Assembly: GCA_002269645.1 (NCBI GenBank)
Contig: NIVC01002928.1
Location: 1-64,000 of the forward strand
Length of the DNA: 64,000 nt
From: Macrostomum lignano
Lineage: Eukaryota
Direction of reading: 5' to 3'
The first letter of the stretch is position 1, and each line of letters opens with the position of its first letter. The notes under the pieces were generated by a model. The model searched no databases, was not told where the DNA came from, and saw nothing but the letters and a program-made list of their open reading frames with translations. Shown here piece by piece: positions 1 through 64,000 of this stretch. A program made the position numbers and the translations under genes.

Positions 1-264
1 CTGCCTACGCTGAAACGAAGGGCCTAGCTGCGTCCAGCCTAGTCTATGAGCCATAGACTATAAAGGATAAGCTAGGATTGGCTAGTCATATGGTCATGTC
101 ATATGGCTCAGAAGCTCAGAAGGTATAAAAATAAAAGAATACGACGCATAGACCAATCGATTCTCACATTGGATGGCTTTTTATCACTTTGCTTGTCCTT
201 TATTGTCTATGGCCCATAGACTAAGGCTGCACGCAGCCAGGCCCTTCGCAGTCAGCGTAGGCAG
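1..264. mobile_element. MITE-like element with about 57-bp terminal inverted repeats
   Basis: 1-57 is an imperfect reverse complement of 207-264 (CTGCCTACGCTGA...CCATAG / CTATGG...TCAGCGTAGGCAG); the left end may be cut by the window edge. Confidence 0.65.
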
Positions 265-763
265 GATTCTCACTTTGGATGGCTTTATTCTCAGTTAGGC
301 TGGCAAAAGCAATACTACTATACGATGATTCTAACTACCAGACCCAGTTCGTCTAGCTACATAAGTATAGAGTTAAAGACTGATCGGCTCACTTCTGAAG
401 TGTAAAGATATGTACAGATTTTTTGGCAGCAATTTCGTAAGCTGAAGCTGCGTAGTGGCTGAAAGTAAAGCAAACAAAGCTGAAAGCTATGTAGTTATTG
501 TTACTATGGTTTACCATACTAACAACGCTTCAGTCAAAGATTGATTGTTTAACGATGATTGAAAATATTCACTCGATAGTCTATGGTACAGTTGGAATCG
601 CTCCATAGCGCTTCCTATGGCAGTGTCGATGTCGTTGTCGATGTCTATGGCCAAAACCTGCGCAGTCTAGGACGTTTCTGATTCGCTGAGACATCGTTAA
701 ACAACGCTTCAGCGTTAAACAATGCTTCTAGTCGAGTATGCTAAACGATAGTGACAATAAGTC

Positions 764-861
764 TATACATACGGTACTATCGTTAAACAATAAGCAAAGA
801 TCACTCGTGGCTACGCCACTCGTGATTTTGCTTATTGTTTACCTCTAGTACCGTATGTATA
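764..861. repeat. About 98-bp foldback palindrome
   Basis: TATACATACGGTACTA / TAGTACCGTATGTATA (exact 16 bp) plus AAACAATAAGCAAA..CACTCGTGGC-TAC-GCCACTCGTGA..TTTGCTTATTGTTT. Confidence 0.75.
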
Positions 862-2127
862 ATCTCCCATTGTATCCTTTTGGCACTTTGTCTATGGCAC
901 TTTGAAAGAGCAGCAAAGATCATTAGTCAATCGTCTATGGTACAACTAGAGAGGATAGTAAAGACGACTAGCCAATCTGTCATGAATTAATCACTAGTGG
1001 ATTTTGAGCTTTCCATAGCTACTTCCATAATTCCATATTGCCAATAGAAAAATGAGCTGTATAACTTGCGACGAAAATATTCCTGGTGGAGAAATATTCG
1101 GACTCTCCACGGACGATTTATGGCTTTTGTCACCCGAGAGTCGATCAATCGCTTTGGTCTGGAGATTGACAATTTGGATGTGTGGTCCAGTACCAAAGTG
1201 CTGCCTGAGCTGCAACTAGCAAAGATCTGCAAACGCTGGACCGGATTGACAATGAATCTGTGCCGAAATCGACCGACACTCAACGAAAACTTCACGTGGC
1301 AAGGTTCCGCCAGTTCCTCAATGAGAAAGGGACTAAACGGGAGTTTTAGCGTGTACCGGATCGATTCCTGAACGGTTATCTGAGGCTTTTCTATTTTGAA
1401 AGCAGGATGGAGCACACTACGTGCTGACGTCTTTCATCTGTTATCGTGCGGCCATTCAACGGCACCTGGAATCCCCGTCCGTCAAACGCCAGGTGAACAT
1501 CACTACCGGAGAATTATTCAAGCGTTGCAACGGAATTATTGTCGAACTTATGGGTGACAGAGGAACAAAACTACTCATTCGTTGTTTTTGTTGTTATGCG
1601 CCGTTGTCATGTTTCGATTCTTTTCTATAGCCTAATGCATTCATTAATTTTCCGGCAGCAATTGAAATGTTTCCAAAAGGCTTAATTTACTGTCGAAAAC
1701 CATAGAAAATCAGCTAGCGCAACTGCTGCCAAACAACATGTGTAAATCGTTACTATGGCAGAGGCTATTAGTAAGATAGTCTTGAGACAGCTAGGTAAAT
1801 TTATATTAAAATATAGAGATTATTCTTCAATTCTAATTTGAAATTTTCCTTTAGACTGCAGCTTTAAGGATTTATACTAATAGAACAGTTAATTTCATAT
1901 TTTAACATCCTCCTTTTCTCTCCCATTTTCAAGCTAAAAGAAGAGCCTGCTTTTGTTAGTTTATTAAAATGAGTCTAAAGCCCCGTGTAAACAGCCAGGA
2001 AACCAAGTCTACATGTAGTCTAGGAAAAACCATAATCATATGAAACAAGCACTGGGAATTTTAAATGAGCTTACAGGATTTAAATGAGCTTACAGGATTT
2101 AAATGAGCCAACTCTTCAAGGCACAGA

Positions 2128-2250
2128 GTGTGCACATGCCTGACGATTAGAAAGTCAGATGGCCGCTGTACACCCCGTGTGAGCGGTGTATGAGTGCGTG
2201 TCTGTGTACCGCAGTATTGTTGCATTTGTGTGTGCTCAGGAGTCAGCGTA
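2128..2250 (+). repeat. Dispersed repeat shared with 58150-58260 (family B-related core)
   Basis: GTGCACATGCCTGA.GAT(T)TAGAAAGTCAG..GGCCGCTGTACACCC occurs at both loci. Confidence 0.65.
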
Positions 2251-2759
2251 ATGGGCAGAATTGCCTCAGCGATGGTTGCGGGACGATGTCGCCGGAAGCG
2301 TTGCGCCATGGGTACCTACCCACATGCCCTCCTGCAATTATTTTTACTTAGGCTTACAGGAAGTGCAAACTGGGAGAGCACTTCAAAACGACCTGCTCGA
2401 CTTACTTCGTTCTCTTTGACATGTACATGTAGTTTAACTGGAGCTGTAGTATGGAACACAGACAGTTGAAGCATCACGCTGCACTTTATTTTCTTAGAAA
2501 TAAGCCTGGGGCCGCTCAGGAACGTCATGTTTATTGTATCGCCAGTGCATTCAGTATGCTCACGAAAAAATCTGATTTTTGTCGGCTTAAACCAGTGAGC
2601 CGAAGTCAAGGCAGTTGGCATGAGAGGCGCAGGTTCGAGCCTGGCCCAATTCAAGCAAAGAAAATTTGACAGAGAGAGGTAGAGTTTGAGCGCGTCAATT
2701 CAACGAGCCAAGCCATGCATATCCGATTTTGCATTCGAGTCCTGAACAGATAGGTAGCG

Positions 2760-2918
2760 GAACACCGAGTTGCCCATCCAGTCGCCAAGCTTCCTGATCA
2801 TCGACAGTGGAACACCGAGCTGCCCATCCAGTCGCCAAGCTTCCTGATCATCGGCAGTGGAACACCGAGCTGCCCATCCAGTCGCCAAGCTTCATGATCA
2901 TAGGCAGCAGAACACCGA
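2760..2918. repeat. 50-bp tandem repeat, about 3 copies
   Basis: GAACACCGAG(T/C)TGCCCATCCAGTCGCCAAGCTTCCTGATCATCG(A/G)CAGTG. Confidence 0.9.
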
Positions 2919-3825
2919 ACTGTATGGCTACTTTAGCGCCGCCCCGCCGCAGCCAATGAACTCACATGGCGTCAAACCCGCCGATGTGCACAGCGAGCGA
3001 AGCCTACCGTCAAAACCGCAAGCCGTCAGAGGCATGTTTAAGCATTCATTTATATACTTATATAATATACGATATTTCGTATATTCCTGTTTTCTGACTA
3101 ATTCAAAATCTTCATTTAACTTCACTTTCTTTTATTGCTACTCTTCAGTAGTGCCGCAACGCTTCATTTGCTCAGGTAGGCTCTCTCGTATGGCTTTACT
3201 TCTTGCGTACTTAGTATAATTGCTCCTTGTTTGCACGAGCGAGTGAGGTTCATACTCTTTTCCAGATAGCAGTCGAAATTCATTAGAAGTAGCCTCGTAC
3301 ATCGACTCGATAAGATAAACGAGCGATTTTGAGGAAGAAAATTTAGGGATTACGGCAGTACCTGTAATACGTCGTACGGCAGGCTCTCCTAAAAATACAC
3401 AAGTGCCAGAGCCAATAGCCTCCGGTTCTAGAAGGTCTCCAGGCAAACTTATTAACCTCGGCCTCTCCGTTCGTCTGGATCGGGATCGTCTACGATTAAA
3501 TAGAAAATTTAGGGTAAGGGAAAACTATAATAAACATTTTAGGTAGCACAGGTTGCACTAATAGGAGTCGTGCCTCAATATATAATGCCAACTATGTTCG
3601 CAAGCTTGAAAATACACACGAAATATATATAAAACAATAATTAAGATTTACAAGTACTTATTTAGATAATAAGCTTGAAAATTTCATAGGATAAATTAAC
3701 TTGATCATTAAAACAAGGCTTATTGCTATAACGCGTCACATTGGTCGATTTCAACCAGACAAAAACTGGGAACAAATAAAAAGAAGTTTCTAGTTTTTAA
3801 TTTAGCTTTAAGTTTAGATGACACA

Positions 3826-4520
3826 AGTATCATTGTTTATCTATGGCCTGTGCATCAATATCATTGTTTATCTATGGCCTGTGCATCAATAAGTATCATT
3901 GTTTATCTATGGCCTGTGCATCAATATCATTGTTTATCTATGGCCTGTGCATCAATATCATTGTTTATCTATGGCCTGTGCATCAATAAGTATCATTGTT
4001 TATCTATGGCCTGTGCATCAATATCATTGTTTATCTATGGCCTGTGCATCAATATCATTGTTTTTCTATGGCCTGCGCATCAATAAGTATCATTGTTTAT
4101 CTATGGCCTGTGCATCAATATCATTGTTTATCTATGGCCTGTGCATCAATATCATTGTTTTTCTATGGCCTGCGCATCAATAAGTATCATTGTTTATCTA
4201 TGGCCTGTGCATCAATAAGTATCATTGTTTATCTATGGCCTGTGCATCAATATCATTGTTTATCTATGGCCTGTGCATCAATATCATTGTTTTTCTATGG
4301 CCTGCGCATTAATAAGTATCATTGTTTATCTATGGCCTGTGCATCAATAAGTATCATTGTTTATCTATGGCCTGTGCATCAACATTATTGTTTATCTATG
4401 GCCTGTACATATAATAGCATTGTTTATTTATGGGTAAACAATATATATATATATATTTATTGTATATATTGAATGTACATTAATATTATTGTTTATCTAT
4501 GGCCTGAGCATCAATATATG
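3826..4520. repeat. 31/35-bp minisatellite downstream of Dicer
   Basis: TATCATTGTTTATCTATGGCCTGTGCATCAA with an optional TAAG insertion. Confidence 0.95.
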
Positions 4521-4677
4521 TACAGAATATGGCCTTCACAATACCCAGCGCCTCAAAAGAAAGTCATTACAGTCATCTAATTTGGGACACCTATTATAGA
4601 CTTTCAACCTTGGAGATTCGTTGCTAATTTGGCAGAACAAAAGCAATGAAAGAAACTGAAAATACAGAAATACAGCC

Positions 4678-5238
4678 TTAAATCAAAACAGCTGGCTGCG
4701 TGGTACAACTAACGCCAACAACAACATCGGCAACATTATTGACAGCGGCAGTTTCAACCTCGACTTCGCCTTCGCCGTCGCCCTCGCTTTCGCTGACTGA
4801 CGGTGGCGATTTACGCTTGCTGCCGCCGACGACACCGCCGCCGGCGCTGCTGCACACGGCCGGATCCGTCAGGAATCGCCTGGCCAGAGCCACCCGGCAC
4901 AGCCGCTTGTTGCGCTCCGCCTCCTCGTAGACGAAGCCGCTGCCAACTCGCAAGCGCATCCGGGTGGCCGCCAGGGCGTCTGCGGCGGCAGCCACGTCGG
5001 GTGTCAACTGCGACTCTGTCGACGACGACATGGACTGCAGCATCTCGAACTTGACCGCCAGGCCCATGGAGGCGGCGGTCTCGTGCAGCTGGCGCACCGG
5101 GTTGCGGGGCGGCTCGGCCAGGAAGTCGCGCATCGGCTCCGACATGAGGCGGCGGATCAGCGACCAGGCGGCCGACAGCGACCAGCCGGAATCGGCGAAG
5201 ACGGCGCCAACCAGGGACTCGACTAGGTCGCCAAGAGC
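4678..5238 (-). CDS. dicer: Dicer exon 15 (RNase IIIb end, dsRBD, C-terminal tail)
   Basis: cccag|GCT CTT GGC GAC; (K)[18 protein letters not shown]; [11 protein letters not shown]; stop TAA at 4678. Confidence 0.93.
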   Translation of the reverse strand, partial: ALGDLVESLVGAVFADSGWSLSAAWSLIRRLMSEPMRDFLAEPPRNPVRQLHETAASMGLAVKFEMLQSMSSSTESQLTPDVAAAADALAATRMRLRVGSGFVYEEAERNKRLCRVALARRFLTDPAVCSSAGGGVVGGSKRKSPPSVSESEGDGEGEVEVETAAVNNVADVVVGVSCTTQPAVLI

Positions 5239-8200
5239 CTGGGTTGATTATGAGACGAGGAGGGCAGATGACACAAATAAAATTGGAAAGAAGTGACTCC
5301 AAACCACTCTTAAAACAACGAGATGTCACGATGCAAGTCATCAAAGAGTTGCTCAAGAGTCACGAGTCGTATCTGAGGCGTGCTTAGAGTCGCTATAGAG
5401 TCACTGGATTGTGTTTGAAGAAGCGCATTTGCGTCGCGCTTGTGACGCAACAGTTCGCCTCTCCGTCGCATTTGACGCGTTTTGAGTCGCTTAAAAAGTC
5501 GCAAGACTCGCCCCACAGTCGCTAGAGTCACCAGTGAGTTGTTTGCAACGACTTTTTAGTGATCATTGTCATGGTATCGTTTTTAACGGATACTCTACTC
5601 ATGCACACAATCACACAGGGTGTACAGCGACACCCTTCAACCGACTAAACTCATGACACAAACTCATATTCGTCCACAGTCTATTGGTCAAACTGTACAT
5701 ATCGGTAGTTACCGAACGTCCCTGGACTCACCTTGACGGCGGACAGACGGACAACCCGAGCTGCGTCGGCTCCAGCATCGGCCACGAACTGGTCGCTCAG
5801 CCTTCGGAACCGGTCCGGGCCATCGAACTGGGCGGCGCTTTCTCGATATTCCATAATGAGATCTTGCAGCGGCTCGTCCATCGAGAGCAGGTGCGACTCG
5901 AGGCCGTGTGACACGGCCACTGCGGCAAAGAGATTGTTGTTGGTCAGCGACATTCGGAGATCCGTGACGGCACCTGATTGAAGGAAATTTCAATAGCTAA
6001 TCAGAATACTCCAACTAAAATGGCAGCCAATCAGAATGATCTAACTGGAATGGCAGCCAATCAGAATGATATAACTGGAATGGCAGCCAATCAGAATGGT
6101 CCAACTGGAATGACAGCCAATCAGAATAGTCCAACTGGAATGACAGCCAATCAGAATAGTCCAACTGGAATGGCAGCCAATCAGAATGATATAACTGGAA
6201 TGGCAGCCAATCAGAATGGTCCAACTGGAATGACAGCCAATCAGAATAGTCCAACTGAAATGACAGCCAATCAGAATGGTCCAACTGGAATGACAGCCAA
6301 TCAGAATAGTCCAACTGGAATGACAGCCAATCAGAATAGTCCAACTGAAATGACAGCCAATCAGAATAGTCCAAATGGAATGACAGCCAATCAGAATGGT
6401 CCAACTGAAATGACAGCCAATCAGAATGGTCCAACTGAAATGACAGCCAATCAGAGTCACACGCGGGACTCACCCGGCGAGCCAGTGTCCATGCAGTCGC
6501 AGACAGCGTAATGCGTCACCAAATAATCAATAACGGCATCGCCAAGGAACTCCAATCGTTGGTAGCAGTCGGTCACGTGATTCCACGTGAATGTCGAGTG
6601 AGTCACAGCCGACAGGAGAAACTCTCGCCGACGAAACTTGTAGCCGAGCTTCACCTCCAGCTGGTCGAGATCCGCCATCCCCCAAAACTTAACAAAATCG
6701 GGTGATTCGACGCCGATTTCGCCCGGCAACAGAAGCGTCGTAGCGGCCGGTTCCGCCGGGGTCGGCAGCGAGGCCGATGGAACGCCGAGCCAGCGCAAGA
6801 AGGCGTCGGCGGCGTCGCCACCGCAGGCAGACAGGATGAGGCCAGTCAGAGCTTCGGCCACGTCAGCGACACTTTTGTCGGCCAAATTGCAGCACCAGCG
6901 TCGGTTGGCAGAGCTAGCGTCGGCGGTGGGGTCGGCGTCGGGTCGGGCGCACGGCGGCTGATAGTTCTCCGGCTTGTTGGCGTCCTGCATGCGTCGGAGC
7001 AGAAATTCTTCAGTGCCTCACCTTACCTAATTATTCCGTAGGTGACTTAAGTAGGTCCCCACCTGTCCATCACTAAGCCACACCTGTCCATCACTAAGCT
7101 ACATCTGTCCCTAACTAAGCCACACCTGTCCCTAACTAAGCTACATCTGTCCCTAATCAAGCCACACCTGTCCCTAATCAAGCCACACCTGTCCCTAATC
7201 AAGCCACACCTGTCCCTAATCAAGCCACACCTGTCCCTAATCAAGCCACACCTGTCCCTAATCAAGCCACACCTGTCCCTAATCAAGCCACACCTGTCCC
7301 TAACTAAGCCACACCTGTCCCTCACTAAGCCACACATGTCCCTAATCAAGCCACACCTGTCCCTAATCAAGCCACAGCTGTCCCTAACTAAGCCACATCT
7401 GTCCCTAATGAAGCCACACCTGTCCCTAATCAAGCCACACCTGTCCCTAATCAAGCCACACCTGTACCCAACCTACCTGAGCGAACACGAAGCGATGCAG
7501 ACGCTTCTCCTTGGCCGCACAGTGCAGGAAAGCATTGCGAATCTCACGCATTCGCAGCCGGGTGAGGCGGCCCTCCGACACGGTGTGGTCGCTATCATGG
7601 AACAGGCGGGTGCTGACGGTGAATTTCAGCCGAGCATCGCCCAGGGTCTCCAACAGCTCCATGCTGTGAAAGTCGTTGGCGTGGGTCAGCGTGACCGCTT
7701 GGAGGCAGCCGGTGAGGGTCAGACCTGACCCGCTGTCGGGGGAGCGGAAACTGGAGGGGGCAGGTGGGGGGGGGGGCGGAAGTGAAGTTGGCGCAACAAA
7801 AGATTTGGGAATGCGATTACATGCAATACTGTAGAGCAAGAGAAGTGAGGAGTCAGAGTGCGAAGTAAGGAATCAGAGTGCCAAGTAAGGCATCAGAGTG
7901 CCAAGTAAGGCATCAGAGTGCCAAGTAAGGCATCAGAGTGCCAAGTAAGGCATTTAGAGTGCCAAGTAAGGCATTAGAGTGCCAAGTAAGGCATTTAGAG
8001 TGCCAAGTGAGGTATCAGAGTGCCAAGTAAGGCATTTAGAGTGCCAAGTGGGGCATTTAGAGTGCCAAGTAAGGCATCAGAGTGCCAAGTAAGGTATTAG
8101 AGTGCCAAGTGAGGAGTCAGAGTGCCAAGTGATGAATCAGAGAGCCAAGTGAGGCATCAGAGTGCCAAGTGGGGCATCAGAGTGCCAAGTAGGGCATCAG

Positions 8201-11200
8201 AGTGCCAAGTAAGGCATCAGAGTGCCAAGTAAGGCATTTAGAGTGCCAAGTGAGGTATTAGAGTGACAAGTAAGGCATTTAGAGTGCCAAGTGAGGCATC
8301 AGAGTGCCAAGTGAGGCATCAGAGTGCCAAGTGAGGCATCAGAGTGCCAAGTGATCAGAGTGCCAAGTGAGGCATCAGAGTGCCAACTGAGGAGTCAGAG
8401 GGCCAAATGAGGCATTAGAGTGAATAGATAACCGTCAGCTAGTCTCACCCATTTGCAACAATCCATTCCATAACGTCAAACTTCATAAGAGCCCGCTGTT
8501 CCACAGACAGTTGCTGATCAGCCGCACGACTACAGCCAGAGTAGATAAGTCGCGGGTTCGAATCCACAGCGCAGCCAGTTGACAGCGGAGCCGATTGAAG
8601 CAGGGACATGAGCTCGCAGCCTAGCAGCAGCTGGTTAATCCGGTACACAATGGCTGGCATGGCTCTCAGCTGACACCAAAGTCGCACTTGAATGCCGGGC
8701 ATCGCCAAGAGGCGGCTAACCCGGTCAACGCTGGTCTTGTTCTGTCGAGATAGCAGGCGAGCCATGCGACCTTTGGCTGCATTGGGGTTGTACACCAGAG
8801 CGTCCAGATGGGGCGTGCGGCTGAACTCAACCAGGCCGTTGGGTCGGATAGAGGTCACATAGTGCCTGGGGTGGCCGGGTTGCCAGGATTTTAAAATTGC
8901 TATTCTTTATAAGTAACAGATTCTTAGGTAGTTTATAGGGTAGATTCTCTGTGGTAATTTATAGGGTAGATTCTGTGGTAGTTTATGGGGTAGATTCACT
9001 ATGGTAGTTTATGGGGTAGATTCTCTGTGGTAGCTTATGGGGTAGATTCTCTATGGTAGTTTATGGGGTAGATTCTCTGTGGTAGTTTATGGGGTAGATT
9101 CACTATGGTAGTTTATGGGGTAGATTCTCTGTGGTAGCTTATGGGGTAGATTCTCTATGGTAGTTTATGGGGTAGATTCTCTATGGTAGTTTATGGGGTA
9201 GATTCTCTATGGTAGTTTATGGGGTAGATTCTCTGTGGTAGCTTATGGGGTAGATTCTCTATGGTAGTTTATGGGGTAGATTCTCTATGGTAGTTTATGG
9301 GGTAGATTCTCTGTGGTAGTTTATGGGGTAGATTCTCTGTGGTAGTTTATGGGGTAGATTCTCTGTGGTAGTTTATGGGGTAGATTCTCTGTGGTAGTTT
9401 ATGGGGTAGATTCTCTATGGTAGTTTATGGGGTAGATTCTCTGTGGTAGTTTATGGGGCAGATTCTCTGTGGTAGTTTATGGGGCAGATTCTCTGTGGTA
9501 GTTTCTGGGGTAGATTCTCTGTGGTAGTTTATGGGGTAGATTCTCTATGGTAGTTTATGGGGTAGATTCTCTGTGGTAGCTTATGGGGTAGATTCTCTAT
9601 GGTAGTTTATGGGGTAGATTCTCTATGGTAGTTTATGGGGTAGATTCTCTGTGGTAGTTTATGGGGTAGATTCTCTGTGGTAGTTTATGGGGTAGATTCT
9701 CTGTGGTAGTTTATGGGGTAGATTCTCTGTGGTAGTTTATGGGGTAGATTCTCTGTGGTAGTTTATGGGGTAGATTCTCTGTGGTAGTTTATGGGGTAGA
9801 TTCTCTATGGTAGTTTATGGGGTAGATTCTCTGTGGTAGTTTATGGGGCAGATTCTCTGTGGTAGTTTATGGGGTAGATTCTCTGTGGTAGTTTATGGGG
9901 TAGATTCTCTGTGGTAGTTTATGGGGTAGATTCTCTATGGTAGTTTATGGGGCAGATTCTCTGTGGTAGTTTATGGGGCAGATTCTCTATGGTAGTTTAT
10001 GGGGCAGATTCTCTGTGGTAGTTTATGGGGTAGATTCTCTGTGGTAGTTTCTGGGGTAGATTCTCTGTGGTAGTTTATGGGACAGATTCTCTGTGGTAGT
10101 TTGTACTCACCAGGACTTTGTCCCCCTGTCCTGCAGCCGCTGTACCAGAACTCCAGGCTTCAGCACGTCGCGATTGGCAGCGACCTCCACAATGGCCGGT
10201 CCAATCAGTGGGTCCGGGCTGGTCAGGTGGCTGAGCAGGTCCCAGTCTATACTGCCATTGGGCTGGTTGTCTAAATCGCTCCGAACCACCGCAATCAGCT
10301 GACAGATGGGCTCCACAGCTCCGTCTGGGTGCTCTGATTCTGCCTCATTGGGGCTGTCATGGGGAAGGAAGTCAATTTAATTATTATTAAACCGATATGT
10401 TTCGTACAACACGTTTTTTAGGGAAACAAAAACTGTTTATACTAGGGAGGGTTGAAGCCTAGTGGTTAGAGCGTCGGACTCACGGCTGAAAGGTCGGGGG
10501 TTCGATTTCTTTCTGCCCGTCGAACTACTAAGGGAAGATTTTGAGAGAACTAAAGAGACTAGCTAAGGATGTCCGGCAGTTTAGGTTTGCCCCATTATTG
10601 AGAAGCTTGATAAAAAAATCTGACATAGTCGCAACAGGACGTTCATAGTCGTCTGGTGTCCTCTTTTGAAGGTTCAGAAGCACCGCCTGGGTAAAAAGCC
10701 AGTGACCAAGAAAGTCAGAGCTGATGCAAACTGTTTTACTGTTAATTTATGGAGGGCTGAAGCAACTATTAATTGAGATTCCTAAGAACATGTCTACCAT
10801 CATCCGCGTGCTGTTCAGAGTAATAATAATGATAATGATAATAATAATTGATTATTATCAGCTGTGACAGTAAATCTTCAGATCTGCCTTAGTGAGCAGA
10901 TGTGCAACCGACAGCTCAGCCGCAGCTATTGCGCGGTGCATCTGAAGGCTGCGTACGGCTGTTCAGTCCAAGGACTGGGGGGTCGCCACACACAGCCTCA
11001 ATTACCCCAGCTAATGCTGGCACCCATTTTACAGCTGGGAGAACTGAAGCAATGCAGAGTTGAGTTGTCTTGCTCAAGGATACAAATTGTTCCAGTAGGA
11101 TCGGGAATCGAACCCCCGACCTTCCAGTCGTGAGTCTGACGCTCCAACCACTAGGCTACAACCCCCCTTCCTCCTCCCTTCCTTCCGGACGCACCCGCCG

Positions 11201-12379
11201 CCGCTAGGAGGCCAATAAAATCTCAGGCCCTTCATCTGCACCGGCTCGTGCCACCGCAGCATCAGGCGGGTCAGAGGCGCCTGGGCGGCAACCAGCTGGG
11301 CCAGTTGACCCTCCGTCAGCCTCAGCGCCTGGCCGGGTCCTGGACGGAATTCGGCCGGCTCGCATCCGAGAAACAGCGGAAAAGCGAGGCTGTCGGGTAG
11401 CGGAGCGCCGCAGGTAAGCAGGGCGGGCTGCCAGTCGCAGGGGGGCAGGTGAAGGCCCGGCAGCTTCACGTCCAGCCTGTGACAGTAGAACAGTGGAGCT
11501 GCTGTTGAGGTGTGGCTGTCGCTGCCACTGTCGAAGGCAATCTGGTGCCCGATGGCAGCTGAGGAGCTGCTGGCTCTGGCGACGGGTTTCGGCAGCCAGG
11601 CGTGACGGCCGCGCGTGCCCTGCAAGGCATGAGACGTGTGGAGAATTTGTGCTGTACAAATCTTGGTGAAGGGGGATTTCAAGCAAGTGAATCTGGGGCC
11701 GTGGAGTCGTGGAATCTCGGAAAGATGGAATTTTGGAGAATCTCCGGAAAGAGGGAATTTCGGAGAACCTCGAAAAGAGAGAATTTTATAAGAATCTTGG
11801 GAAGGGGGAATTAAGAGAATCTTGGGAAGGGGGAATTAAGAGAATCTTGGGAATGGGGAATTAAGAGAATCTTGGGAAGGGGGAATTAAGAGAATCTTGG
11901 AGAGGAAATTTAGGAAAACCTTGAAAAGAGGAGATTTAGAAGAATCTAAGAAATAGGGAAATTCCGAGAATATTGAAAGGTGAATTTCTGAAAAAGCTTT
12001 TAAAGGCAATAGACAGTGGTTTTGGAAAATCAATCTCAGTGTCACCTGTCCCGGCTCGTAGCTGCGCAGTTCTTCCACGGCGCAGCGAGCCTCCCGCTCA
12101 CTCGGCAGCAGGTGATCGTCCAGTTCGCCCGTCTTGTGCAGGAGGCGCACCGCCTCCAGAGCGGCAGATCGTCTGGCATCATCGGCGGAGAGTCGGTCAC
12201 CCCGGCACTGCACCGGCTGCACAATGGGGCAGGGCCTGGGCAGGAACAGGCGGCAGCGATAGCGGCCCGAGGTTGGGTTCAGCGCGGTGTCGAAGTACGG
12301 CGATGGGGGCCTGGTGCAGCCCATGGAGGCCAGCCTAGTGGTGTACCTAAGCGGTTGGAGAATCAGTCGGATGTTACTG

Positions 12380-12428
<49 letters not shown>

Positions 12429-12457
12429 GCTTGTCTGTCTGTCTGTCTGTCTGTCTG

Positions 12458-12518
<61 letters not shown>

Positions 12519-12680
12519 GTCTGTCTGTCTGTCTGTCTGTCTGTCAGTCAGTCTGTCTGCTTGTCTGTCTGTCTGTCAGTCAGTCTGTCTGCTTGTCTGT
12601 CTGCCTGTCTGTCTGTCTGTCTGTGTCTGTCTGTCTGTCTGTCAGTCAGTCTGTCTGCTTGTCTGTCTGTCTGTCAGTCA

Positions 12681-12724
<44 letters not shown>

Positions 12725-15700
12725 GCATGTCTGTCTGCCTGTCTGTCTGTCTGTCTGTCTGCATGTCTGTCTGCCTGCCTGTCTGTCTGTCTGTCTGTCT
12801 TTGTCTTTTATAAAAACTGCAGGTCGGCAGTCATGTCAGAGCACACACCGGTTAATCAGGCTCACGGCAGTCTTCAGCCCGACTTTGGCTCCGGTAGAGG
12901 CCACTTCGTAATAAGCCGGGTGATCGCTCCGGACGCTCAGGTCCAGCGGTGCGGCGCCTTCGCTGGCGTCAGCTGTTGAAGCCGTCGCCCCTGATTCGTC
13001 GGGCTGAATGGATTAAGAAGAAGTGCAGATCCATGACTCAACAGTCGCCTCTCCGTCGCTTTATAGCCGCTTCAGTCATTAAAAAGTTACAAGAGTCGCC
13101 CCAGAGTCTCTAGGGTCACCAGTGAGTTGTTAGCAATGACTCTTTAGCGATTCTTGTCACTGTAACGTTCTCAAAGGAGATATTCTAGACCATTTAAACT
13201 CATTTTAATACAGAGAATCGAATTCAAAACAATCCCTATCTCATAGTCATATCCCAAACCAAAAGCGATTGCCTCCATTATCATTTCATTCCTTTTCTTA
13301 GCACCAGAGGCGCCAGCACCAGAGGCGCCAGCACCAGAGGCGCCAGCACCAGAGGCGCCAGCACCAGAGGCACCAGCACCAGAGGCGCCAGCACCAGAGG
13401 CGCCAGCACCAGAGGCGCCAGCACCAGAGGCGCCAGCACCAGAGGCGCCAGCACCAGAGGCGCCAGCACCAGAGGCGCCAGCACCAGAGGCGCCAGCACC
13501 AGAGGCGCCAGCACCAGAGGCGCCAGCACCAGAGGCGCCAGCACCAGAGGCGCCAGCACCAGAGGCGCCAGCACCAGAGGCGCCAGCACCAGAGGCGCCA
13601 GCACCAGAGGCGCCAGCACCAGAGGCGCCAGCACCAGAGGCGCCAGCACCAGAGGCGCCAGCACCAGAGGCGCCAGCACCAGAGGCGCCAGCACCAGAGG
13701 CGCCAGCACCAGAGGCGCCAGCACCAGAGGCGCCAGCACCAGAGGCGCCAGCACCAGAGGCGCCAGCACCAGAGGCGCCAGCACCAGAGGCGCCAGCACC
13801 AGAGGCGCCAGCACCAGAGGCGCCAGCACCAGAGGCGCCAGCACCAGAGGCGCCAGCACCAGAGGCGCCAGCACCAGAGGCGCCAGCACCAGAGGCGCCA
13901 GCACCAGAGGCACCAGCACCAGAGGCACCAGCACCAGAGGCGCCAGCACCAGAGGCGCCAGCACCAGAGGCGCCAGCACCAGAGGCGCCAGCACCAGAGG
14001 CGCCAGCACCAGAGGCGCCAGCACCAGAGGCGCCAGCACCAGAGGCGCCAGCACCAGAGGCGCCAGCACCAGAGGCGCCAGCACCAGAGGCGCCAGCACC
14101 AGAGGCGCCAGCACCAGAGGCACCAGCACCAGAGGCGCCAGCACCAGAGGCACCAGCACCAGAGGCGCCAGCACCAGAGGCGCCAAAGCGAGTGTCTTAC
14201 CTCAGAGTCCTCATCCGACATGGCATCAAAAGCGGCCCGCATTTTAAGCAGGCTGCGTTGAACCGCTTCGTCCAGCCACTGATAATAGACCAGCTTGGAC
14301 TTGCAGTCGTTCTCCTCGTCCTCATTTACCAGCATAACGTAACGCGACTTAACAGCTCTGGCGCGTCCTTTCGACTGGACGTAGGAACGAAACTCTGGCG
14401 GGAAGTTGAACTTCACGACCAGATTGCACTGCCGGACGTTCATGCCTTCCTCGATGACTCGGGTGGCAATGAGTGTGTTGACTTCTCCTGTGCGGAACTG
14501 CTTGAGCACGCGGTCCTGCTGGGATAGAGACATCGCCACCTGGTTTGACTGCTCGCTGGACAGGCCGTGACCGGTGACGAACTCAGGCCGGAGGAAGCTC
14601 AGGTCGCTTTTGTAGCCGGTCATCTTTTAATTGGCGTAGCAACAAAACTCGACAGTTATTTTAGGCTATTTCCAGATCCCCGATGCTTGATTTCCAAATC
14701 CCAAATACCAGATGCTTGATTTTCAAGTCCCAAATATCAGATGCTTGATTTCCTGATCCCAAATACCAGATGCTTAATTCCAGATCCCAAATACCAGATG
14801 CTTGATTCGAGATCCCAGATCTCAGATGCTAGATCCCAAACACTAGATGCTTGATTCCAGATCCCAAATACCAGATGCTTGATTCCAGATCCCAAATACC
14901 AGATGCTTGATTCCAGATCCCAAATACCAGATGCTTGATTCCAGATCCCAAATACCAGATGCTTGATTCGAGATCCCAGATCTCAGATGCTAGATCCCAA
15001 ACACTAGATGCTTGATTCCAGATCCCAAATACCAGATGCTTGATTCGAGATCCCAGATCTCAGATGCTAGATCCCAAACACTAGATGCTTGATTCCAGAT
15101 CCCAAATACCAGATGCTTGATTCGAGATCCCAGATCTCAGATGCTAGATCCAAAATACTAGATGCTTGATTCCAGATCCCAAATACCAGATGCTTGATTC
15201 GAGATCCCAGATCTCAGATGCTAGATCCCAAACACTAGATGCTTGATTCCAGATCTCAAATACCAGATGCTTGATTCCAGATCCCAAATACCAGATGCTT
15301 GATTCGAGATCCCAGATCTCAGATGCTAGATCCCAAACACTAGATGCTTGATTCCAGATCTCAAATACCAGATGCTTGATTCCAGATCCCAAATACCAGA
15401 TGCTTGATTCGAGATCCCAGATCTCAGATGCTAGATCCCAAACACTAGATGCTTGATTCCAGATCTCAAATACCAGATGCTTGATTCCAGATCCCAAATA
15501 CCAGATGCTTGATTCGAGATCCCAGATCTCAGATGCTAGATCCCAGACACTAGATGCTTGATTCCAGATCCCAAATACCAGATGCTTGATTCCAGATCCC
15601 AAATACCAGATGCTTGATTCGAGATCCCAGATCTCAGATGCTAGATCCCAAACACTAGATGCTTGATTCCAGATCTCAAATACCAGATGCTTGATTCCAG

Positions 15701-18700
15701 ATCCCAAATACCAGATGCTTGATTCGAGATCCCAGATCTCAGATGCTAGATCCCAAACACTAGATGCTTGATTCCAGATCTCAAATACCAGATGCTTGAT
15801 TCCAGATCTCAAATACCAGATGCTTGATTCCAGATCCCAAATACCAGATGCTTGATTCGAGATCCCAGATCTCAGATGCTAGATCCCAAACACTAGATGC
15901 TTGATTCCAGATCTCAAATACCAGATGCTTGATTCCAGATCCCAAATACCAGATGCTTGATTCGAGATCCCAAATACCAGATGCTTGATTCGAGATCCCA
16001 GATCTCAGATGCTAGATCCCAAACACTAGATGCTTGATTCCAGATCTCAAATACCAGATGCTTGATTCCAGATCCCAAATACCAGATGCTTGATTCGAGA
16101 TCCCAGATCTCAGATGCTAGATCCCAAACACTAGATGCTTGATTCCAGATCTCAAATACCAGATGCTTGATTCCAGATCCCAAATACCAGATGCTTGATT
16201 CGAGATCCCAGATCTCAGATGCTAGATCCCAAACACTAGATGCTTGATTCCAGATCTCAAATACCAGATGCTTGATTCCAGATCCCAAATACCAGATGCT
16301 TGATTCGAGATCCCAGATCTCAGATGCTAGATCCCAAACACTAGATGCTTGATTCCAGATCTCAAATACCAGATGCTTGATTCCAGATCCCAAATACCAG
16401 ATGCTTGATTCGAGATCCCAGATCTCAGATGCTAGATCCCAAACACTAGATGCTTGATTCCAGATCTCAAATACCAGATGCTTGATTCCAGATCCCAAAT
16501 ACCAGATGCTTGATTCGAGATCCCAGATCTCAGATGCTAGATCCCAAACACTAGATGCTTGATTCCAGATCTCAAATACCAGATGCTTGATTCCAGATCC
16601 CAAATACCAGATGCTTGATTCCAGATCTCAAATATCAGATGCTTGATTCCAGATCCCAAATACCAGATGCTTGATTCCAGATCCCAAATACCAGATGCTT
16701 GATTCCAGATCCCAAATACCAGATGCTTGATTCCAGATCCCAAATACCAGATGCTTGATTCCAGATCCCAAATACCAGATGCTTGATTCCAGATCCCAAA
16801 TACCAGATGCTTGATTCCAGATCCCAAATACCAGATGCTAGATTGCAAAGACGAACTTGCACACAAACAGTAACTGCACCAACCTCGCACATGAACTCCT
16901 TCACAGCCATCGCAATGACCCGCTCCTGTGTGAACACCACGGCTCTGAAAGCCTCACCATCCGGCAGTTCTTTGTGATGTTTTATCAGCGAATCCATCAG
17001 CTTCAGACACTTCTCCGAGCACAGATCCTCAGGAGTCTGGGCTGATAGCGCCTTCAGCTTGTACTGCTCAGATGCATCCAGCAGAATCTGTTGCGTCTCT
17101 TTTAAAGCGTCCTGCTCTTCCGGTTTCAGCGGCCCGGATGCGCCCTGAATGACATCGCTCAGCTCCTTGACATACATCTGCATCACCCGGAAGCAGCAGA
17201 AGTGGCCGAGCTCTTTCAGCGAGCTCAGCGAATCCGACAGGGCTCGGTGGCATCTGCGAAACGGCGACTCGCTTGAGCCTGAGCCTGGGGCTGGCGATTC
17301 GAATTTGAAATGCGGAAATGTTATTCACACAAAATATAGAATACAGTACTCGTATATACCAGCGCTAGGGCGGCAATTCTGAACTGGTTATCCCAGTGTC
17401 TAATCCTCCACAGGTTTGGATTATCCCAGTGTCTAATCCTCCACAGGTTTGGATTATCCCAGTGTCTAATCCTCCACAGGTTTGGATTATCCCAGTGTCT
17501 AATCCTCCACAGGTTTGGATTATCCCAGTGTCTAATCCTCCACAGGTTTGGATTATCCCAGTGTCTAATCCTCCACAGGTTTGGATTATCCCAGTGTCTA
17601 ATCCTCCACAGGTTTGGATTATCCCAGTGTCTAATCCTCCACAGGTTTGGATTATCCCAGTGTCTAATCCTCCACAGGTTTGGATTATCCCAGTGTCTAA
17701 TCCTCCACAGGTTTGGATTATCCCAGTGTCCAATCCTCCACAGGTTTGGATTATCCCAGTGTCTAATCCTCCACAGGTTTGGATTATCCCAGTGTCTAAT
17801 CCTCCACAGGTTTGGATTATCCCAGTGTCTAATCCTCCACAGGTTTGGATTATCCCAGTGTCTAATCCTCCACAGGTTTGGATTATCCCAGTGTCTAATC
17901 CTCCACAGGTTTGGATTATCCCAGTGTCTAATCCTCCACAGGTTTGGATTATCCCAGTGTCTAATCCTCCACAGGTTTGGATTATCCCATTGTCTAATCC
18001 TCCACAGGTTTGGATTATCCCAGTGTCTAATCCTCCACAGGTTTGGATTATCCCAGTGTCGAATCCTCCACAGGTTTGGATTATCCCAGTGTCTAATCCT
18101 TCAAAAATTTGGATTATCCCAGTGTCTAATCTTTAAAAAGATCGAATTATTTCAGTGTCTAATCCACAACAATATCGGATTATCCCAGTGTCTAATCCAC
18201 AACAGGATCGGATTATCATAGTGTCTAATATTTCATAGCATTGGATTATCCCAGTGTCTAATCCTCCCTAGCATCGGATTAACCCAGTGACTAATCCTTT
18301 ATAGGATCGGATTATCCTAGTGTCTAATCCCCCATAGGATCGGATTATTTCAGTGTCTAATCCCCCATAGGATCGGATTATCCCAGTGTTTAATCCTTTA
18401 TAGAATCATATTCTTAAAAAACTCAACAAACGTGACCTTAAGCCGAATTGATCAGCAATATTTGGTGATGCAATGCTTCACATGACTTCAAACCCATCTG
18501 ATTAAATATGATTAATAATTTGATCTGAAGCGACTAACCGGAGCTCCGACCCCTCGAACTCCGACCCGAATTAGCTCTGCCGTTATCTAATCGCTGTTTA
18601 GCGTCAGCCAGGGAGCGGCACAGCAGCAGGTAGATCGGGTCGCTGATGGTCTCGGACTTCTCCTCCTCAGTGCTGTACAGCGGCTTGTAGAGCAGCGTCT

Positions 18701-21411
18701 CTTCGCTGCAGCGGAGTCGAAATCCTTCGGCCTCCTGGTGGGTGGAGGTGACGATGCGAGCGTCCAGCATCTTCCGCTGCAGTTCATCAAGTCGCTCCTG
18801 AAATGTCGCAACAGGTAGGTTAAAAAATTCACTTTTAGGGCTTAGAAATTAAGCTAGAACAATAGAAATGGGCAAATAGGCAGGGCCTAGAATAGTATAA
18901 GCAGCGTAGCAACGGAGGGGTGGACATACATGATCTTGAAGCCCACGGTGTTTTTGTTTGTTTGGAGGCAGAAGATCGCATTATATCACTCAGTCATTAG
19001 GACTCAGGATTCTCAGCACCTAATAATTCATAAGATCGGATTATCCCAGTGTCTAATCCTTCATAAGATTGGATCATCCCAGTGTCTAACCCTCCATAGC
19101 AACGGATTATCCCTGTATCTAAAACGTTAAAGAATCGGATTATCCCAGAGTCTAATCCTTCCTAGGATCGGATTATCCCAGAGTCTAATCCTTCCTAGGA
19201 TCGGATTATCCCAGAGTCTAATCCTTCCTAGGATCGGATTATCCCAGAGTCTAATCCTTCATAAGATTGGATTATCCCAGTGTCTAACCCTCCATAGCAA
19301 CGGATTATCCCTGTATCTAAAACGTTAAAGAATCGGATTATCCCAGAGTCTAATCCTTCCTAGGATCGGATTATCCCAGAGTCTAATCCTTCCTAGGATC
19401 GGATTATCCCAGAGTCTAATCCTTCCTAGGATCGGATTATCCCAGAGTCTAATCCTTCATAAGATTGGATCATCCCAGTGTCTAACCCTCCATAGCAACG
19501 GATTATCCCTGTATCTAAAACGTTAAAGAATCGGATTATCCCAGAGTCTAATCCTTCCTAGGATCGGATTATCCCAGAGTCTAATCCTTCCTAGGATCGG
19601 ATTATCCCAGAGTCTAATCCTTCCTAGGATCAGATTATCCCAGTGTCTAATACATTAAAGCATCGGATTATCACACTATCTAATCCCTACCTGCAGCTTG
19701 TTCCGCTTGATGTTGCCATTAAACAGACAGGCGGTAAGGCCAACCAGCCGCATTCCAGTCCGATCCCAGCCTTTCTGAGACATCTCCAACAGGCGCTGAC
19801 AGATTGCGGCATAGGCATCGCCCTTGTCAAGGTGATGACACTCGTCCAGAACTAGCAGAGACACCCAGTGAGGCCTGGCCTTGGCGTGGTTGAGAAGGTC
19901 CTTGAAAATGTCGGCAGTCATCACCAGGACCCGGTGCTGCTCAAACATCTGACGCCATTTGTCGCCTGCCCAGAGGTCGATCATTTCGCCGCCCATGTCG
20001 CCAATGAATTCGCCAACGTCCTTGGAATCTTGGGCGGTGAACAGGCAGCGGCGAATCTCTGCGGCCTGCTGGCGGACCAGCGGCACTGGAGAGCAGCAGA
20101 AACAGGTGGCTGAGTGAGGGCTGAGGTGGCTGAGTGAGGGCTGAGGTGGCTGAGTGAGGGCTGAGGTGGCAGAGTGAGGGCTGAGGTGGCTGAGTGAGGG
20201 CTGAGGTGGCTGAGTGAGGGCTGAGGTGGCTGAGTGAGGGCTGAGGTGGCTGAGTGAGGGCTGGGGTGGCTGACTGAGGGCTTTGGTGGATGAGTGAGGG
20301 CTGAGGTGGCTGAGTGAGGGCTGGGGTGGCTGACTGAGGGCTGAGGTGGCTGAGTGAGGGCTGGGGTGGCTGACTGAGGGCTTTGGTGGATGAGTGAGGG
20401 CTGAGGTGGCTGAGTGAGGGCTGAGGTGGCTAAGTGAGAGCTGAGTTGGCTGAGTGAGAGCTGAGTTGGCTGAGGGCTGGGGTGGCTGACTGAGGGCTTT
20501 AGTGGATGAGTGAGGGCTGAGGTGGCTGAGTGAGGGCTGAGGTGGCAGAGTGAGGGCTGAGGTGGCTGAGTGAGGGCTGAGGTGGCTGAGTGAGGGCTGA
20601 GGTGGCTGAGTGAGGGCTGAGGTGGCTGAGTGAGGGCTGGGGTGGCTGACTGAGGGCTTTGGTGGATGAGTGAGGGCTGAGGTGGCTGAGTGAGGGCTGG
20701 GGTGGCTGACTGAGGGCTGAGGTGGCTGAGTGAGGGCTGGGGTCAGTGGGGTGGCTGACTGAGGGCTTTGGTGGATGAGTGAGGGCTGAGGTGGCTGAGT
20801 GAGGGCTGAGGTGGCTGAGTGAGGGCTGAGGTGGCTGAGTGAGAGCTGAGTTGGCTGAGGGCTGGGGTGGCTGACTGAGGGCTTTAGTGGATGAGTGAGG
20901 GCTGAGGTGGCTGAGTGAGGGCTGAGGTGGCTGAGTGAGGGCTGAGGTGGCTGAGTGAGAGCTGAGTTGGCTGAGGGCTGGGGTGGCTGACTGAGGGCTT
21001 TGGTGGATGAGTGAGGGCTGAGGTGGCTGAGTGAGGGCTGAGGTGGCTGAGTGAGGGCTGAGGTGGCTAAGTGAGAGCTGAGTTGGCTGAGGGCTGGGGT
21101 GGCTGAGTGAGGGCTTTGGTGGCTAAGTCAAGATTGGGTTTGTCAGTTCGCCTACCCTAAAAAAGGACTTTATAAACAAATACTAGAAGGCCAACTCACC
21201 ATTCTTCACCAGAAACACACACCGTTGACCGCCCTTGTCCAATTCAATTCGAGAGTTGGCCAGATAATACCGAATAAGCATAACGGAGATGAAAGTCTTG
21301 CCGCTGCCCGTGTCAAGCTTCACTATGATGTTGCGCTTGATGCCTTCGCTGGCGATGTCAATCTGAGGCGGGGGCAGTTAGGCAGGCAGATGCAGATGGA
21401 CAGAGAGACAA

Positions 21412-21460
<49 letters not shown>

Positions 21461-21602
21461 CAAAGACAGACAGACAGACAGCCAATAGGACATATAGACA
21501 CGAAGCCATTACAAGCTTTACCTGATATTGCCGAGGTGCATAGACAGGTGCAGCTTGCTGGTTTTGGTAATTTTCCCCATTGGCATCAGAATTGGTTTCC
21601 AT
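4678..21602 (-). CDS. dicer: Dicer (RNase III endoribonuclease), 15 coding exons, 1642 aa; helicase-DUF283-platform-degenerate PAZ-RNase IIIa-RNase IIIb-dsRBD
   Basis: Exons: 21522-21602, 21200-21362, 19691-20085, 18539-18797, 16884-17284, 14201-14623, 12849-13003, 12046-12346, 11195-11619, 10111-10353, 8449-8865, 7477-7828, 6474-6984, 5732-5973, 4678-5238. All are GT-AG bounded with matching phases and sum to 4929 nt (1643 codons). Motifs: [59 protein letters not shown]. Confidence 0.96.
5732..5973 (-). CDS. dicer: Dicer exon 14 (RNase IIIb middle)
   Basis: aatcag|GT; [21 protein letters not shown] (PGxLTDLRSALVNN-like); donor AAG|GTGAGT. Confidence 0.92.
5995..6455. repeat. 30-bp minisatellite (Dicer intron 13)
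   Basis: AATCAGAATAGTCCAACTGGAATGACAGCC, about 15 copies. Confidence 0.95.
6474..6984 (-). CDS. dicer: Dicer exon 13 (RNase IIIa C-terminal half and RNase IIIb N-terminal half)
   Basis: [14 protein letters not shown]; [16 protein letters not shown]...[17 protein letters not shown]; donor G|GTGAGT. Confidence 0.96.
7060..7465. repeat. 21-bp minisatellite (Dicer intron 12)
   Basis: CTGTCCCTAATCAAGCCACAC. Confidence 0.95.
7477..7828 (-). CDS. dicer: Dicer exon 12 (RNase IIIa, N-terminal half)
   Basis: [11 protein letters not shown]...[12 protein letters not shown]...EGRLTRLR; donor CAG|GTAGGT. Confidence 0.93.
7855..8420. repeat. About 20-bp minisatellite (Dicer intron 11)
   Basis: AGAGTGCCAAGTAAGGCATC. 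Confidence 0.95.
8449..8865 (-). CDS. dicer: Dicer exon 11 (degenerate PAZ and connector helix)
   Basis: ccccag|G CAC TAT; [19 protein letters not shown] resembles the Dicer connector LWxxxxxLPSILYRxxxLL; donor GG|GTGAGA. Confidence 0.88.
8925..10102. repeat. 26-bp minisatellite (Dicer intron 10)
   Basis: GGTAGATTCTCTGTGGTAGTTTATGG. Confidence 0.95.
10111..10353 (-). CDS. dicer: Dicer exon 10 (platform end / PAZ start)
   Basis: gacag|C CCC AAT; ...GSIDWDLL... (Dicer IDW/IDF motif); donor TG|GTGAGT. Confidence 0.85.
10446..10512 (+). mobile_element. SINE family A head fragment
   Basis: AGCCTAGTGGTTAGAGCGTCGGACTCACGGCTGAAAGGTCGGGGGTTCGATT matches the head of the family A copies, in the opposite orientation. 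Confidence 0.75.
10886..11166 (-). mobile_element. tRNA-derived SINE family A, copy 1 (Dicer intron 9), CORE/Meta-like central domain
   Basis: A box TAGCCTAGTGG, B box GGTTCGATTCC, central GTATCCTTGAGCAAGAC...CTGTAAAATGGG; near-identical second copy at 55862-56130; (AAT)n-like run just beyond the 3' end. Confidence 0.85.
11195..11619 (-). CDS. dicer: Dicer exon 9 (platform region)
   Basis: ttgcag|GGC ACG CGC; [11 protein letters not shown]...[13 protein letters not shown]; donor GG|GTGCGT. Confidence 0.85.
11791..11900. repeat. 25-bp minisatellite (Dicer intron 8)
   Basis: AGAATCTTGGGAAGGGGGAATTAAG, about 4 copies. Confidence 0.9.
12046..12346 (-). CDS. dicer: Dicer exon 8 (DUF283 dimerisation domain)
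   Basis: [25 protein letters not shown]; ttag|G phase 2; donor CAG|GTGACA. Confidence 0.95.
12380..12805. repeat. (GTCT)n microsatellite (Dicer intron 7)
   Basis: Imperfect GTCT tetranucleotide run. Confidence 0.95.
12849..13003 (-). CDS. dicer: Dicer exon 7 (start of DUF283)
   Basis: ttcag|CCC GAC; ...[21 protein letters not shown]; donor CG|GTGTGT. Not in the ORF track. Confidence 0.88.
13301..14184. repeat. 15-bp minisatellite (Dicer intron 6)
   Basis: AGAGGCGCCAGCACC, highly homogeneous. Confidence 0.97.
14201..14623 (-). CDS. dicer: Dicer exon 6 (helicase C-terminal, motifs V-VI)
   Basis: [40 protein letters not shown]...[10 protein letters not shown]; donor GAG|GTAAGA. Confidence 0.95.
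14670..16840. repeat. 28-bp minisatellite with a 105-bp higher-order repeat (Dicer intron 5)
   Basis: Monomer ATGCTTGATTCCAGATCCCAAATACCAG; higher-order unit 28+28+28+21. Confidence 0.95.
16884..17284 (-). CDS. dicer: Dicer exon 5 (Hel2i/Hel2, motif IV)
   Basis: ccccag|GC phase 1 (alternative in-frame acceptor 6 nt downstream); LKELGHFC...[11 protein letters not shown]...RAVVFTQER; donor GAG|GTTGGT. Confidence 0.85.
17385..18395. repeat. 33-bp minisatellite (Dicer intron 4)
   Basis: GGATTATCCCAGTGTCTAATCCTCCACAGGTTT. Confidence 0.95.
18539..18797 (-). CDS. dicer: Dicer exon 4 (Hel1/Hel2i)
   Basis: tttcag|GAG CGA CTT; [18 protein letters not shown]...; donor G|GTTAGT. Confidence 0.85.
19015..19688. 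repeat. 33-bp minisatellite, same family as intron 4 (Dicer intron 3)
   Basis: GGATTATCCCAGAGTCTAATCCTTCCTAGGATC. Confidence 0.95.
19691..20085 (-). CDS. dicer: Dicer exon 3 (helicase motifs Ia-III)
   Basis: [31 protein letters not shown]; donor CAG|GTAGGG. Confidence 0.95.
20106..21125. repeat. 20-bp minisatellite (Dicer intron 2)
   Basis: GGTGGCTGAGTGAGGGCTGA. Confidence 0.95.
21200..21362 (-). CDS. dicer: Dicer exon 2 (helicase motif I)
   Basis: cctcag|ATT GAC...; translates [31 protein letters not shown]...VFLVKN; donor G|GTGAGT. Not in the ORF track. Confidence 0.92.
21398..21484. repeat. (GACA)n microsatellite (Dicer intron 1)
   Basis: GACA run. Confidence 0.9.
21522..21602 (-). CDS. 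dicer: Dicer exon 1 (METNS...APRQYQ, helicase Q-motif)
   Basis: ATG at 21602; PRQYQ followed by donor CAG|GTAAAG; phase 0. Confidence 0.8.
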
Positions 21603-23234
21603 TATAGACTGAAACAATTAGGTTTTAAAAAGAAGAAATCTAAATTAAAATAAATTATCACAGATTAATTAAGAACAAAACTAACAAAAAAACAGATTAA
21701 ATATTCTCATGGTAAGTTAAGATAAAAATACAAATAAAATATGAGTACAAATCAGATTGTATTATTGGTAAATATACTTAGGATACTTATCTTTATTAAA
21801 AATATAAAGATGCTTTAAAAAGATGTTTATTGTATAGCTCAAAGAACAAAAATATATGTACAATTGATTACAGTTTTAGTAATTTTGAAAAAGTAAAAAA
21901 TTGCAAGTGACACACAAAGGTCATTGTCTTTTCTTATCTCTAGCTATTAAAGTTTTAATGTGCAACTGCTACTAACTTAAGCTTTTAATATGTTAGTCAT
22001 TTAGTTTTATGTTATTTGTCTTTTCATTTTTAGCATTTAAAAGTTCAATGTTTTTTAAAAAAACAGAAAAAGCCTTCTATAAATGGAAAAAATCAATGCA
22101 AATATTGTTTCCAACACTACCAAAGTTGGGTAATTTATAGCAAACATTGCTGCAGACTCAATTCCCATATTCCATGTGACTTATATGTAAATTTTGTTTA
22201 GAAATTTAGATGTTCTATTAAGCAGCATGTTTTTTTACAAAGGAAAAATGAAGAACCACCTATATACTATACTAAGGTAAAGGAACTTTGGATAAAATGA
22301 TCATTGCTACTTTGTAAACAATGTTGTAAGAATAAATAGATTGGTTACTTTAAAATAATTGATTATTGACTACACAATGAAAATTCTTGTTTAAATTACT
22401 AAAATATTAAGCATTTTTATTAGAACCTAATTTCAATCAAAACTGACTATTTCAATCAAATAAACAAATTGCCCTGTCTTGATAATGACTAATATAGTCA
22501 AAATGCATGGAAAAATAGAAACAGGTATTAATATTATCTTTTCTTTTTTTAAAAGATAGTTAAAATTATAAGTTAATTTTTTTCAATTGTATACATAGAT
22601 GGAAACATTTTAATTTTAGTTATAAGATTATTTAATATAATTATATCCTTTAATATTTATACTATTTTATCAAATCATATATACCCAACTGTTTATTAAC
22701 CTAGCCAATCTAACTAATAGAAATTGTGGTAAACCAAGGATAGGTAGCTACAAAATTGATTACCAAAATCAAAAGATGAGAAAGCAGAAAGCAAAGAAAC
22801 AAAAAAGCAAAAAAGCAAAAAAATGACAAATTAAAAACAGTATATAAAAACTAAATAAAAATCATAACACATTAATACAAAATGCAAAAATGTTCAAAAT
22901 GAAGCAAAATTATCAAATGAACAAATATTTTTTGAATAAATATAATGAGACCATACACTTTTAATACTTGGCCAACCTAGCCCATTTTGCTAGCAAAAGA
23001 TCTGGCCAAGGTAAATTGCAAAAACACTAACCTAAACATAAAAACATAGTACTATAGGACAAAAAGGCATTTTGCCTTAATAATACAGTTATTTTTTGCA
23101 ATTTATATAAAATTTTATAAATATTTGCTTTATTAAGGATTTTTTAATTTAGACAAGTTGCATTTTTGGTTAAAAAATTAGTTATAAGTAATATAAATCA
23201 TGGGGTTATACATATATACTGTAGGCATTAGATA

Positions 23235-23931
23235 TCATAGTGCGGAAGGACGGGTATACGCCAGAAATCTCCGTCGTACACAGGGATCACCTGTCGTACA
23301 TGTCGTACACCGCTAATTTTTGGGGGGCACTATGTCGTACACTGTCGTACATGTAAACATGTTACATGTCTGTCTGTCGTACACTTGTCAATGTCATACG
23401 ACTCATACGTGAAGTATAGACATAGTTAGTATTCCTTTGATGGACAATCGGACACCAGTACCATATACTTGTAGTCTTGTAACTAACTCATAACGTTGTT
23501 GTTAACGTATTGCATTGAAGCAAAGAAGTAAAAATTCAATAGTTGCACTTTTCCACTCAAAGGGTAATTTAAATTATCAGTATTATATTTGTACAAACTC
23601 TTAAATTCAATTTTATTGGTGCAAAACTATACTTGACATTGCAAGCAGAAAAGTACAATATATCTGTTGTTTTACTTTGCATATTAAAAAAATGCAATAT
23701 CAAGAATTTCCAGCACCTACCCACATATTCATGCCATTTTTTGCCCGTACCAACTACCAACACCTTACATTACTATGTAAATGCCACTATTTTTGTCATA
23801 CAGCACTTCCTTAAACTCTAACTCTGTCGTACAACACTAGTACCATTTTTTAATCCCTGTTGTACTGTTGTACAACAGGCCGAAATGAAAATTTACCTTC
23901 CGTTGTATACAGAAATCTTTCTGCACTATGG
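23235..23931. mobile_element. Non-autonomous DNA transposon (hAT/P-like), 697 bp
   Basis: TIRs (T/C)CATAGTGC(G/A)GAA(G/A)GA; 8-bp direct repeat ATTAGATA on both sides (23227-23234, 23932-23939); multiple subterminal GTCGTACA motifs. Confidence 0.75.
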
Positions 23932-26021
23932 ATTAGATACTATTTACAAAATAATTTTTTTGTCATTGTCATTTATATTTTAGGGATATAAGGCCTAATA
24001 ATCATCTCTAATTTTCTAATTTTTAGCTATTAGTCATTTATTAGGGGCCTATATTAAAGCAATAAAAATGATTATTAATATTATAAATCTAGTAAGCCTA
24101 TAAAAATATTTTGCTTTATCCTTTGGTTTAATAGACTTAAATGGATAATCTCTAATTGATAATGAATAATGTTCTCTATTTTGTTAATAGGATTTTATAA
24201 AATAGAATTTTAATAGGCCTATTAGCATTTTTAATTAAATAAGCACTAATGCTTTGATTCAAAATTTTTCATAAAAGTTATAGATTGGACCCTGTGTAGC
24301 TATGATAACTACATGTGACAAGTATGAGATTCAAATTATGCTTTTGCCTTCTATAACATTAATACCCTATATTAACTCTTTAGGCTCTTAGCTAAGCCTA
24401 GGCCTATATAGAAAATTCTGATGGCTAACTTGAATCAGTACAGTGTGCTTTCAGTATTCAGATAGACATTCAGTCAGGCTAACAGTAGCAGCATATTTAT
24501 CTTTGGTTCTAAAATATAAAATAGGAAATTTGGCTTTGCCAATGAGTAGCAGTAGTACTAAGTAACAAGAGCATTAGAGGAAATATGCTTGATTCCATAG
24601 AGACACATAGTAAAATAGAGAATAAACTTGCTTTTTAACAATCTGTTTCCTACGCTATAGCTTTGTGACACCCAAGATCTTTTTTATGCTTCGCGACGTG
24701 AGCCTCGAATCAGTTGGATCAGCTGGTTTCATTCAGGGACTCGAAAACAGTCATGCCACGGTAATATCGAAAACGAAAATTGTTTTCTCAGAAAATAAAG
24801 AGTTCATATACAATCAAGTCACTCGTAATAAAAACAAACAATAAAATAGAAAAAATTTTTATAAAATAAGGAAAACTTTTTAAAACAAAGCATGCATTTT
24901 TTAGGAAAAAATTATTCCTATTTATGATTTTTCAGTAGTCTAGCAAAGTTTAATGTATTTGAACTCTTAACTTTGAGAAACGGCTTGCAAACCTTATGGT
25001 TGATTGAAAGGTGACACGGTAAACAAGGGACGCCCAATCGCTACGACGGCGGCTTTGCTACTGGGTCCGTACTGCCTCCCTGTGGCGAACGCTATTCGCA
25101 TCGCAAAAAAGGGGGGAAAGAAGCTCATCACAAACAACCTGTGCATACATAATTTAATTTACATGTAAATGTACAACGTACACGTACACAGTGGCGTAGC
25201 CAGGAATTTCAATTGGGGGCCGGGCCGAGTCGGCTTGGCTGGCCATGCCTTAAGCCATTGCTACTTTTGGCGCTGCAGGCACTCATTTTGGCGCCGCAGG
25301 CACTCATTTTGGCTATAAAAAAATCGATTTTAACATGTACATATTGTAACAGTAAAACTAAGTGTAGAGATTCATTCATTCATAAAATGCTACTGTTAGT
25401 AGAGCAACACTAACACGCAAGAAAAAAAATAATGTTACACATTTATAGGTGGTAATATTTAAAAAAATGAATCATATGTTACTATATATTTAATATGACG
25501 CGCAAGAGATGAATCATGATAGCGTAAGCATGTGTAGCTCGACCTCAAATAAGGTACATGTTAAAAACGTCCTCTCCTATAGTCTTTGCTAGAATTTCTA
25601 CGATTTGACTTTAATTTCGGCCAATCAAATTAAACCGAGATAAACCAGTTTTCGCAAAATTTGTGTATAGATATGTACATGTACATAAATACAAACACTC
25701 CGAGAGCCCGAAAAACTTCAGAGTCAGAGCAGTCCCAATTAAGATTAATTTGGTTTGATACAATCGAGAGGATCGGTTCTTTGAGACAAATCCGTACCGT
25801 TTGGTAAGCCTTCTGTGACGTCTTTGTTATTTGATTATCGAGAGATGAATTGTTGTTAACCTGATGAATTGATTTCTGTTGAATTTTGAATTTTAATAGG
25901 CCTCAGCCATATTCCTACGGGATTGGCTATGATAGGATCCTTTTGACCGATGATGCCGATACTCGATTAAACGATTTACTGATTAACGATTGATTACGAT
26001 AACCATTGAAATTATGGGTAG

Positions 26022-26345
26022 CCCGACAACTGCCTGCACGACAACTGCCTGCACGACAACTGCCTGCACGACAACTGCCTGCACGACAACTGCCTGCACG
26101 ACAACTGCCTGCACGACAACTGCCTGCACGGCAACTGCCTGCACGACAACTGCCTGCACGACAACTGCCTGCACGACAACTGCCTGCACGACAACTGCCT
26201 GCACGACAACTGCCTGCTGCACGACAATTCTGCCTGCTGCACGACAACTGCCTGCGCGACAACTGTCTGCGCGACAACTGTCTGCGCAACAACTGCTGCC
26301 TGCTGCACGACAACTGCCTGCACGACAACTGCCTGCGGAAACAAC
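26022..26345. repeat. 15-bp minisatellite
   Basis: ACGACAACTGCCTGC. Confidence 0.95.
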
Positions 26346-27663
26346 TGCTTTTGTTCAAGTTAATAACTAAGTGAACAAATGTACTTTAGTAGCAAAAAAA
26401 TAGTTTCTGTCGATGTAGAATTTCGCGTGAGCAGTTAAATATAGATAATTCATACTTTTGAATTCATTACACTAATGAAACCTGTTTTTTATTTCTCTGT
26501 TTGGTATTTTGTATTTTCTTCTAATACTATAATAATATACTATGATGTTGCGCTCTGAGTTGTTGAACAAGCTCAGCTAGCAGTCTGCAGTTGTCTCCAG
26601 TCAGCTGTCGCCGCATGCAGGCAATTGTCGTAGAACCGCGGTACTACGAGCCCCGCAACAGTAAGTGAGCACTGATATCTGTTCCCTAGCCTGCAGACTT
26701 GCGGTCTGGAAATGGGAGTTCGTGCGCTTAGACACAAGCGCGCAGGCCATTTTTACGAGTATCCGGCACCAAGTCAGGAATTGCTTTATTTTCTCTATAT
26801 TTATTTTTCACAAACTTAAAATGTTCAGGCTTAAAATGTTAAAATGTTGCTATTAAAAATGGTAAAATGTTCAGTAGCTTCAGTAGCTTGTGCCAGACTC
26901 ATTCATTTAAGATGCGCGCTTGTGCCAGTTCGCGCTTGCGTCACTGAGAGCTTAATCGCGCTTAGTTAAAAAAATGCGCGCTTAATCATGCGTCCCATTA
27001 CGAGCGCGAGTATGTTGTATAGCGAATATTGAACTCTGCTACAGGGTACATATACTGAAGCAATCTATATGCATACCTTCACCATGTGTATTCACTGTTA
27101 CACAAAACCGTACGAACCGTACGCGAAAACATAAACATTAATTTCTAAAACTAACAATACGTTATATCCTCAAAAAAGAAAAAAATGACAGAGGTGAAGT
27201 TCAACACGGCCAATTCAAATCATGAATCGTCATAAATTCGGGTAACAGAACAGAATAATGAATAAGAATATTTCTCTTTTGAGAAGGGAATCCTATAATT
27301 AAGAGCCTTAACGCTGACAAAAGTAATTTATTTAATTTAAATTTAAAATTTAAATAAATTTAAACGAGTGCCAAGGCCATTGGCGTCAAATATTTCATTA
27401 AATAGCCGACAAAAGATACTCGTACTCGTATAGATCAAGTAGCTATAATTTACAACTAAAATAATTATATTTCAATTTCAGTACGAGTATCTACGACCGA
27501 ACGCTTTTCGTTTGAGACCCTACAGTTTTCACGGAATATAATAGATTACAGTATTATAACAAAGGAATTACGCTACAAAAAGTAGTCACAGGAAATTTTT
27601 TAAGGTCGAGAAAATTTGTAAATAATTTGATCAGTGAATCAATCAGTAAATTTGAAGGCCTCC

Positions 27664-28850
27664 TTACTCTTCATCCGGTGCAGCTGGGTTTTTATTGTCA
27701 ACTTTGAAGTCGAGGAGAAGTCCCGGCTCGTCTTCGAACTTTCTTCTCATCCAGTCGATATGGTCGGGGTGTTTCTTGCAATAGTTAAAACATTTCTGCT
27801 GCACTTCATCATTCTTGCTAGCAATTGTGTGCTCAAGTCGACAGAATTCTTTAGGGTAAATCGGATTGCAAACTTTAAAATGGTGCTCCACTTGATAGTA
27901 CTCCACTTCTCTTTGGCCCGGCCACTTGATCTGACGGCTCAATGTTTTGAGAATTTCAGCAATTCGCTCCTTCTCTGAGTTGAAATCTGCCGAGTTCTTG
28001 ACAGAATAGTACAATGTAAGGCCTGTCCTAGGAATGCTTGGAATCTCCGGTGCCGGTGACAGGTAATTTTCTTTATTTTCTACGCCGGGCACACATGGTT
28101 TCTGCAGTCGTGGCAGGTCAGAATTTGGAAGACATGTCTCCAATTGGCTTACAATTAATTTAAAACTGGGTCGCTCCTCGGGTTCCGATGCAAGCAGTAA
28201 TTTCATCACTTTTTCGTTGAGAAACTCAAATTTGTACTTCTTGTCCACCTCTTCTCCGAAAGTTGAACGCCCCGGTACATCTACATAGGTCGGTCGTTCC
28301 TGCGGAAACTCTCTAATCAGACACTCGAGCATGAGGACGCCGAATGAAAAGCAGTCGACCTTTAGTGTGTATTTGGACCTCCTATCCAGTTGGATTTCCG
28401 GTGCCATGTAAGGACCAGTTCCTTTGCCTCCGCTCTTTTCAGGGGTGTCATCTTTTCTGCTCAAATCGAGATCGCATACTTTGCAAATTGTACCGTCCTC
28501 AAACAGCAGAACGTTGCCACTCTTGACGTCTCTATGCAGGATATTTTTACGGTGCAAATAATCCAGACCTTCGGCGATCTGCTTCAGCCATGTTAAACAG
28601 CGGCGCATGGTGTAACCAGTGGCGATTTCATTAGATGTATCGCCAGGGAAAGTCGGGACCTCAGAATAGAGAAAACCGTACAGACTCTGCTCACCAGCTT
28701 CCATTACAAAGAAAATTGTCTCGCCGTCGTCTTTCATAGCAAATGTGGTTACAATATTTTTGTGATTACACTGCGAAAGTAGCTCATACTCCTGCTGCAG
28801 CTGCAACCTCTCTTCTTTGGTGTTGCAGATCGGTATCTTTTTGGCCAAAA
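27664..28850 (-). CDS. Protein kinase, TKL (TAK1/MLK-like) group, atypical; 5' end unresolved
   Basis: LAKK (beta3 Lys), QEYELL (alphaC Glu), HRDVKSGN, CDLDLSR (DFG position), GTGPYMAPE, DCFSFG, ERP; about 130-aa C-terminal extension; no in-frame ATG before the kinase domain (track start is TTG). Confidence 0.85.
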
Positions 28851-29309
28851 CTGTTCCAATCTGCAGTTTGGGTTTTAAATCGGATTGTGGAATCCAGTTT
28901 TTAATGAGTTTGTTAGTGCGTATGTTTTATACCGTTTTATTTAAAAAAAGGTTCACAGTGCGGATCGAGGCAATTCAAAAGGTTTTCGTCATTTTCCTCC
29001 GTCTAATTTGCCGCATCCTCTGCAATTGGCATGGTGCTTGCCCGTGCAGTGTTGTTTCAAAATGGTCAAAATTTACGAACGCGAATTGGCGTCAGATTAT
29101 AGCTAGCGAAACTGTTTACGACTAGCTACGAGTACACTTTGCTGCTTATATTGTCAAAAGAGCTCCATAATTGTTTCGCTCTCCCTTTGCCTGCAAACCC
29201 CTCTCTGCCCATGGATGATAAGAGCACAGGAAAAGAAATGGAAGGCGAGAGCATACATATAGCTCGTATCTGAATGGCCTTTACTCTACACTGCTTTTTT
29301 GACGCATGC

Positions 29310-29655
29310 ACATGCACCCTGGCGAAGATTGAGCGAGATTGTCACACAACCGGCGAGAGGCATTGCTGCCCATTCCGCCGACTCCCCTGAGCAGGCACAC
29401 AAGTGCGCGGATACGTACGCAGTCATACGCAAGGCACACACTCACGCAGGAGTGTACAGCTACCCTATAACTACCCTATTTATCGTTTAGGCATGTAAAC
29501 TTCATTGTGCCTTTGGGGGGGGGGGTTGGCCCTCAAGGCTATTAATTGCACGAGCAGAGCCAAGCCGAGATTCCAACTTAGCTTCAGATTAATGTGACTG
29601 CACTTGGGAATCGAGTCTGGGCCGCTGGCACATCAGAGCGCCGCGCCAGGCCAGA
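29310..29655 (-). mobile_element. Dispersed repeat family B (probable SINE)
   Basis: Reverse complement matches 56655-56915 (TTGGAATCTCGGCTTGGCTCTGCTCGTGCAATTAA...GCTGTACACTCCTG.GTGAGTGTGTGCC); weak A/B-box-like head near 29600-29655. Confidence 0.65.
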
Positions 29656-30167
29656 ATGTCTGCCGCATGTGTGTATAATGTAATTTTAGTCAGTCGCTTT
29701 GGTCTTAGCAGAAGTTGCTCAACTATGGGATGTTGAGCTGCTGCTGCATAGCTGCAGTATGCGGGACGTTGTGACTAGGAGCGTAGTGGACGAGAGTAAT
29801 TAAATAGTTGGATCTTCCCAATCCAGTTATTTCCCTGACCTTTCCAGACAATTGAAACTTGGCTAGCTTTTATGTACTTTTATTGGTCAAGTTGAATCGA
29901 AATGCTAATTCTCATTGACAACCTGCAGAATAGAGAGCAAATTTGACCCCAATGTTTTATAAAAATCGGAAAATCAGAAGTGTTTCAATAGCTAAAAGTT
30001 CAATAAATTCTCGCTCACCTTTTACTACGTATTGTCTACGAAATTAACATATAGTCTATGGCCCATGCCTCAGGACGTCACTCAGAAGATTACAGCAGAC
30101 TTTTGCTCAGCTTTTGGCGCAGATTCCACGCGCGCAATTTATTTTTGACTAACTAAACCCGCCCGCG

Positions 30168-31064
30168 ATGCTTCCCGACGGATTCAGCGACGAGGCCGAT
30201 CGGCGTTCCACCGCCCGCTGGACGCCGCCGTCGGCGCTGCCCGAAGCCACCGAGGCCGACCGGCAGCTGGTGCGAGCAACCCAAGCCGCAATTGACGCGG
30301 CCAGCGCCGAGTTGGACAGCAACTCGGATGAATTCGACGATCAAGAAATGGACAAACAACGCAAGTTGTCCCGATCACTCAAAGGCCGTGTCCGGTCATT
30401 CTTCCGCTCCGTGCTGAACAGCGGGGGAGGCGGAGGCGGCCGGCTGAATGTCAGCAACAGCACCGGCGCCGAGGGCAATCATCGCAAGACGACCGGCGGC
30501 TGCACTCGGCGACGCAGAAGGCCGAACGATCTCGACAAGCTGGAGAACGTGTCGAATACGAAGCCGGTGTCGCCGACACCACCACCTGCCAACGAGGCCC
30601 AGCAGCAGAAAAACGGCGGCAACGACCCAGATAATAAGGACGAAGCGCAGGCGGAGGATGAGCAGCTGCCACCAACGCCGCCGCCGCAGCCGGAGCCGGC
30701 CGAGGAACAGCAGCCGCCCGAGTCGCAGAAGCTGGCGCAATACCCGCCAATCGAACGGCCAAGGATTTTCCGCGGCGGTCCCACCACGGCCAGGCACAAA
30801 CAGACCCAACAGACTCTGTTCAACGAGTGCCGCGTGATTCCCGTAGCCACGCTGTACAAGAAGGTTGCCATGGTGCCGGGCAGGGGCCGGCTGTTCCTGT
30901 CGGCGCCCAACAACCCGCGCCCGCTGGGCAGCAACATGCTGTACGACATCGCATACGAGAACAGGCGGCATCACAGCGACTGCAATCGCGATTTCGCCAG
31001 AGCTGGCTTGAAGAAAATCTGCTCCAACTATTGCAAGCCTAGCCAGTTTCGCTATGTCTACTGA
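30168..31064 (+). CDS. Hypothetical protein, 298 aa, low-complexity N/middle region with a globular-looking C-terminus
   Basis: ATG-to-TGA ORF of high GC and coding-like codon use embedded in AT-rich flanks; no recognisable motif. Confidence 0.65.
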   Translation: MLPDGFSDEADRRSTARWTPPSALPEATEADRQLVRATQAAIDAASAELDSNSDEFDDQEMDKQRKLSRSLKGRVRSFFRSVLNSGGGGGGRLNVSNSTGAEGNHRKTTGGCTRRRRRPNDLDKLENVSNTKPVSPTPPPANEAQQQKNGGNDPDNKDEAQAEDEQLPPTPPPQPEPAEEQQPPESQKLAQYPPIERPRIFRGGPTTARHKQTQQTLFNECRVIPVATLYKKVAMVPGRGRLFLSAPNNPRPLGSNMLYDIAYENRRHHSDCNRDFARAGLKKICSNYCKPSQFRYVY

Positions 31065-32039
31065 CAAGTGGCCAGTAGTATGAGCCGCGAATTTTATTAA
31101 TTTTAAACAAAAACTCATATTTTTTATACGCTTATCTTGTCGAAAGAGCGCGGCTTAGCAGAAAACTGAAAAAATATCGACATGAGCGTTTTTTTAATTA
31201 CCACGCTTAGAAACTAAACACATCTTCGGTTGCCATCCCATCAATTGAAACACGCAAAATAGTTAAAAAAACAAATGCACTTATTAATTTTCATACATCA
31301 TCAATTTTTTTGACGGTCAAATAAACGAAAAACAGCATCGGCTAAAATATTAACTGATCAATCTTCATCAAAACTTTGATTGTGAAGCAAGTCAAACTTA
31401 TGCCAATACGTTCAAGCCGTTTGGAGAAAACTTTTGCAATGCAACTTTTGCCTGATTGTACATGCAGAACTTCTCTTTGTGGATGAATCATCTCTTCAAC
31501 CAGTTGCCGCAAATTATTCGCGTCGCAATCGCTACTTTCTACTATTGGCAGTAGAGAACTTCGCAAAGCGAAGCTAAACTGTCGTGACGAGAAACTAAAA
31601 TAAGAAATAAAAGAGCAGACAGAACGATTTCATTTCATTTCTCAAGCGAATCGCACCATTATTATTTCGGACAAAACAGCCAATTTACATGGGCTTACGA
31701 CAAATCAAGGATGGATATTGCTAGACTTTATACAGCAGCAGCGACAGGTAAGTGAAAAAATCTGCAGTTATAACAAATCCTAATACTGAGAACTCAATAC
31801 GAGACATGCCATTTGGGGTGAAAAATCGTTAAAAATAATAGATAATAAACAGACTCTGAATGACGGACTTGATTATAAACAAGGCTGAATTAATTTTAAA
31901 CAAAGCACCGATTAAAAAATTCATTGCGAGAAAAAATCTGTTGATTAAATTTAAAAGTTCTGACGAAATAAGGTGCGCTAAAGCAACTGAATGAAATATT
32001 GGCTTCCTGACCTGCACTGATCCTCAACTAAGGACATCC

Positions 32040-32265
32040 AACTCTACTCTACCCAAACCTACTTCTACCCAAATCTACCTTATTCTACCCAAACCTACCC
32101 TACTCTACCCAAACCTACCATACTCTACCCAAACCTACCCTACTCTACCCAAACCTACCCTACTCTACCCAATCCTACTCTACTTTACGCAAACATAATC
32201 TACTCTACCCAATCCTACCCTACTCTACCCAATCCTACCCTACTCTATTCAATCCTGCCCTAATC
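32040..32265. repeat. 20-bp minisatellite downstream of TTC38
   Basis: CTACCCAAACCTACCCTACT. Confidence 0.9.
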
Positions 32266-32289
32266 AACTCTCAAGTCCAAGTCAGAGCA

Positions 32290-35200
32290 TCACTCTGAGC
32301 AGGTCTCTCCGTGACGCAGGTGCTCCCGACGAAGGCGAGCCATCGCCGCATCGTCCTGTCGACCTTCGGCCTCCGCCGCGGCCAGCAGACTGCTCAGCAC
32401 GGGCCAGTCCTTGGCCAGGCAGGCCGACTGCGCCAGCACGCAGGTGAAAATCTCCCGCTGAGCCCGGCTGCCCCCGACGCCGGCCAGCCGGTGCCGCAGC
32501 GGGTGCAGCCGCCGGCACACCGCCGAGTGGTCGCCGGCGAGGAAATCTTGGGTAGCCGCCACCAGACCGGCGGCGCCGTCCTCGCCGAGGCCGCCGTCGA
32601 CGGCGATGCCGCGGCACAGTCGGACGCTGTGATGCCACTCCGGACGCTGTTTGATAGTGTCGGCCAGTCTGTCCGAGAATTCGGCCAGCTGATCTGTCCG
32701 GCCGGCGCAGGCCAGCGCCAGGGCCAGGTGGAAATCGTAAAACAGCAAATCATGACCAGGCGTGGCGCCGGCTTTGCAGGCGGGCGCGGTGGCGGCGGTC
32801 ATTTCGGTCAGGGCGGAGTCGCACAGCTCCTGCCAGCGCTTGCCGACGTCAACGCCGGCCACCTGGAAGCGGGGGTGGGGGTGAAAATTAAATTATTGAA
32901 AGTTTTGCTTTTACAGCAAGACAGTAAGTTTTGTTTCGACTTTTAAATGTTTGATTTGACCTTCAAGTGTTTCGTCAGACCTTTAAATGTTTTGATTGAC
33001 CTTGAAATGTTTCAAATGACCTTTAAGTGTCTACTTTAACCTTCAAATTTTCAGTTTGATATTCTAATGTTCCGTTTGACCTTCTAATGTCCTGTTTGAC
33101 CTTCGAATGTTCCGTTTGACCTTCTAATGTCCTGTTTGACCTTCGAATGTTCCGTTTGACCTTCTAATGTCCTGTTTGACCTTCAAATGTTCCGTTTGAC
33201 CTTTACACGTCTACTTTCACCGTAATATGTTTTCTTAACCATAAAAGCTATTTTTAACTCTAGCAATGGTTTATTTGTAGGCATCTCTGTGACATAAAAA
33301 ATGACAAGCAATAAACAGATGGCACTCACCTGCAGCCTAAACAGCAGTGACACGCAGTCCGATGCGGGAAAGGCTCCCTTGCTAGCAGTCAGCGCGTCCA
33401 GCATGAACTGATCGTACAACTCCAGAGCCCGGTCTGTCCGGCCCGTGTTCATATAAAACAGCGCAGTGTGCCAGGTGTTGTGACAGCTCAGATGGTTGCC
33501 GGGCAACCAGCCGGTCTCCCTGGTGCCGAGCATGTAGCCGAGGCCCTGAGCGTAGCGGCCAGTGGAGTGGAACACGTGAGCCATGGAGTGGTGGGCCCAC
33601 GGGTCGGCCGGGTTGAGCCACAGCGCGCTGTCCAGCACGTCGGTGGCTCGCTGGAACTGGTAGCACTCCTCTAGGCCGAACCCGTGACGGGACAGGGCGA
33701 ACGGCTTGAACACATTGGAGTTCGAGTAGTGCGGCACGACCTGGCGGGCGGGTTTGTTCGCCAGTTTTTACTCGCTTTCCTAGAAATACAATATTCTCGA
33801 TTCTCTTTAGGGGAGGGGCGATTCTCATGATGGGAGGGGCGATTCTCGTGAGGGGAGGGGCGATTCTCTTCAGGAGAGGGGCGATTCTCGTGATGGGAGG
33901 GGCGATTCTCTTCAGAAGAGGGGCGATTCTCGTGATGGGAGGGGCGATTCTCTTCGGGGAAGGGGCGATTCTCTTCAGGAGAGGGGCGATTCTCTTCGGG
34001 GAAGGGGCGATTCTCTTCAGGAGAGGGGCGATTCTCTTCGGGGGAGGGGCGATTCTCTTCGGGGAGGGGCGATTCTCTTCGGGGGAGGGGCGATTCTCTT
34101 CGGGGAGGGGCGATTCTCTTCAGGGGAGGGGCGATTCTCTTCGGGGGAGGGGCGATTCTCTTCGGGGGAGGGGCGATTCTCTTCGGGGGAGGGGCGATTC
34201 TTTTCGGGGGAGGGGCGATTCTCTTCAGGAGAGGGGCGATTCTCTTCGGGGGAGGGGCGATTCTCTTCGGGGGAGGGGCGATTCTTTTCGGGGGAGGGGC
34301 GATTCTCTTCGGGGGAGGGGCGATTCTCTTCGGGGGAGGGGCGATTCTCTTCGGGGAGGGGCGATTCTCTTCGGGGAGGGGCGATTCTCTTCGGGGGAGG
34401 GGCGATTCTCTTCGGGGGAGGGGCGATTCTTTTCAGGGAAGGCCATTCTCTTCAGCAGAAGGGTGGTTGTATTCAGGGGAGGGGCGATTCTCTTCGGGGA
34501 AGGGGCGATTCTCTTCAGGAGAGGGGCGATTCTCTTCGGGGGAGGGGCGATTCTCTTCGGGGGAGGGGCGATTCTCTTCGGGGGAGGGGCGATTCTCTTC
34601 GGGGGAGGGGCGATTCTCTTCGGGGGAGGGGCGATTCTCTTCAGGGGAGGGGCGATTCTCTTCGGGGGAGGGGCGATTCTCTTCGGGGGAGGGGCGATTC
34701 TCTTCGGGGAGGGGCGATTCTCTTCGGGGGAGGGGCGATTCTCTTCGGGGAGGGGCGATTCTCTTCGGGGAGGGGCGATTCTCTTCGGGGAGGGGCGATT
34801 CTTTTCGGGGGAGGGGCGATTCTCTTCGGGGGAGGGGCGATTCTTTTCGGGGGAGGGGCGATTCTCTTCGGGGAGGGGCGATTCTCTTCGGGGGAGGGGC
34901 GATTCTCTTCGGGGAAGGGGCGATTCTCTTCGGGGGAGGGGCGATTCTCTTCGGGGGAGGGGCGATTCTTTTCGGGGGAGGGGCGATTCTCTTCGGGGGA
35001 GGGGCGATTCTCTTCGGGGAGGGGCGATTCTCTTCGGGGGAGGGGCGATTCTCTTCGGGGAGGGGCGATTCTCTTCGGGGGAGGGGCGATTCTCTTCGGG
35101 AGAGGGGCGATTCTCTTCGGGGGAGGGGCGATTCTTTTCAGGGAAGGCCATTCTCTTCAGCAGAAGGGTGGTTGTATTCAGGGGAGGGGCGATTCTCGTG

Positions 35201-37093
35201 AGGGGAGGGGCGATTCTCGTGAGGGGAGGGGCGATTCTCGCGAGGGGAGGGGCGATTCTCGTGAGGGGAGGGGCGATTCTCTTCAGGGGAAGGGCGATTC
35301 TCTTCAGAGGAGGGGCGATTCTCTTCAGGGGAGGGGCGATTCTTTTCGGGGCAGGGGCGATTCTCTTTAGGGAAATGGCGATTCACTTCAGCAAAGAAGC
35401 GATTCTCATTAGGGGAAGGGCGATTCTCGTGAGGGGAGGGGCGATTCTCGTGATGGGAGGGGCAATTCTCTTCAGAAGAGGGGCGATTCTCTTCGGGGGA
35501 GGGGCGATTCTCTTCGGGGGAGGGGCGATTCTCTTCAGGAGAGGGGCGATTCTCTTCAAGAGAGGGGCAATTCTCGTGATGGGAGGGGCGATTCTCTTCG
35601 GGGGAGGGGCGATTCTCTTCAGGAGAGGGGCGATTCTCTTCGGGGAAGGGGCGATTCTCTTCAGGAGAGGGGCGATTCTCTTCGGGGGAGGGGCGATTCT
35701 CTTCAGGAGAGGGGCGATTCTCTTCGGGGGAGGGGCGATTCTCTTCAGGAGAGGGGCGATTCTCTTCGGGGAGGGGCGATTCTCTTCAGGAGAGGGGCGA
35801 TTCTCTTCGGGGGAGGGGCGATTCTCGTGATGGGAGGGGCGATTCTCGTCAGGGAAGAGGCGATTCTCTCATCTGCCTCTCACCTGAGCGCCGAGGTCGC
35901 GCATCCGCAACGAGTTGCCGCTCATCAGCGCCACAATGAAGGCTTTCTGAAAGGCGGCATAGTCGCCTGGCCACTTCAGCAAGTGGCGGTCCAGCAGCGA
36001 CTCCAGCGCAAGCCAGTCGCCATCGAGGCTGGTCTGAAGGTTCAACAAAGTTGAGTCCTCCCAATCGGTGAGACAGCCAGCTCTGTTGGGAGAAGCCGGG
36101 TGTCATTATCAATCTCTTTGTTTCATAACTTTTTGCTATGGCTTTGCGTGTCCGTTCCCCATCCGTTCATCTCGGTATCTCATGTCATCTTAGTTTTATA
36201 TCGGTCCGTTCTAATCTCTCAATGTTTTGTCTCCTCTCTGATCCATCGGAATCTCCTTTCATCAATCGGAATCACATCTTTCATCTATCGGAATCCCATC
36301 TTTCATCTATCGGAATCCCATCTCTCATTTATCGGAATCCCGTCTCTCATCTATCGAAATCCCGTCTCTCATCTATCGGAATCCCGTCTCTCATCTATCG
36401 GAATCCCGTCTCTCATCTATCGGAATCCCGTCTCTCATCTATCGGAATCCCATCTTTCATCTATCGGAATCCCATCTCTCATTTATCGGAATCCCGTCTC
36501 TCATCTATCGGAATCCCGTCTCTCATCTATCGGAATCCCGTCTCTCATCTATCGGAATCCCGTCTCTCATCTATCGGAATCCCGTCTCTCATCTATCGGG
36601 ATTCCATCTCTTATCTATCGGAATCCCATCTCTTATTTAATCTCATTTCTAATATTCTTTCATCTATTCTTTCCGAGTCTCATATCGTTTCTTCTTAACA
36701 TCTCAGTCTCTATGGAATTTTTGGGCAAACCCGAAGCAAGTCTCAGCTCAGTTATAACCACTACCCCAGCTCCCCACATCCGCACCTTCTCTTGCTGTCC
36801 ACCAGGTCGGTGACGCGGGCCATTCCGTCGGCGAACTCAGGCGAGCCTCGCTCTAAACTGGGCAAAACCAGAGAGGCGTGGAGCAGACAGCCAGGCAGAA
36901 ATTCGGGCTCAGATTCGAGCAGGCGAGTGAGGCAGGCCTCCAAGCCGCCCAGAGACGGCTCATCTGTGAGGCTGGCAAACTGGTGCAGGGTGGCATGGTA
37001 GAGCTTTGCTGTGGCCTCGCTGGTGGTTGGCAAGGCAAAGCCGCACTCTTTCTGCCATTGGTGCAGGTTGTAGAAACTGGCTGGGCAGGACAT
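32290..37093 (-). CDS. TTC38: Tetratricopeptide repeat protein 38-like, 4 exons, 496 aa
   Basis: Exons 36786-37093, 35884-36082, 33330-33740, 32290-32862 (1491 nt, phases match). Motifs LPTTSEATAKLYHATLHQF, SLGGLEACL, NPADPWAHHSMAHV, LSCHNTWHTALF, DCVSLLFRLQ, GGSRAQREIF resemble TTC38 as I recall it. Confidence 0.92.
32950..33205. repeat. 20-bp minisatellite (TTC38 intron 3)
   Basis: TGTTTGACCTTCTAATGTCC / CGTTTGACCTTCGAATGTTC. Confidence 0.85.
33811..35870. repeat. 20/21-bp G-rich minisatellite (TTC38 intron 2)
   Basis: GGGG(G)AGGGGCGATTCTCTTC. Confidence 0.95.
36240..36630. repeat. 22-bp minisatellite (TTC38 intron 1)
   Basis: CCCGTCTCTCATCTATCGGAAT. Confidence 0.95.
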
Positions 37094-39264
37094 GTAGCAT
37101 GCATAGCATAGTATACTATTCTGTGTTGTTACAAAGCTTGACATAATGTAAAAACATAACAATTCAATGAAAAATTATCTTAAAAAGACTTAATAGGCCT
37201 ATATAACTAGCTTGAAAATTGAAAACAAAGCTCTAAATTTAGAATAGTCCTAGTGAGGCTTGACAATTTAAAGATTTTATTATTAGTGATCAAACTGTAG
37301 TATTATAAATAAAAGCTAATAAGAAATATTTCTATAAAAAGCTTAGAAATATAATTTTTTAACATTGTATATATTTTGCACTAGTTTTTTTATTTTTGAT
37401 ACATTGTCTTTATTTGGCATTATTCTTTATTTGGACTCTTGATTTCAATTTACATTTAAAATATAGTCAAGTTGAAAAAACTCCTACTAAAATAAAGAAT
37501 ATTCAACAATTATTCTATCAAGTTCCGTTTGTCTAGCTTTGGGATAAACTTATTTTATATTGTATAATTTTGGGCACAAAAAAACTGTCATATACTATGG
37601 ATACGTTTGTTCAGGACATTCGGTTAATAAAATAAAATACATAAATGATCCAGAAGCGGAATATGAAAAAAATTCTAGATATCTCATGGACATCAGTTAA
37701 CGAGTTACATTGCATGAGTTAAGAGGGTCTACGAACTATTATAATATTTATTAAGTTAATGTTCTTCTGTGCAACAAATAGCTAGGCCTAGGCCTACTTA
37801 TACTTTACTTTGATACTCACTGTTCAATTGTGTTCTATTCTAATACCAAAAATGAAATTCAATCGAGAAAGCTGAATCAAAATTTTGTACAATAAACAAA
37901 GTTAAACACCGTTTTTATCCTGCAGTAACTTTATTCGTAGCAAAAATGAAGCTTTTTAGAAACAAAACCGCATTTTGTCGCACCCTTCGATCAAACCCAT
38001 GAAAAAAGTTGCCTGCATTTGTTTTAATATTTATCAGTTTAGAGTTCAATTTAATGTACATGTACACCACATGAACAAAGCGACCGTACGTGGAGTTCAT
38101 GAATGAACTCAAGTCAAGTCCAGTCCTTACGTGTCTCAAGGACGACTAATTGATACATATAGAAACAAAATGGAGCGCGCATTCAGGTCGTAAATCATCG
38201 ATATGACTCCACACAATTCTGAATTACAGAAAGAGATCGAAGACCATTACATGTAAATCGTCAAAACAAGGACTAATGTACGTAAGAATTCAAAACAGTG
38301 CGCTAGTGTTCTTAAGTAAGTCCTTGATCAAAACATCCTGTCCACTCCCTGGCCGATCTTCCCGTTCACTACACTTACACATGCATGCAGACGCTGGACC
38401 ATGCACGATCGGGAGTATAATTACATGTACATGTACTCATGCTTTGACATAATTGTGGCTATATGCATGAAATACTGCCTACATACTTTTCATTCGTCGT
38501 ATACGTCTGTACATGTATGTATACATTGGTCATACATGTAATATAATGTTGACTTCTACCTGAACATACATGTACATGTACATATAACTGGTCAAATGTT
38601 TTGCACTTCTTTCTGTACAGTATGCGGTGCATGCATGATTGATCTGTTTGTTGTGAGAATCGTCTATACATAGAACTTCTTATAACTTCTACTACGGTAT
38701 GCAGACCTTGCATGTACATGTACAATGTAGGACACAGATCGATTCCCAAAGATATACATGTACATTGCACAGATTACAATCGGATCGAGCTGGACCGTGT
38801 CACGTACTAGCTACTGTATCAAATAATTTGATCTTTTTTACGAACATCATTAATTTGAAGCAATTCTGAAGGTTAACTTTTAATATTCCGAGAGTGCATG
38901 TGTATATATGTATACTGGGTTGAGGAAAATTTGGTTTGATCATTCGATCACATCATGGATTCTTCTCAATACAGCTGTAAACTTGACTGACTGCATGCTA
39001 TGGAATCGTGGTTTGTTACAAGTACGTTTTCGCGTTAAAATTATAATGCGTTTTCTTAATTAGTTTGCGTGTTCATATACATGCGCAGTACACCAGTATC
39101 CGATTTATAATCACAGTATCCGATTATAAATCAAATTATAATCGCAGTTCACAGTTCATACAATGCAAAGTATCTAAGAAGAGGATACTGCGCAGTGTTA
39201 CGGCCTGTTACAGTACGCGTTATTCATATTATAAAATTTTATATTATGCTGATTAGAATAAACA

Positions 39265-39299
<35 letters not shown>

Positions 39300-40889
39300 C
39301 CGATCTCATACATGTATATCGGTTTTGGTTCTTAATTTAATCTATGACTATAGTTTAGTACGAGGTATTTGCCACTTGACTCGTACGTCATGTATACATG
39401 GCAATGTACATGTGTATAGTTGCCAAGTTTATTCACAATAACAACTTTGAAACGTGTACGTTTACTTTTGGTTCGAGTTTCCTTTACTCGTGTTTGACTC
39501 GAGTTGGGACAGCTACATGTGGTTTTAGTCTAGGCTTTATCGCTGTATCGCTGCAGTACTGTAAGTCTCAATTCTGCTTGGTGCATGGGTAGCCACCAAA
39601 TGTAAGCAACTTTTCTGCGTTCGAGCCGATCCTGACCATAAAACACATACACGTCAATTGGTCTATAGGCATTACTGTGCATGCATGCTGTGCCAGGTCA
39701 TGCTACCTGAATAGCTACCTTAAATATCTGTGCCTGCACACAGTTTAAAATGTTACTGTGCGCCTGCATGACGCGTGCAGTGCGCTGGAATCGCACTGTA
39801 TAGGTAAGTATAGCCGTGCGCTACATTTAGCAATTTTGGCATTTAATTTGCCCCAAACTCAAAACTCTTTTGCTACCAAGCAGGTTCAGAAAGCTGACTT
39901 GATTACGAGCCGTATCTTTCAACTTGCATCCATACTTTTGTAGCTCTGCACGATCATTTAAGGTACAATTAAGGACGTATAAGGACGTATATATACTCTC
40001 AAGTTTTTTTAGCTAAAACTAAAAAAAACAAAAAATCTGGTTAGTTTTTTATTTGAAACATTAAAAACTCAAGCGTATAGAGTAAGCTGCGAAACGAATT
40101 TCGAAAAGATTCACTTCCTTTGCCATCGTAGTACATGTAATGTAAGGTAGTAATCCGGCATTATTAAGTGTAGCACCCAATCTACTCTAGTTAATGTCCA
40201 TCAATGCGGCACAACCAATCTATTATACCTAGCATAAACCGGGCCCGTGCGCGCCACACTTTGTGGCAGCCAGAAACCAAGAAAATCAGCCTCACAGTCA
40301 GTTGGTTCCCCCCTTACCAGCTCAAAACTCCCAATCGTTGAGTCTTCTGACTCCCTTCTCCCCCCACACACACACAGATGCGATCTGCTGGGGTGGCACA
40401 AGAGGAAATTAGTAGCCAACTCACACGCTCTCCCAGAACGCGCATTTATCCCCGGCACGCTCTGAGCCTGCACGGGGGCTCCCCCCATCACTGCACTTCC
40501 TCCTCCCCCACCATATGCGAGGAGGAGGGGATATATCAACGAGAAAGAGGAACTGCAGAGGCTGCGCTGCAGACAGAATCGAACAGTCCCGATTAGATCC
40601 GGTCAAACTAATTGCTATTGGGGGCCATTGTAACTCCCTGGCATGCAATGGCACTCTTATTGTCGCTTGGCAGGCTCAGGATGCGAGTCGAAGGAAGCAG
40701 GCGAGCCCCCGGCGGCACTCTATATGATCGAAACTATAGTGCTATTGACAGGCTGGACTGGCCAGGTGAGTTGCTTATCTGCTCTTGTCTTCTATCACAT
40801 CACCATTGTGAGTCCCTCCTTGTCTCCGGTGCTTTGGCGTTCTTTTGCTTTGCTTCTATTTATCTTGGTCTATTCTTGCGGATTTTCAA

Positions 40890-42450
<1,561 letters not shown>

Positions 42451-43151
42451 CATTACCATAATCCCACACCTATTTCACGCCAATGCAATGCCAAGATAGA
42501 GAGGTAAGATAGAAAGCAGTCACGTTATAAAATTTGTACATGGAATACATGTACATTGTTGGGGAGCAGCTGTGAAAAAAAATGTGAAACCGAATTGCCT
42601 ATTGTGTCTGAGTAAAAGTATACAGTACAATGTTATTGAAAATATTAATATTGATAATAATATAGGAAGTGCAATACTCGTATATCTTGCTCTGCAGTTA
42701 ATATTGTTATTATTAACTCACAGGCACAGATGGTGCACGCGCAAAGACACTTTAGACACTGTAGGCTGAAGGGGGGTGTCAACCACCCAAACCCTGCAGT
42801 TCAAGTCGATCATATAGATAAGAAAATTTGCGCGCACCAAAATTTATTATTTTCATCGATCATACTCACATTTTCTGAGAGAGCTGGCGTGTTATATTAT
42901 ATAAGTACTCTGGCACAGACTGCATAGGCCGCCCTCTGACCCCCCCTCCCCCCGTTGTGCCTCTCTTTACTCTCAGTGGGCAGTTTTGAGTCGAGGCGGT
43001 CTTATCAGCTAGCTTTGAAAAAAGGGGGAAAGAGGCCGTTTCTTTGCTTGAGCGCGAAGAGAGCAGCCGAAACCGAATATTAGCTGGCTATAATTCTCAA
43101 GTCACCACCGCGACCGCCTTTGCATTGCATGCGGCAGCATTGCCAGGCCTC

Positions 43152-46100
43152 ATGTGGCGCCTTCGAAGGGCCGGCCGGATCTGCTCGGCCGTCTGTCATC
43201 GAGCCTCCAACCGATTGAAGAGTCCCGACTGCCTGCTGTGCATCTTCACCTGCACCTTCGTGTACGTGCTCTGCTTCATATTCATCCTGGCGATTGTCGT
43301 CCGCAGCGGCGGCTACGGCAGCGGCTCCAACAAGCACTCGATGCTCTTTCGCATGAAGGACGCGTCAGCTGAGGCCGCCAACGCGGCTGTTGAATCTGCC
43401 GGGGTGGCAGATTCTGATGATGCCACCGGCGGCGCTGGTGCTGGGGGTAGCATCGGAGGCGGCAGCGGGAACGGCGAAGTGCTCTACGAACGGAAATCCG
43501 TCGACGACGTGTTCGTCGAGGAGAATGTCTTCAACGAATCGCCTGGCGGCGACGCCGGCGGCGATGGTCAACGCTCAGAGCGACAGCTGGACCCGGAGGT
43601 GCTCACGGAGACCGGGCCGTTTGCCGGCTACGGCAGCCAGGACTTCCGCTATCCGCTTAGCGTCGACATGCCGGAACTGCTGGCCAGACTGCGCTCTGAC
43701 CTGCCAGTCTCCGTTAGCCCCATCAACCAGTTCAGTTCGCCCTGGCTGATTCAACACTCCGGCGAGTGCAACAGAACCGCAGGCGGCCAACCAACCGAAC
43801 TGCTGGTGCTGGTGAAGTCGCACCCGGCCAATCTGGCTAACCGCGAGGCCATCCGGCGCACCTGGGCTCGGCCCGATTGCTGGCGCCAGCGGGTTCGAGT
43901 CTACTTCCTGCTCGGCGCCAAGGCCGCCTACGGCGTCAGGCGGGGGCACCGGATCCTCCGCCGGGTGCGCGACTGGCGCCAGTCGCTGCTTGACGAGGAC
44001 TCGCGCCATGGCGACCTGCTGGTGCGCGAGTTCGTTGATCACTACTTCAATAACACACTCAAGCTGATGTCGGGCATCCAGTGGTCCGACTCCGAGTGTC
44101 CCGGTGCTCGATTCACGGCGTTTGTCGACGACGACTTCTTTGTTAATCCGTATCAGGTGAGAGATGCGGGTCTGCATCTGCATTGACTATTGAAGTTTGA
44201 TATCACACAGGTGGCGCCTCAATAGGTGATGGGACATGTGACGGCTAACACCTGAAATGATTGACTTCCCCTGACAACCAAAGTGGCTTCTCCTGACACT
44301 CAAAGTGGCTTCTGACACTGAAAGTGGCTTCTCCTGACACTCAAAGTGGCTTCTCCTGACACTCAAAGTGACTTCTCCTGACACTCAAAGTGGCTTCTCC
44401 TGACACTGAAAGTGGCTTCTACTGACACTCAAAGTGGCTTCTCCTGACACTGAAAGTGGCTTCTCCTGACACTGAAAGTGGCTTCTCCTGACATTGAAAG
44501 CGTCTTCTCCTGACACTGAAAGGGACTTCTCTGACAACTGAAGTTACTCCCCCCTCCGACAATCAAAGTAACTTGCCCTGACAACCAAAGTGGCTTTGTG
44601 ACGCGAAACCAGCCACCACATTCTGCAGGTAGAGCGTCAGTTGAACTCTGTCAGCGCCGCAGTCTATGGCCGATTCCTAGGCGGCTATGTCTGGCGCACC
44701 TCTCTGCCCAGAAGGCGAAGTCGGAAGCATCGCAGCAAGTGGGACATCTCCGTGTCCGAGTATCCATGGTCATCCTACCCGCCTTACGCAGCCGCCGGAG
44801 CTCTTTTCATGTCCAGACCGGTGCGCCTTGGGCAGTGGGTGCGGCGGTGCAGGCTTTGGTCAATAAAATAGAGGAATAGCACAATGAACAAGAAACTGTA
44901 CAGACAGGAAATTATGGGAGCGGACAAGCAGATTAAAAACTGAGAGTTGAGAGCGATGACATTACAAGCAGGTGGGAACGGGAGCGAATATGGGAGCGGA
45001 GATTACATGTAGAACACAGGTGGGAGCGGAGATTACATGTAGAACACAGGTGGGAGCGGAGATTACATGTAGAACACAGGTGGGAGCGGAGATTACATGT
45101 AGAACACAGGTGGGAGCGGAGATTACATGTAGAACACAGGTGGGAGCGGAGATTACATGTAGAACACAGGTGGGAGCGGAGATTACATGTAGAACACATG
45201 TGGGAGCGGAGATTACATGTAGAACACAGGTGGGAGCTGAGATTACATGTAGAACACAGGTGGGAGCGGAGATCACATGTAGAACACAGGTGGGAGCGGA
45301 GATTACATGTAGAACACAGGTGGGAGCGGAGATTACATGTAAAACACAGGTGGGAGCGGAGATTACATGTAGAACACAGGTGGGAGCGGAGATTACATGT
45401 AGAACACAGGTGGGAGCGGAGATTACATGTAGAACACAGGTGGGAGCGGAGATTACATGTAGAACACAGGTGGGAGCGGAGATTACATGTAGAACACAGG
45501 TGGGAGCGGAGATTACATGTAGAAGACAGGTGGGAGAGGAGATTACATGTAGAACACAGGTGGGAGCGGAGATTACATGTAGAACACATGTGGGAGCGGA
45601 GATTACATGTAGAACACAGGTGGGAGCGGAGATTACATGTAGAACACAGGTGGGAGCGGAGATTACATGTAGAACACAGGTGGGAGCGGAGATTACATGT
45701 AGAACACAGGTGGGAGCGGAGATTACATGTAGAACACAGGTGGGAGCGGAGATTACATGTAGAACACAGGTGGGAGAGGAGATTACATGTAGAACACAGG
45801 TGGGAGCGGAGATTACATGTAGAACACATGTGGGAGCGGAGATTACATGTAGAACACAGGTGGGAGCGGAGATTACATGTAGAACACAGGTGGGAGCGGA
45901 GATTACATGTAGAACACAGGTGGGAGCGGAGATTACATGTAGAACACAGGTGGGAGCGGAGATTACATGTAAAACACAGGTGGGAGCGGAGATTACATGT
46001 AGAAGACAGGTGGGAGAGGAGATTACATGTAGAACACAGGTGGGAGCGGAGATTACATGTAGAACACAGGTGGGAGCGGAGATTACATGTAAAACACAGG

Positions 46101-47428
46101 TGGGAGAGGAGATTACATGTAGAACACAGGTGGGAGAGGAGATTACATGTAGAACACAGGTGGGAGCGGAGATTACATGTAGAACACAGGTGGGAGAGGA
46201 GATTACATGTAGAACACAGGTGGGAGCGGAGATTACATGTAGAACACAGGTGGGAGAGGAGATTACATGTAAAACACAGGTGGGAGCGGAGATTACATGT
46301 AGAACACAGGTGGGAGCGGAGATTACATGTAGAACACAGGTGGGAGCGGAGATTACATGTAAAACACAGGTGGGAGCGGAGATTACAAGTAGAACACAGG
46401 TGGGAGCGGAGATTACATGTAGAACACATGTGGGAGCGGAGATTACATGTAGAACACAGGTGGGAGCGGAGATTACATGTAGAACACAGGTGGGAGCGGA
46501 GATTACATGTAGAACACAGGTGGGAGCGGAGATTACATGTAGAACACAGGTGGGAGCGGAGATTACATGTAGAACACAGGTGGGAGCGGAGATTACATGT
46601 AGAACACAGGTGGGAGCTGAGATTACATGTAGAACACAGGTGGGAGCGGAGATTACATGTAGAACACAGGTGGGAGCGGAGATTACATGTAGAACACAGG
46701 TGGGAGCTGAGATTACATGTAGAACACCGGTGGGAGCGGAGATTACATGTAGAACACAGGTGGGAGCTGAGATTACATGTAGAACACAGGTGGGAGCGGA
46801 GATTACATGTAGAACACAGGTGGGAGCGGAGATTACATGTAGAACACAGGTGGGAGAGGAGATTACATGTAGAACACAGGTGGGAGCGGAGATTACATGT
46901 AGAACACAGGTGGGAGCGGAGATCACATGTAGAACACAGGTGGGAGCGGAGATTACATGTAGAACACAGGTGGGAGCGGAGATTACATGTAGAACACAGG
47001 TGGGAGCGGAGATTACATGTAGAACACAGGTGGGAGCGGAGATTACATGTAGAACACAGGTGGGAGCGGAGATTACATGTAGAACACGGGTGGGAGCGGG
47101 GATTCAAACACGGGTGACATAACTGGCTCAACCCCGGCCGCAGGTGCTGGAAGACATCGCCGTTGCCATGCTGTACACCCGATACCTTCGCTTCGATGAC
47201 ATCTTCATCGGCCTGGTGGCGCACAAGCTGCTGCTGTCGCCGCTGCACATGGAGTCCGTCCGGGCCTACGAGCCCGTGTGGTCCAACTGCACGGACACGC
47301 AGGCTTTGCTGAGACTGGCGGCCTCTCACGGCTACAAGGCGCCATCAGAATTGGACAAAATGTGGCAGCGACTGCATCTGGCAGGGCTGTGCACCGCGGC
47401 AGCAGTCCGGACAGCCGGTGCCGGGTAA
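43152..47428 (+). CDS. GT31 beta-1,3-glycosyltransferase (brainiac/B3GALT-like), type II membrane protein, 3 exons, 493 aa
   Basis: Exons 43152-44156, 44629-44820, 47144-47428 (1482 nt, phase 0/0). N-terminal TM, LLVLVKSHPAN...REAIRRTW, FVDDDFFV (DxD), YPPYAAAG, RFDDIFIG, SHG. Confidence 0.93.
44280..44545. repeat. 22-bp minisatellite (GT31 intron 1)
   Basis: AAAGTGGCTTCTCCTGACACT(C/G). Confidence 0.9.
44960..47100. repeat. 30-bp minisatellite, about 70 copies (GT31 intron 2)
   Basis: GATTACATGTAGAACACAGGTGGGAGCGGA. Confidence 0.97.
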
Positions 47429-47499
47429 CGGTTGTTGAGGCTGCCTTGCTTTTCCCAATCCAACAACACAACAACAGCGGCAGCTCAGCAACACCAACA

Positions 47500-48120
47500 A
47501 CTAAACAACCCCAACAGCTCAACAACCCCAAGAATTCAACAACCCCAGCAATTCAACAACCCTAGAAATTCAACAACCCCAGCAATTCAACAACCCCAGC
47601 AATTCAACAACCCCAACAGCTCAACAACCCCAGCAATTCAACAACCCCAGCAATTCAACAACCCCAGCAATTCAACAACCCCAGCAATTCAACAACCCTA
47701 GAAATTCAACAACCCCAGCAATTCAACAACCCTAGAAATTCAACAACCCCAGCAATTCAACAACCCCAGCAATTCAACAACCCCAGCAATTCAACAACCC
47801 CAGCAATTCAACAACCCCAGCAATTCAACAACCCCAGCAATTCAACAACCCTAGAAATTCAACAACCCTAGAAATTCAACAACCCCAGCAATTCAACAAC
47901 CCCAACAATTCAACAACCCCAACAATTCAACAACCCCAACAATTCAACAACCCCAACAATTCAACAACCCCAACAATTCAACAACCCCAACAATTCAACA
48001 ACCCCAACAATTCAACAACCCCAACAATTCAACAACCCCAACAATTCAAAAACCATAGCAACTCAAAAATTTCGCAATCGCAATAATCTCATACCATCTC
48101 AACAACCCCAACAATTCAAC
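47500..48120. repeat. 17-bp minisatellite
   Basis: ATTCAACAACCCCAGCA. Confidence 0.93.
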
Positions 48121-48554
48121 ACCCGGGGTCGGAATGGAAGCAAAAGTTGTGCAAGATTATCGCTCGTATTAAAATTAAAACCCCGTCTTTTTTATCTTTT
48201 CAATTGCCATGAGCTCAAGCAAAGTTTCAAGTCGTACAAAAGTGATTTATATGATTGTCCTTAATAATTTATATCTTTAACGTATTCAAATTTTGATTTA
48301 TCGGTTTTTTTGTGAAACTTTTTTAGCCTGCAATGTGCGAAGTTTTGCTCATGTCGCTTTAGATATAATTTCATGATTTCTCTGTGTTACAAATATATTG
48401 GATAATTTTTAATATAAATAAATAGCTCGGAAAAGTACAGCTGAGAGTGTACTTTATTATTAATGCACAAGCGAATGATACTGAAAAATTGGATTTTCTG
48501 TGCTTTACTGACACGCTGTTATTGCAACAACAGCTCAAAAACCATGCACTCATA

Positions 48555-49130
48555 ACATCACACCATCTCAACAACCCCACACCATCTCAACAACCCCACA
48601 CCATCTCAACAACCCCACACCATCACAACACACCCACACCATCTCAACAACCCCACACAATCTCAACAACCCCACACCATCTCAACAACCCCACACCATC
48701 TCAACAACCCCACACCATCTCAACAACCCCACACCATCACAACACACCCACACCATCTCAACAACCCCACACCATCTCAACAACCCCAAACCATCTCAAC
48801 ATCCCACACCATCACAACACACCCACACCATCTCAACAACCCCACACCATCTCAACAACCCCACACTATCTCAACAACCTCACACCATCTCAACAACCCC
48901 ACACCATCTCAACAACCCCACACCATCTCAACAACCCCACACCATCTCAACAACCCCACACTATCTCAACAACCCCACACCATCTCAACAACCCCAAACC
49001 ATCTCAACAACCCCAAACCATCTCAACATCCCACACAGTTTTAAACAACCCCACACCATCTCAAAAACCCCACACCATCTCAACAATCTCAATCCCAACA
49101 ACCCACACCGTTCTCAAAAACCCCACATCG
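48555..49130. repeat. 19-bp minisatellite
   Basis: ACCATCTCAACAACCCCAC. Confidence 0.93.
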
Positions 49131-49382
49131 TCTCAACAGCCCCAAAACAACTCAACAACCGCACATTACCACCCCCTACAGCAACAACCACAATATACTC
49201 GTTAAATCTGAACAATAGTGAAAACAGCGACCTAATTTCTAGAAATTGAACATCTATAAGCATGGCTAAACTAATTGGAGCAATTAATCTGCATGTGTAG
49301 GACAAAGTCGTAGACTAAACTCTGTACTTCCATATTTATTAAACAAAACTATGCACGTACATCAATTGTACGGACCGAATCA

Positions 49383-49443
49383 GTCACGTGACTTATCAAA
49401 AAGTCAATCAATTAGTCAGCCAACCTCAGCCAGAGAATATAAG
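49383..49443 (+). promoter_or_regulatory. Candidate promoter of the 49519 ORF (palindromic E-box plus TATA-like element)
   Basis: GTCACGTGAC at 49383-49392 and AATATAAG at 49436-49443, about 75-135 bp upstream of the ATG. Confidence 0.35.
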
Positions 49444-49518
49444 ACGTCTCCGTTGAAAGTGAGCAAGAATTTGATAGCATCAGACGGTCAGCACAATCAT
49501 AGCTAGCCAATTGACACA

Positions 49519-49656
49519 ATGCGAAGGCTGCTACTGTTGCTGTTGCTCCTCACTGCACTTGTAGTGAGTCCTTCGACTTCTGCTGACGACCACACTGAGC
49601 AGAAAAACCTGTTCGAGACCGCTTGGCGGCCGCATCTGTTCAGTCTTCAGCGGGAA

Positions 49657-49687
<31 letters not shown>

Positions 49688-50319
49688 AAAACAAAAACAA
49701 TAATTGCAAATCTTCACCCCAATCCGCCGTCCTCTTTCAGCTGTTGTTGCCTAGCAACGCCGAGCGAATCATTGCGGCCGGAAAAGCTGCCAGTCGATGT
49801 CAACTTCACGAGGCCCGGCTACCGACTTATCGAGAGGTGTACGCAATGCGAGCGGCCGTGTCGGCTGACAGTCTGGACGATTTGTTCCGAGCGAACGACA
49901 CGATGCTGCAGTTTGTAGCGACCGACCTGGCCGGGTACGCCTTGGCCACGGCTGCTCAGCGATTTCGCCTCATCCAGCTCAGTCCGCTGAGCGATGGCGC
50001 TCTCGCTCGCGTTGGCGTCAACTGCGTCATCTGTCTGCGCGATGTTGACAGCGACGGCAGCGATGGAGGCTGCGATTCAACACCAGCAACTGTCGATGGC
50101 AGCCTAGACGTTGGCAGGACTGTCTATATACTGATCTGCCTACTGTCAGTAGTGAGCTCGGTTCTGGTGGCGCTGATTATTGCCCTACTGTGCGTCAATG
50201 TTTGCCACCTGGTCTGCCGGCGTTCGGCTGTCGCTCTGGGCAACTCCGAGTTGGACGAGCTGGTGGATGCGGAGAAGATCGGGGAGCGACGGCGGCTGGA
50301 GTGCGAAAGCGGATTGTGA
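49519..50319 (+). CDS. Single-pass type I membrane protein, 266 aa, possible degenerate C-type-lectin/Link-like ectodomain
   Basis: Signal peptide MRRLLLLLLLLTALVV, AASRCQLHEARLPTYREV motif, hydrophobic VYILICLLSVVSSVLVALIIALLC, short cytosolic tail; intronless. Confidence 0.8.
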
Positions 50320-50484
50320 GCTGGGTGCGTTTACTCTTTCGAGGATGCGCGTACACTTAATGTATAGTGTATTGGGAATTGTCTGTCAAATAGGGTCTGT
50401 CAGGGGGTGGGGTGTCCATCAGAGTGTCTACCAGAGATTTTCTGTCATGGAGTTCCTATCAAAAATTTCTGCCAAAGACAGACT

Positions 50485-51010
50485 GCCGGAGAGTGTCTGT
50501 CAGGGAGTGTCTGTCAGGGATTGTCCGTTAGGAAGTATCTGTCAGGAAGTGTCTGTCAGGGAGTGTCTATCAGGGCGTGTCTGTCAGGAAGTATCTGTCA
50601 GGAAGTCTTTGTCAGGGAGTGTCTATCAGGGCGTGTCTGTCAGGAAGTGTCTGTCAGGAAGTGTATGTAAGGAAGTGTCTGTCAGGAAGTGTCTGTCAGG
50701 AAGTGTCTATCAGGAAGTGTCTGTCAGGGAGTGTCTGTCAGGAAGTGTCTGTCAGGAAGTGTCTGTCAGGAAGTGTCTGTCAGGGAGTGTCTGTCAGGAA
50801 GTGTCTGTCAGGAAGTGTCTATCAGGAAGTGTCTGTCAGGAAGTGTTTGTCAGGAAGTATCTGTCAGGAAGTGTCCGTCAGGAAGTGTCTGTCAGGAAGT
50901 GTCTATCAGGAAGTGTCTGTCAGGAAGTGTCTATCAGGAAGAGTCTGTCAGGAAGTGTCTATCAGGAAGTGTCTGTCAGGGAGTGTCTGTCAGGAAGTGT
51001 GTGTCAGAGT
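50485..51010. repeat. 14-bp minisatellite
   Basis: GTCAGGAAGTGTCT. Confidence 0.93.
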
Positions 51011-52743
51011 GTCATCAAAATGAGTGTATGTTAGATAACATCTGTAAAATATTTGCCAGTCAACTGACAATGAGATGAATTCTTGGCACCAAGTGCCACT
51101 TAAATATTAAGTGTTGGAGCGCGTGTCAGAGAAGCATTCTTGATGGTTTTGTAAAACTGAATATTTATTAATATTGTTCCTTTAATTGTTAATTTCTGTC
51201 TTTTCTGGTACAAAACAAATAAATCGTCATTTTAAAGCAATTTGCTTTCGTGAAACACAACGACTAATTTTTTAATAATTAATAATACTCTCTATACATG
51301 TAGCTGAAAGAAATAGAGATAAAATGTCAGGTTGTTTTAATTGCTAGTTTTTCTTCTTCTGCGTATTTTACCCTCTCCATTCGCCAGAGGCGGAACTGAC
51401 ATGGAGTTCTTCAAAAATGGAGCCTGAAACGGAGAAATTAATAAAATCGCATCTACGTGTGGTGAGGATAAAAAAATGCAATCCAGAATTCTAGATTTTC
51501 AGTACTCCACGGCTATTGGGGCACGAATCTATTAGCAAAGATAGCTATGGCCCCTGCGCTGCAGGCCAGAAGCAGACGGTCAGACACTGTTTCTGTATAC
51601 CTAATTTAAGCCCCCGAAGGTAGGGTGGCGGCGGCGTCTTGACTGCATCGCAGCTACTAATAAATAGCTTCTATCAGTTGCTCGATCTTTGCGTAAATTC
51701 AAGAATTCTGTGCGATCAGCTAACCAGTCCGAAAAAAGACCTGTAGTTTTTATGATTTTGTTTTGCTTGCTAATAAAGTTTACGGTAGAAAATGTCTGCA
51801 AAAAACAAAAGTTATCTACGCAATTAAACTGTCGTTAAACTGACAACTATAGCTAGTAATTTTTGTAATTAACCCGTGCAAATTCGAGTGAGGGTGGACC
51901 ATTAAAGGACCATGGCTGATTTCTAGTGGCATGCTACCCGAAGGCCACGTCTCTATTAGAATTGAAGTCTTTCGGTTTCGATGGACTCGAATTGTCTTGC
52001 AGCAACGGGGTGTCTATACTTCATGGATGTCGCCTGGTGCAGTGTCGAAAGGGTTCAGAGATCGGGACGGGCTGAAGATCCGTCATCTCGGTACACTTTT
52101 GTTGTATTGATTTTTATTGGTGTACTCGAATATTCTTCACAGAACAGAATGGATGGTCAAGTTTACAAAACTAACAATAAAAAAATCAATACAATGATTT
52201 TTAGAACGAAAATCTTATGTAATAGAAAACTATACCATATTGAAACAAAAAAGCCAAAATAAAAAATAGGAATAAAAAAGGAATAAAAAACTACCGTAAT
52301 ACGAGCTAAAACAAAAACCAATAACTATGAAAGCTATTACAACAAAAACTAATAAAATAAAGAAATAACACAACAAAAACCAATAGCTAGCTACATGCAT
52401 TAAAAGCTGTAAGAAGAGATTCGAGAATTATAAAGAGCTTAAATATTAAAATTCGTAAATTAATTTTTTTTCGTTTATTTCAGGTTTTTTTAACGATTTG
52501 ATACTAACCTACACTTCACTTGAGCTTAATATTTTCAGATAATCAAAAGAGATTAAGTTAGCTGGAGATTTCGAGCCATTTTTACAAACTTGAATGAGTA
52601 AATTTAAGTCAATTGTACTTTAGTTGGAAAGGACCAGATGGTCTGGAAAGTGGAGCATTCGATAGTTTATGCGTTTAGAACAACCGCCAGCGGTTGACTT
52701 AAGCTGGTTCTCTAAACTGTAAGCTCTAAATTACGCTAAAATG

Positions 52744-53930
<1,187 letters not shown>

Positions 53931-55861
53931 TTGAGAGGCTGGGGCCGGAGGAAATCAAAAATGAATTATAACGCGTCGGGTGAAGTGAAAAGCAGATTAG
54001 GAAAGCAGGCAAAGCCGTGCAGAGAATTGGCTTAATTGCCACCGGTGCTGCTTACAAGGAAGGCATCTTGACCTGGCGTTTGTACTTAAGGAACCCCGCA
54101 TGCGTTGCAATCCTTTCAGTTCTGCTGATCATGCAGCTCTATAGTTCTTTGCCGTGGCTAAGCCACAGCCTGCGATTCCATTCCTGTTTTGCTAATCCTC
54201 TCACATCCCCTGCCTGCCACGGTGAATTCTTCTGCATTCCCATCATGTTCAGCCCAGCGCTTCGACTCAGCTGCCCAAGTCAGCAGTACAAGGATTCCAG
54301 CGTTTCTAGGCTGTTCGCACTTATCAGCTTTTGCTGGGATTGGCCAATAGGAACGGTAAAGCTATGTAGGAAAAGAAAAATGATGACCGCCCCTGCGAAA
54401 CTAGCTAGCTATTCTTTTTCGTCTTAGTCAGCAGATCGGTTTCTTTTTTGCTCTGATAACATACAACCGACGCGGCTTGAAAGCTATGGTGGTTGACGTT
54501 TCCTGGCTTCTTCTAGGGGAGAGAATTCCTAGATGGCCAAGCAACTTTTTAAAGATGAGATGCTAATTGGATGAGTGCGCGACTTCTGGCATAAATGACC
54601 TTGGGAATGAAGTTTTGTATATGGCATGCAGAGTCTGCGTTAATACCCAGTTTCATGTGTAGTATCCAGTTTCATGTGTAGAATCTAATTTAATGTGTAG
54701 TATTCAGTTTCGTGTTTAGTATCCAGTTTCATGTGTAGTGCCTGCAGTTTTCATGTGTAGTGTTGTGCCCGTGCGCTTGCCCTGCCAAAGTGCACTCTGC
54801 CCCCTCGCGCGGCATACTGTATTTGTTTTGTGCTATGTTGTTGTGCCCGTGCGCTTGCACTGCTAAAGTGCACTCTGCTCCGTTTTTGTTTTTGGTGTGA
54901 TAGGCTCAGCGGTGTAAGCCGCTTAGCCCTTTGGGTTGGCTGCGCGCTGGTTGGCTGGGCCGCCCTGTTTGGCCCTCCTCCCGGGCTGCCCTCCCCCAGC
55001 TGCGCCGTGATTGGCCGGTGGGTGGCTGGGCCGGGGTGGGGCGGGGGTGGGGGGGGAGCCCCCGGCCTCGGGATCATCGTGGCCTTTTAAGGCGCGGCCG
55101 AGGCGGGTGGCTGCCGGCCCGTGTTTGTTTTGTTTGCCGCACTCTACAACGCAGGCCCAGAGCGCCGATTACAGCGTCTTTAGACCGTCCTTCCCCTAAC
55201 ACATACGCAATAAACGTTGACCATCGGGTCCACCAGCCGCGAGCAGACCTCAGCTACGATTTATTGACCGCACGCGCAAAGGCGAGCCATCCGCGAAGTA
55301 AGTCACTGCCTTGTCTCTTTCATTTCGGGAGCTGTAGCTCAGGGGGGACCAGGCCAGGTAGTCAGCTAGGGGTCACCCTGTACTGTAAGCCCGCTGTACA
55401 TAGACGCCAGCTTGTGCGCCCTGACGCCCTGCTGAAGGTGATCGACATCACAGCGTCCCTACGCGTGTGCCGGACACTTGGGTGCGTCCTGACGCCCAGA
55501 CCTAGGGTCCCGTTCCCTACGCGTGTGCCGGACACTTGGGTGCGTCCTGACGCCCCAGACCTAGGGTCCCGTGCGGACACTCGCGCCCCGACGCAGGCCA
55601 GCACGGGCCCACGTACTCTGACCCTCGTAGGTGCACCCTTCCTGAGAGTCGTGAGTACAATAGTAGTATTCAGCTTCATGTGTAGTATCCAATTTAATGT
55701 GTAGTATCCAGTTTCATGTGTACCCAGAATCATGTACATGTATAGCTATCTCATTAAATTCACATGCTTATTTCTTTTTTCAGTCTGACATTAGCCTGAT
55801 GCAAAGTCAATTCAGTCTATGTCAATTTCATTAATAATAATAATTTTTACCTGCCCTAACG

Positions 55862-56130
55862 GCAGATGTGCGACCGACAGCTCAGCCACAGCTATTGCGC
55901 GGCGCATCTGAAGGCTGCGTACGGCTGTTCAGTCCAAGGACTGGGGGGTCGCCACACGCACCCTCAATTACCCCAGCTAATGCTGGCACCCATTTTACAG
56001 CTGGGTGAACTGAAGCAATGCAGAGTTAAGCGTCTTGCTCAAGGACACAAATTGTTCGAGTGAGATCGGGAATCGAACCCCGACCTTCCAGTCGTGAGTC
56101 CGACGCTCTAACCACTAGGCTACAACCCCC
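55862..56130 (-). mobile_element. tRNA-derived SINE family A, copy 2
   Basis: Colinear with and highly similar to 10886-11166; flanked by a TAATAATAATAA run at its 3' end. Confidence 0.85.
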
Positions 56131-56654
56131 AATTTCACTAGATATGTGCTTAACCTTGCGAAGCATTATCCATAGTCTCTGACGAATGAAAAGTGCACAA
56201 ATAAGATTCAATCCATATTGAATGCCCTGCAGACATTCTCTCGTCCTCCTCTCTCCGCAATGCACCCTGCGGTTACATTATTCAGGCGAGAAAAAAGTCT
56301 TCTTCAGCTAATATGTAGTAGAGGCAAAAGCAGAAGTTTGACTATTATAGAAGGCGGCAGCTGATGATGGAGCGATGCGGTAAAAGCTTGAGGGGGAATG
56401 CAGCCCCAACAGATGGCATTCCGGTAGAAGAGTTCGGTAGAACAGACGGTTGGCCGAGGGTCAATAATGCAACAGTCTGTTTAACAGTGCAGCATCTGAT
56501 GACGCTGACTGAGCATCTGACCTGCTAGGCTTGATGCTGACCGCTTGTAGTATCCGGTTTAATCTGTGGCACACAGTTTTATGTCTACAAACCCCATGAA
56601 CTCATCCAGTCCTGACCTCATGAAATCACAAGCTCTTGAACTTCTGTGCCTGTG

Positions 56655-56915
56655 AACTAGGAACTGAATTGGAATCTCGGCTTGGCTCTGCTCGTGCAAT
56701 TAACGCCAACCTAGGGCCAATTTAGGGCCAACCCCCAAGGCACAGTGAAGTGTACTTGCTTAACGATAAATAATAGAGGTAGGGCCGCTGTACACTCCTG
56801 TGTGAGTGTGTGCCTGCGCGTATGTCAGCGTACGTATCCGCGCGCTTGTTTGCCTGCTCAGGGGCGTTGGCGGAATGTGTGATAATGTCGCTTAAAGTGC
56901 TCCAGGGTGCACACA
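56655..56915 (+). mobile_element. Dispersed repeat family B, second copy
   Basis: Matches the reverse complement of 29310-29585. Confidence 0.65.
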
Positions 56916-56936
56916 GCCCCCTGCCTCTAATAAAAA

Positions 56937-57155
56937 GCCCATGAACTACTGAACTGCTGAGCCCATGAACTACTGAACTTCTGAGCCCATGAACTACTGA
57001 ACTGCTGAGCCCATGAACTACTGAACTTCTGAGCCCATGAACTACTGAACTGCTGAGCCCACGAACTACTGAACTGCTGAGCCCATGAACTACTGAACTG
57101 CTGAGCCCATGAACTACTGAACTGCTGAGCCCATGAACTACTGAACTGCTGAGCC
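56937..57155. repeat. 24-bp minisatellite
   Basis: GCCCATGAACTACTGAACTGCTGA, about 9 copies. Confidence 0.93.
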
Positions 57156-57714
57156 GACTCCACACTAAACATGGTTGATTCCCAAATTTTCTCTCAGCAA
57201 ATAGCCAGCCATGCAGATCCACTTGTCCTTGATCGAGAAAAAGTTTCTGTTAATTCCCACCCGAGCTCCAACCCTCCGCCCAAGACTTTTCGAGTATGTT
57301 CGAGTAACTATAGCCTGCCCCAATCCAGTAGGAATAGCAAAGCAAATGTTTGATTTAAGCCTCAGGGTCTGCTACTGGTTGGGAATCCGGCATATGGAGC
57401 CTTGTGGAGAAGTTCATCTACAAAACTGCTTGATCTGATCGTTAAATTCCATGTCACTGCTAACATCCGAACCCCTAGATTATAACAGTTATCTTCTCAT
57501 CCTTCTTTCTTGCGCTGTTTTGTCTCTTCTCTCTTGTCCTGTGTCTCTCTTGAGTGTCTAGTTTTGTATAGATCTCGTCCTGTCTTTCCTCCATTTTTCT
57601 TGTCCTTTCTATCTTATCTAATCTTCTTGTCTCCTCTTTCTGTCTTTTATTTGTCTTGCGCGTTTCTCTTTCTTGTCTTGTGCCCCAGCTACCCCAAAAA
57701 AGTCAATAAATGTC

Positions 57715-57960
<246 letters not shown>

Positions 57961-58149
57961 CTGGATGAGGCAATATTGGGCAAGGCCCAGACCGAATCGA
58001 TGGACCAGCAGCGGTCGACACGCTAAAATTGACTTGCTCAGCTCTGCCTCTCTGCAGATTCTGCGGCTTAATAAAAATGAGAACCTCATCGAATACAAGA
58101 GTCAGGTGACACGAGGCTCACTGACCGAATTCTACAAACTGTTTACGGA

Positions 58150-58260
58150 GAGTGCACATGCCTGAAGATTTAGAAAGTCAGGGGCCGCTGTACACCCTGT
58201 TGTGAGCGTGTGCATGAGTGCTGTGCATGAGTACAGTATTGGCACGTTTGTATGTGCTCA
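58150..58260 (+). repeat. Dispersed repeat shared with 2128-2250
   Basis: Same motif string as at 2128. Confidence 0.65.
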
Positions 58261-59125
58261 GATATAATTTATCTTTTCCTGCAAAAATCAAACTGACCAT
58301 TGGGTGGGTGGCTGCAGTTTTTGCGGCGTTGGTTCAGAAAATCAGAGTTTCTACTCACGAATAGCCTTAGATCAAGTTGACTTAATTCCTTGTGACCTTT
58401 TTTGTTCTTCACTTGCTTTCGCAATGTGACTACTAACGATTTAGTAGTTTACAATCGTTAGGTTAACGTTTAGGTTAGAGTTTAGTTTATGGTTCGGTTC
58501 GGTGCTCTCGCCACCTTTCTCCCTTCCTCCATTCACTCTGTCGCTTTCACCATTCACTCGCAATCTTGACCCAACTTCACTTGAGATCTCTTTTGGATCC
58601 TCTCTTCTTCCATTTGAATATGTATCACCCCAGTCTCACAATGCACCCATCAAGATGCACGTCGCTTTCTGCCCAGCCTTTTGTGCCTCTTTCTCATTCG
58701 ATATTTGCCTACGAGTATATAGCTCAAGTGGACAGGTATTGTGCCGCCGTTAACAAAGTTTGACCCGCGATTGAAAAGAAATTGTTGGTCAAGTCAATTC
58801 TAGCAGATCTACCGAGATTAATGAAATTGCTGCATTTGGATGACCAAGAAATTCTATACGTCTCATGATTAGTTTACTTGTAATTTCGCTTACTCTTATG
58901 CCATTGCTGATAGGAAGCGATGTAGAGCTGTCGCTCAATTGTAGCAGAGTTTGTAGGCAATTACTGATTGGCTCTGAAATATGAGCGCTAATGCTCTATG
59001 TGAATTATTATTTGAGCGAAACTCTATCAGAAATTGCATTTGAGGTACGCTTGTACTCGTATCAATCGATATGAGTTACTCAGATATCCTCTCATTTTGA
59101 ATTTTCGCAGGTTTTGAACTCTTTT

Positions 59126-59225
59126 TCTGAAGACCCTGAAACCCTATCTGAAGATCTGAAGACCCTGAAACCCAATCTGAAGATCTGAAGACCCTGAAAC
59201 GCTATCTGAAGATCTGAAGACCTTC
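59126..59225. repeat. Short tandem repeat, about 31-bp unit
   Basis: CTGAAGACCCTGAAACCCTATCTGAAGAT, about 3 copies. Confidence 0.8.
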
Positions 59226-60484
59226 ACCCTCATATAATGCTTTTGTCACTCTTGGTGCACTTTCTTGCTGAGCACTGATTGGCTGGACGTTTTTTTTCTC
59301 TAGCTGTCTGTACCCCTCCTCCATCCCTGACTACCCCATGCGCGTTACTTTCTCTCCTTGCGCGGCGCTGATTGGCTGGAGAAGGCTGGGCGGGGCGCTG
59401 TCTGCGCGGCTGGGGTGGGGTCGCTTGTTAAGCCTGCATGCCCCCCGTGCCGGCTGTGGCCTATATAGGCCTAGTCGCACTGAAAGACATCATGCCAGTT
59501 TGCATTAGTAAGCTAAGAAGTTAAATAAGGTACACGTATTGCCAGCTAAGCAAAGTGAGCTGTGTTTCGCAGTCTTCGTTCTATCGGTTGCTTAGGGGAA
59601 CCTAAGGGGAGTTGTGTTCGGACACCCAGTCACGTGGGAGCGTCCTGACGCGGGCAATCAAGGACACGTGTACCAATACTGCACTAGTATACATTTGAAC
59701 TGTTATCTGAAGACCCTGAAATAAATCTTAAGACACGGAAGTGTTATCGCTTCACACGGCGCTCTTAAATCCCATTTCACCCATCTAGCCAACACCCCCC
59801 CCCCGAATCCAGACGAGCAGAGGTGCCTAAATTATTGAACAGCTTTTTAACATCCTATGCCTCTAGAAGAGGGCATAAAAGAAATCGAATTAATTAAGAA
59901 ATCTAAAATGGGAAATGAAATCTCCGGTACGATATATTTTGCTGCTGCCATTCGAATTCTTAAAACTATTTGATATTCTCAATCGGCCGGATTTTGTCTC
60001 GCGTTTCAATTAAATAAATAATTAATTAAACTGCTACTTTGCTTCCAGACAAGCGATGGGGTGGATGCAGAGTGACAAAACAAGATCGGGTTAGATAGCT
60101 GCCGCCGATTTCAAGTTGGCTGACTGGTTGGCTGCACTTTTGGAATTAATTAATCCTGGCCTGTGGGATCTCCTCGTCAGCAATTGTGTGTGGGCCGGCT
60201 CTGCCGCTACCAGCAGGCAGGGGGTGGTTAAGCCTATTTTTGGCCTCGGGCAGTCCGGGTTGCGGGGCGAGGTGAAGACCAGCAACGGGGGCGAATATTG
60301 AGCGCGAAAAATGTTTTCCTGCGATGGTGTAGTACATGCTTTCCCAATCAGGCCGGCTGCATGGCCAGCTACCGCCAGATTGCGGTTGTCAAATTGCATT
60401 CTCTCGAATTTGAAAAGCAGAGGAAAAATTCCAGCGTACTTTGATTTGAATTAGTTTAGATTGCCGTAAAATTATTCTCAGGAT

Positions 60485-60700
60485 GTTCACGTCCCAGAGT
60501 AAACATGTTCACATCCCCGTGACATCATGTTCACATCCCCGCGACACCATGTACTTCACATCTGCGTGACATCATGTTCCCATCTGCGTGACATCATGTT
60601 CACATCCCCAGGCAATCATGTTTCTTATACCTGTGACATCATCATGTCCACATCCCCGTGACATCATGTGCTTCACATCTCCTTGACGTCATTTTCTAAT
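60485..60700. repeat. About 22-bp degenerate minisatellite
   Basis: GTGACATCATGTTCACATCCCC. Confidence 0.8.
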
Positions 60701-61664
60701 CCCCGAGGATATCCTCATCCTCAGATTGCATGAAGTGTCCCTCAGCTTCCAGCGTTATCCTAAATCACCACTGTTGTCCGTAATTCCTAAACCCATAGTC
60801 TACTATCCGTAATCACGAATTTCACATAATTATTCCGATATTAACATCGATCTAGCACGCTCGTATCCTCATGACATAATCTTCATATTGCCTTGGCATT
60901 ATCTTCATATAACCCACTCGTCCTCAAAAAACTTTCAGATCCCATACCTCCAAGCTAGCATCCCCGATATCCTCTCAATCATCCACAAGTGACCGGAACA
61001 CAATCATCTGATCCATGATATCGCATCTGTGGGCGGCGGCTACCAAGACCTCTGATGCACCGAATTTTCGAGCACTTTCATTTGCCAGCATCCAATGTCC
61101 CAACCCGCATCGCCCACTTCAGTTGCTATGCATTTGGGCTGCCCCTACAAACCTCGAGAGGCCTAATCTCCCCTCCAAATCCTGCCACCCACCTCCCTAT
61201 GCATTTTTACTAAGATTGCAGTTTAGTAGCATAAATCACAGAGTTATCGCGCCAGATCCTGCAACTTTGGTATAATTAATCCAAGGTACTGCACTGCATT
61301 TTAGATACAAAGGCTATTTTACATTATTTTTCTGTCCAAAGAAATTTTTTTGCAATAGAACACTCAAATATATCAAATATTCTTTTCTAACAATTTTGTG
61401 TGCAAAAGTAATATTCGGAGCAATAATACGATTTACATTTTAGTTAGGTGCAATAAAAATTGGCTGACAATAACATTACGAGTATTAACAGATTAATCTC
61501 TCATGGCGCTTTTACTTATGTAAATTCTCTTCAAAAATGTCTTTTTTCTACATAAAGCAGCATATTTGCAGGCAATCGATAAGGTGTATCTACTGATGTG
61601 TCTTTAAAGCCGAAATTATCGCGAAAACTTTTCAAACGTTCAGGGGCCAAGTGGAAAAACCGAT

Positions 61665-62312
61665 TTGGCGCCGATGGTACCAATTAAGCGCCTCTAGGAT
61701 CTTATTTGGCGCCTCGAGTATCTATTTGGCGCCACTAGGATCTATTTAGTGCTGATGGGATTTATTTGGCGCCTCTAGGATCTATTTGGTGCTGATGGGA
61801 TTTATTTGACGCCTCTAGGATCTATTTAGTGCTGATGGGATTTATTTGGCACCGATGGGATCTATTTGGCGCCGATGGGATCTATTTGGCGCCTCGAGTA
61901 TCTATTTGACGCCTCTAGGATCGATTTAGCGCCGGTGGGATTTATTTGGTGCCTCGAGTATCTTTTTGGCGCCTCTAGGATCTATTTAGCGCCGATGGGA
62001 TTTATTTGGCGCCTCTAGGATCTATTTGGCGCTGATGGTACCTATTTAGCGCCTCTAGGATCTATTTGACGCCTCGAGTATCTATTTGGCGCCTCGAGTA
62101 TCTATTTACCGCTGATGGTATTTATTTGGCGCCGATGGGAGTTTTTTAGCGCCTCTAGGATCTATTTGGCGCCGATGGGATCTATTTGGCGCCTCGAGCA
62201 TTTATTTAGGGGCTAATATGACCTATTTGGCGCCGATGGGATCTATTTGGCGACTCGAGTATTTATTTGGCGCCTCTAGTATCTATTTAGCGCCGATGGG
62301 ATCTATTTTGCG
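61665..62312. repeat. 20-bp minisatellite
   Basis: GGCGCCTCTAGGATCTATTT / GGCGCCGATGGGATCTATTT. Confidence 0.9.
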
Positions 62313-62639
62313 CTAGTAAATATACAAGCATCACAAAAATTATTTAAAAGTTAAGCACAGTGAGCTCTCCTTCAAGAGTTTCCCCATTGAGTACAAGTAC
62401 TGTGGCTAGTGCAGTTCAGTGCATCCTGCACAAAGCGATGCTCAAAAATCAAAGAATTCTGTGGTGCAGCAAGCAAGCGAGTGGGAGGCGCATATACAGC
62501 ACGCTTTCAACACTATCGTATAGAAAATTGCCAGATATATAAATTCCTTATGAATTACGCAGAGAATACTAAGTAAGCCAGTAATTTATTAAAAATATCG
62601 CATAAAATTCGTCAAAAAGACACTAAAGACAGGCGCTAG

Positions 62640-62858
<219 letters not shown>

Positions 62859-62864
62859 TATATG

Positions 62865-64000
62865 TCAAGTCTTGGGCCCTCTCCTGGCACACTGGTGCCC
62901 TACAAAGTACACGAGTCGTCCGAATATGAGCAGGAACTCGCAAATGCTGACTATGGCCATGCCGATCCACAGGCCCATGATGCCGCCGATGTCGCTGAGA
63001 AAAGACTTGAGCGGATAGGCCTCAGATTCCGACATCACCTGCATGTCGGCCGAGGCGTAGCCAATTTCCAGCAGCAGCAGCCGCTCCTGCATGTACTCCA
63101 GGCCGGCCTCGTACAGTGGCTTGGGCTGCGGGTTGCTGTAGTTCATGCCCTTCAGGAAGGCCGCCCGCATCGTCTCCAGCACCCGGGCGCCAACGCTGGT
63201 GCTGTTGAGCTGGACAATGGCTTTGTCTAAGAACGGCTTGATTGTGTTCACGAATATGCGCGCGAAAGTGCTCGGGTGCTTCCTGGAGAGCTGCGACTCC
63301 GGCCAGGGCACGATGGAGTGCACCGAGGAGAACTGCTCTCGCCGGCACACCTTCGGGCACTTGTCGACGGACACGCGGCTTCGAAACTCGTGGTCGTGAC
63401 ACTCGTCGCGCTTAAGGAACTTGGCGATGTCGTCGTGCTTCAGCAGCTGGCTGAACGGCATCGTTGAGACGCCGTCAAGTCCGCGCACCATGCAGAGGGT
63501 GTCGTTTCGCGGATCTTCGCGGCACTCGCGCGGGAACTGCTGGTGCGTAAAGGCATCATCCGGGGGCAGGTTGCAGAAGAGGTTGCGCGTGTCGCCCAGG
63601 CTGTTCAGGGCCGAGTTGTACAGGTCGATCTCGGTGGGCAGCAGCGCGCTCAGGCAGCCGCACTGCTCGTAGATCTGCCTCTGCAGGGTGACATCGGTGC
63701 ACAGCGCCGAGGTGTAGGCAACATTTAGCGTCCTGCTGCTGCTGACGAATAGGTCCTCCTTGATCTGGTAGAACTTGTTCTCGGCGATGCAGCTGGTCTT
63801 ATTGTCGGCCACTACTGGCAGCTGGGAGACAACCATCTTGCGCAGGTCGATTTTCGTGTAGTGTCCGGTGCGCAAGAAGTAGCGGATGCTGTCGTGACAG
63901 CCGAACGACTCGTTGAAGCAGATGTACAGCCACAGCCCACTGTCCGACACCAGCTCGAAGGCGTCCTGCTCAGCGTAGAAGTACCAACCGTCGGGTACGT
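62865..64000 (-). CDS. DEG/ENaC (amiloride-sensitive channel family) subunit, 3' part; continues beyond the window
   Basis: Cys-rich thumb region (QCGC, CPKVC), TM2 FLSDIGGIMGLWIGMAIVSICEF; the frame stays open to base 64000; stop TGA at 62865. Confidence 0.92.
   Translation of the reverse strand, partial: VPDGWYFYAEQDAFELVSDSGLWLYICFNESFGCHDSIRYFLRTGHYTKIDLRKMVVSQLPVVADNKTSCIAENKFYQIKEDLFVSSSRTLNVAYTSALCTDVTLQRQIYEQCGCLSALLPTEIDLYNSALNSLGDTRNLFCNLPPDDAFTHQQFPRECREDPRNDTLCMVRGLDGVSTMPFSQLLKHDDIAKFLKRDECHDHEFRSRVSVDKCPKVCRREQFSSVHSIVPWPESQLSRKHPSTFARIFVNTIKPFLDKAIVQLNSTSVGARVLETMRAAFLKGMNYSNPQPKPLYEAGLEYMQERLLLLEIGYASADMQVMSESEAYPLKSFLSDIGGIMGLWIGMAIVSICEFLLIFGRLVYFVGHQCARRGPKT

What the first reader, a model, noticed from the sequence alone, without database searches (positions are those of the whole stretch)
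8449..10353. Dicer with an intact helicase and RNase III core but an internally deleted PAZ domain
Seen: between the IDWDLL motif (exon 10) and the connector [19 protein letters not shown] (exon 11) there are only about 109 aa. The segment reads [37 protein letters not shown]. Known: canonical animal Dicer PAZ has, after the YV strand, a module of the type [30 protein letters not shown] that builds the 3'-overhang pocket; by my recollection the equivalent human stretch is roughly 45-50 aa longer. That module is absent here. The gap falls inside exon 11, so a missed exon in intron 10 would not easily explain it. Helicase motifs I, II and VI and all eight RNase III acidic residues ([14 protein letters not shown]; RLEFLGD/GDLVES) are retained. 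Inference: an ATP-dependent, Dicer-2-like enzyme that may load dsRNA via the helicase rather than a PAZ pocket and may set product length differently.
Basis: partly seen in the sequence, partly recalled or inferred. Interest (0 to 1): 0.75.

Follow-up and report, generated by a model that had tools for sequence, protein, structure and literature searches.

The report
Flatworm Dicer-2 with a vestigial PAZ
This is one of three copies of the Dicer-2 gene of the flatworm Macrostomum lignano: its RNA-end-binding PAZ domain has shrunk to an unrecognisable 102-residue stub while its helicase motor and cutting sites are intact, a real but modest addition to the known loss of PAZ in flatworm Dicer-2 enzymes.

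Summary
On the minus strand, exon 10 (10353-10111) and exon 11 (8865-8449) join unambiguously. They encode ...IDWDLL...TKSW|[14 protein letters not shown]...[19 protein letters not shown]. Only 102 residues lie between the platform anchor and the connector helix, against 131-168 in other Dicers (human 149).

The gene is Macrostomum lignano BOX15_Mlig002075. It has three near-identical copies and a transcript-based GenBank annotation. Fontenla et al. 2021 already list it as the species' Dicer-2.

Pfam finds helicase, Dicer-dimer and two RNase III domains but no PAZ. The 102-residue stub alone shows no PAZ profile similarity. None of the six human 3'-pocket residues survives. Intron 10 is a 26-bp minisatellite in all three copies, and no hidden exon exists.

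The loss is lineage-specific. A polyclad Dicer-2 still has a Pfam-detectable PAZ. M. lignano Dicer-1 has a canonical PAZ but degenerate helicase motifs.

The copies are under purifying selection (pN/pS about 0.1). Helicase-driven loading of dsRNA and altered length measurement are plausible but untested.

PAZ-less flatworm Dicer-2 proteins are already reported at the domain level. I therefore class this as a new, well-resolved member of a known kind. Interest is moderate.

The parts
4678..21602 (-). Dicer-2 gene (BOX15_Mlig002075-type copy), 15 coding exons, 1616-1618 aa
   Evidence: Splice-site reconstruction. Identical to GenBank PAA54342.1 apart from one 2-aa acceptor choice. Pfam finds ResIII/DEAD, Helicase_C, Dicer_dimer and 2x Ribonuclease_3.
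10111..10353 (-). Exon 10: end of the platform, the IDWDLL anchor and the first 41 residues of the PAZ vestige; ends ...GTKS + TG of Trp949
8866..10110 (-). Intron 10 (phase 2); positions 8927-10102 are a 26-bp tandem repeat of 45 copies
   Evidence: TRF. The same repeat fills the intron in the two other gene copies, with 22 and 37 copies. It has no coding capacity and no PAZ-like tblastn hit.
8449..8865 (-). Exon 11: [14 protein letters not shown]..., the rest of the PAZ vestige, the connector helix and the linker to RNase IIIa
10233..10250 (-). IDWDLL anchor motif (aa 903-908), conserved at the platform/PAZ boundary in Dicers
   Evidence: alignments; coordinates
10111..10232 (-). PAZ vestige, first part (aa 909-949)
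   Evidence: Y936 and R937 of human Dicer correspond to L and Q here. AF2 pLDDT is below 50.
8682..8865 (-). PAZ vestige, second part (aa 949-1010); the helix carrying the equivalents of Y971/Y972/K975/Y976 is absent
8625..8681 (-). Connector (ruler) helix [19 protein letters not shown] (aa 1011-1029)
   Evidence: Conserved with all Dicers aligned. AF2 predicts a helix with pLDDT about 62-72.
11257..11493 (-). Platform-like domain (aa 769-847)
   Evidence: AF2 predicts a beta-sheet plus helix with pLDDT 65-80. Cassette-level hhalign to canonical Dicers gives 96% probability. No Pfam Dicer_platform hit.
21294..21308 (-). Helicase motif I, GSGKT
19835..19846 (-). Helicase motif II, DECH
14357..14377 (-). 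Helicase motif VI, QSKGRAR
12091..12346 (-). Dicer dimerisation (DUF283) domain, main part (aa 626-711; the first residues lie in exon 7, 12849-12868)
   Evidence: Pfam PF03368, E 1.7e-15; coordinates
7636..7659 (-). RNase IIIa signature ELLETLGD
6850..6867 (-). RNase IIIa second acidic pair, ADVAEA
6538..6558 (-). RNase IIIb signature RLEFLGD
5215..5232 (-). RNase IIIb second acidic pair, GDLVES
4870..5103 (-). C-terminal dsRBD-like tail (NPVRQLHE ... [14 protein letters not shown])
   Evidence: Aligns end to end with the tail of polyclad DCR-2. No Pfam dsrm hit.

Best explanation
The window carries one of three near-identical, expressed copies of Macrostomum lignano Dicer-2 (BOX15_Mlig002075).

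Shown:
- The enzyme keeps a RIG-I-like helicase with intact ATPase motifs, the DUF283 domain, a platform-like domain, the connector helix, both RNase III catalytic centres and a dsRBD-like tail.
- The PAZ position holds only a 102-residue vestige. It is 29-66 residues shorter than in other Dicers and has no detectable PAZ similarity.
- It lacks the helix/hairpin sub-module and all six residues that form the 3'-overhang pocket in human Dicer.
- The loss happened in the Macrostomum lineage. A polyclad Dicer-2 still has a PAZ, and M. lignano Dicer-1 has the reciprocal pattern: canonical PAZ with degenerate helicase motifs I and II.

Inferred mechanism:
- miRNA precursors are handled by Dicer-1 through its PAZ.
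- Dicer-2 takes up long dsRNA through its helicase-DUF283 ring in an ATP-dependent, threading and processive mode, as Drosophila Dicer-2 does. It cannot anchor a 2-nt 3' overhang in a PAZ pocket.
- Product length must therefore be set by something other than the 3' pocket, such as the platform/connector remnant or the helicase-to-active-site geometry.
- The uncharacterised, high-complexity ~20-nt small-RNA class reported for this worm is a candidate product.
For: Identity:
- 100% match to GenBank M. lignano proteins.
- Listed as DCR-2 and placed in the Dcr-2 grade of the published tree, with DCR-1 being Mlig011615.
- Best local match is polyclad Pvi60657 DCR-2, at 539 bits against 460 for amphioxus Dicer.

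Intact domains: Pfam and motif checks.

PAZ loss:
- No PF02170 hit at E<=10, whereas Pvi DCR-2 (31.7 bits) and Mlig Dcr-1 (66 bits) do hit.
- 102 residues against 131-168, and 4 aromatic residues against 9-19 in the eight full-length PAZ regions compared (7 in the similarly shortened Varroa protein).
- Y936 and R937 correspond to L and Q; Y971, Y972, K975 and Y976 fall in the gap.
- The vestige alone against a PAZ profile gives 0.2% probability.
- phmmer of the cassette against 1.84 billion representatives finds only M. lignano.
- AF2 pLDDT is below 50 across aa 914-1005, while the platform and connector are modelled.

Not an artefact:
- Three loci share the same junction and the same minisatellite intron.
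- No hidden module is found.
- The GenBank CDS comes from RNA-seq-guided transcript assembly.

Functional gene: pN/pS is 0.10-0.11 overall and 0.19-0.23 in the cassette. That is still below neutrality (Fisher p 0.002-0.005).

Reciprocal Dcr-1.

Mechanistic background: two entry routes, PAZ or helicase ring, with ATP-dependent processive dicing. PAZ inactivation in Dcr-2 alters siRNA length. The ~20-nt class is reported.
Against: - No biochemical or small-RNA evidence links this protein to any activity.
- Failure to detect PAZ by sequence is known to be unreliable. S. pombe and N. crassa Dicers have no recognisable PAZ sequence, yet a PAZ-like fold is predicted for S. pombe.
- The AF2 model used only 16 sequences, so low confidence in the vestige may reflect the poor alignment rather than lack of fold.
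- In Drosophila Dicer-2 the PAZ-platform still receives the threaded end in the dicing state. Helicase loading does not by itself make PAZ dispensable.
- Helicase motif V reads EEGMNV instead of EEGxDV. The effect on ATPase activity is unknown.
- The vestige is still under purifying selection, so it does something.
Confidence: 0.6

Rival explanations
1. The PAZ is not lost but extremely diverged. The 102-residue segment still folds into a compact PAZ-like (OB-like barrel) domain that anchors dsRNA ends with different residues, as proposed for fungal Dicers.
For: The review by Zapletal et al. 2023 notes that S. pombe and N. crassa PAZ cannot be recognised by sequence, yet a PAZ-like fold is predicted for S. 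pombe. The vestige is under purifying selection (pN/pS about 0.2). It keeps a local match to polyclad DCR-2 ([15 protein letters not shown] against LVEVCRLPTLHDTAVY). By eye the sequence has several beta-strand-like stretches.
Against: Once the ~27-residue Dicer-specific helix region is subtracted, the segment is too short for a full PAZ. The Pfam model has 123 positions, and the polyclad hit spans 143 residues. It has only 2 Tyr and 4 aromatic residues in total. None of the pocket residues is kept. AF2 gives pLDDT below 50 and no barrel.
Confidence: 0.2
2. Annotation or assembly artefact: a real exon encoding the PAZ helix/hairpin module is hidden in, or collapsed out of, the repeat-filled intron 10, or is used in an alternative isoform.
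For: One defensible alignment places the gap exactly at the exon 10/11 junction. Minisatellite introns are prone to assembly collapse.
Against: Three independently assembled loci show the same junction. Each intron 10 runs as repeat from 8 nt after the donor to about 61 nt before the acceptor. The 26-bp unit cannot keep a reading frame. tblastn with four PAZ modules finds nothing credible in the window or either paralogous locus. The GenBank CDS derives from RNA-seq and a de novo transcriptome.
Confidence: 0.03
3. A decaying or non-catalytic paralogue: the gene is on its way to pseudogenisation, or acts only as a dsRNA-binding or sensor scaffold rather than as a dicing enzyme.
For: Constraint on the platform-PAZ-connector cassette is relaxed about four-fold. 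Branches are very long in the published tree. Helicase motif V carries a D-to-N change.
Against: The reading frames are intact across 15 exons in all three copies. Synonymous changes far outnumber non-synonymous ones (20:6, 10:3, 26:9). All eight RNase III acidic residues and helicase motifs I, II and VI are kept. A transcript-based annotation shows it is expressed.
Confidence: 0.07
4. RdRP-coupled Dicer: the enzyme receives dsRNA directly from an RNA-dependent RNA polymerase, as reported for S. pombe Dcr1 and Tetrahymena Dcr2 (my own knowledge). End recognition by PAZ became dispensable for that reason, rather than because of free helicase loading.
For: M. lignano is one of the few flatworms that keeps RdRP genes. 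RdRP products are blunt long dsRNA, the preferred helicase substrate. The polyclad that keeps PAZ has no detected RdRP.
Against: Cestodes and trematodes lack RdRPs yet also have reduced Dcr-2 proteins, so the correlation is not clean. No interaction data exist. This explanation also overlaps with, rather than excludes, the main one.
Confidence: 0.1

Closest known systems
Flatworm Dicer-2 orthologues (Prostheceraeus vittatus Pvi60657, Echinococcus multilocularis EmuJ_000181800, Schmidtea SMESG000073604; Fontenla et al. 2017, 2021)
   Same: Same orthology group in the published tree and tables. It is 33% identical to Pvi60657 over the helicase and DUF283 region, and 32% from the end of the PAZ region to the C-terminus. 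The architecture is the same: helicase, DUF283, two RNase III domains. Absence of a PAZ HMM hit is already reported for cestode and most lophotrochozoan Dicer-2.
   Different: Pvi60657 still scores as PAZ in Pfam (31.7 bits) and keeps HYR...FEEYFYKRYG. The cestode protein lacks a Pfam hit but keeps the helix module SYLDYAKFKHG and has 168 residues at this position. M. lignano has 102 residues, no helix module and no pocket residue.
Drosophila melanogaster Dicer-2 (PDB 6BUA, 7W0A-F)
   Same: It is an siRNA-class Dicer with conserved helicase motifs I, II and VI. The helicase region matches at E about 1e-67. It is the model for ATP-dependent threading of long dsRNA.
   Different: Drosophila Dicer-2 has a sequence-detectable PAZ (E 6e-7 to a canonical PAZ). 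It uses its PAZ/platform pockets for 21-nt length fidelity. The M. lignano protein has no such pocket.
M. lignano Dicer-1 (BOX15_Mlig011615)
   Same: Paralogue in the same genome with the same overall Dicer architecture.
   Different: The pattern is reciprocal. Dicer-1 has a canonical PAZ (VPSYRNF...FEEYYLKKYN; Pfam 66 bits), but motif I reads QSCID and motif II reads LENSDL.
Fungal Dicers without recognisable PAZ sequence (S. pombe Dcr1, N. crassa DCLs)
   Same: Helicase-containing Dicers whose PAZ is invisible to sequence methods (fungal hits also lack PF02170). They act on RdRP-made dsRNA.
   Different: A PAZ-like fold is still predicted for S. pombe. They are not animal proteins and share no ancestry for the loss.
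Varroa destructor Dicer-like isoform X3 (P0008)
   Same: An animal Dicer with helicase and platform Pfam hits but no PAZ hit. It has only 95 residues at the PAZ position, and its gap covers the same hairpin/helix module.
   Different: It is a chelicerate lineage, so the reduction is independent. It is 26% identical to the M. lignano protein. It has not been studied functionally as far as I found.
Budding-yeast Dcr1 (Kluyveromyces polysporus; my own knowledge)
   Same: It makes siRNAs without a PAZ ruler.
   Different: It lacks the helicase, has a single RNase III domain and works as cooperating homodimers from the inside of the duplex outward. Its architecture is quite unlike the protein here.

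Membership tests
Dicer (eukaryotic class 4 RNase III) | Tandem RNase IIIa and IIIb domains with both acidic pairs in each | tested here: met
   PF00636 scores 99 bits with two stretches. [14 protein letters not shown] and RLEFLGD/GDLVES are present.
Dicer (eukaryotic class 4 RNase III) | N-terminal RIG-I-like DExD/H helicase | tested here: met
   ResIII, DEAD and Helicase_C hits. 329 bits to the reconstructed ancestral Dicer helicase AncD1D2. Motifs I, II and VI are intact.
Dicer (eukaryotic class 4 RNase III) | Dicer dimerisation / DUF283 domain | tested here: met
   PF03368, E 1.7e-15, aa 620-711.
Dicer (eukaryotic class 4 RNase III) | Platform-PAZ-connector cassette | tested here: inconclusive
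   The cassette as a whole aligns to canonical Dicers (hhalign 96%). AF2 models a platform and a connector helix, and Foldseek top hits are Dicers. The PAZ part fails every test.
Dicer (eukaryotic class 4 RNase III) | C-terminal dsRBD | tested here: inconclusive
   No Pfam dsrm or Dicer dsRBD hit. The tail aligns to that of polyclad DCR-2 and carries a KKxAKxxAA-like [14 protein letters not shown].
Metazoan Dicer-2 clade | Groups with Dicer-2 rather than Dicer-1 or Drosha | tested here: met
   The published ML tree places Mli02075g1 between 'turbellarian' Dcr-2 and Dme_dcr2, and Mli11615g2 inside Dcr-1. It is listed as DCR-2. Its best score here is to polyclad DCR-2. I built no tree of my own.
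Metazoan Dicer-2 clade | ATP-dependent processive dicing of long dsRNA | not testable with these tools
   Only motif conservation can be seen. Motif V has N in place of the usual D.
PAZ domain (PF02170) | Match to the family profile | tested here: not met
   No hit at E<=1 on the whole protein or at E<=10 on the region. hhalign of the vestige against a PAZ-only profile gives 0.2%. Positive controls hit: Pvi DCR-2 at 31.7 bits and Mlig Dcr-1 at 66 bits.
PAZ domain (PF02170) | 3'-end pocket residues (human Y936, R937, Y971, Y972, K975, Y976; PMC13171623) | tested here: not met
   Y936 and R937 correspond to L and Q. The other four fall in the gap in every alignment. Only 2 Tyr occur in the 102 residues.
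PAZ domain (PF02170) | Helix plus beta-hairpin sub-module flanking the barrel | tested here: not met
   Nothing corresponds to TFxEYYxxKY...L. The region is 29 residues shorter than in the closest orthologue and 47 shorter than in human.
PAZ domain (PF02170) | OB-like beta-barrel core | tested here: inconclusive
   AF2 pLDDT is below 50 with short helices predicted, from an alignment of only 16 sequences.
Non-canonical PAZ-less Dicers of budding yeast type | Single RNase III domain acting as a homodimer, with no helicase | tested here: not met
   Two RNase III domains and a full helicase are present.

The most novel reading that the evidence does not exclude
M. lignano has split the two ways a Dicer can engage RNA between its two paralogues. 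Dicer-1 keeps only the PAZ route. Dicer-2 keeps only the helicase route and has discarded the 3'-overhang pocket, perhaps because RdRPs hand it blunt dsRNA. It would then be a natural, genetically tractable animal Dicer that measures product length without a PAZ anchor. It would be responsible for the worm's uncharacterised ~20-nt high-complexity small RNAs.
Probability: 0.25. Interest if true: 0.6.

Novelty: new member of a known kind. Interest (0 to 1): 0.4.

Why it matters
The accepted model holds that Dicer product length equals the distance from the PAZ-anchored end to the RNase III centres. In Drosophila Dicer-2, PAZ-pocket mutations degrade length fidelity.

An expressed, selectively maintained animal Dicer-2 with a working-looking helicase but no PAZ pocket gives a natural test of how much of dicing and measuring can be done by the helicase route alone. 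M. lignano has RNAi by soaking and transgenesis, so the test is practical.

The significance is limited. Reduced or PAZ-less Dicer-2 proteins are already described for flatworms and other lophotrochozoans. This gene is already catalogued as DCR-2. Nothing here shows function.

Tried and rejected
- phmmer of the platform-PAZ-connector region against PDB sequences found nothing at E<=10.
- phmmer of the same region against 1.84 billion representatives returned only frameshifted M. lignano predictions.
- A second word-indexed homologue search without the helicase returned almost nothing. Low-complexity words probably soaked up the candidate list.
- The AF2 run on aa 727-1180 with 16 sequences gave mean pLDDT 51.6. 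It was usable only for the platform, connector and RNase IIIa.
- The Foldseek search confirmed 'Dicer' but at TM about 0.3, too weak for residue-level conclusions.
- Hidden-exon search: the best tblastn hit was E 0.39 in intron 9 (10579-10701). It lies upstream of exon 10, so it is in the wrong order, and I rejected it as chance.
- I considered whether this could be the worm's only Dicer, because Fontenla 2017 listed no DCR-2 for M. lignano. I rejected this: the 2021 tables give DCR-1 = Mlig011615 and DCR-2 = Mlig002075.
- I did not build my own phylogeny. The identity percentages printed are wrong because of an indexing slip and are not used. The bit scores from that call are correct.
Full report
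**What is at the coordinates.** The gene lies on the minus strand. Between the two coding blocks only three in-frame GT..AG pairs exist. The canonical pair CTG|GTGAGTAC ... CCCCAG|GCA clearly scores best. It joins ...QDRGTKSW to [14 protein letters not shown]..., with the Trp codon split across the intron. I rebuilt the whole gene as 15 exons from 21602 to 4678, encoding 1616 aa. Intron 10 (8866-10110) consists almost entirely of a 26-bp tandem repeat with 45 copies.

**Whose gene it is.** The protein is 100% identical over its length to 'hypothetical protein BOX15_Mlig002075g4 [Macrostomum lignano]'. Two further copies, g1 and g2, sit in the same 90% cluster. The window matches g2 (PAA54342.1) except for a 2-aa acceptor choice in exon 5. 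That GenBank annotation was made from an RNA-seq-guided transcript assembly (PMC5730564). The exon 10/11 junction and expression therefore already have transcript support.

**Domains.** Pfam finds ResIII/DEAD, Helicase_C, Dicer_dimer and two Ribonuclease_3 stretches. It finds no PAZ and no Dicer_platform even at E<=1. All of the following are present:
- helicase motifs I (GSGKT), II (DECH) and VI (QSKGRAR);
- the four acidic pairs of RNase IIIa and IIIb.

Against solved structures the whole protein matches vertebrate Dicer, the reconstructed ancestral Dicer helicase, plant DCL1, and Drosophila Dcr-1 and Dcr-2.

**The PAZ position.**
- From the conserved IDW-type anchor to the LW of the connector helix there are 102 residues. 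The comparison values are 131 in polyclad Dicer-2, 134 in a crab Dicer, 146-149 in amphioxus, cockroach and human Dicer, 162 in M. lignano Dicer-1 and 168 in cestode Dicer-2. The segment has 4 aromatic residues, against 9-19 in those eight proteins and 7 in the similarly shortened Varroa protein.
- In multiple alignments the stretch corresponding to human [28 protein letters not shown] is missing.
- A 2026 structural paper gives the human 3'-pocket residues as Y936, R937, Y971, Y972, K975 and Y976 (PMC13171623). I checked the numbering against the 5ZAK sequence. Here Y936 and R937 align to L and Q, and the other four fall in the gap.
- The cassette as a whole is still recognisably Dicer-like (hhalign 96%). 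The 102 residues alone show no similarity to a PAZ-only profile (0.2%).
- phmmer of the cassette against 1.84 billion representative proteins finds only M. lignano sequences.
- AlphaFold2 with a thin alignment models a platform-like sheet (pLDDT 65-80), the connector helix (about 62-72) and RNase IIIa. It leaves aa 914-1005 below pLDDT 50. Foldseek returns Dicers but with low TM-scores.

**Not an artefact, not a pseudogene.**
- I fetched the two other loci. All 15 exons are 98-100% identical.
- Intron 10 is the same 26-bp repeat with 22 and 37 copies.
- tblastn with the PAZ modules of four Dicers finds no hidden exon in the window or either paralogous locus.
- Between copies, synonymous differences outnumber non-synonymous ones 20:6, 10:3 and 26:9. 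pN/pS is 0.10-0.11 overall.
- In the platform-PAZ-connector cassette pN/pS is 0.19-0.23. This is higher than the 0-0.08 elsewhere but still significantly below neutrality.

**Where the gap lies.** MAFFT puts it inside exon 11, after RPNG or after LVEF. BLAST against the closest orthologue instead aligns [14 protein letters not shown] with RYGTHISLNNNLPLVEV, the strand after the missing helix. A global pairwise alignment agrees. On that reading the gap coincides with, or lies just upstream of, the exon 10/11 junction. The loss could then have been the loss of an exon or exon end. That is an inference I could not test. In every alignment the Tyr-rich helix is absent.

**What kind of Dicer.** Fontenla et al. 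2017 listed no DCR-2 for M. lignano in the older assembly. Their 2021 paper lists BOX15_Mlig002075 as DCR-2 and BOX15_Mlig011615 as DCR-1 (PMC8191739). Their deposited tree places Mli02075g1 between the 'turbellarian' Dcr-2 group and Drosophila Dcr-2, and places Mli11615g2 inside Dcr-1. From their supplementary sequences I took three proteins:
- Polyclad Pvi60657 DCR-2. It is the best match to the window protein (539 bits against 460 for amphioxus Dicer; 33% identity). It keeps a Pfam-detectable PAZ with HYR...FEEYFYKRYG.
- Cestode Emu0181800 DCR-2. It has no Pfam PAZ hit but still keeps the helix module.
- M. lignano Dcr-1. It has a textbook PAZ (66 bits), but motif I reads QSCID and motif II reads LENSDL.

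The loss is therefore specific to the Macrostomum lineage. The two paralogues show reciprocal degeneration.

**How it probably works (inference).** The review literature describes two entry points for dsRNA: the PAZ, or the helicase-DUF283 ring. The ring route allows ATP-dependent processive dicing (PMC10328071). PAZ-pocket defects in Drosophila Dicer-2 change siRNA length. With Dicer-1 available for pre-miRNAs, Dicer-2 most plausibly loads long dsRNA through its helicase and cannot anchor a 2-nt 3' overhang. Length must then be set in another way. M. lignano keeps RdRPs, which make blunt dsRNA. Its small-RNA profile includes an uncharacterised high-complexity ~20-nt class (PMC4604429). These are leads, not evidence.

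**Main caveat.** Sequence-invisible PAZ domains can still fold as PAZ, as predicted for S. pombe. My structural test was weak. I give that rival about 20%. The shortness of the segment and the lack of aromatic residues argue against a complete PAZ.

**Novelty.** Absence of a PAZ hit in flatworm and other lophotrochozoan Dicer-2 proteins is published, and this gene is already catalogued. New here:
- the loss in M. lignano is a genuine genomic and transcript-level feature in three loci;
- it is lineage-specific relative to a PAZ-bearing polyclad orthologue;
- it removes every pocket residue while the helicase and nuclease stay intact;
- the paralogous Dicer-1 shows the opposite pattern.

I class it as a new member of a known kind, of moderate interest.

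Noticed in passing
window 4678-21602 (introns of the Dicer-2 gene), e.g. 5995-6455, 7060-7465, 7853-8422, 8927-10102, 13300-14185, 14682-16844, 17388-18397, 19020-19686, 20104-21128: Nearly every intron is filled by its own minisatellite, with periods of 15-33 bp and up to 80 copies. Copy number differs between the three gene copies (intron 10: 45, 22 and 37 copies). The rest of the window is similarly rich in such arrays. This fits the published figure of 15% simple and tandem repeats in this genome.
   Followed up: partly
window 10446-10507 and 11106-11167 (intron 9): An inverted pair of 62-nt tRNA-like (SINE-like, A/B-box bearing) elements, 90% complementary and 598 nt apart. It could form a hairpin in the pre-mRNA of a Dicer gene. 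ARAGORN and Rfam call nothing here.
   Followed up: partly
M. lignano Dicer-1 (Mli11615g2; sequence from the supplementary alignment of PMC8191739, not in the window): Dicer-1 of the same species has a canonical PAZ but degenerate helicase motifs I (QSCID) and II (LENSDL). This is the mirror image of the Dicer-2 in the window.
   Followed up: partly
P0008 (Varroa destructor endoribonuclease Dicer-like isoform X3): A mite Dicer with helicase and platform Pfam hits has only 95 residues at the PAZ position and no PAZ hit. This looks like an independent reduction of the same module.
   Followed up: partly
window 14447-14479 region (aa 486-496, helicase motif V): Motif V reads [11 protein letters not shown], where the polyclad orthologue and the Dicer consensus have EEGxDV. 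It is a D-to-N change whose effect on ATPase activity is unknown.
   Followed up: no
window 7750-7828 and 17284-17290: Alternative acceptors lie close together. The transcript-based GenBank CDS uses 7750, and uses 17290 rather than 17284 for exon 5 (adding 2 aa).
   Followed up: yes
window 27664-28848 (-), 43044-44186 (+), 62865-63950 (-): Neighbouring coding blocks are a protein kinase domain (PF00069, E 7e-34), a galactosyltransferase (PF01762, E 3e-16) and the C-terminal part of an amiloride-sensitive sodium channel (PF00858, E 2e-23). The kinase also sits next to the Dicer-2 gene in both paralogous loci.
   Followed up: partly
aa 855-1064 of the protein (window about 8520-11230): Five of the six amino-acid differences, and eight of the twenty synonymous differences, between this copy and copy g4 fall in the platform-PAZ-connector region. 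Either this segment diverges faster, or the rest of the gene is homogenised between copies.
   Followed up: partly
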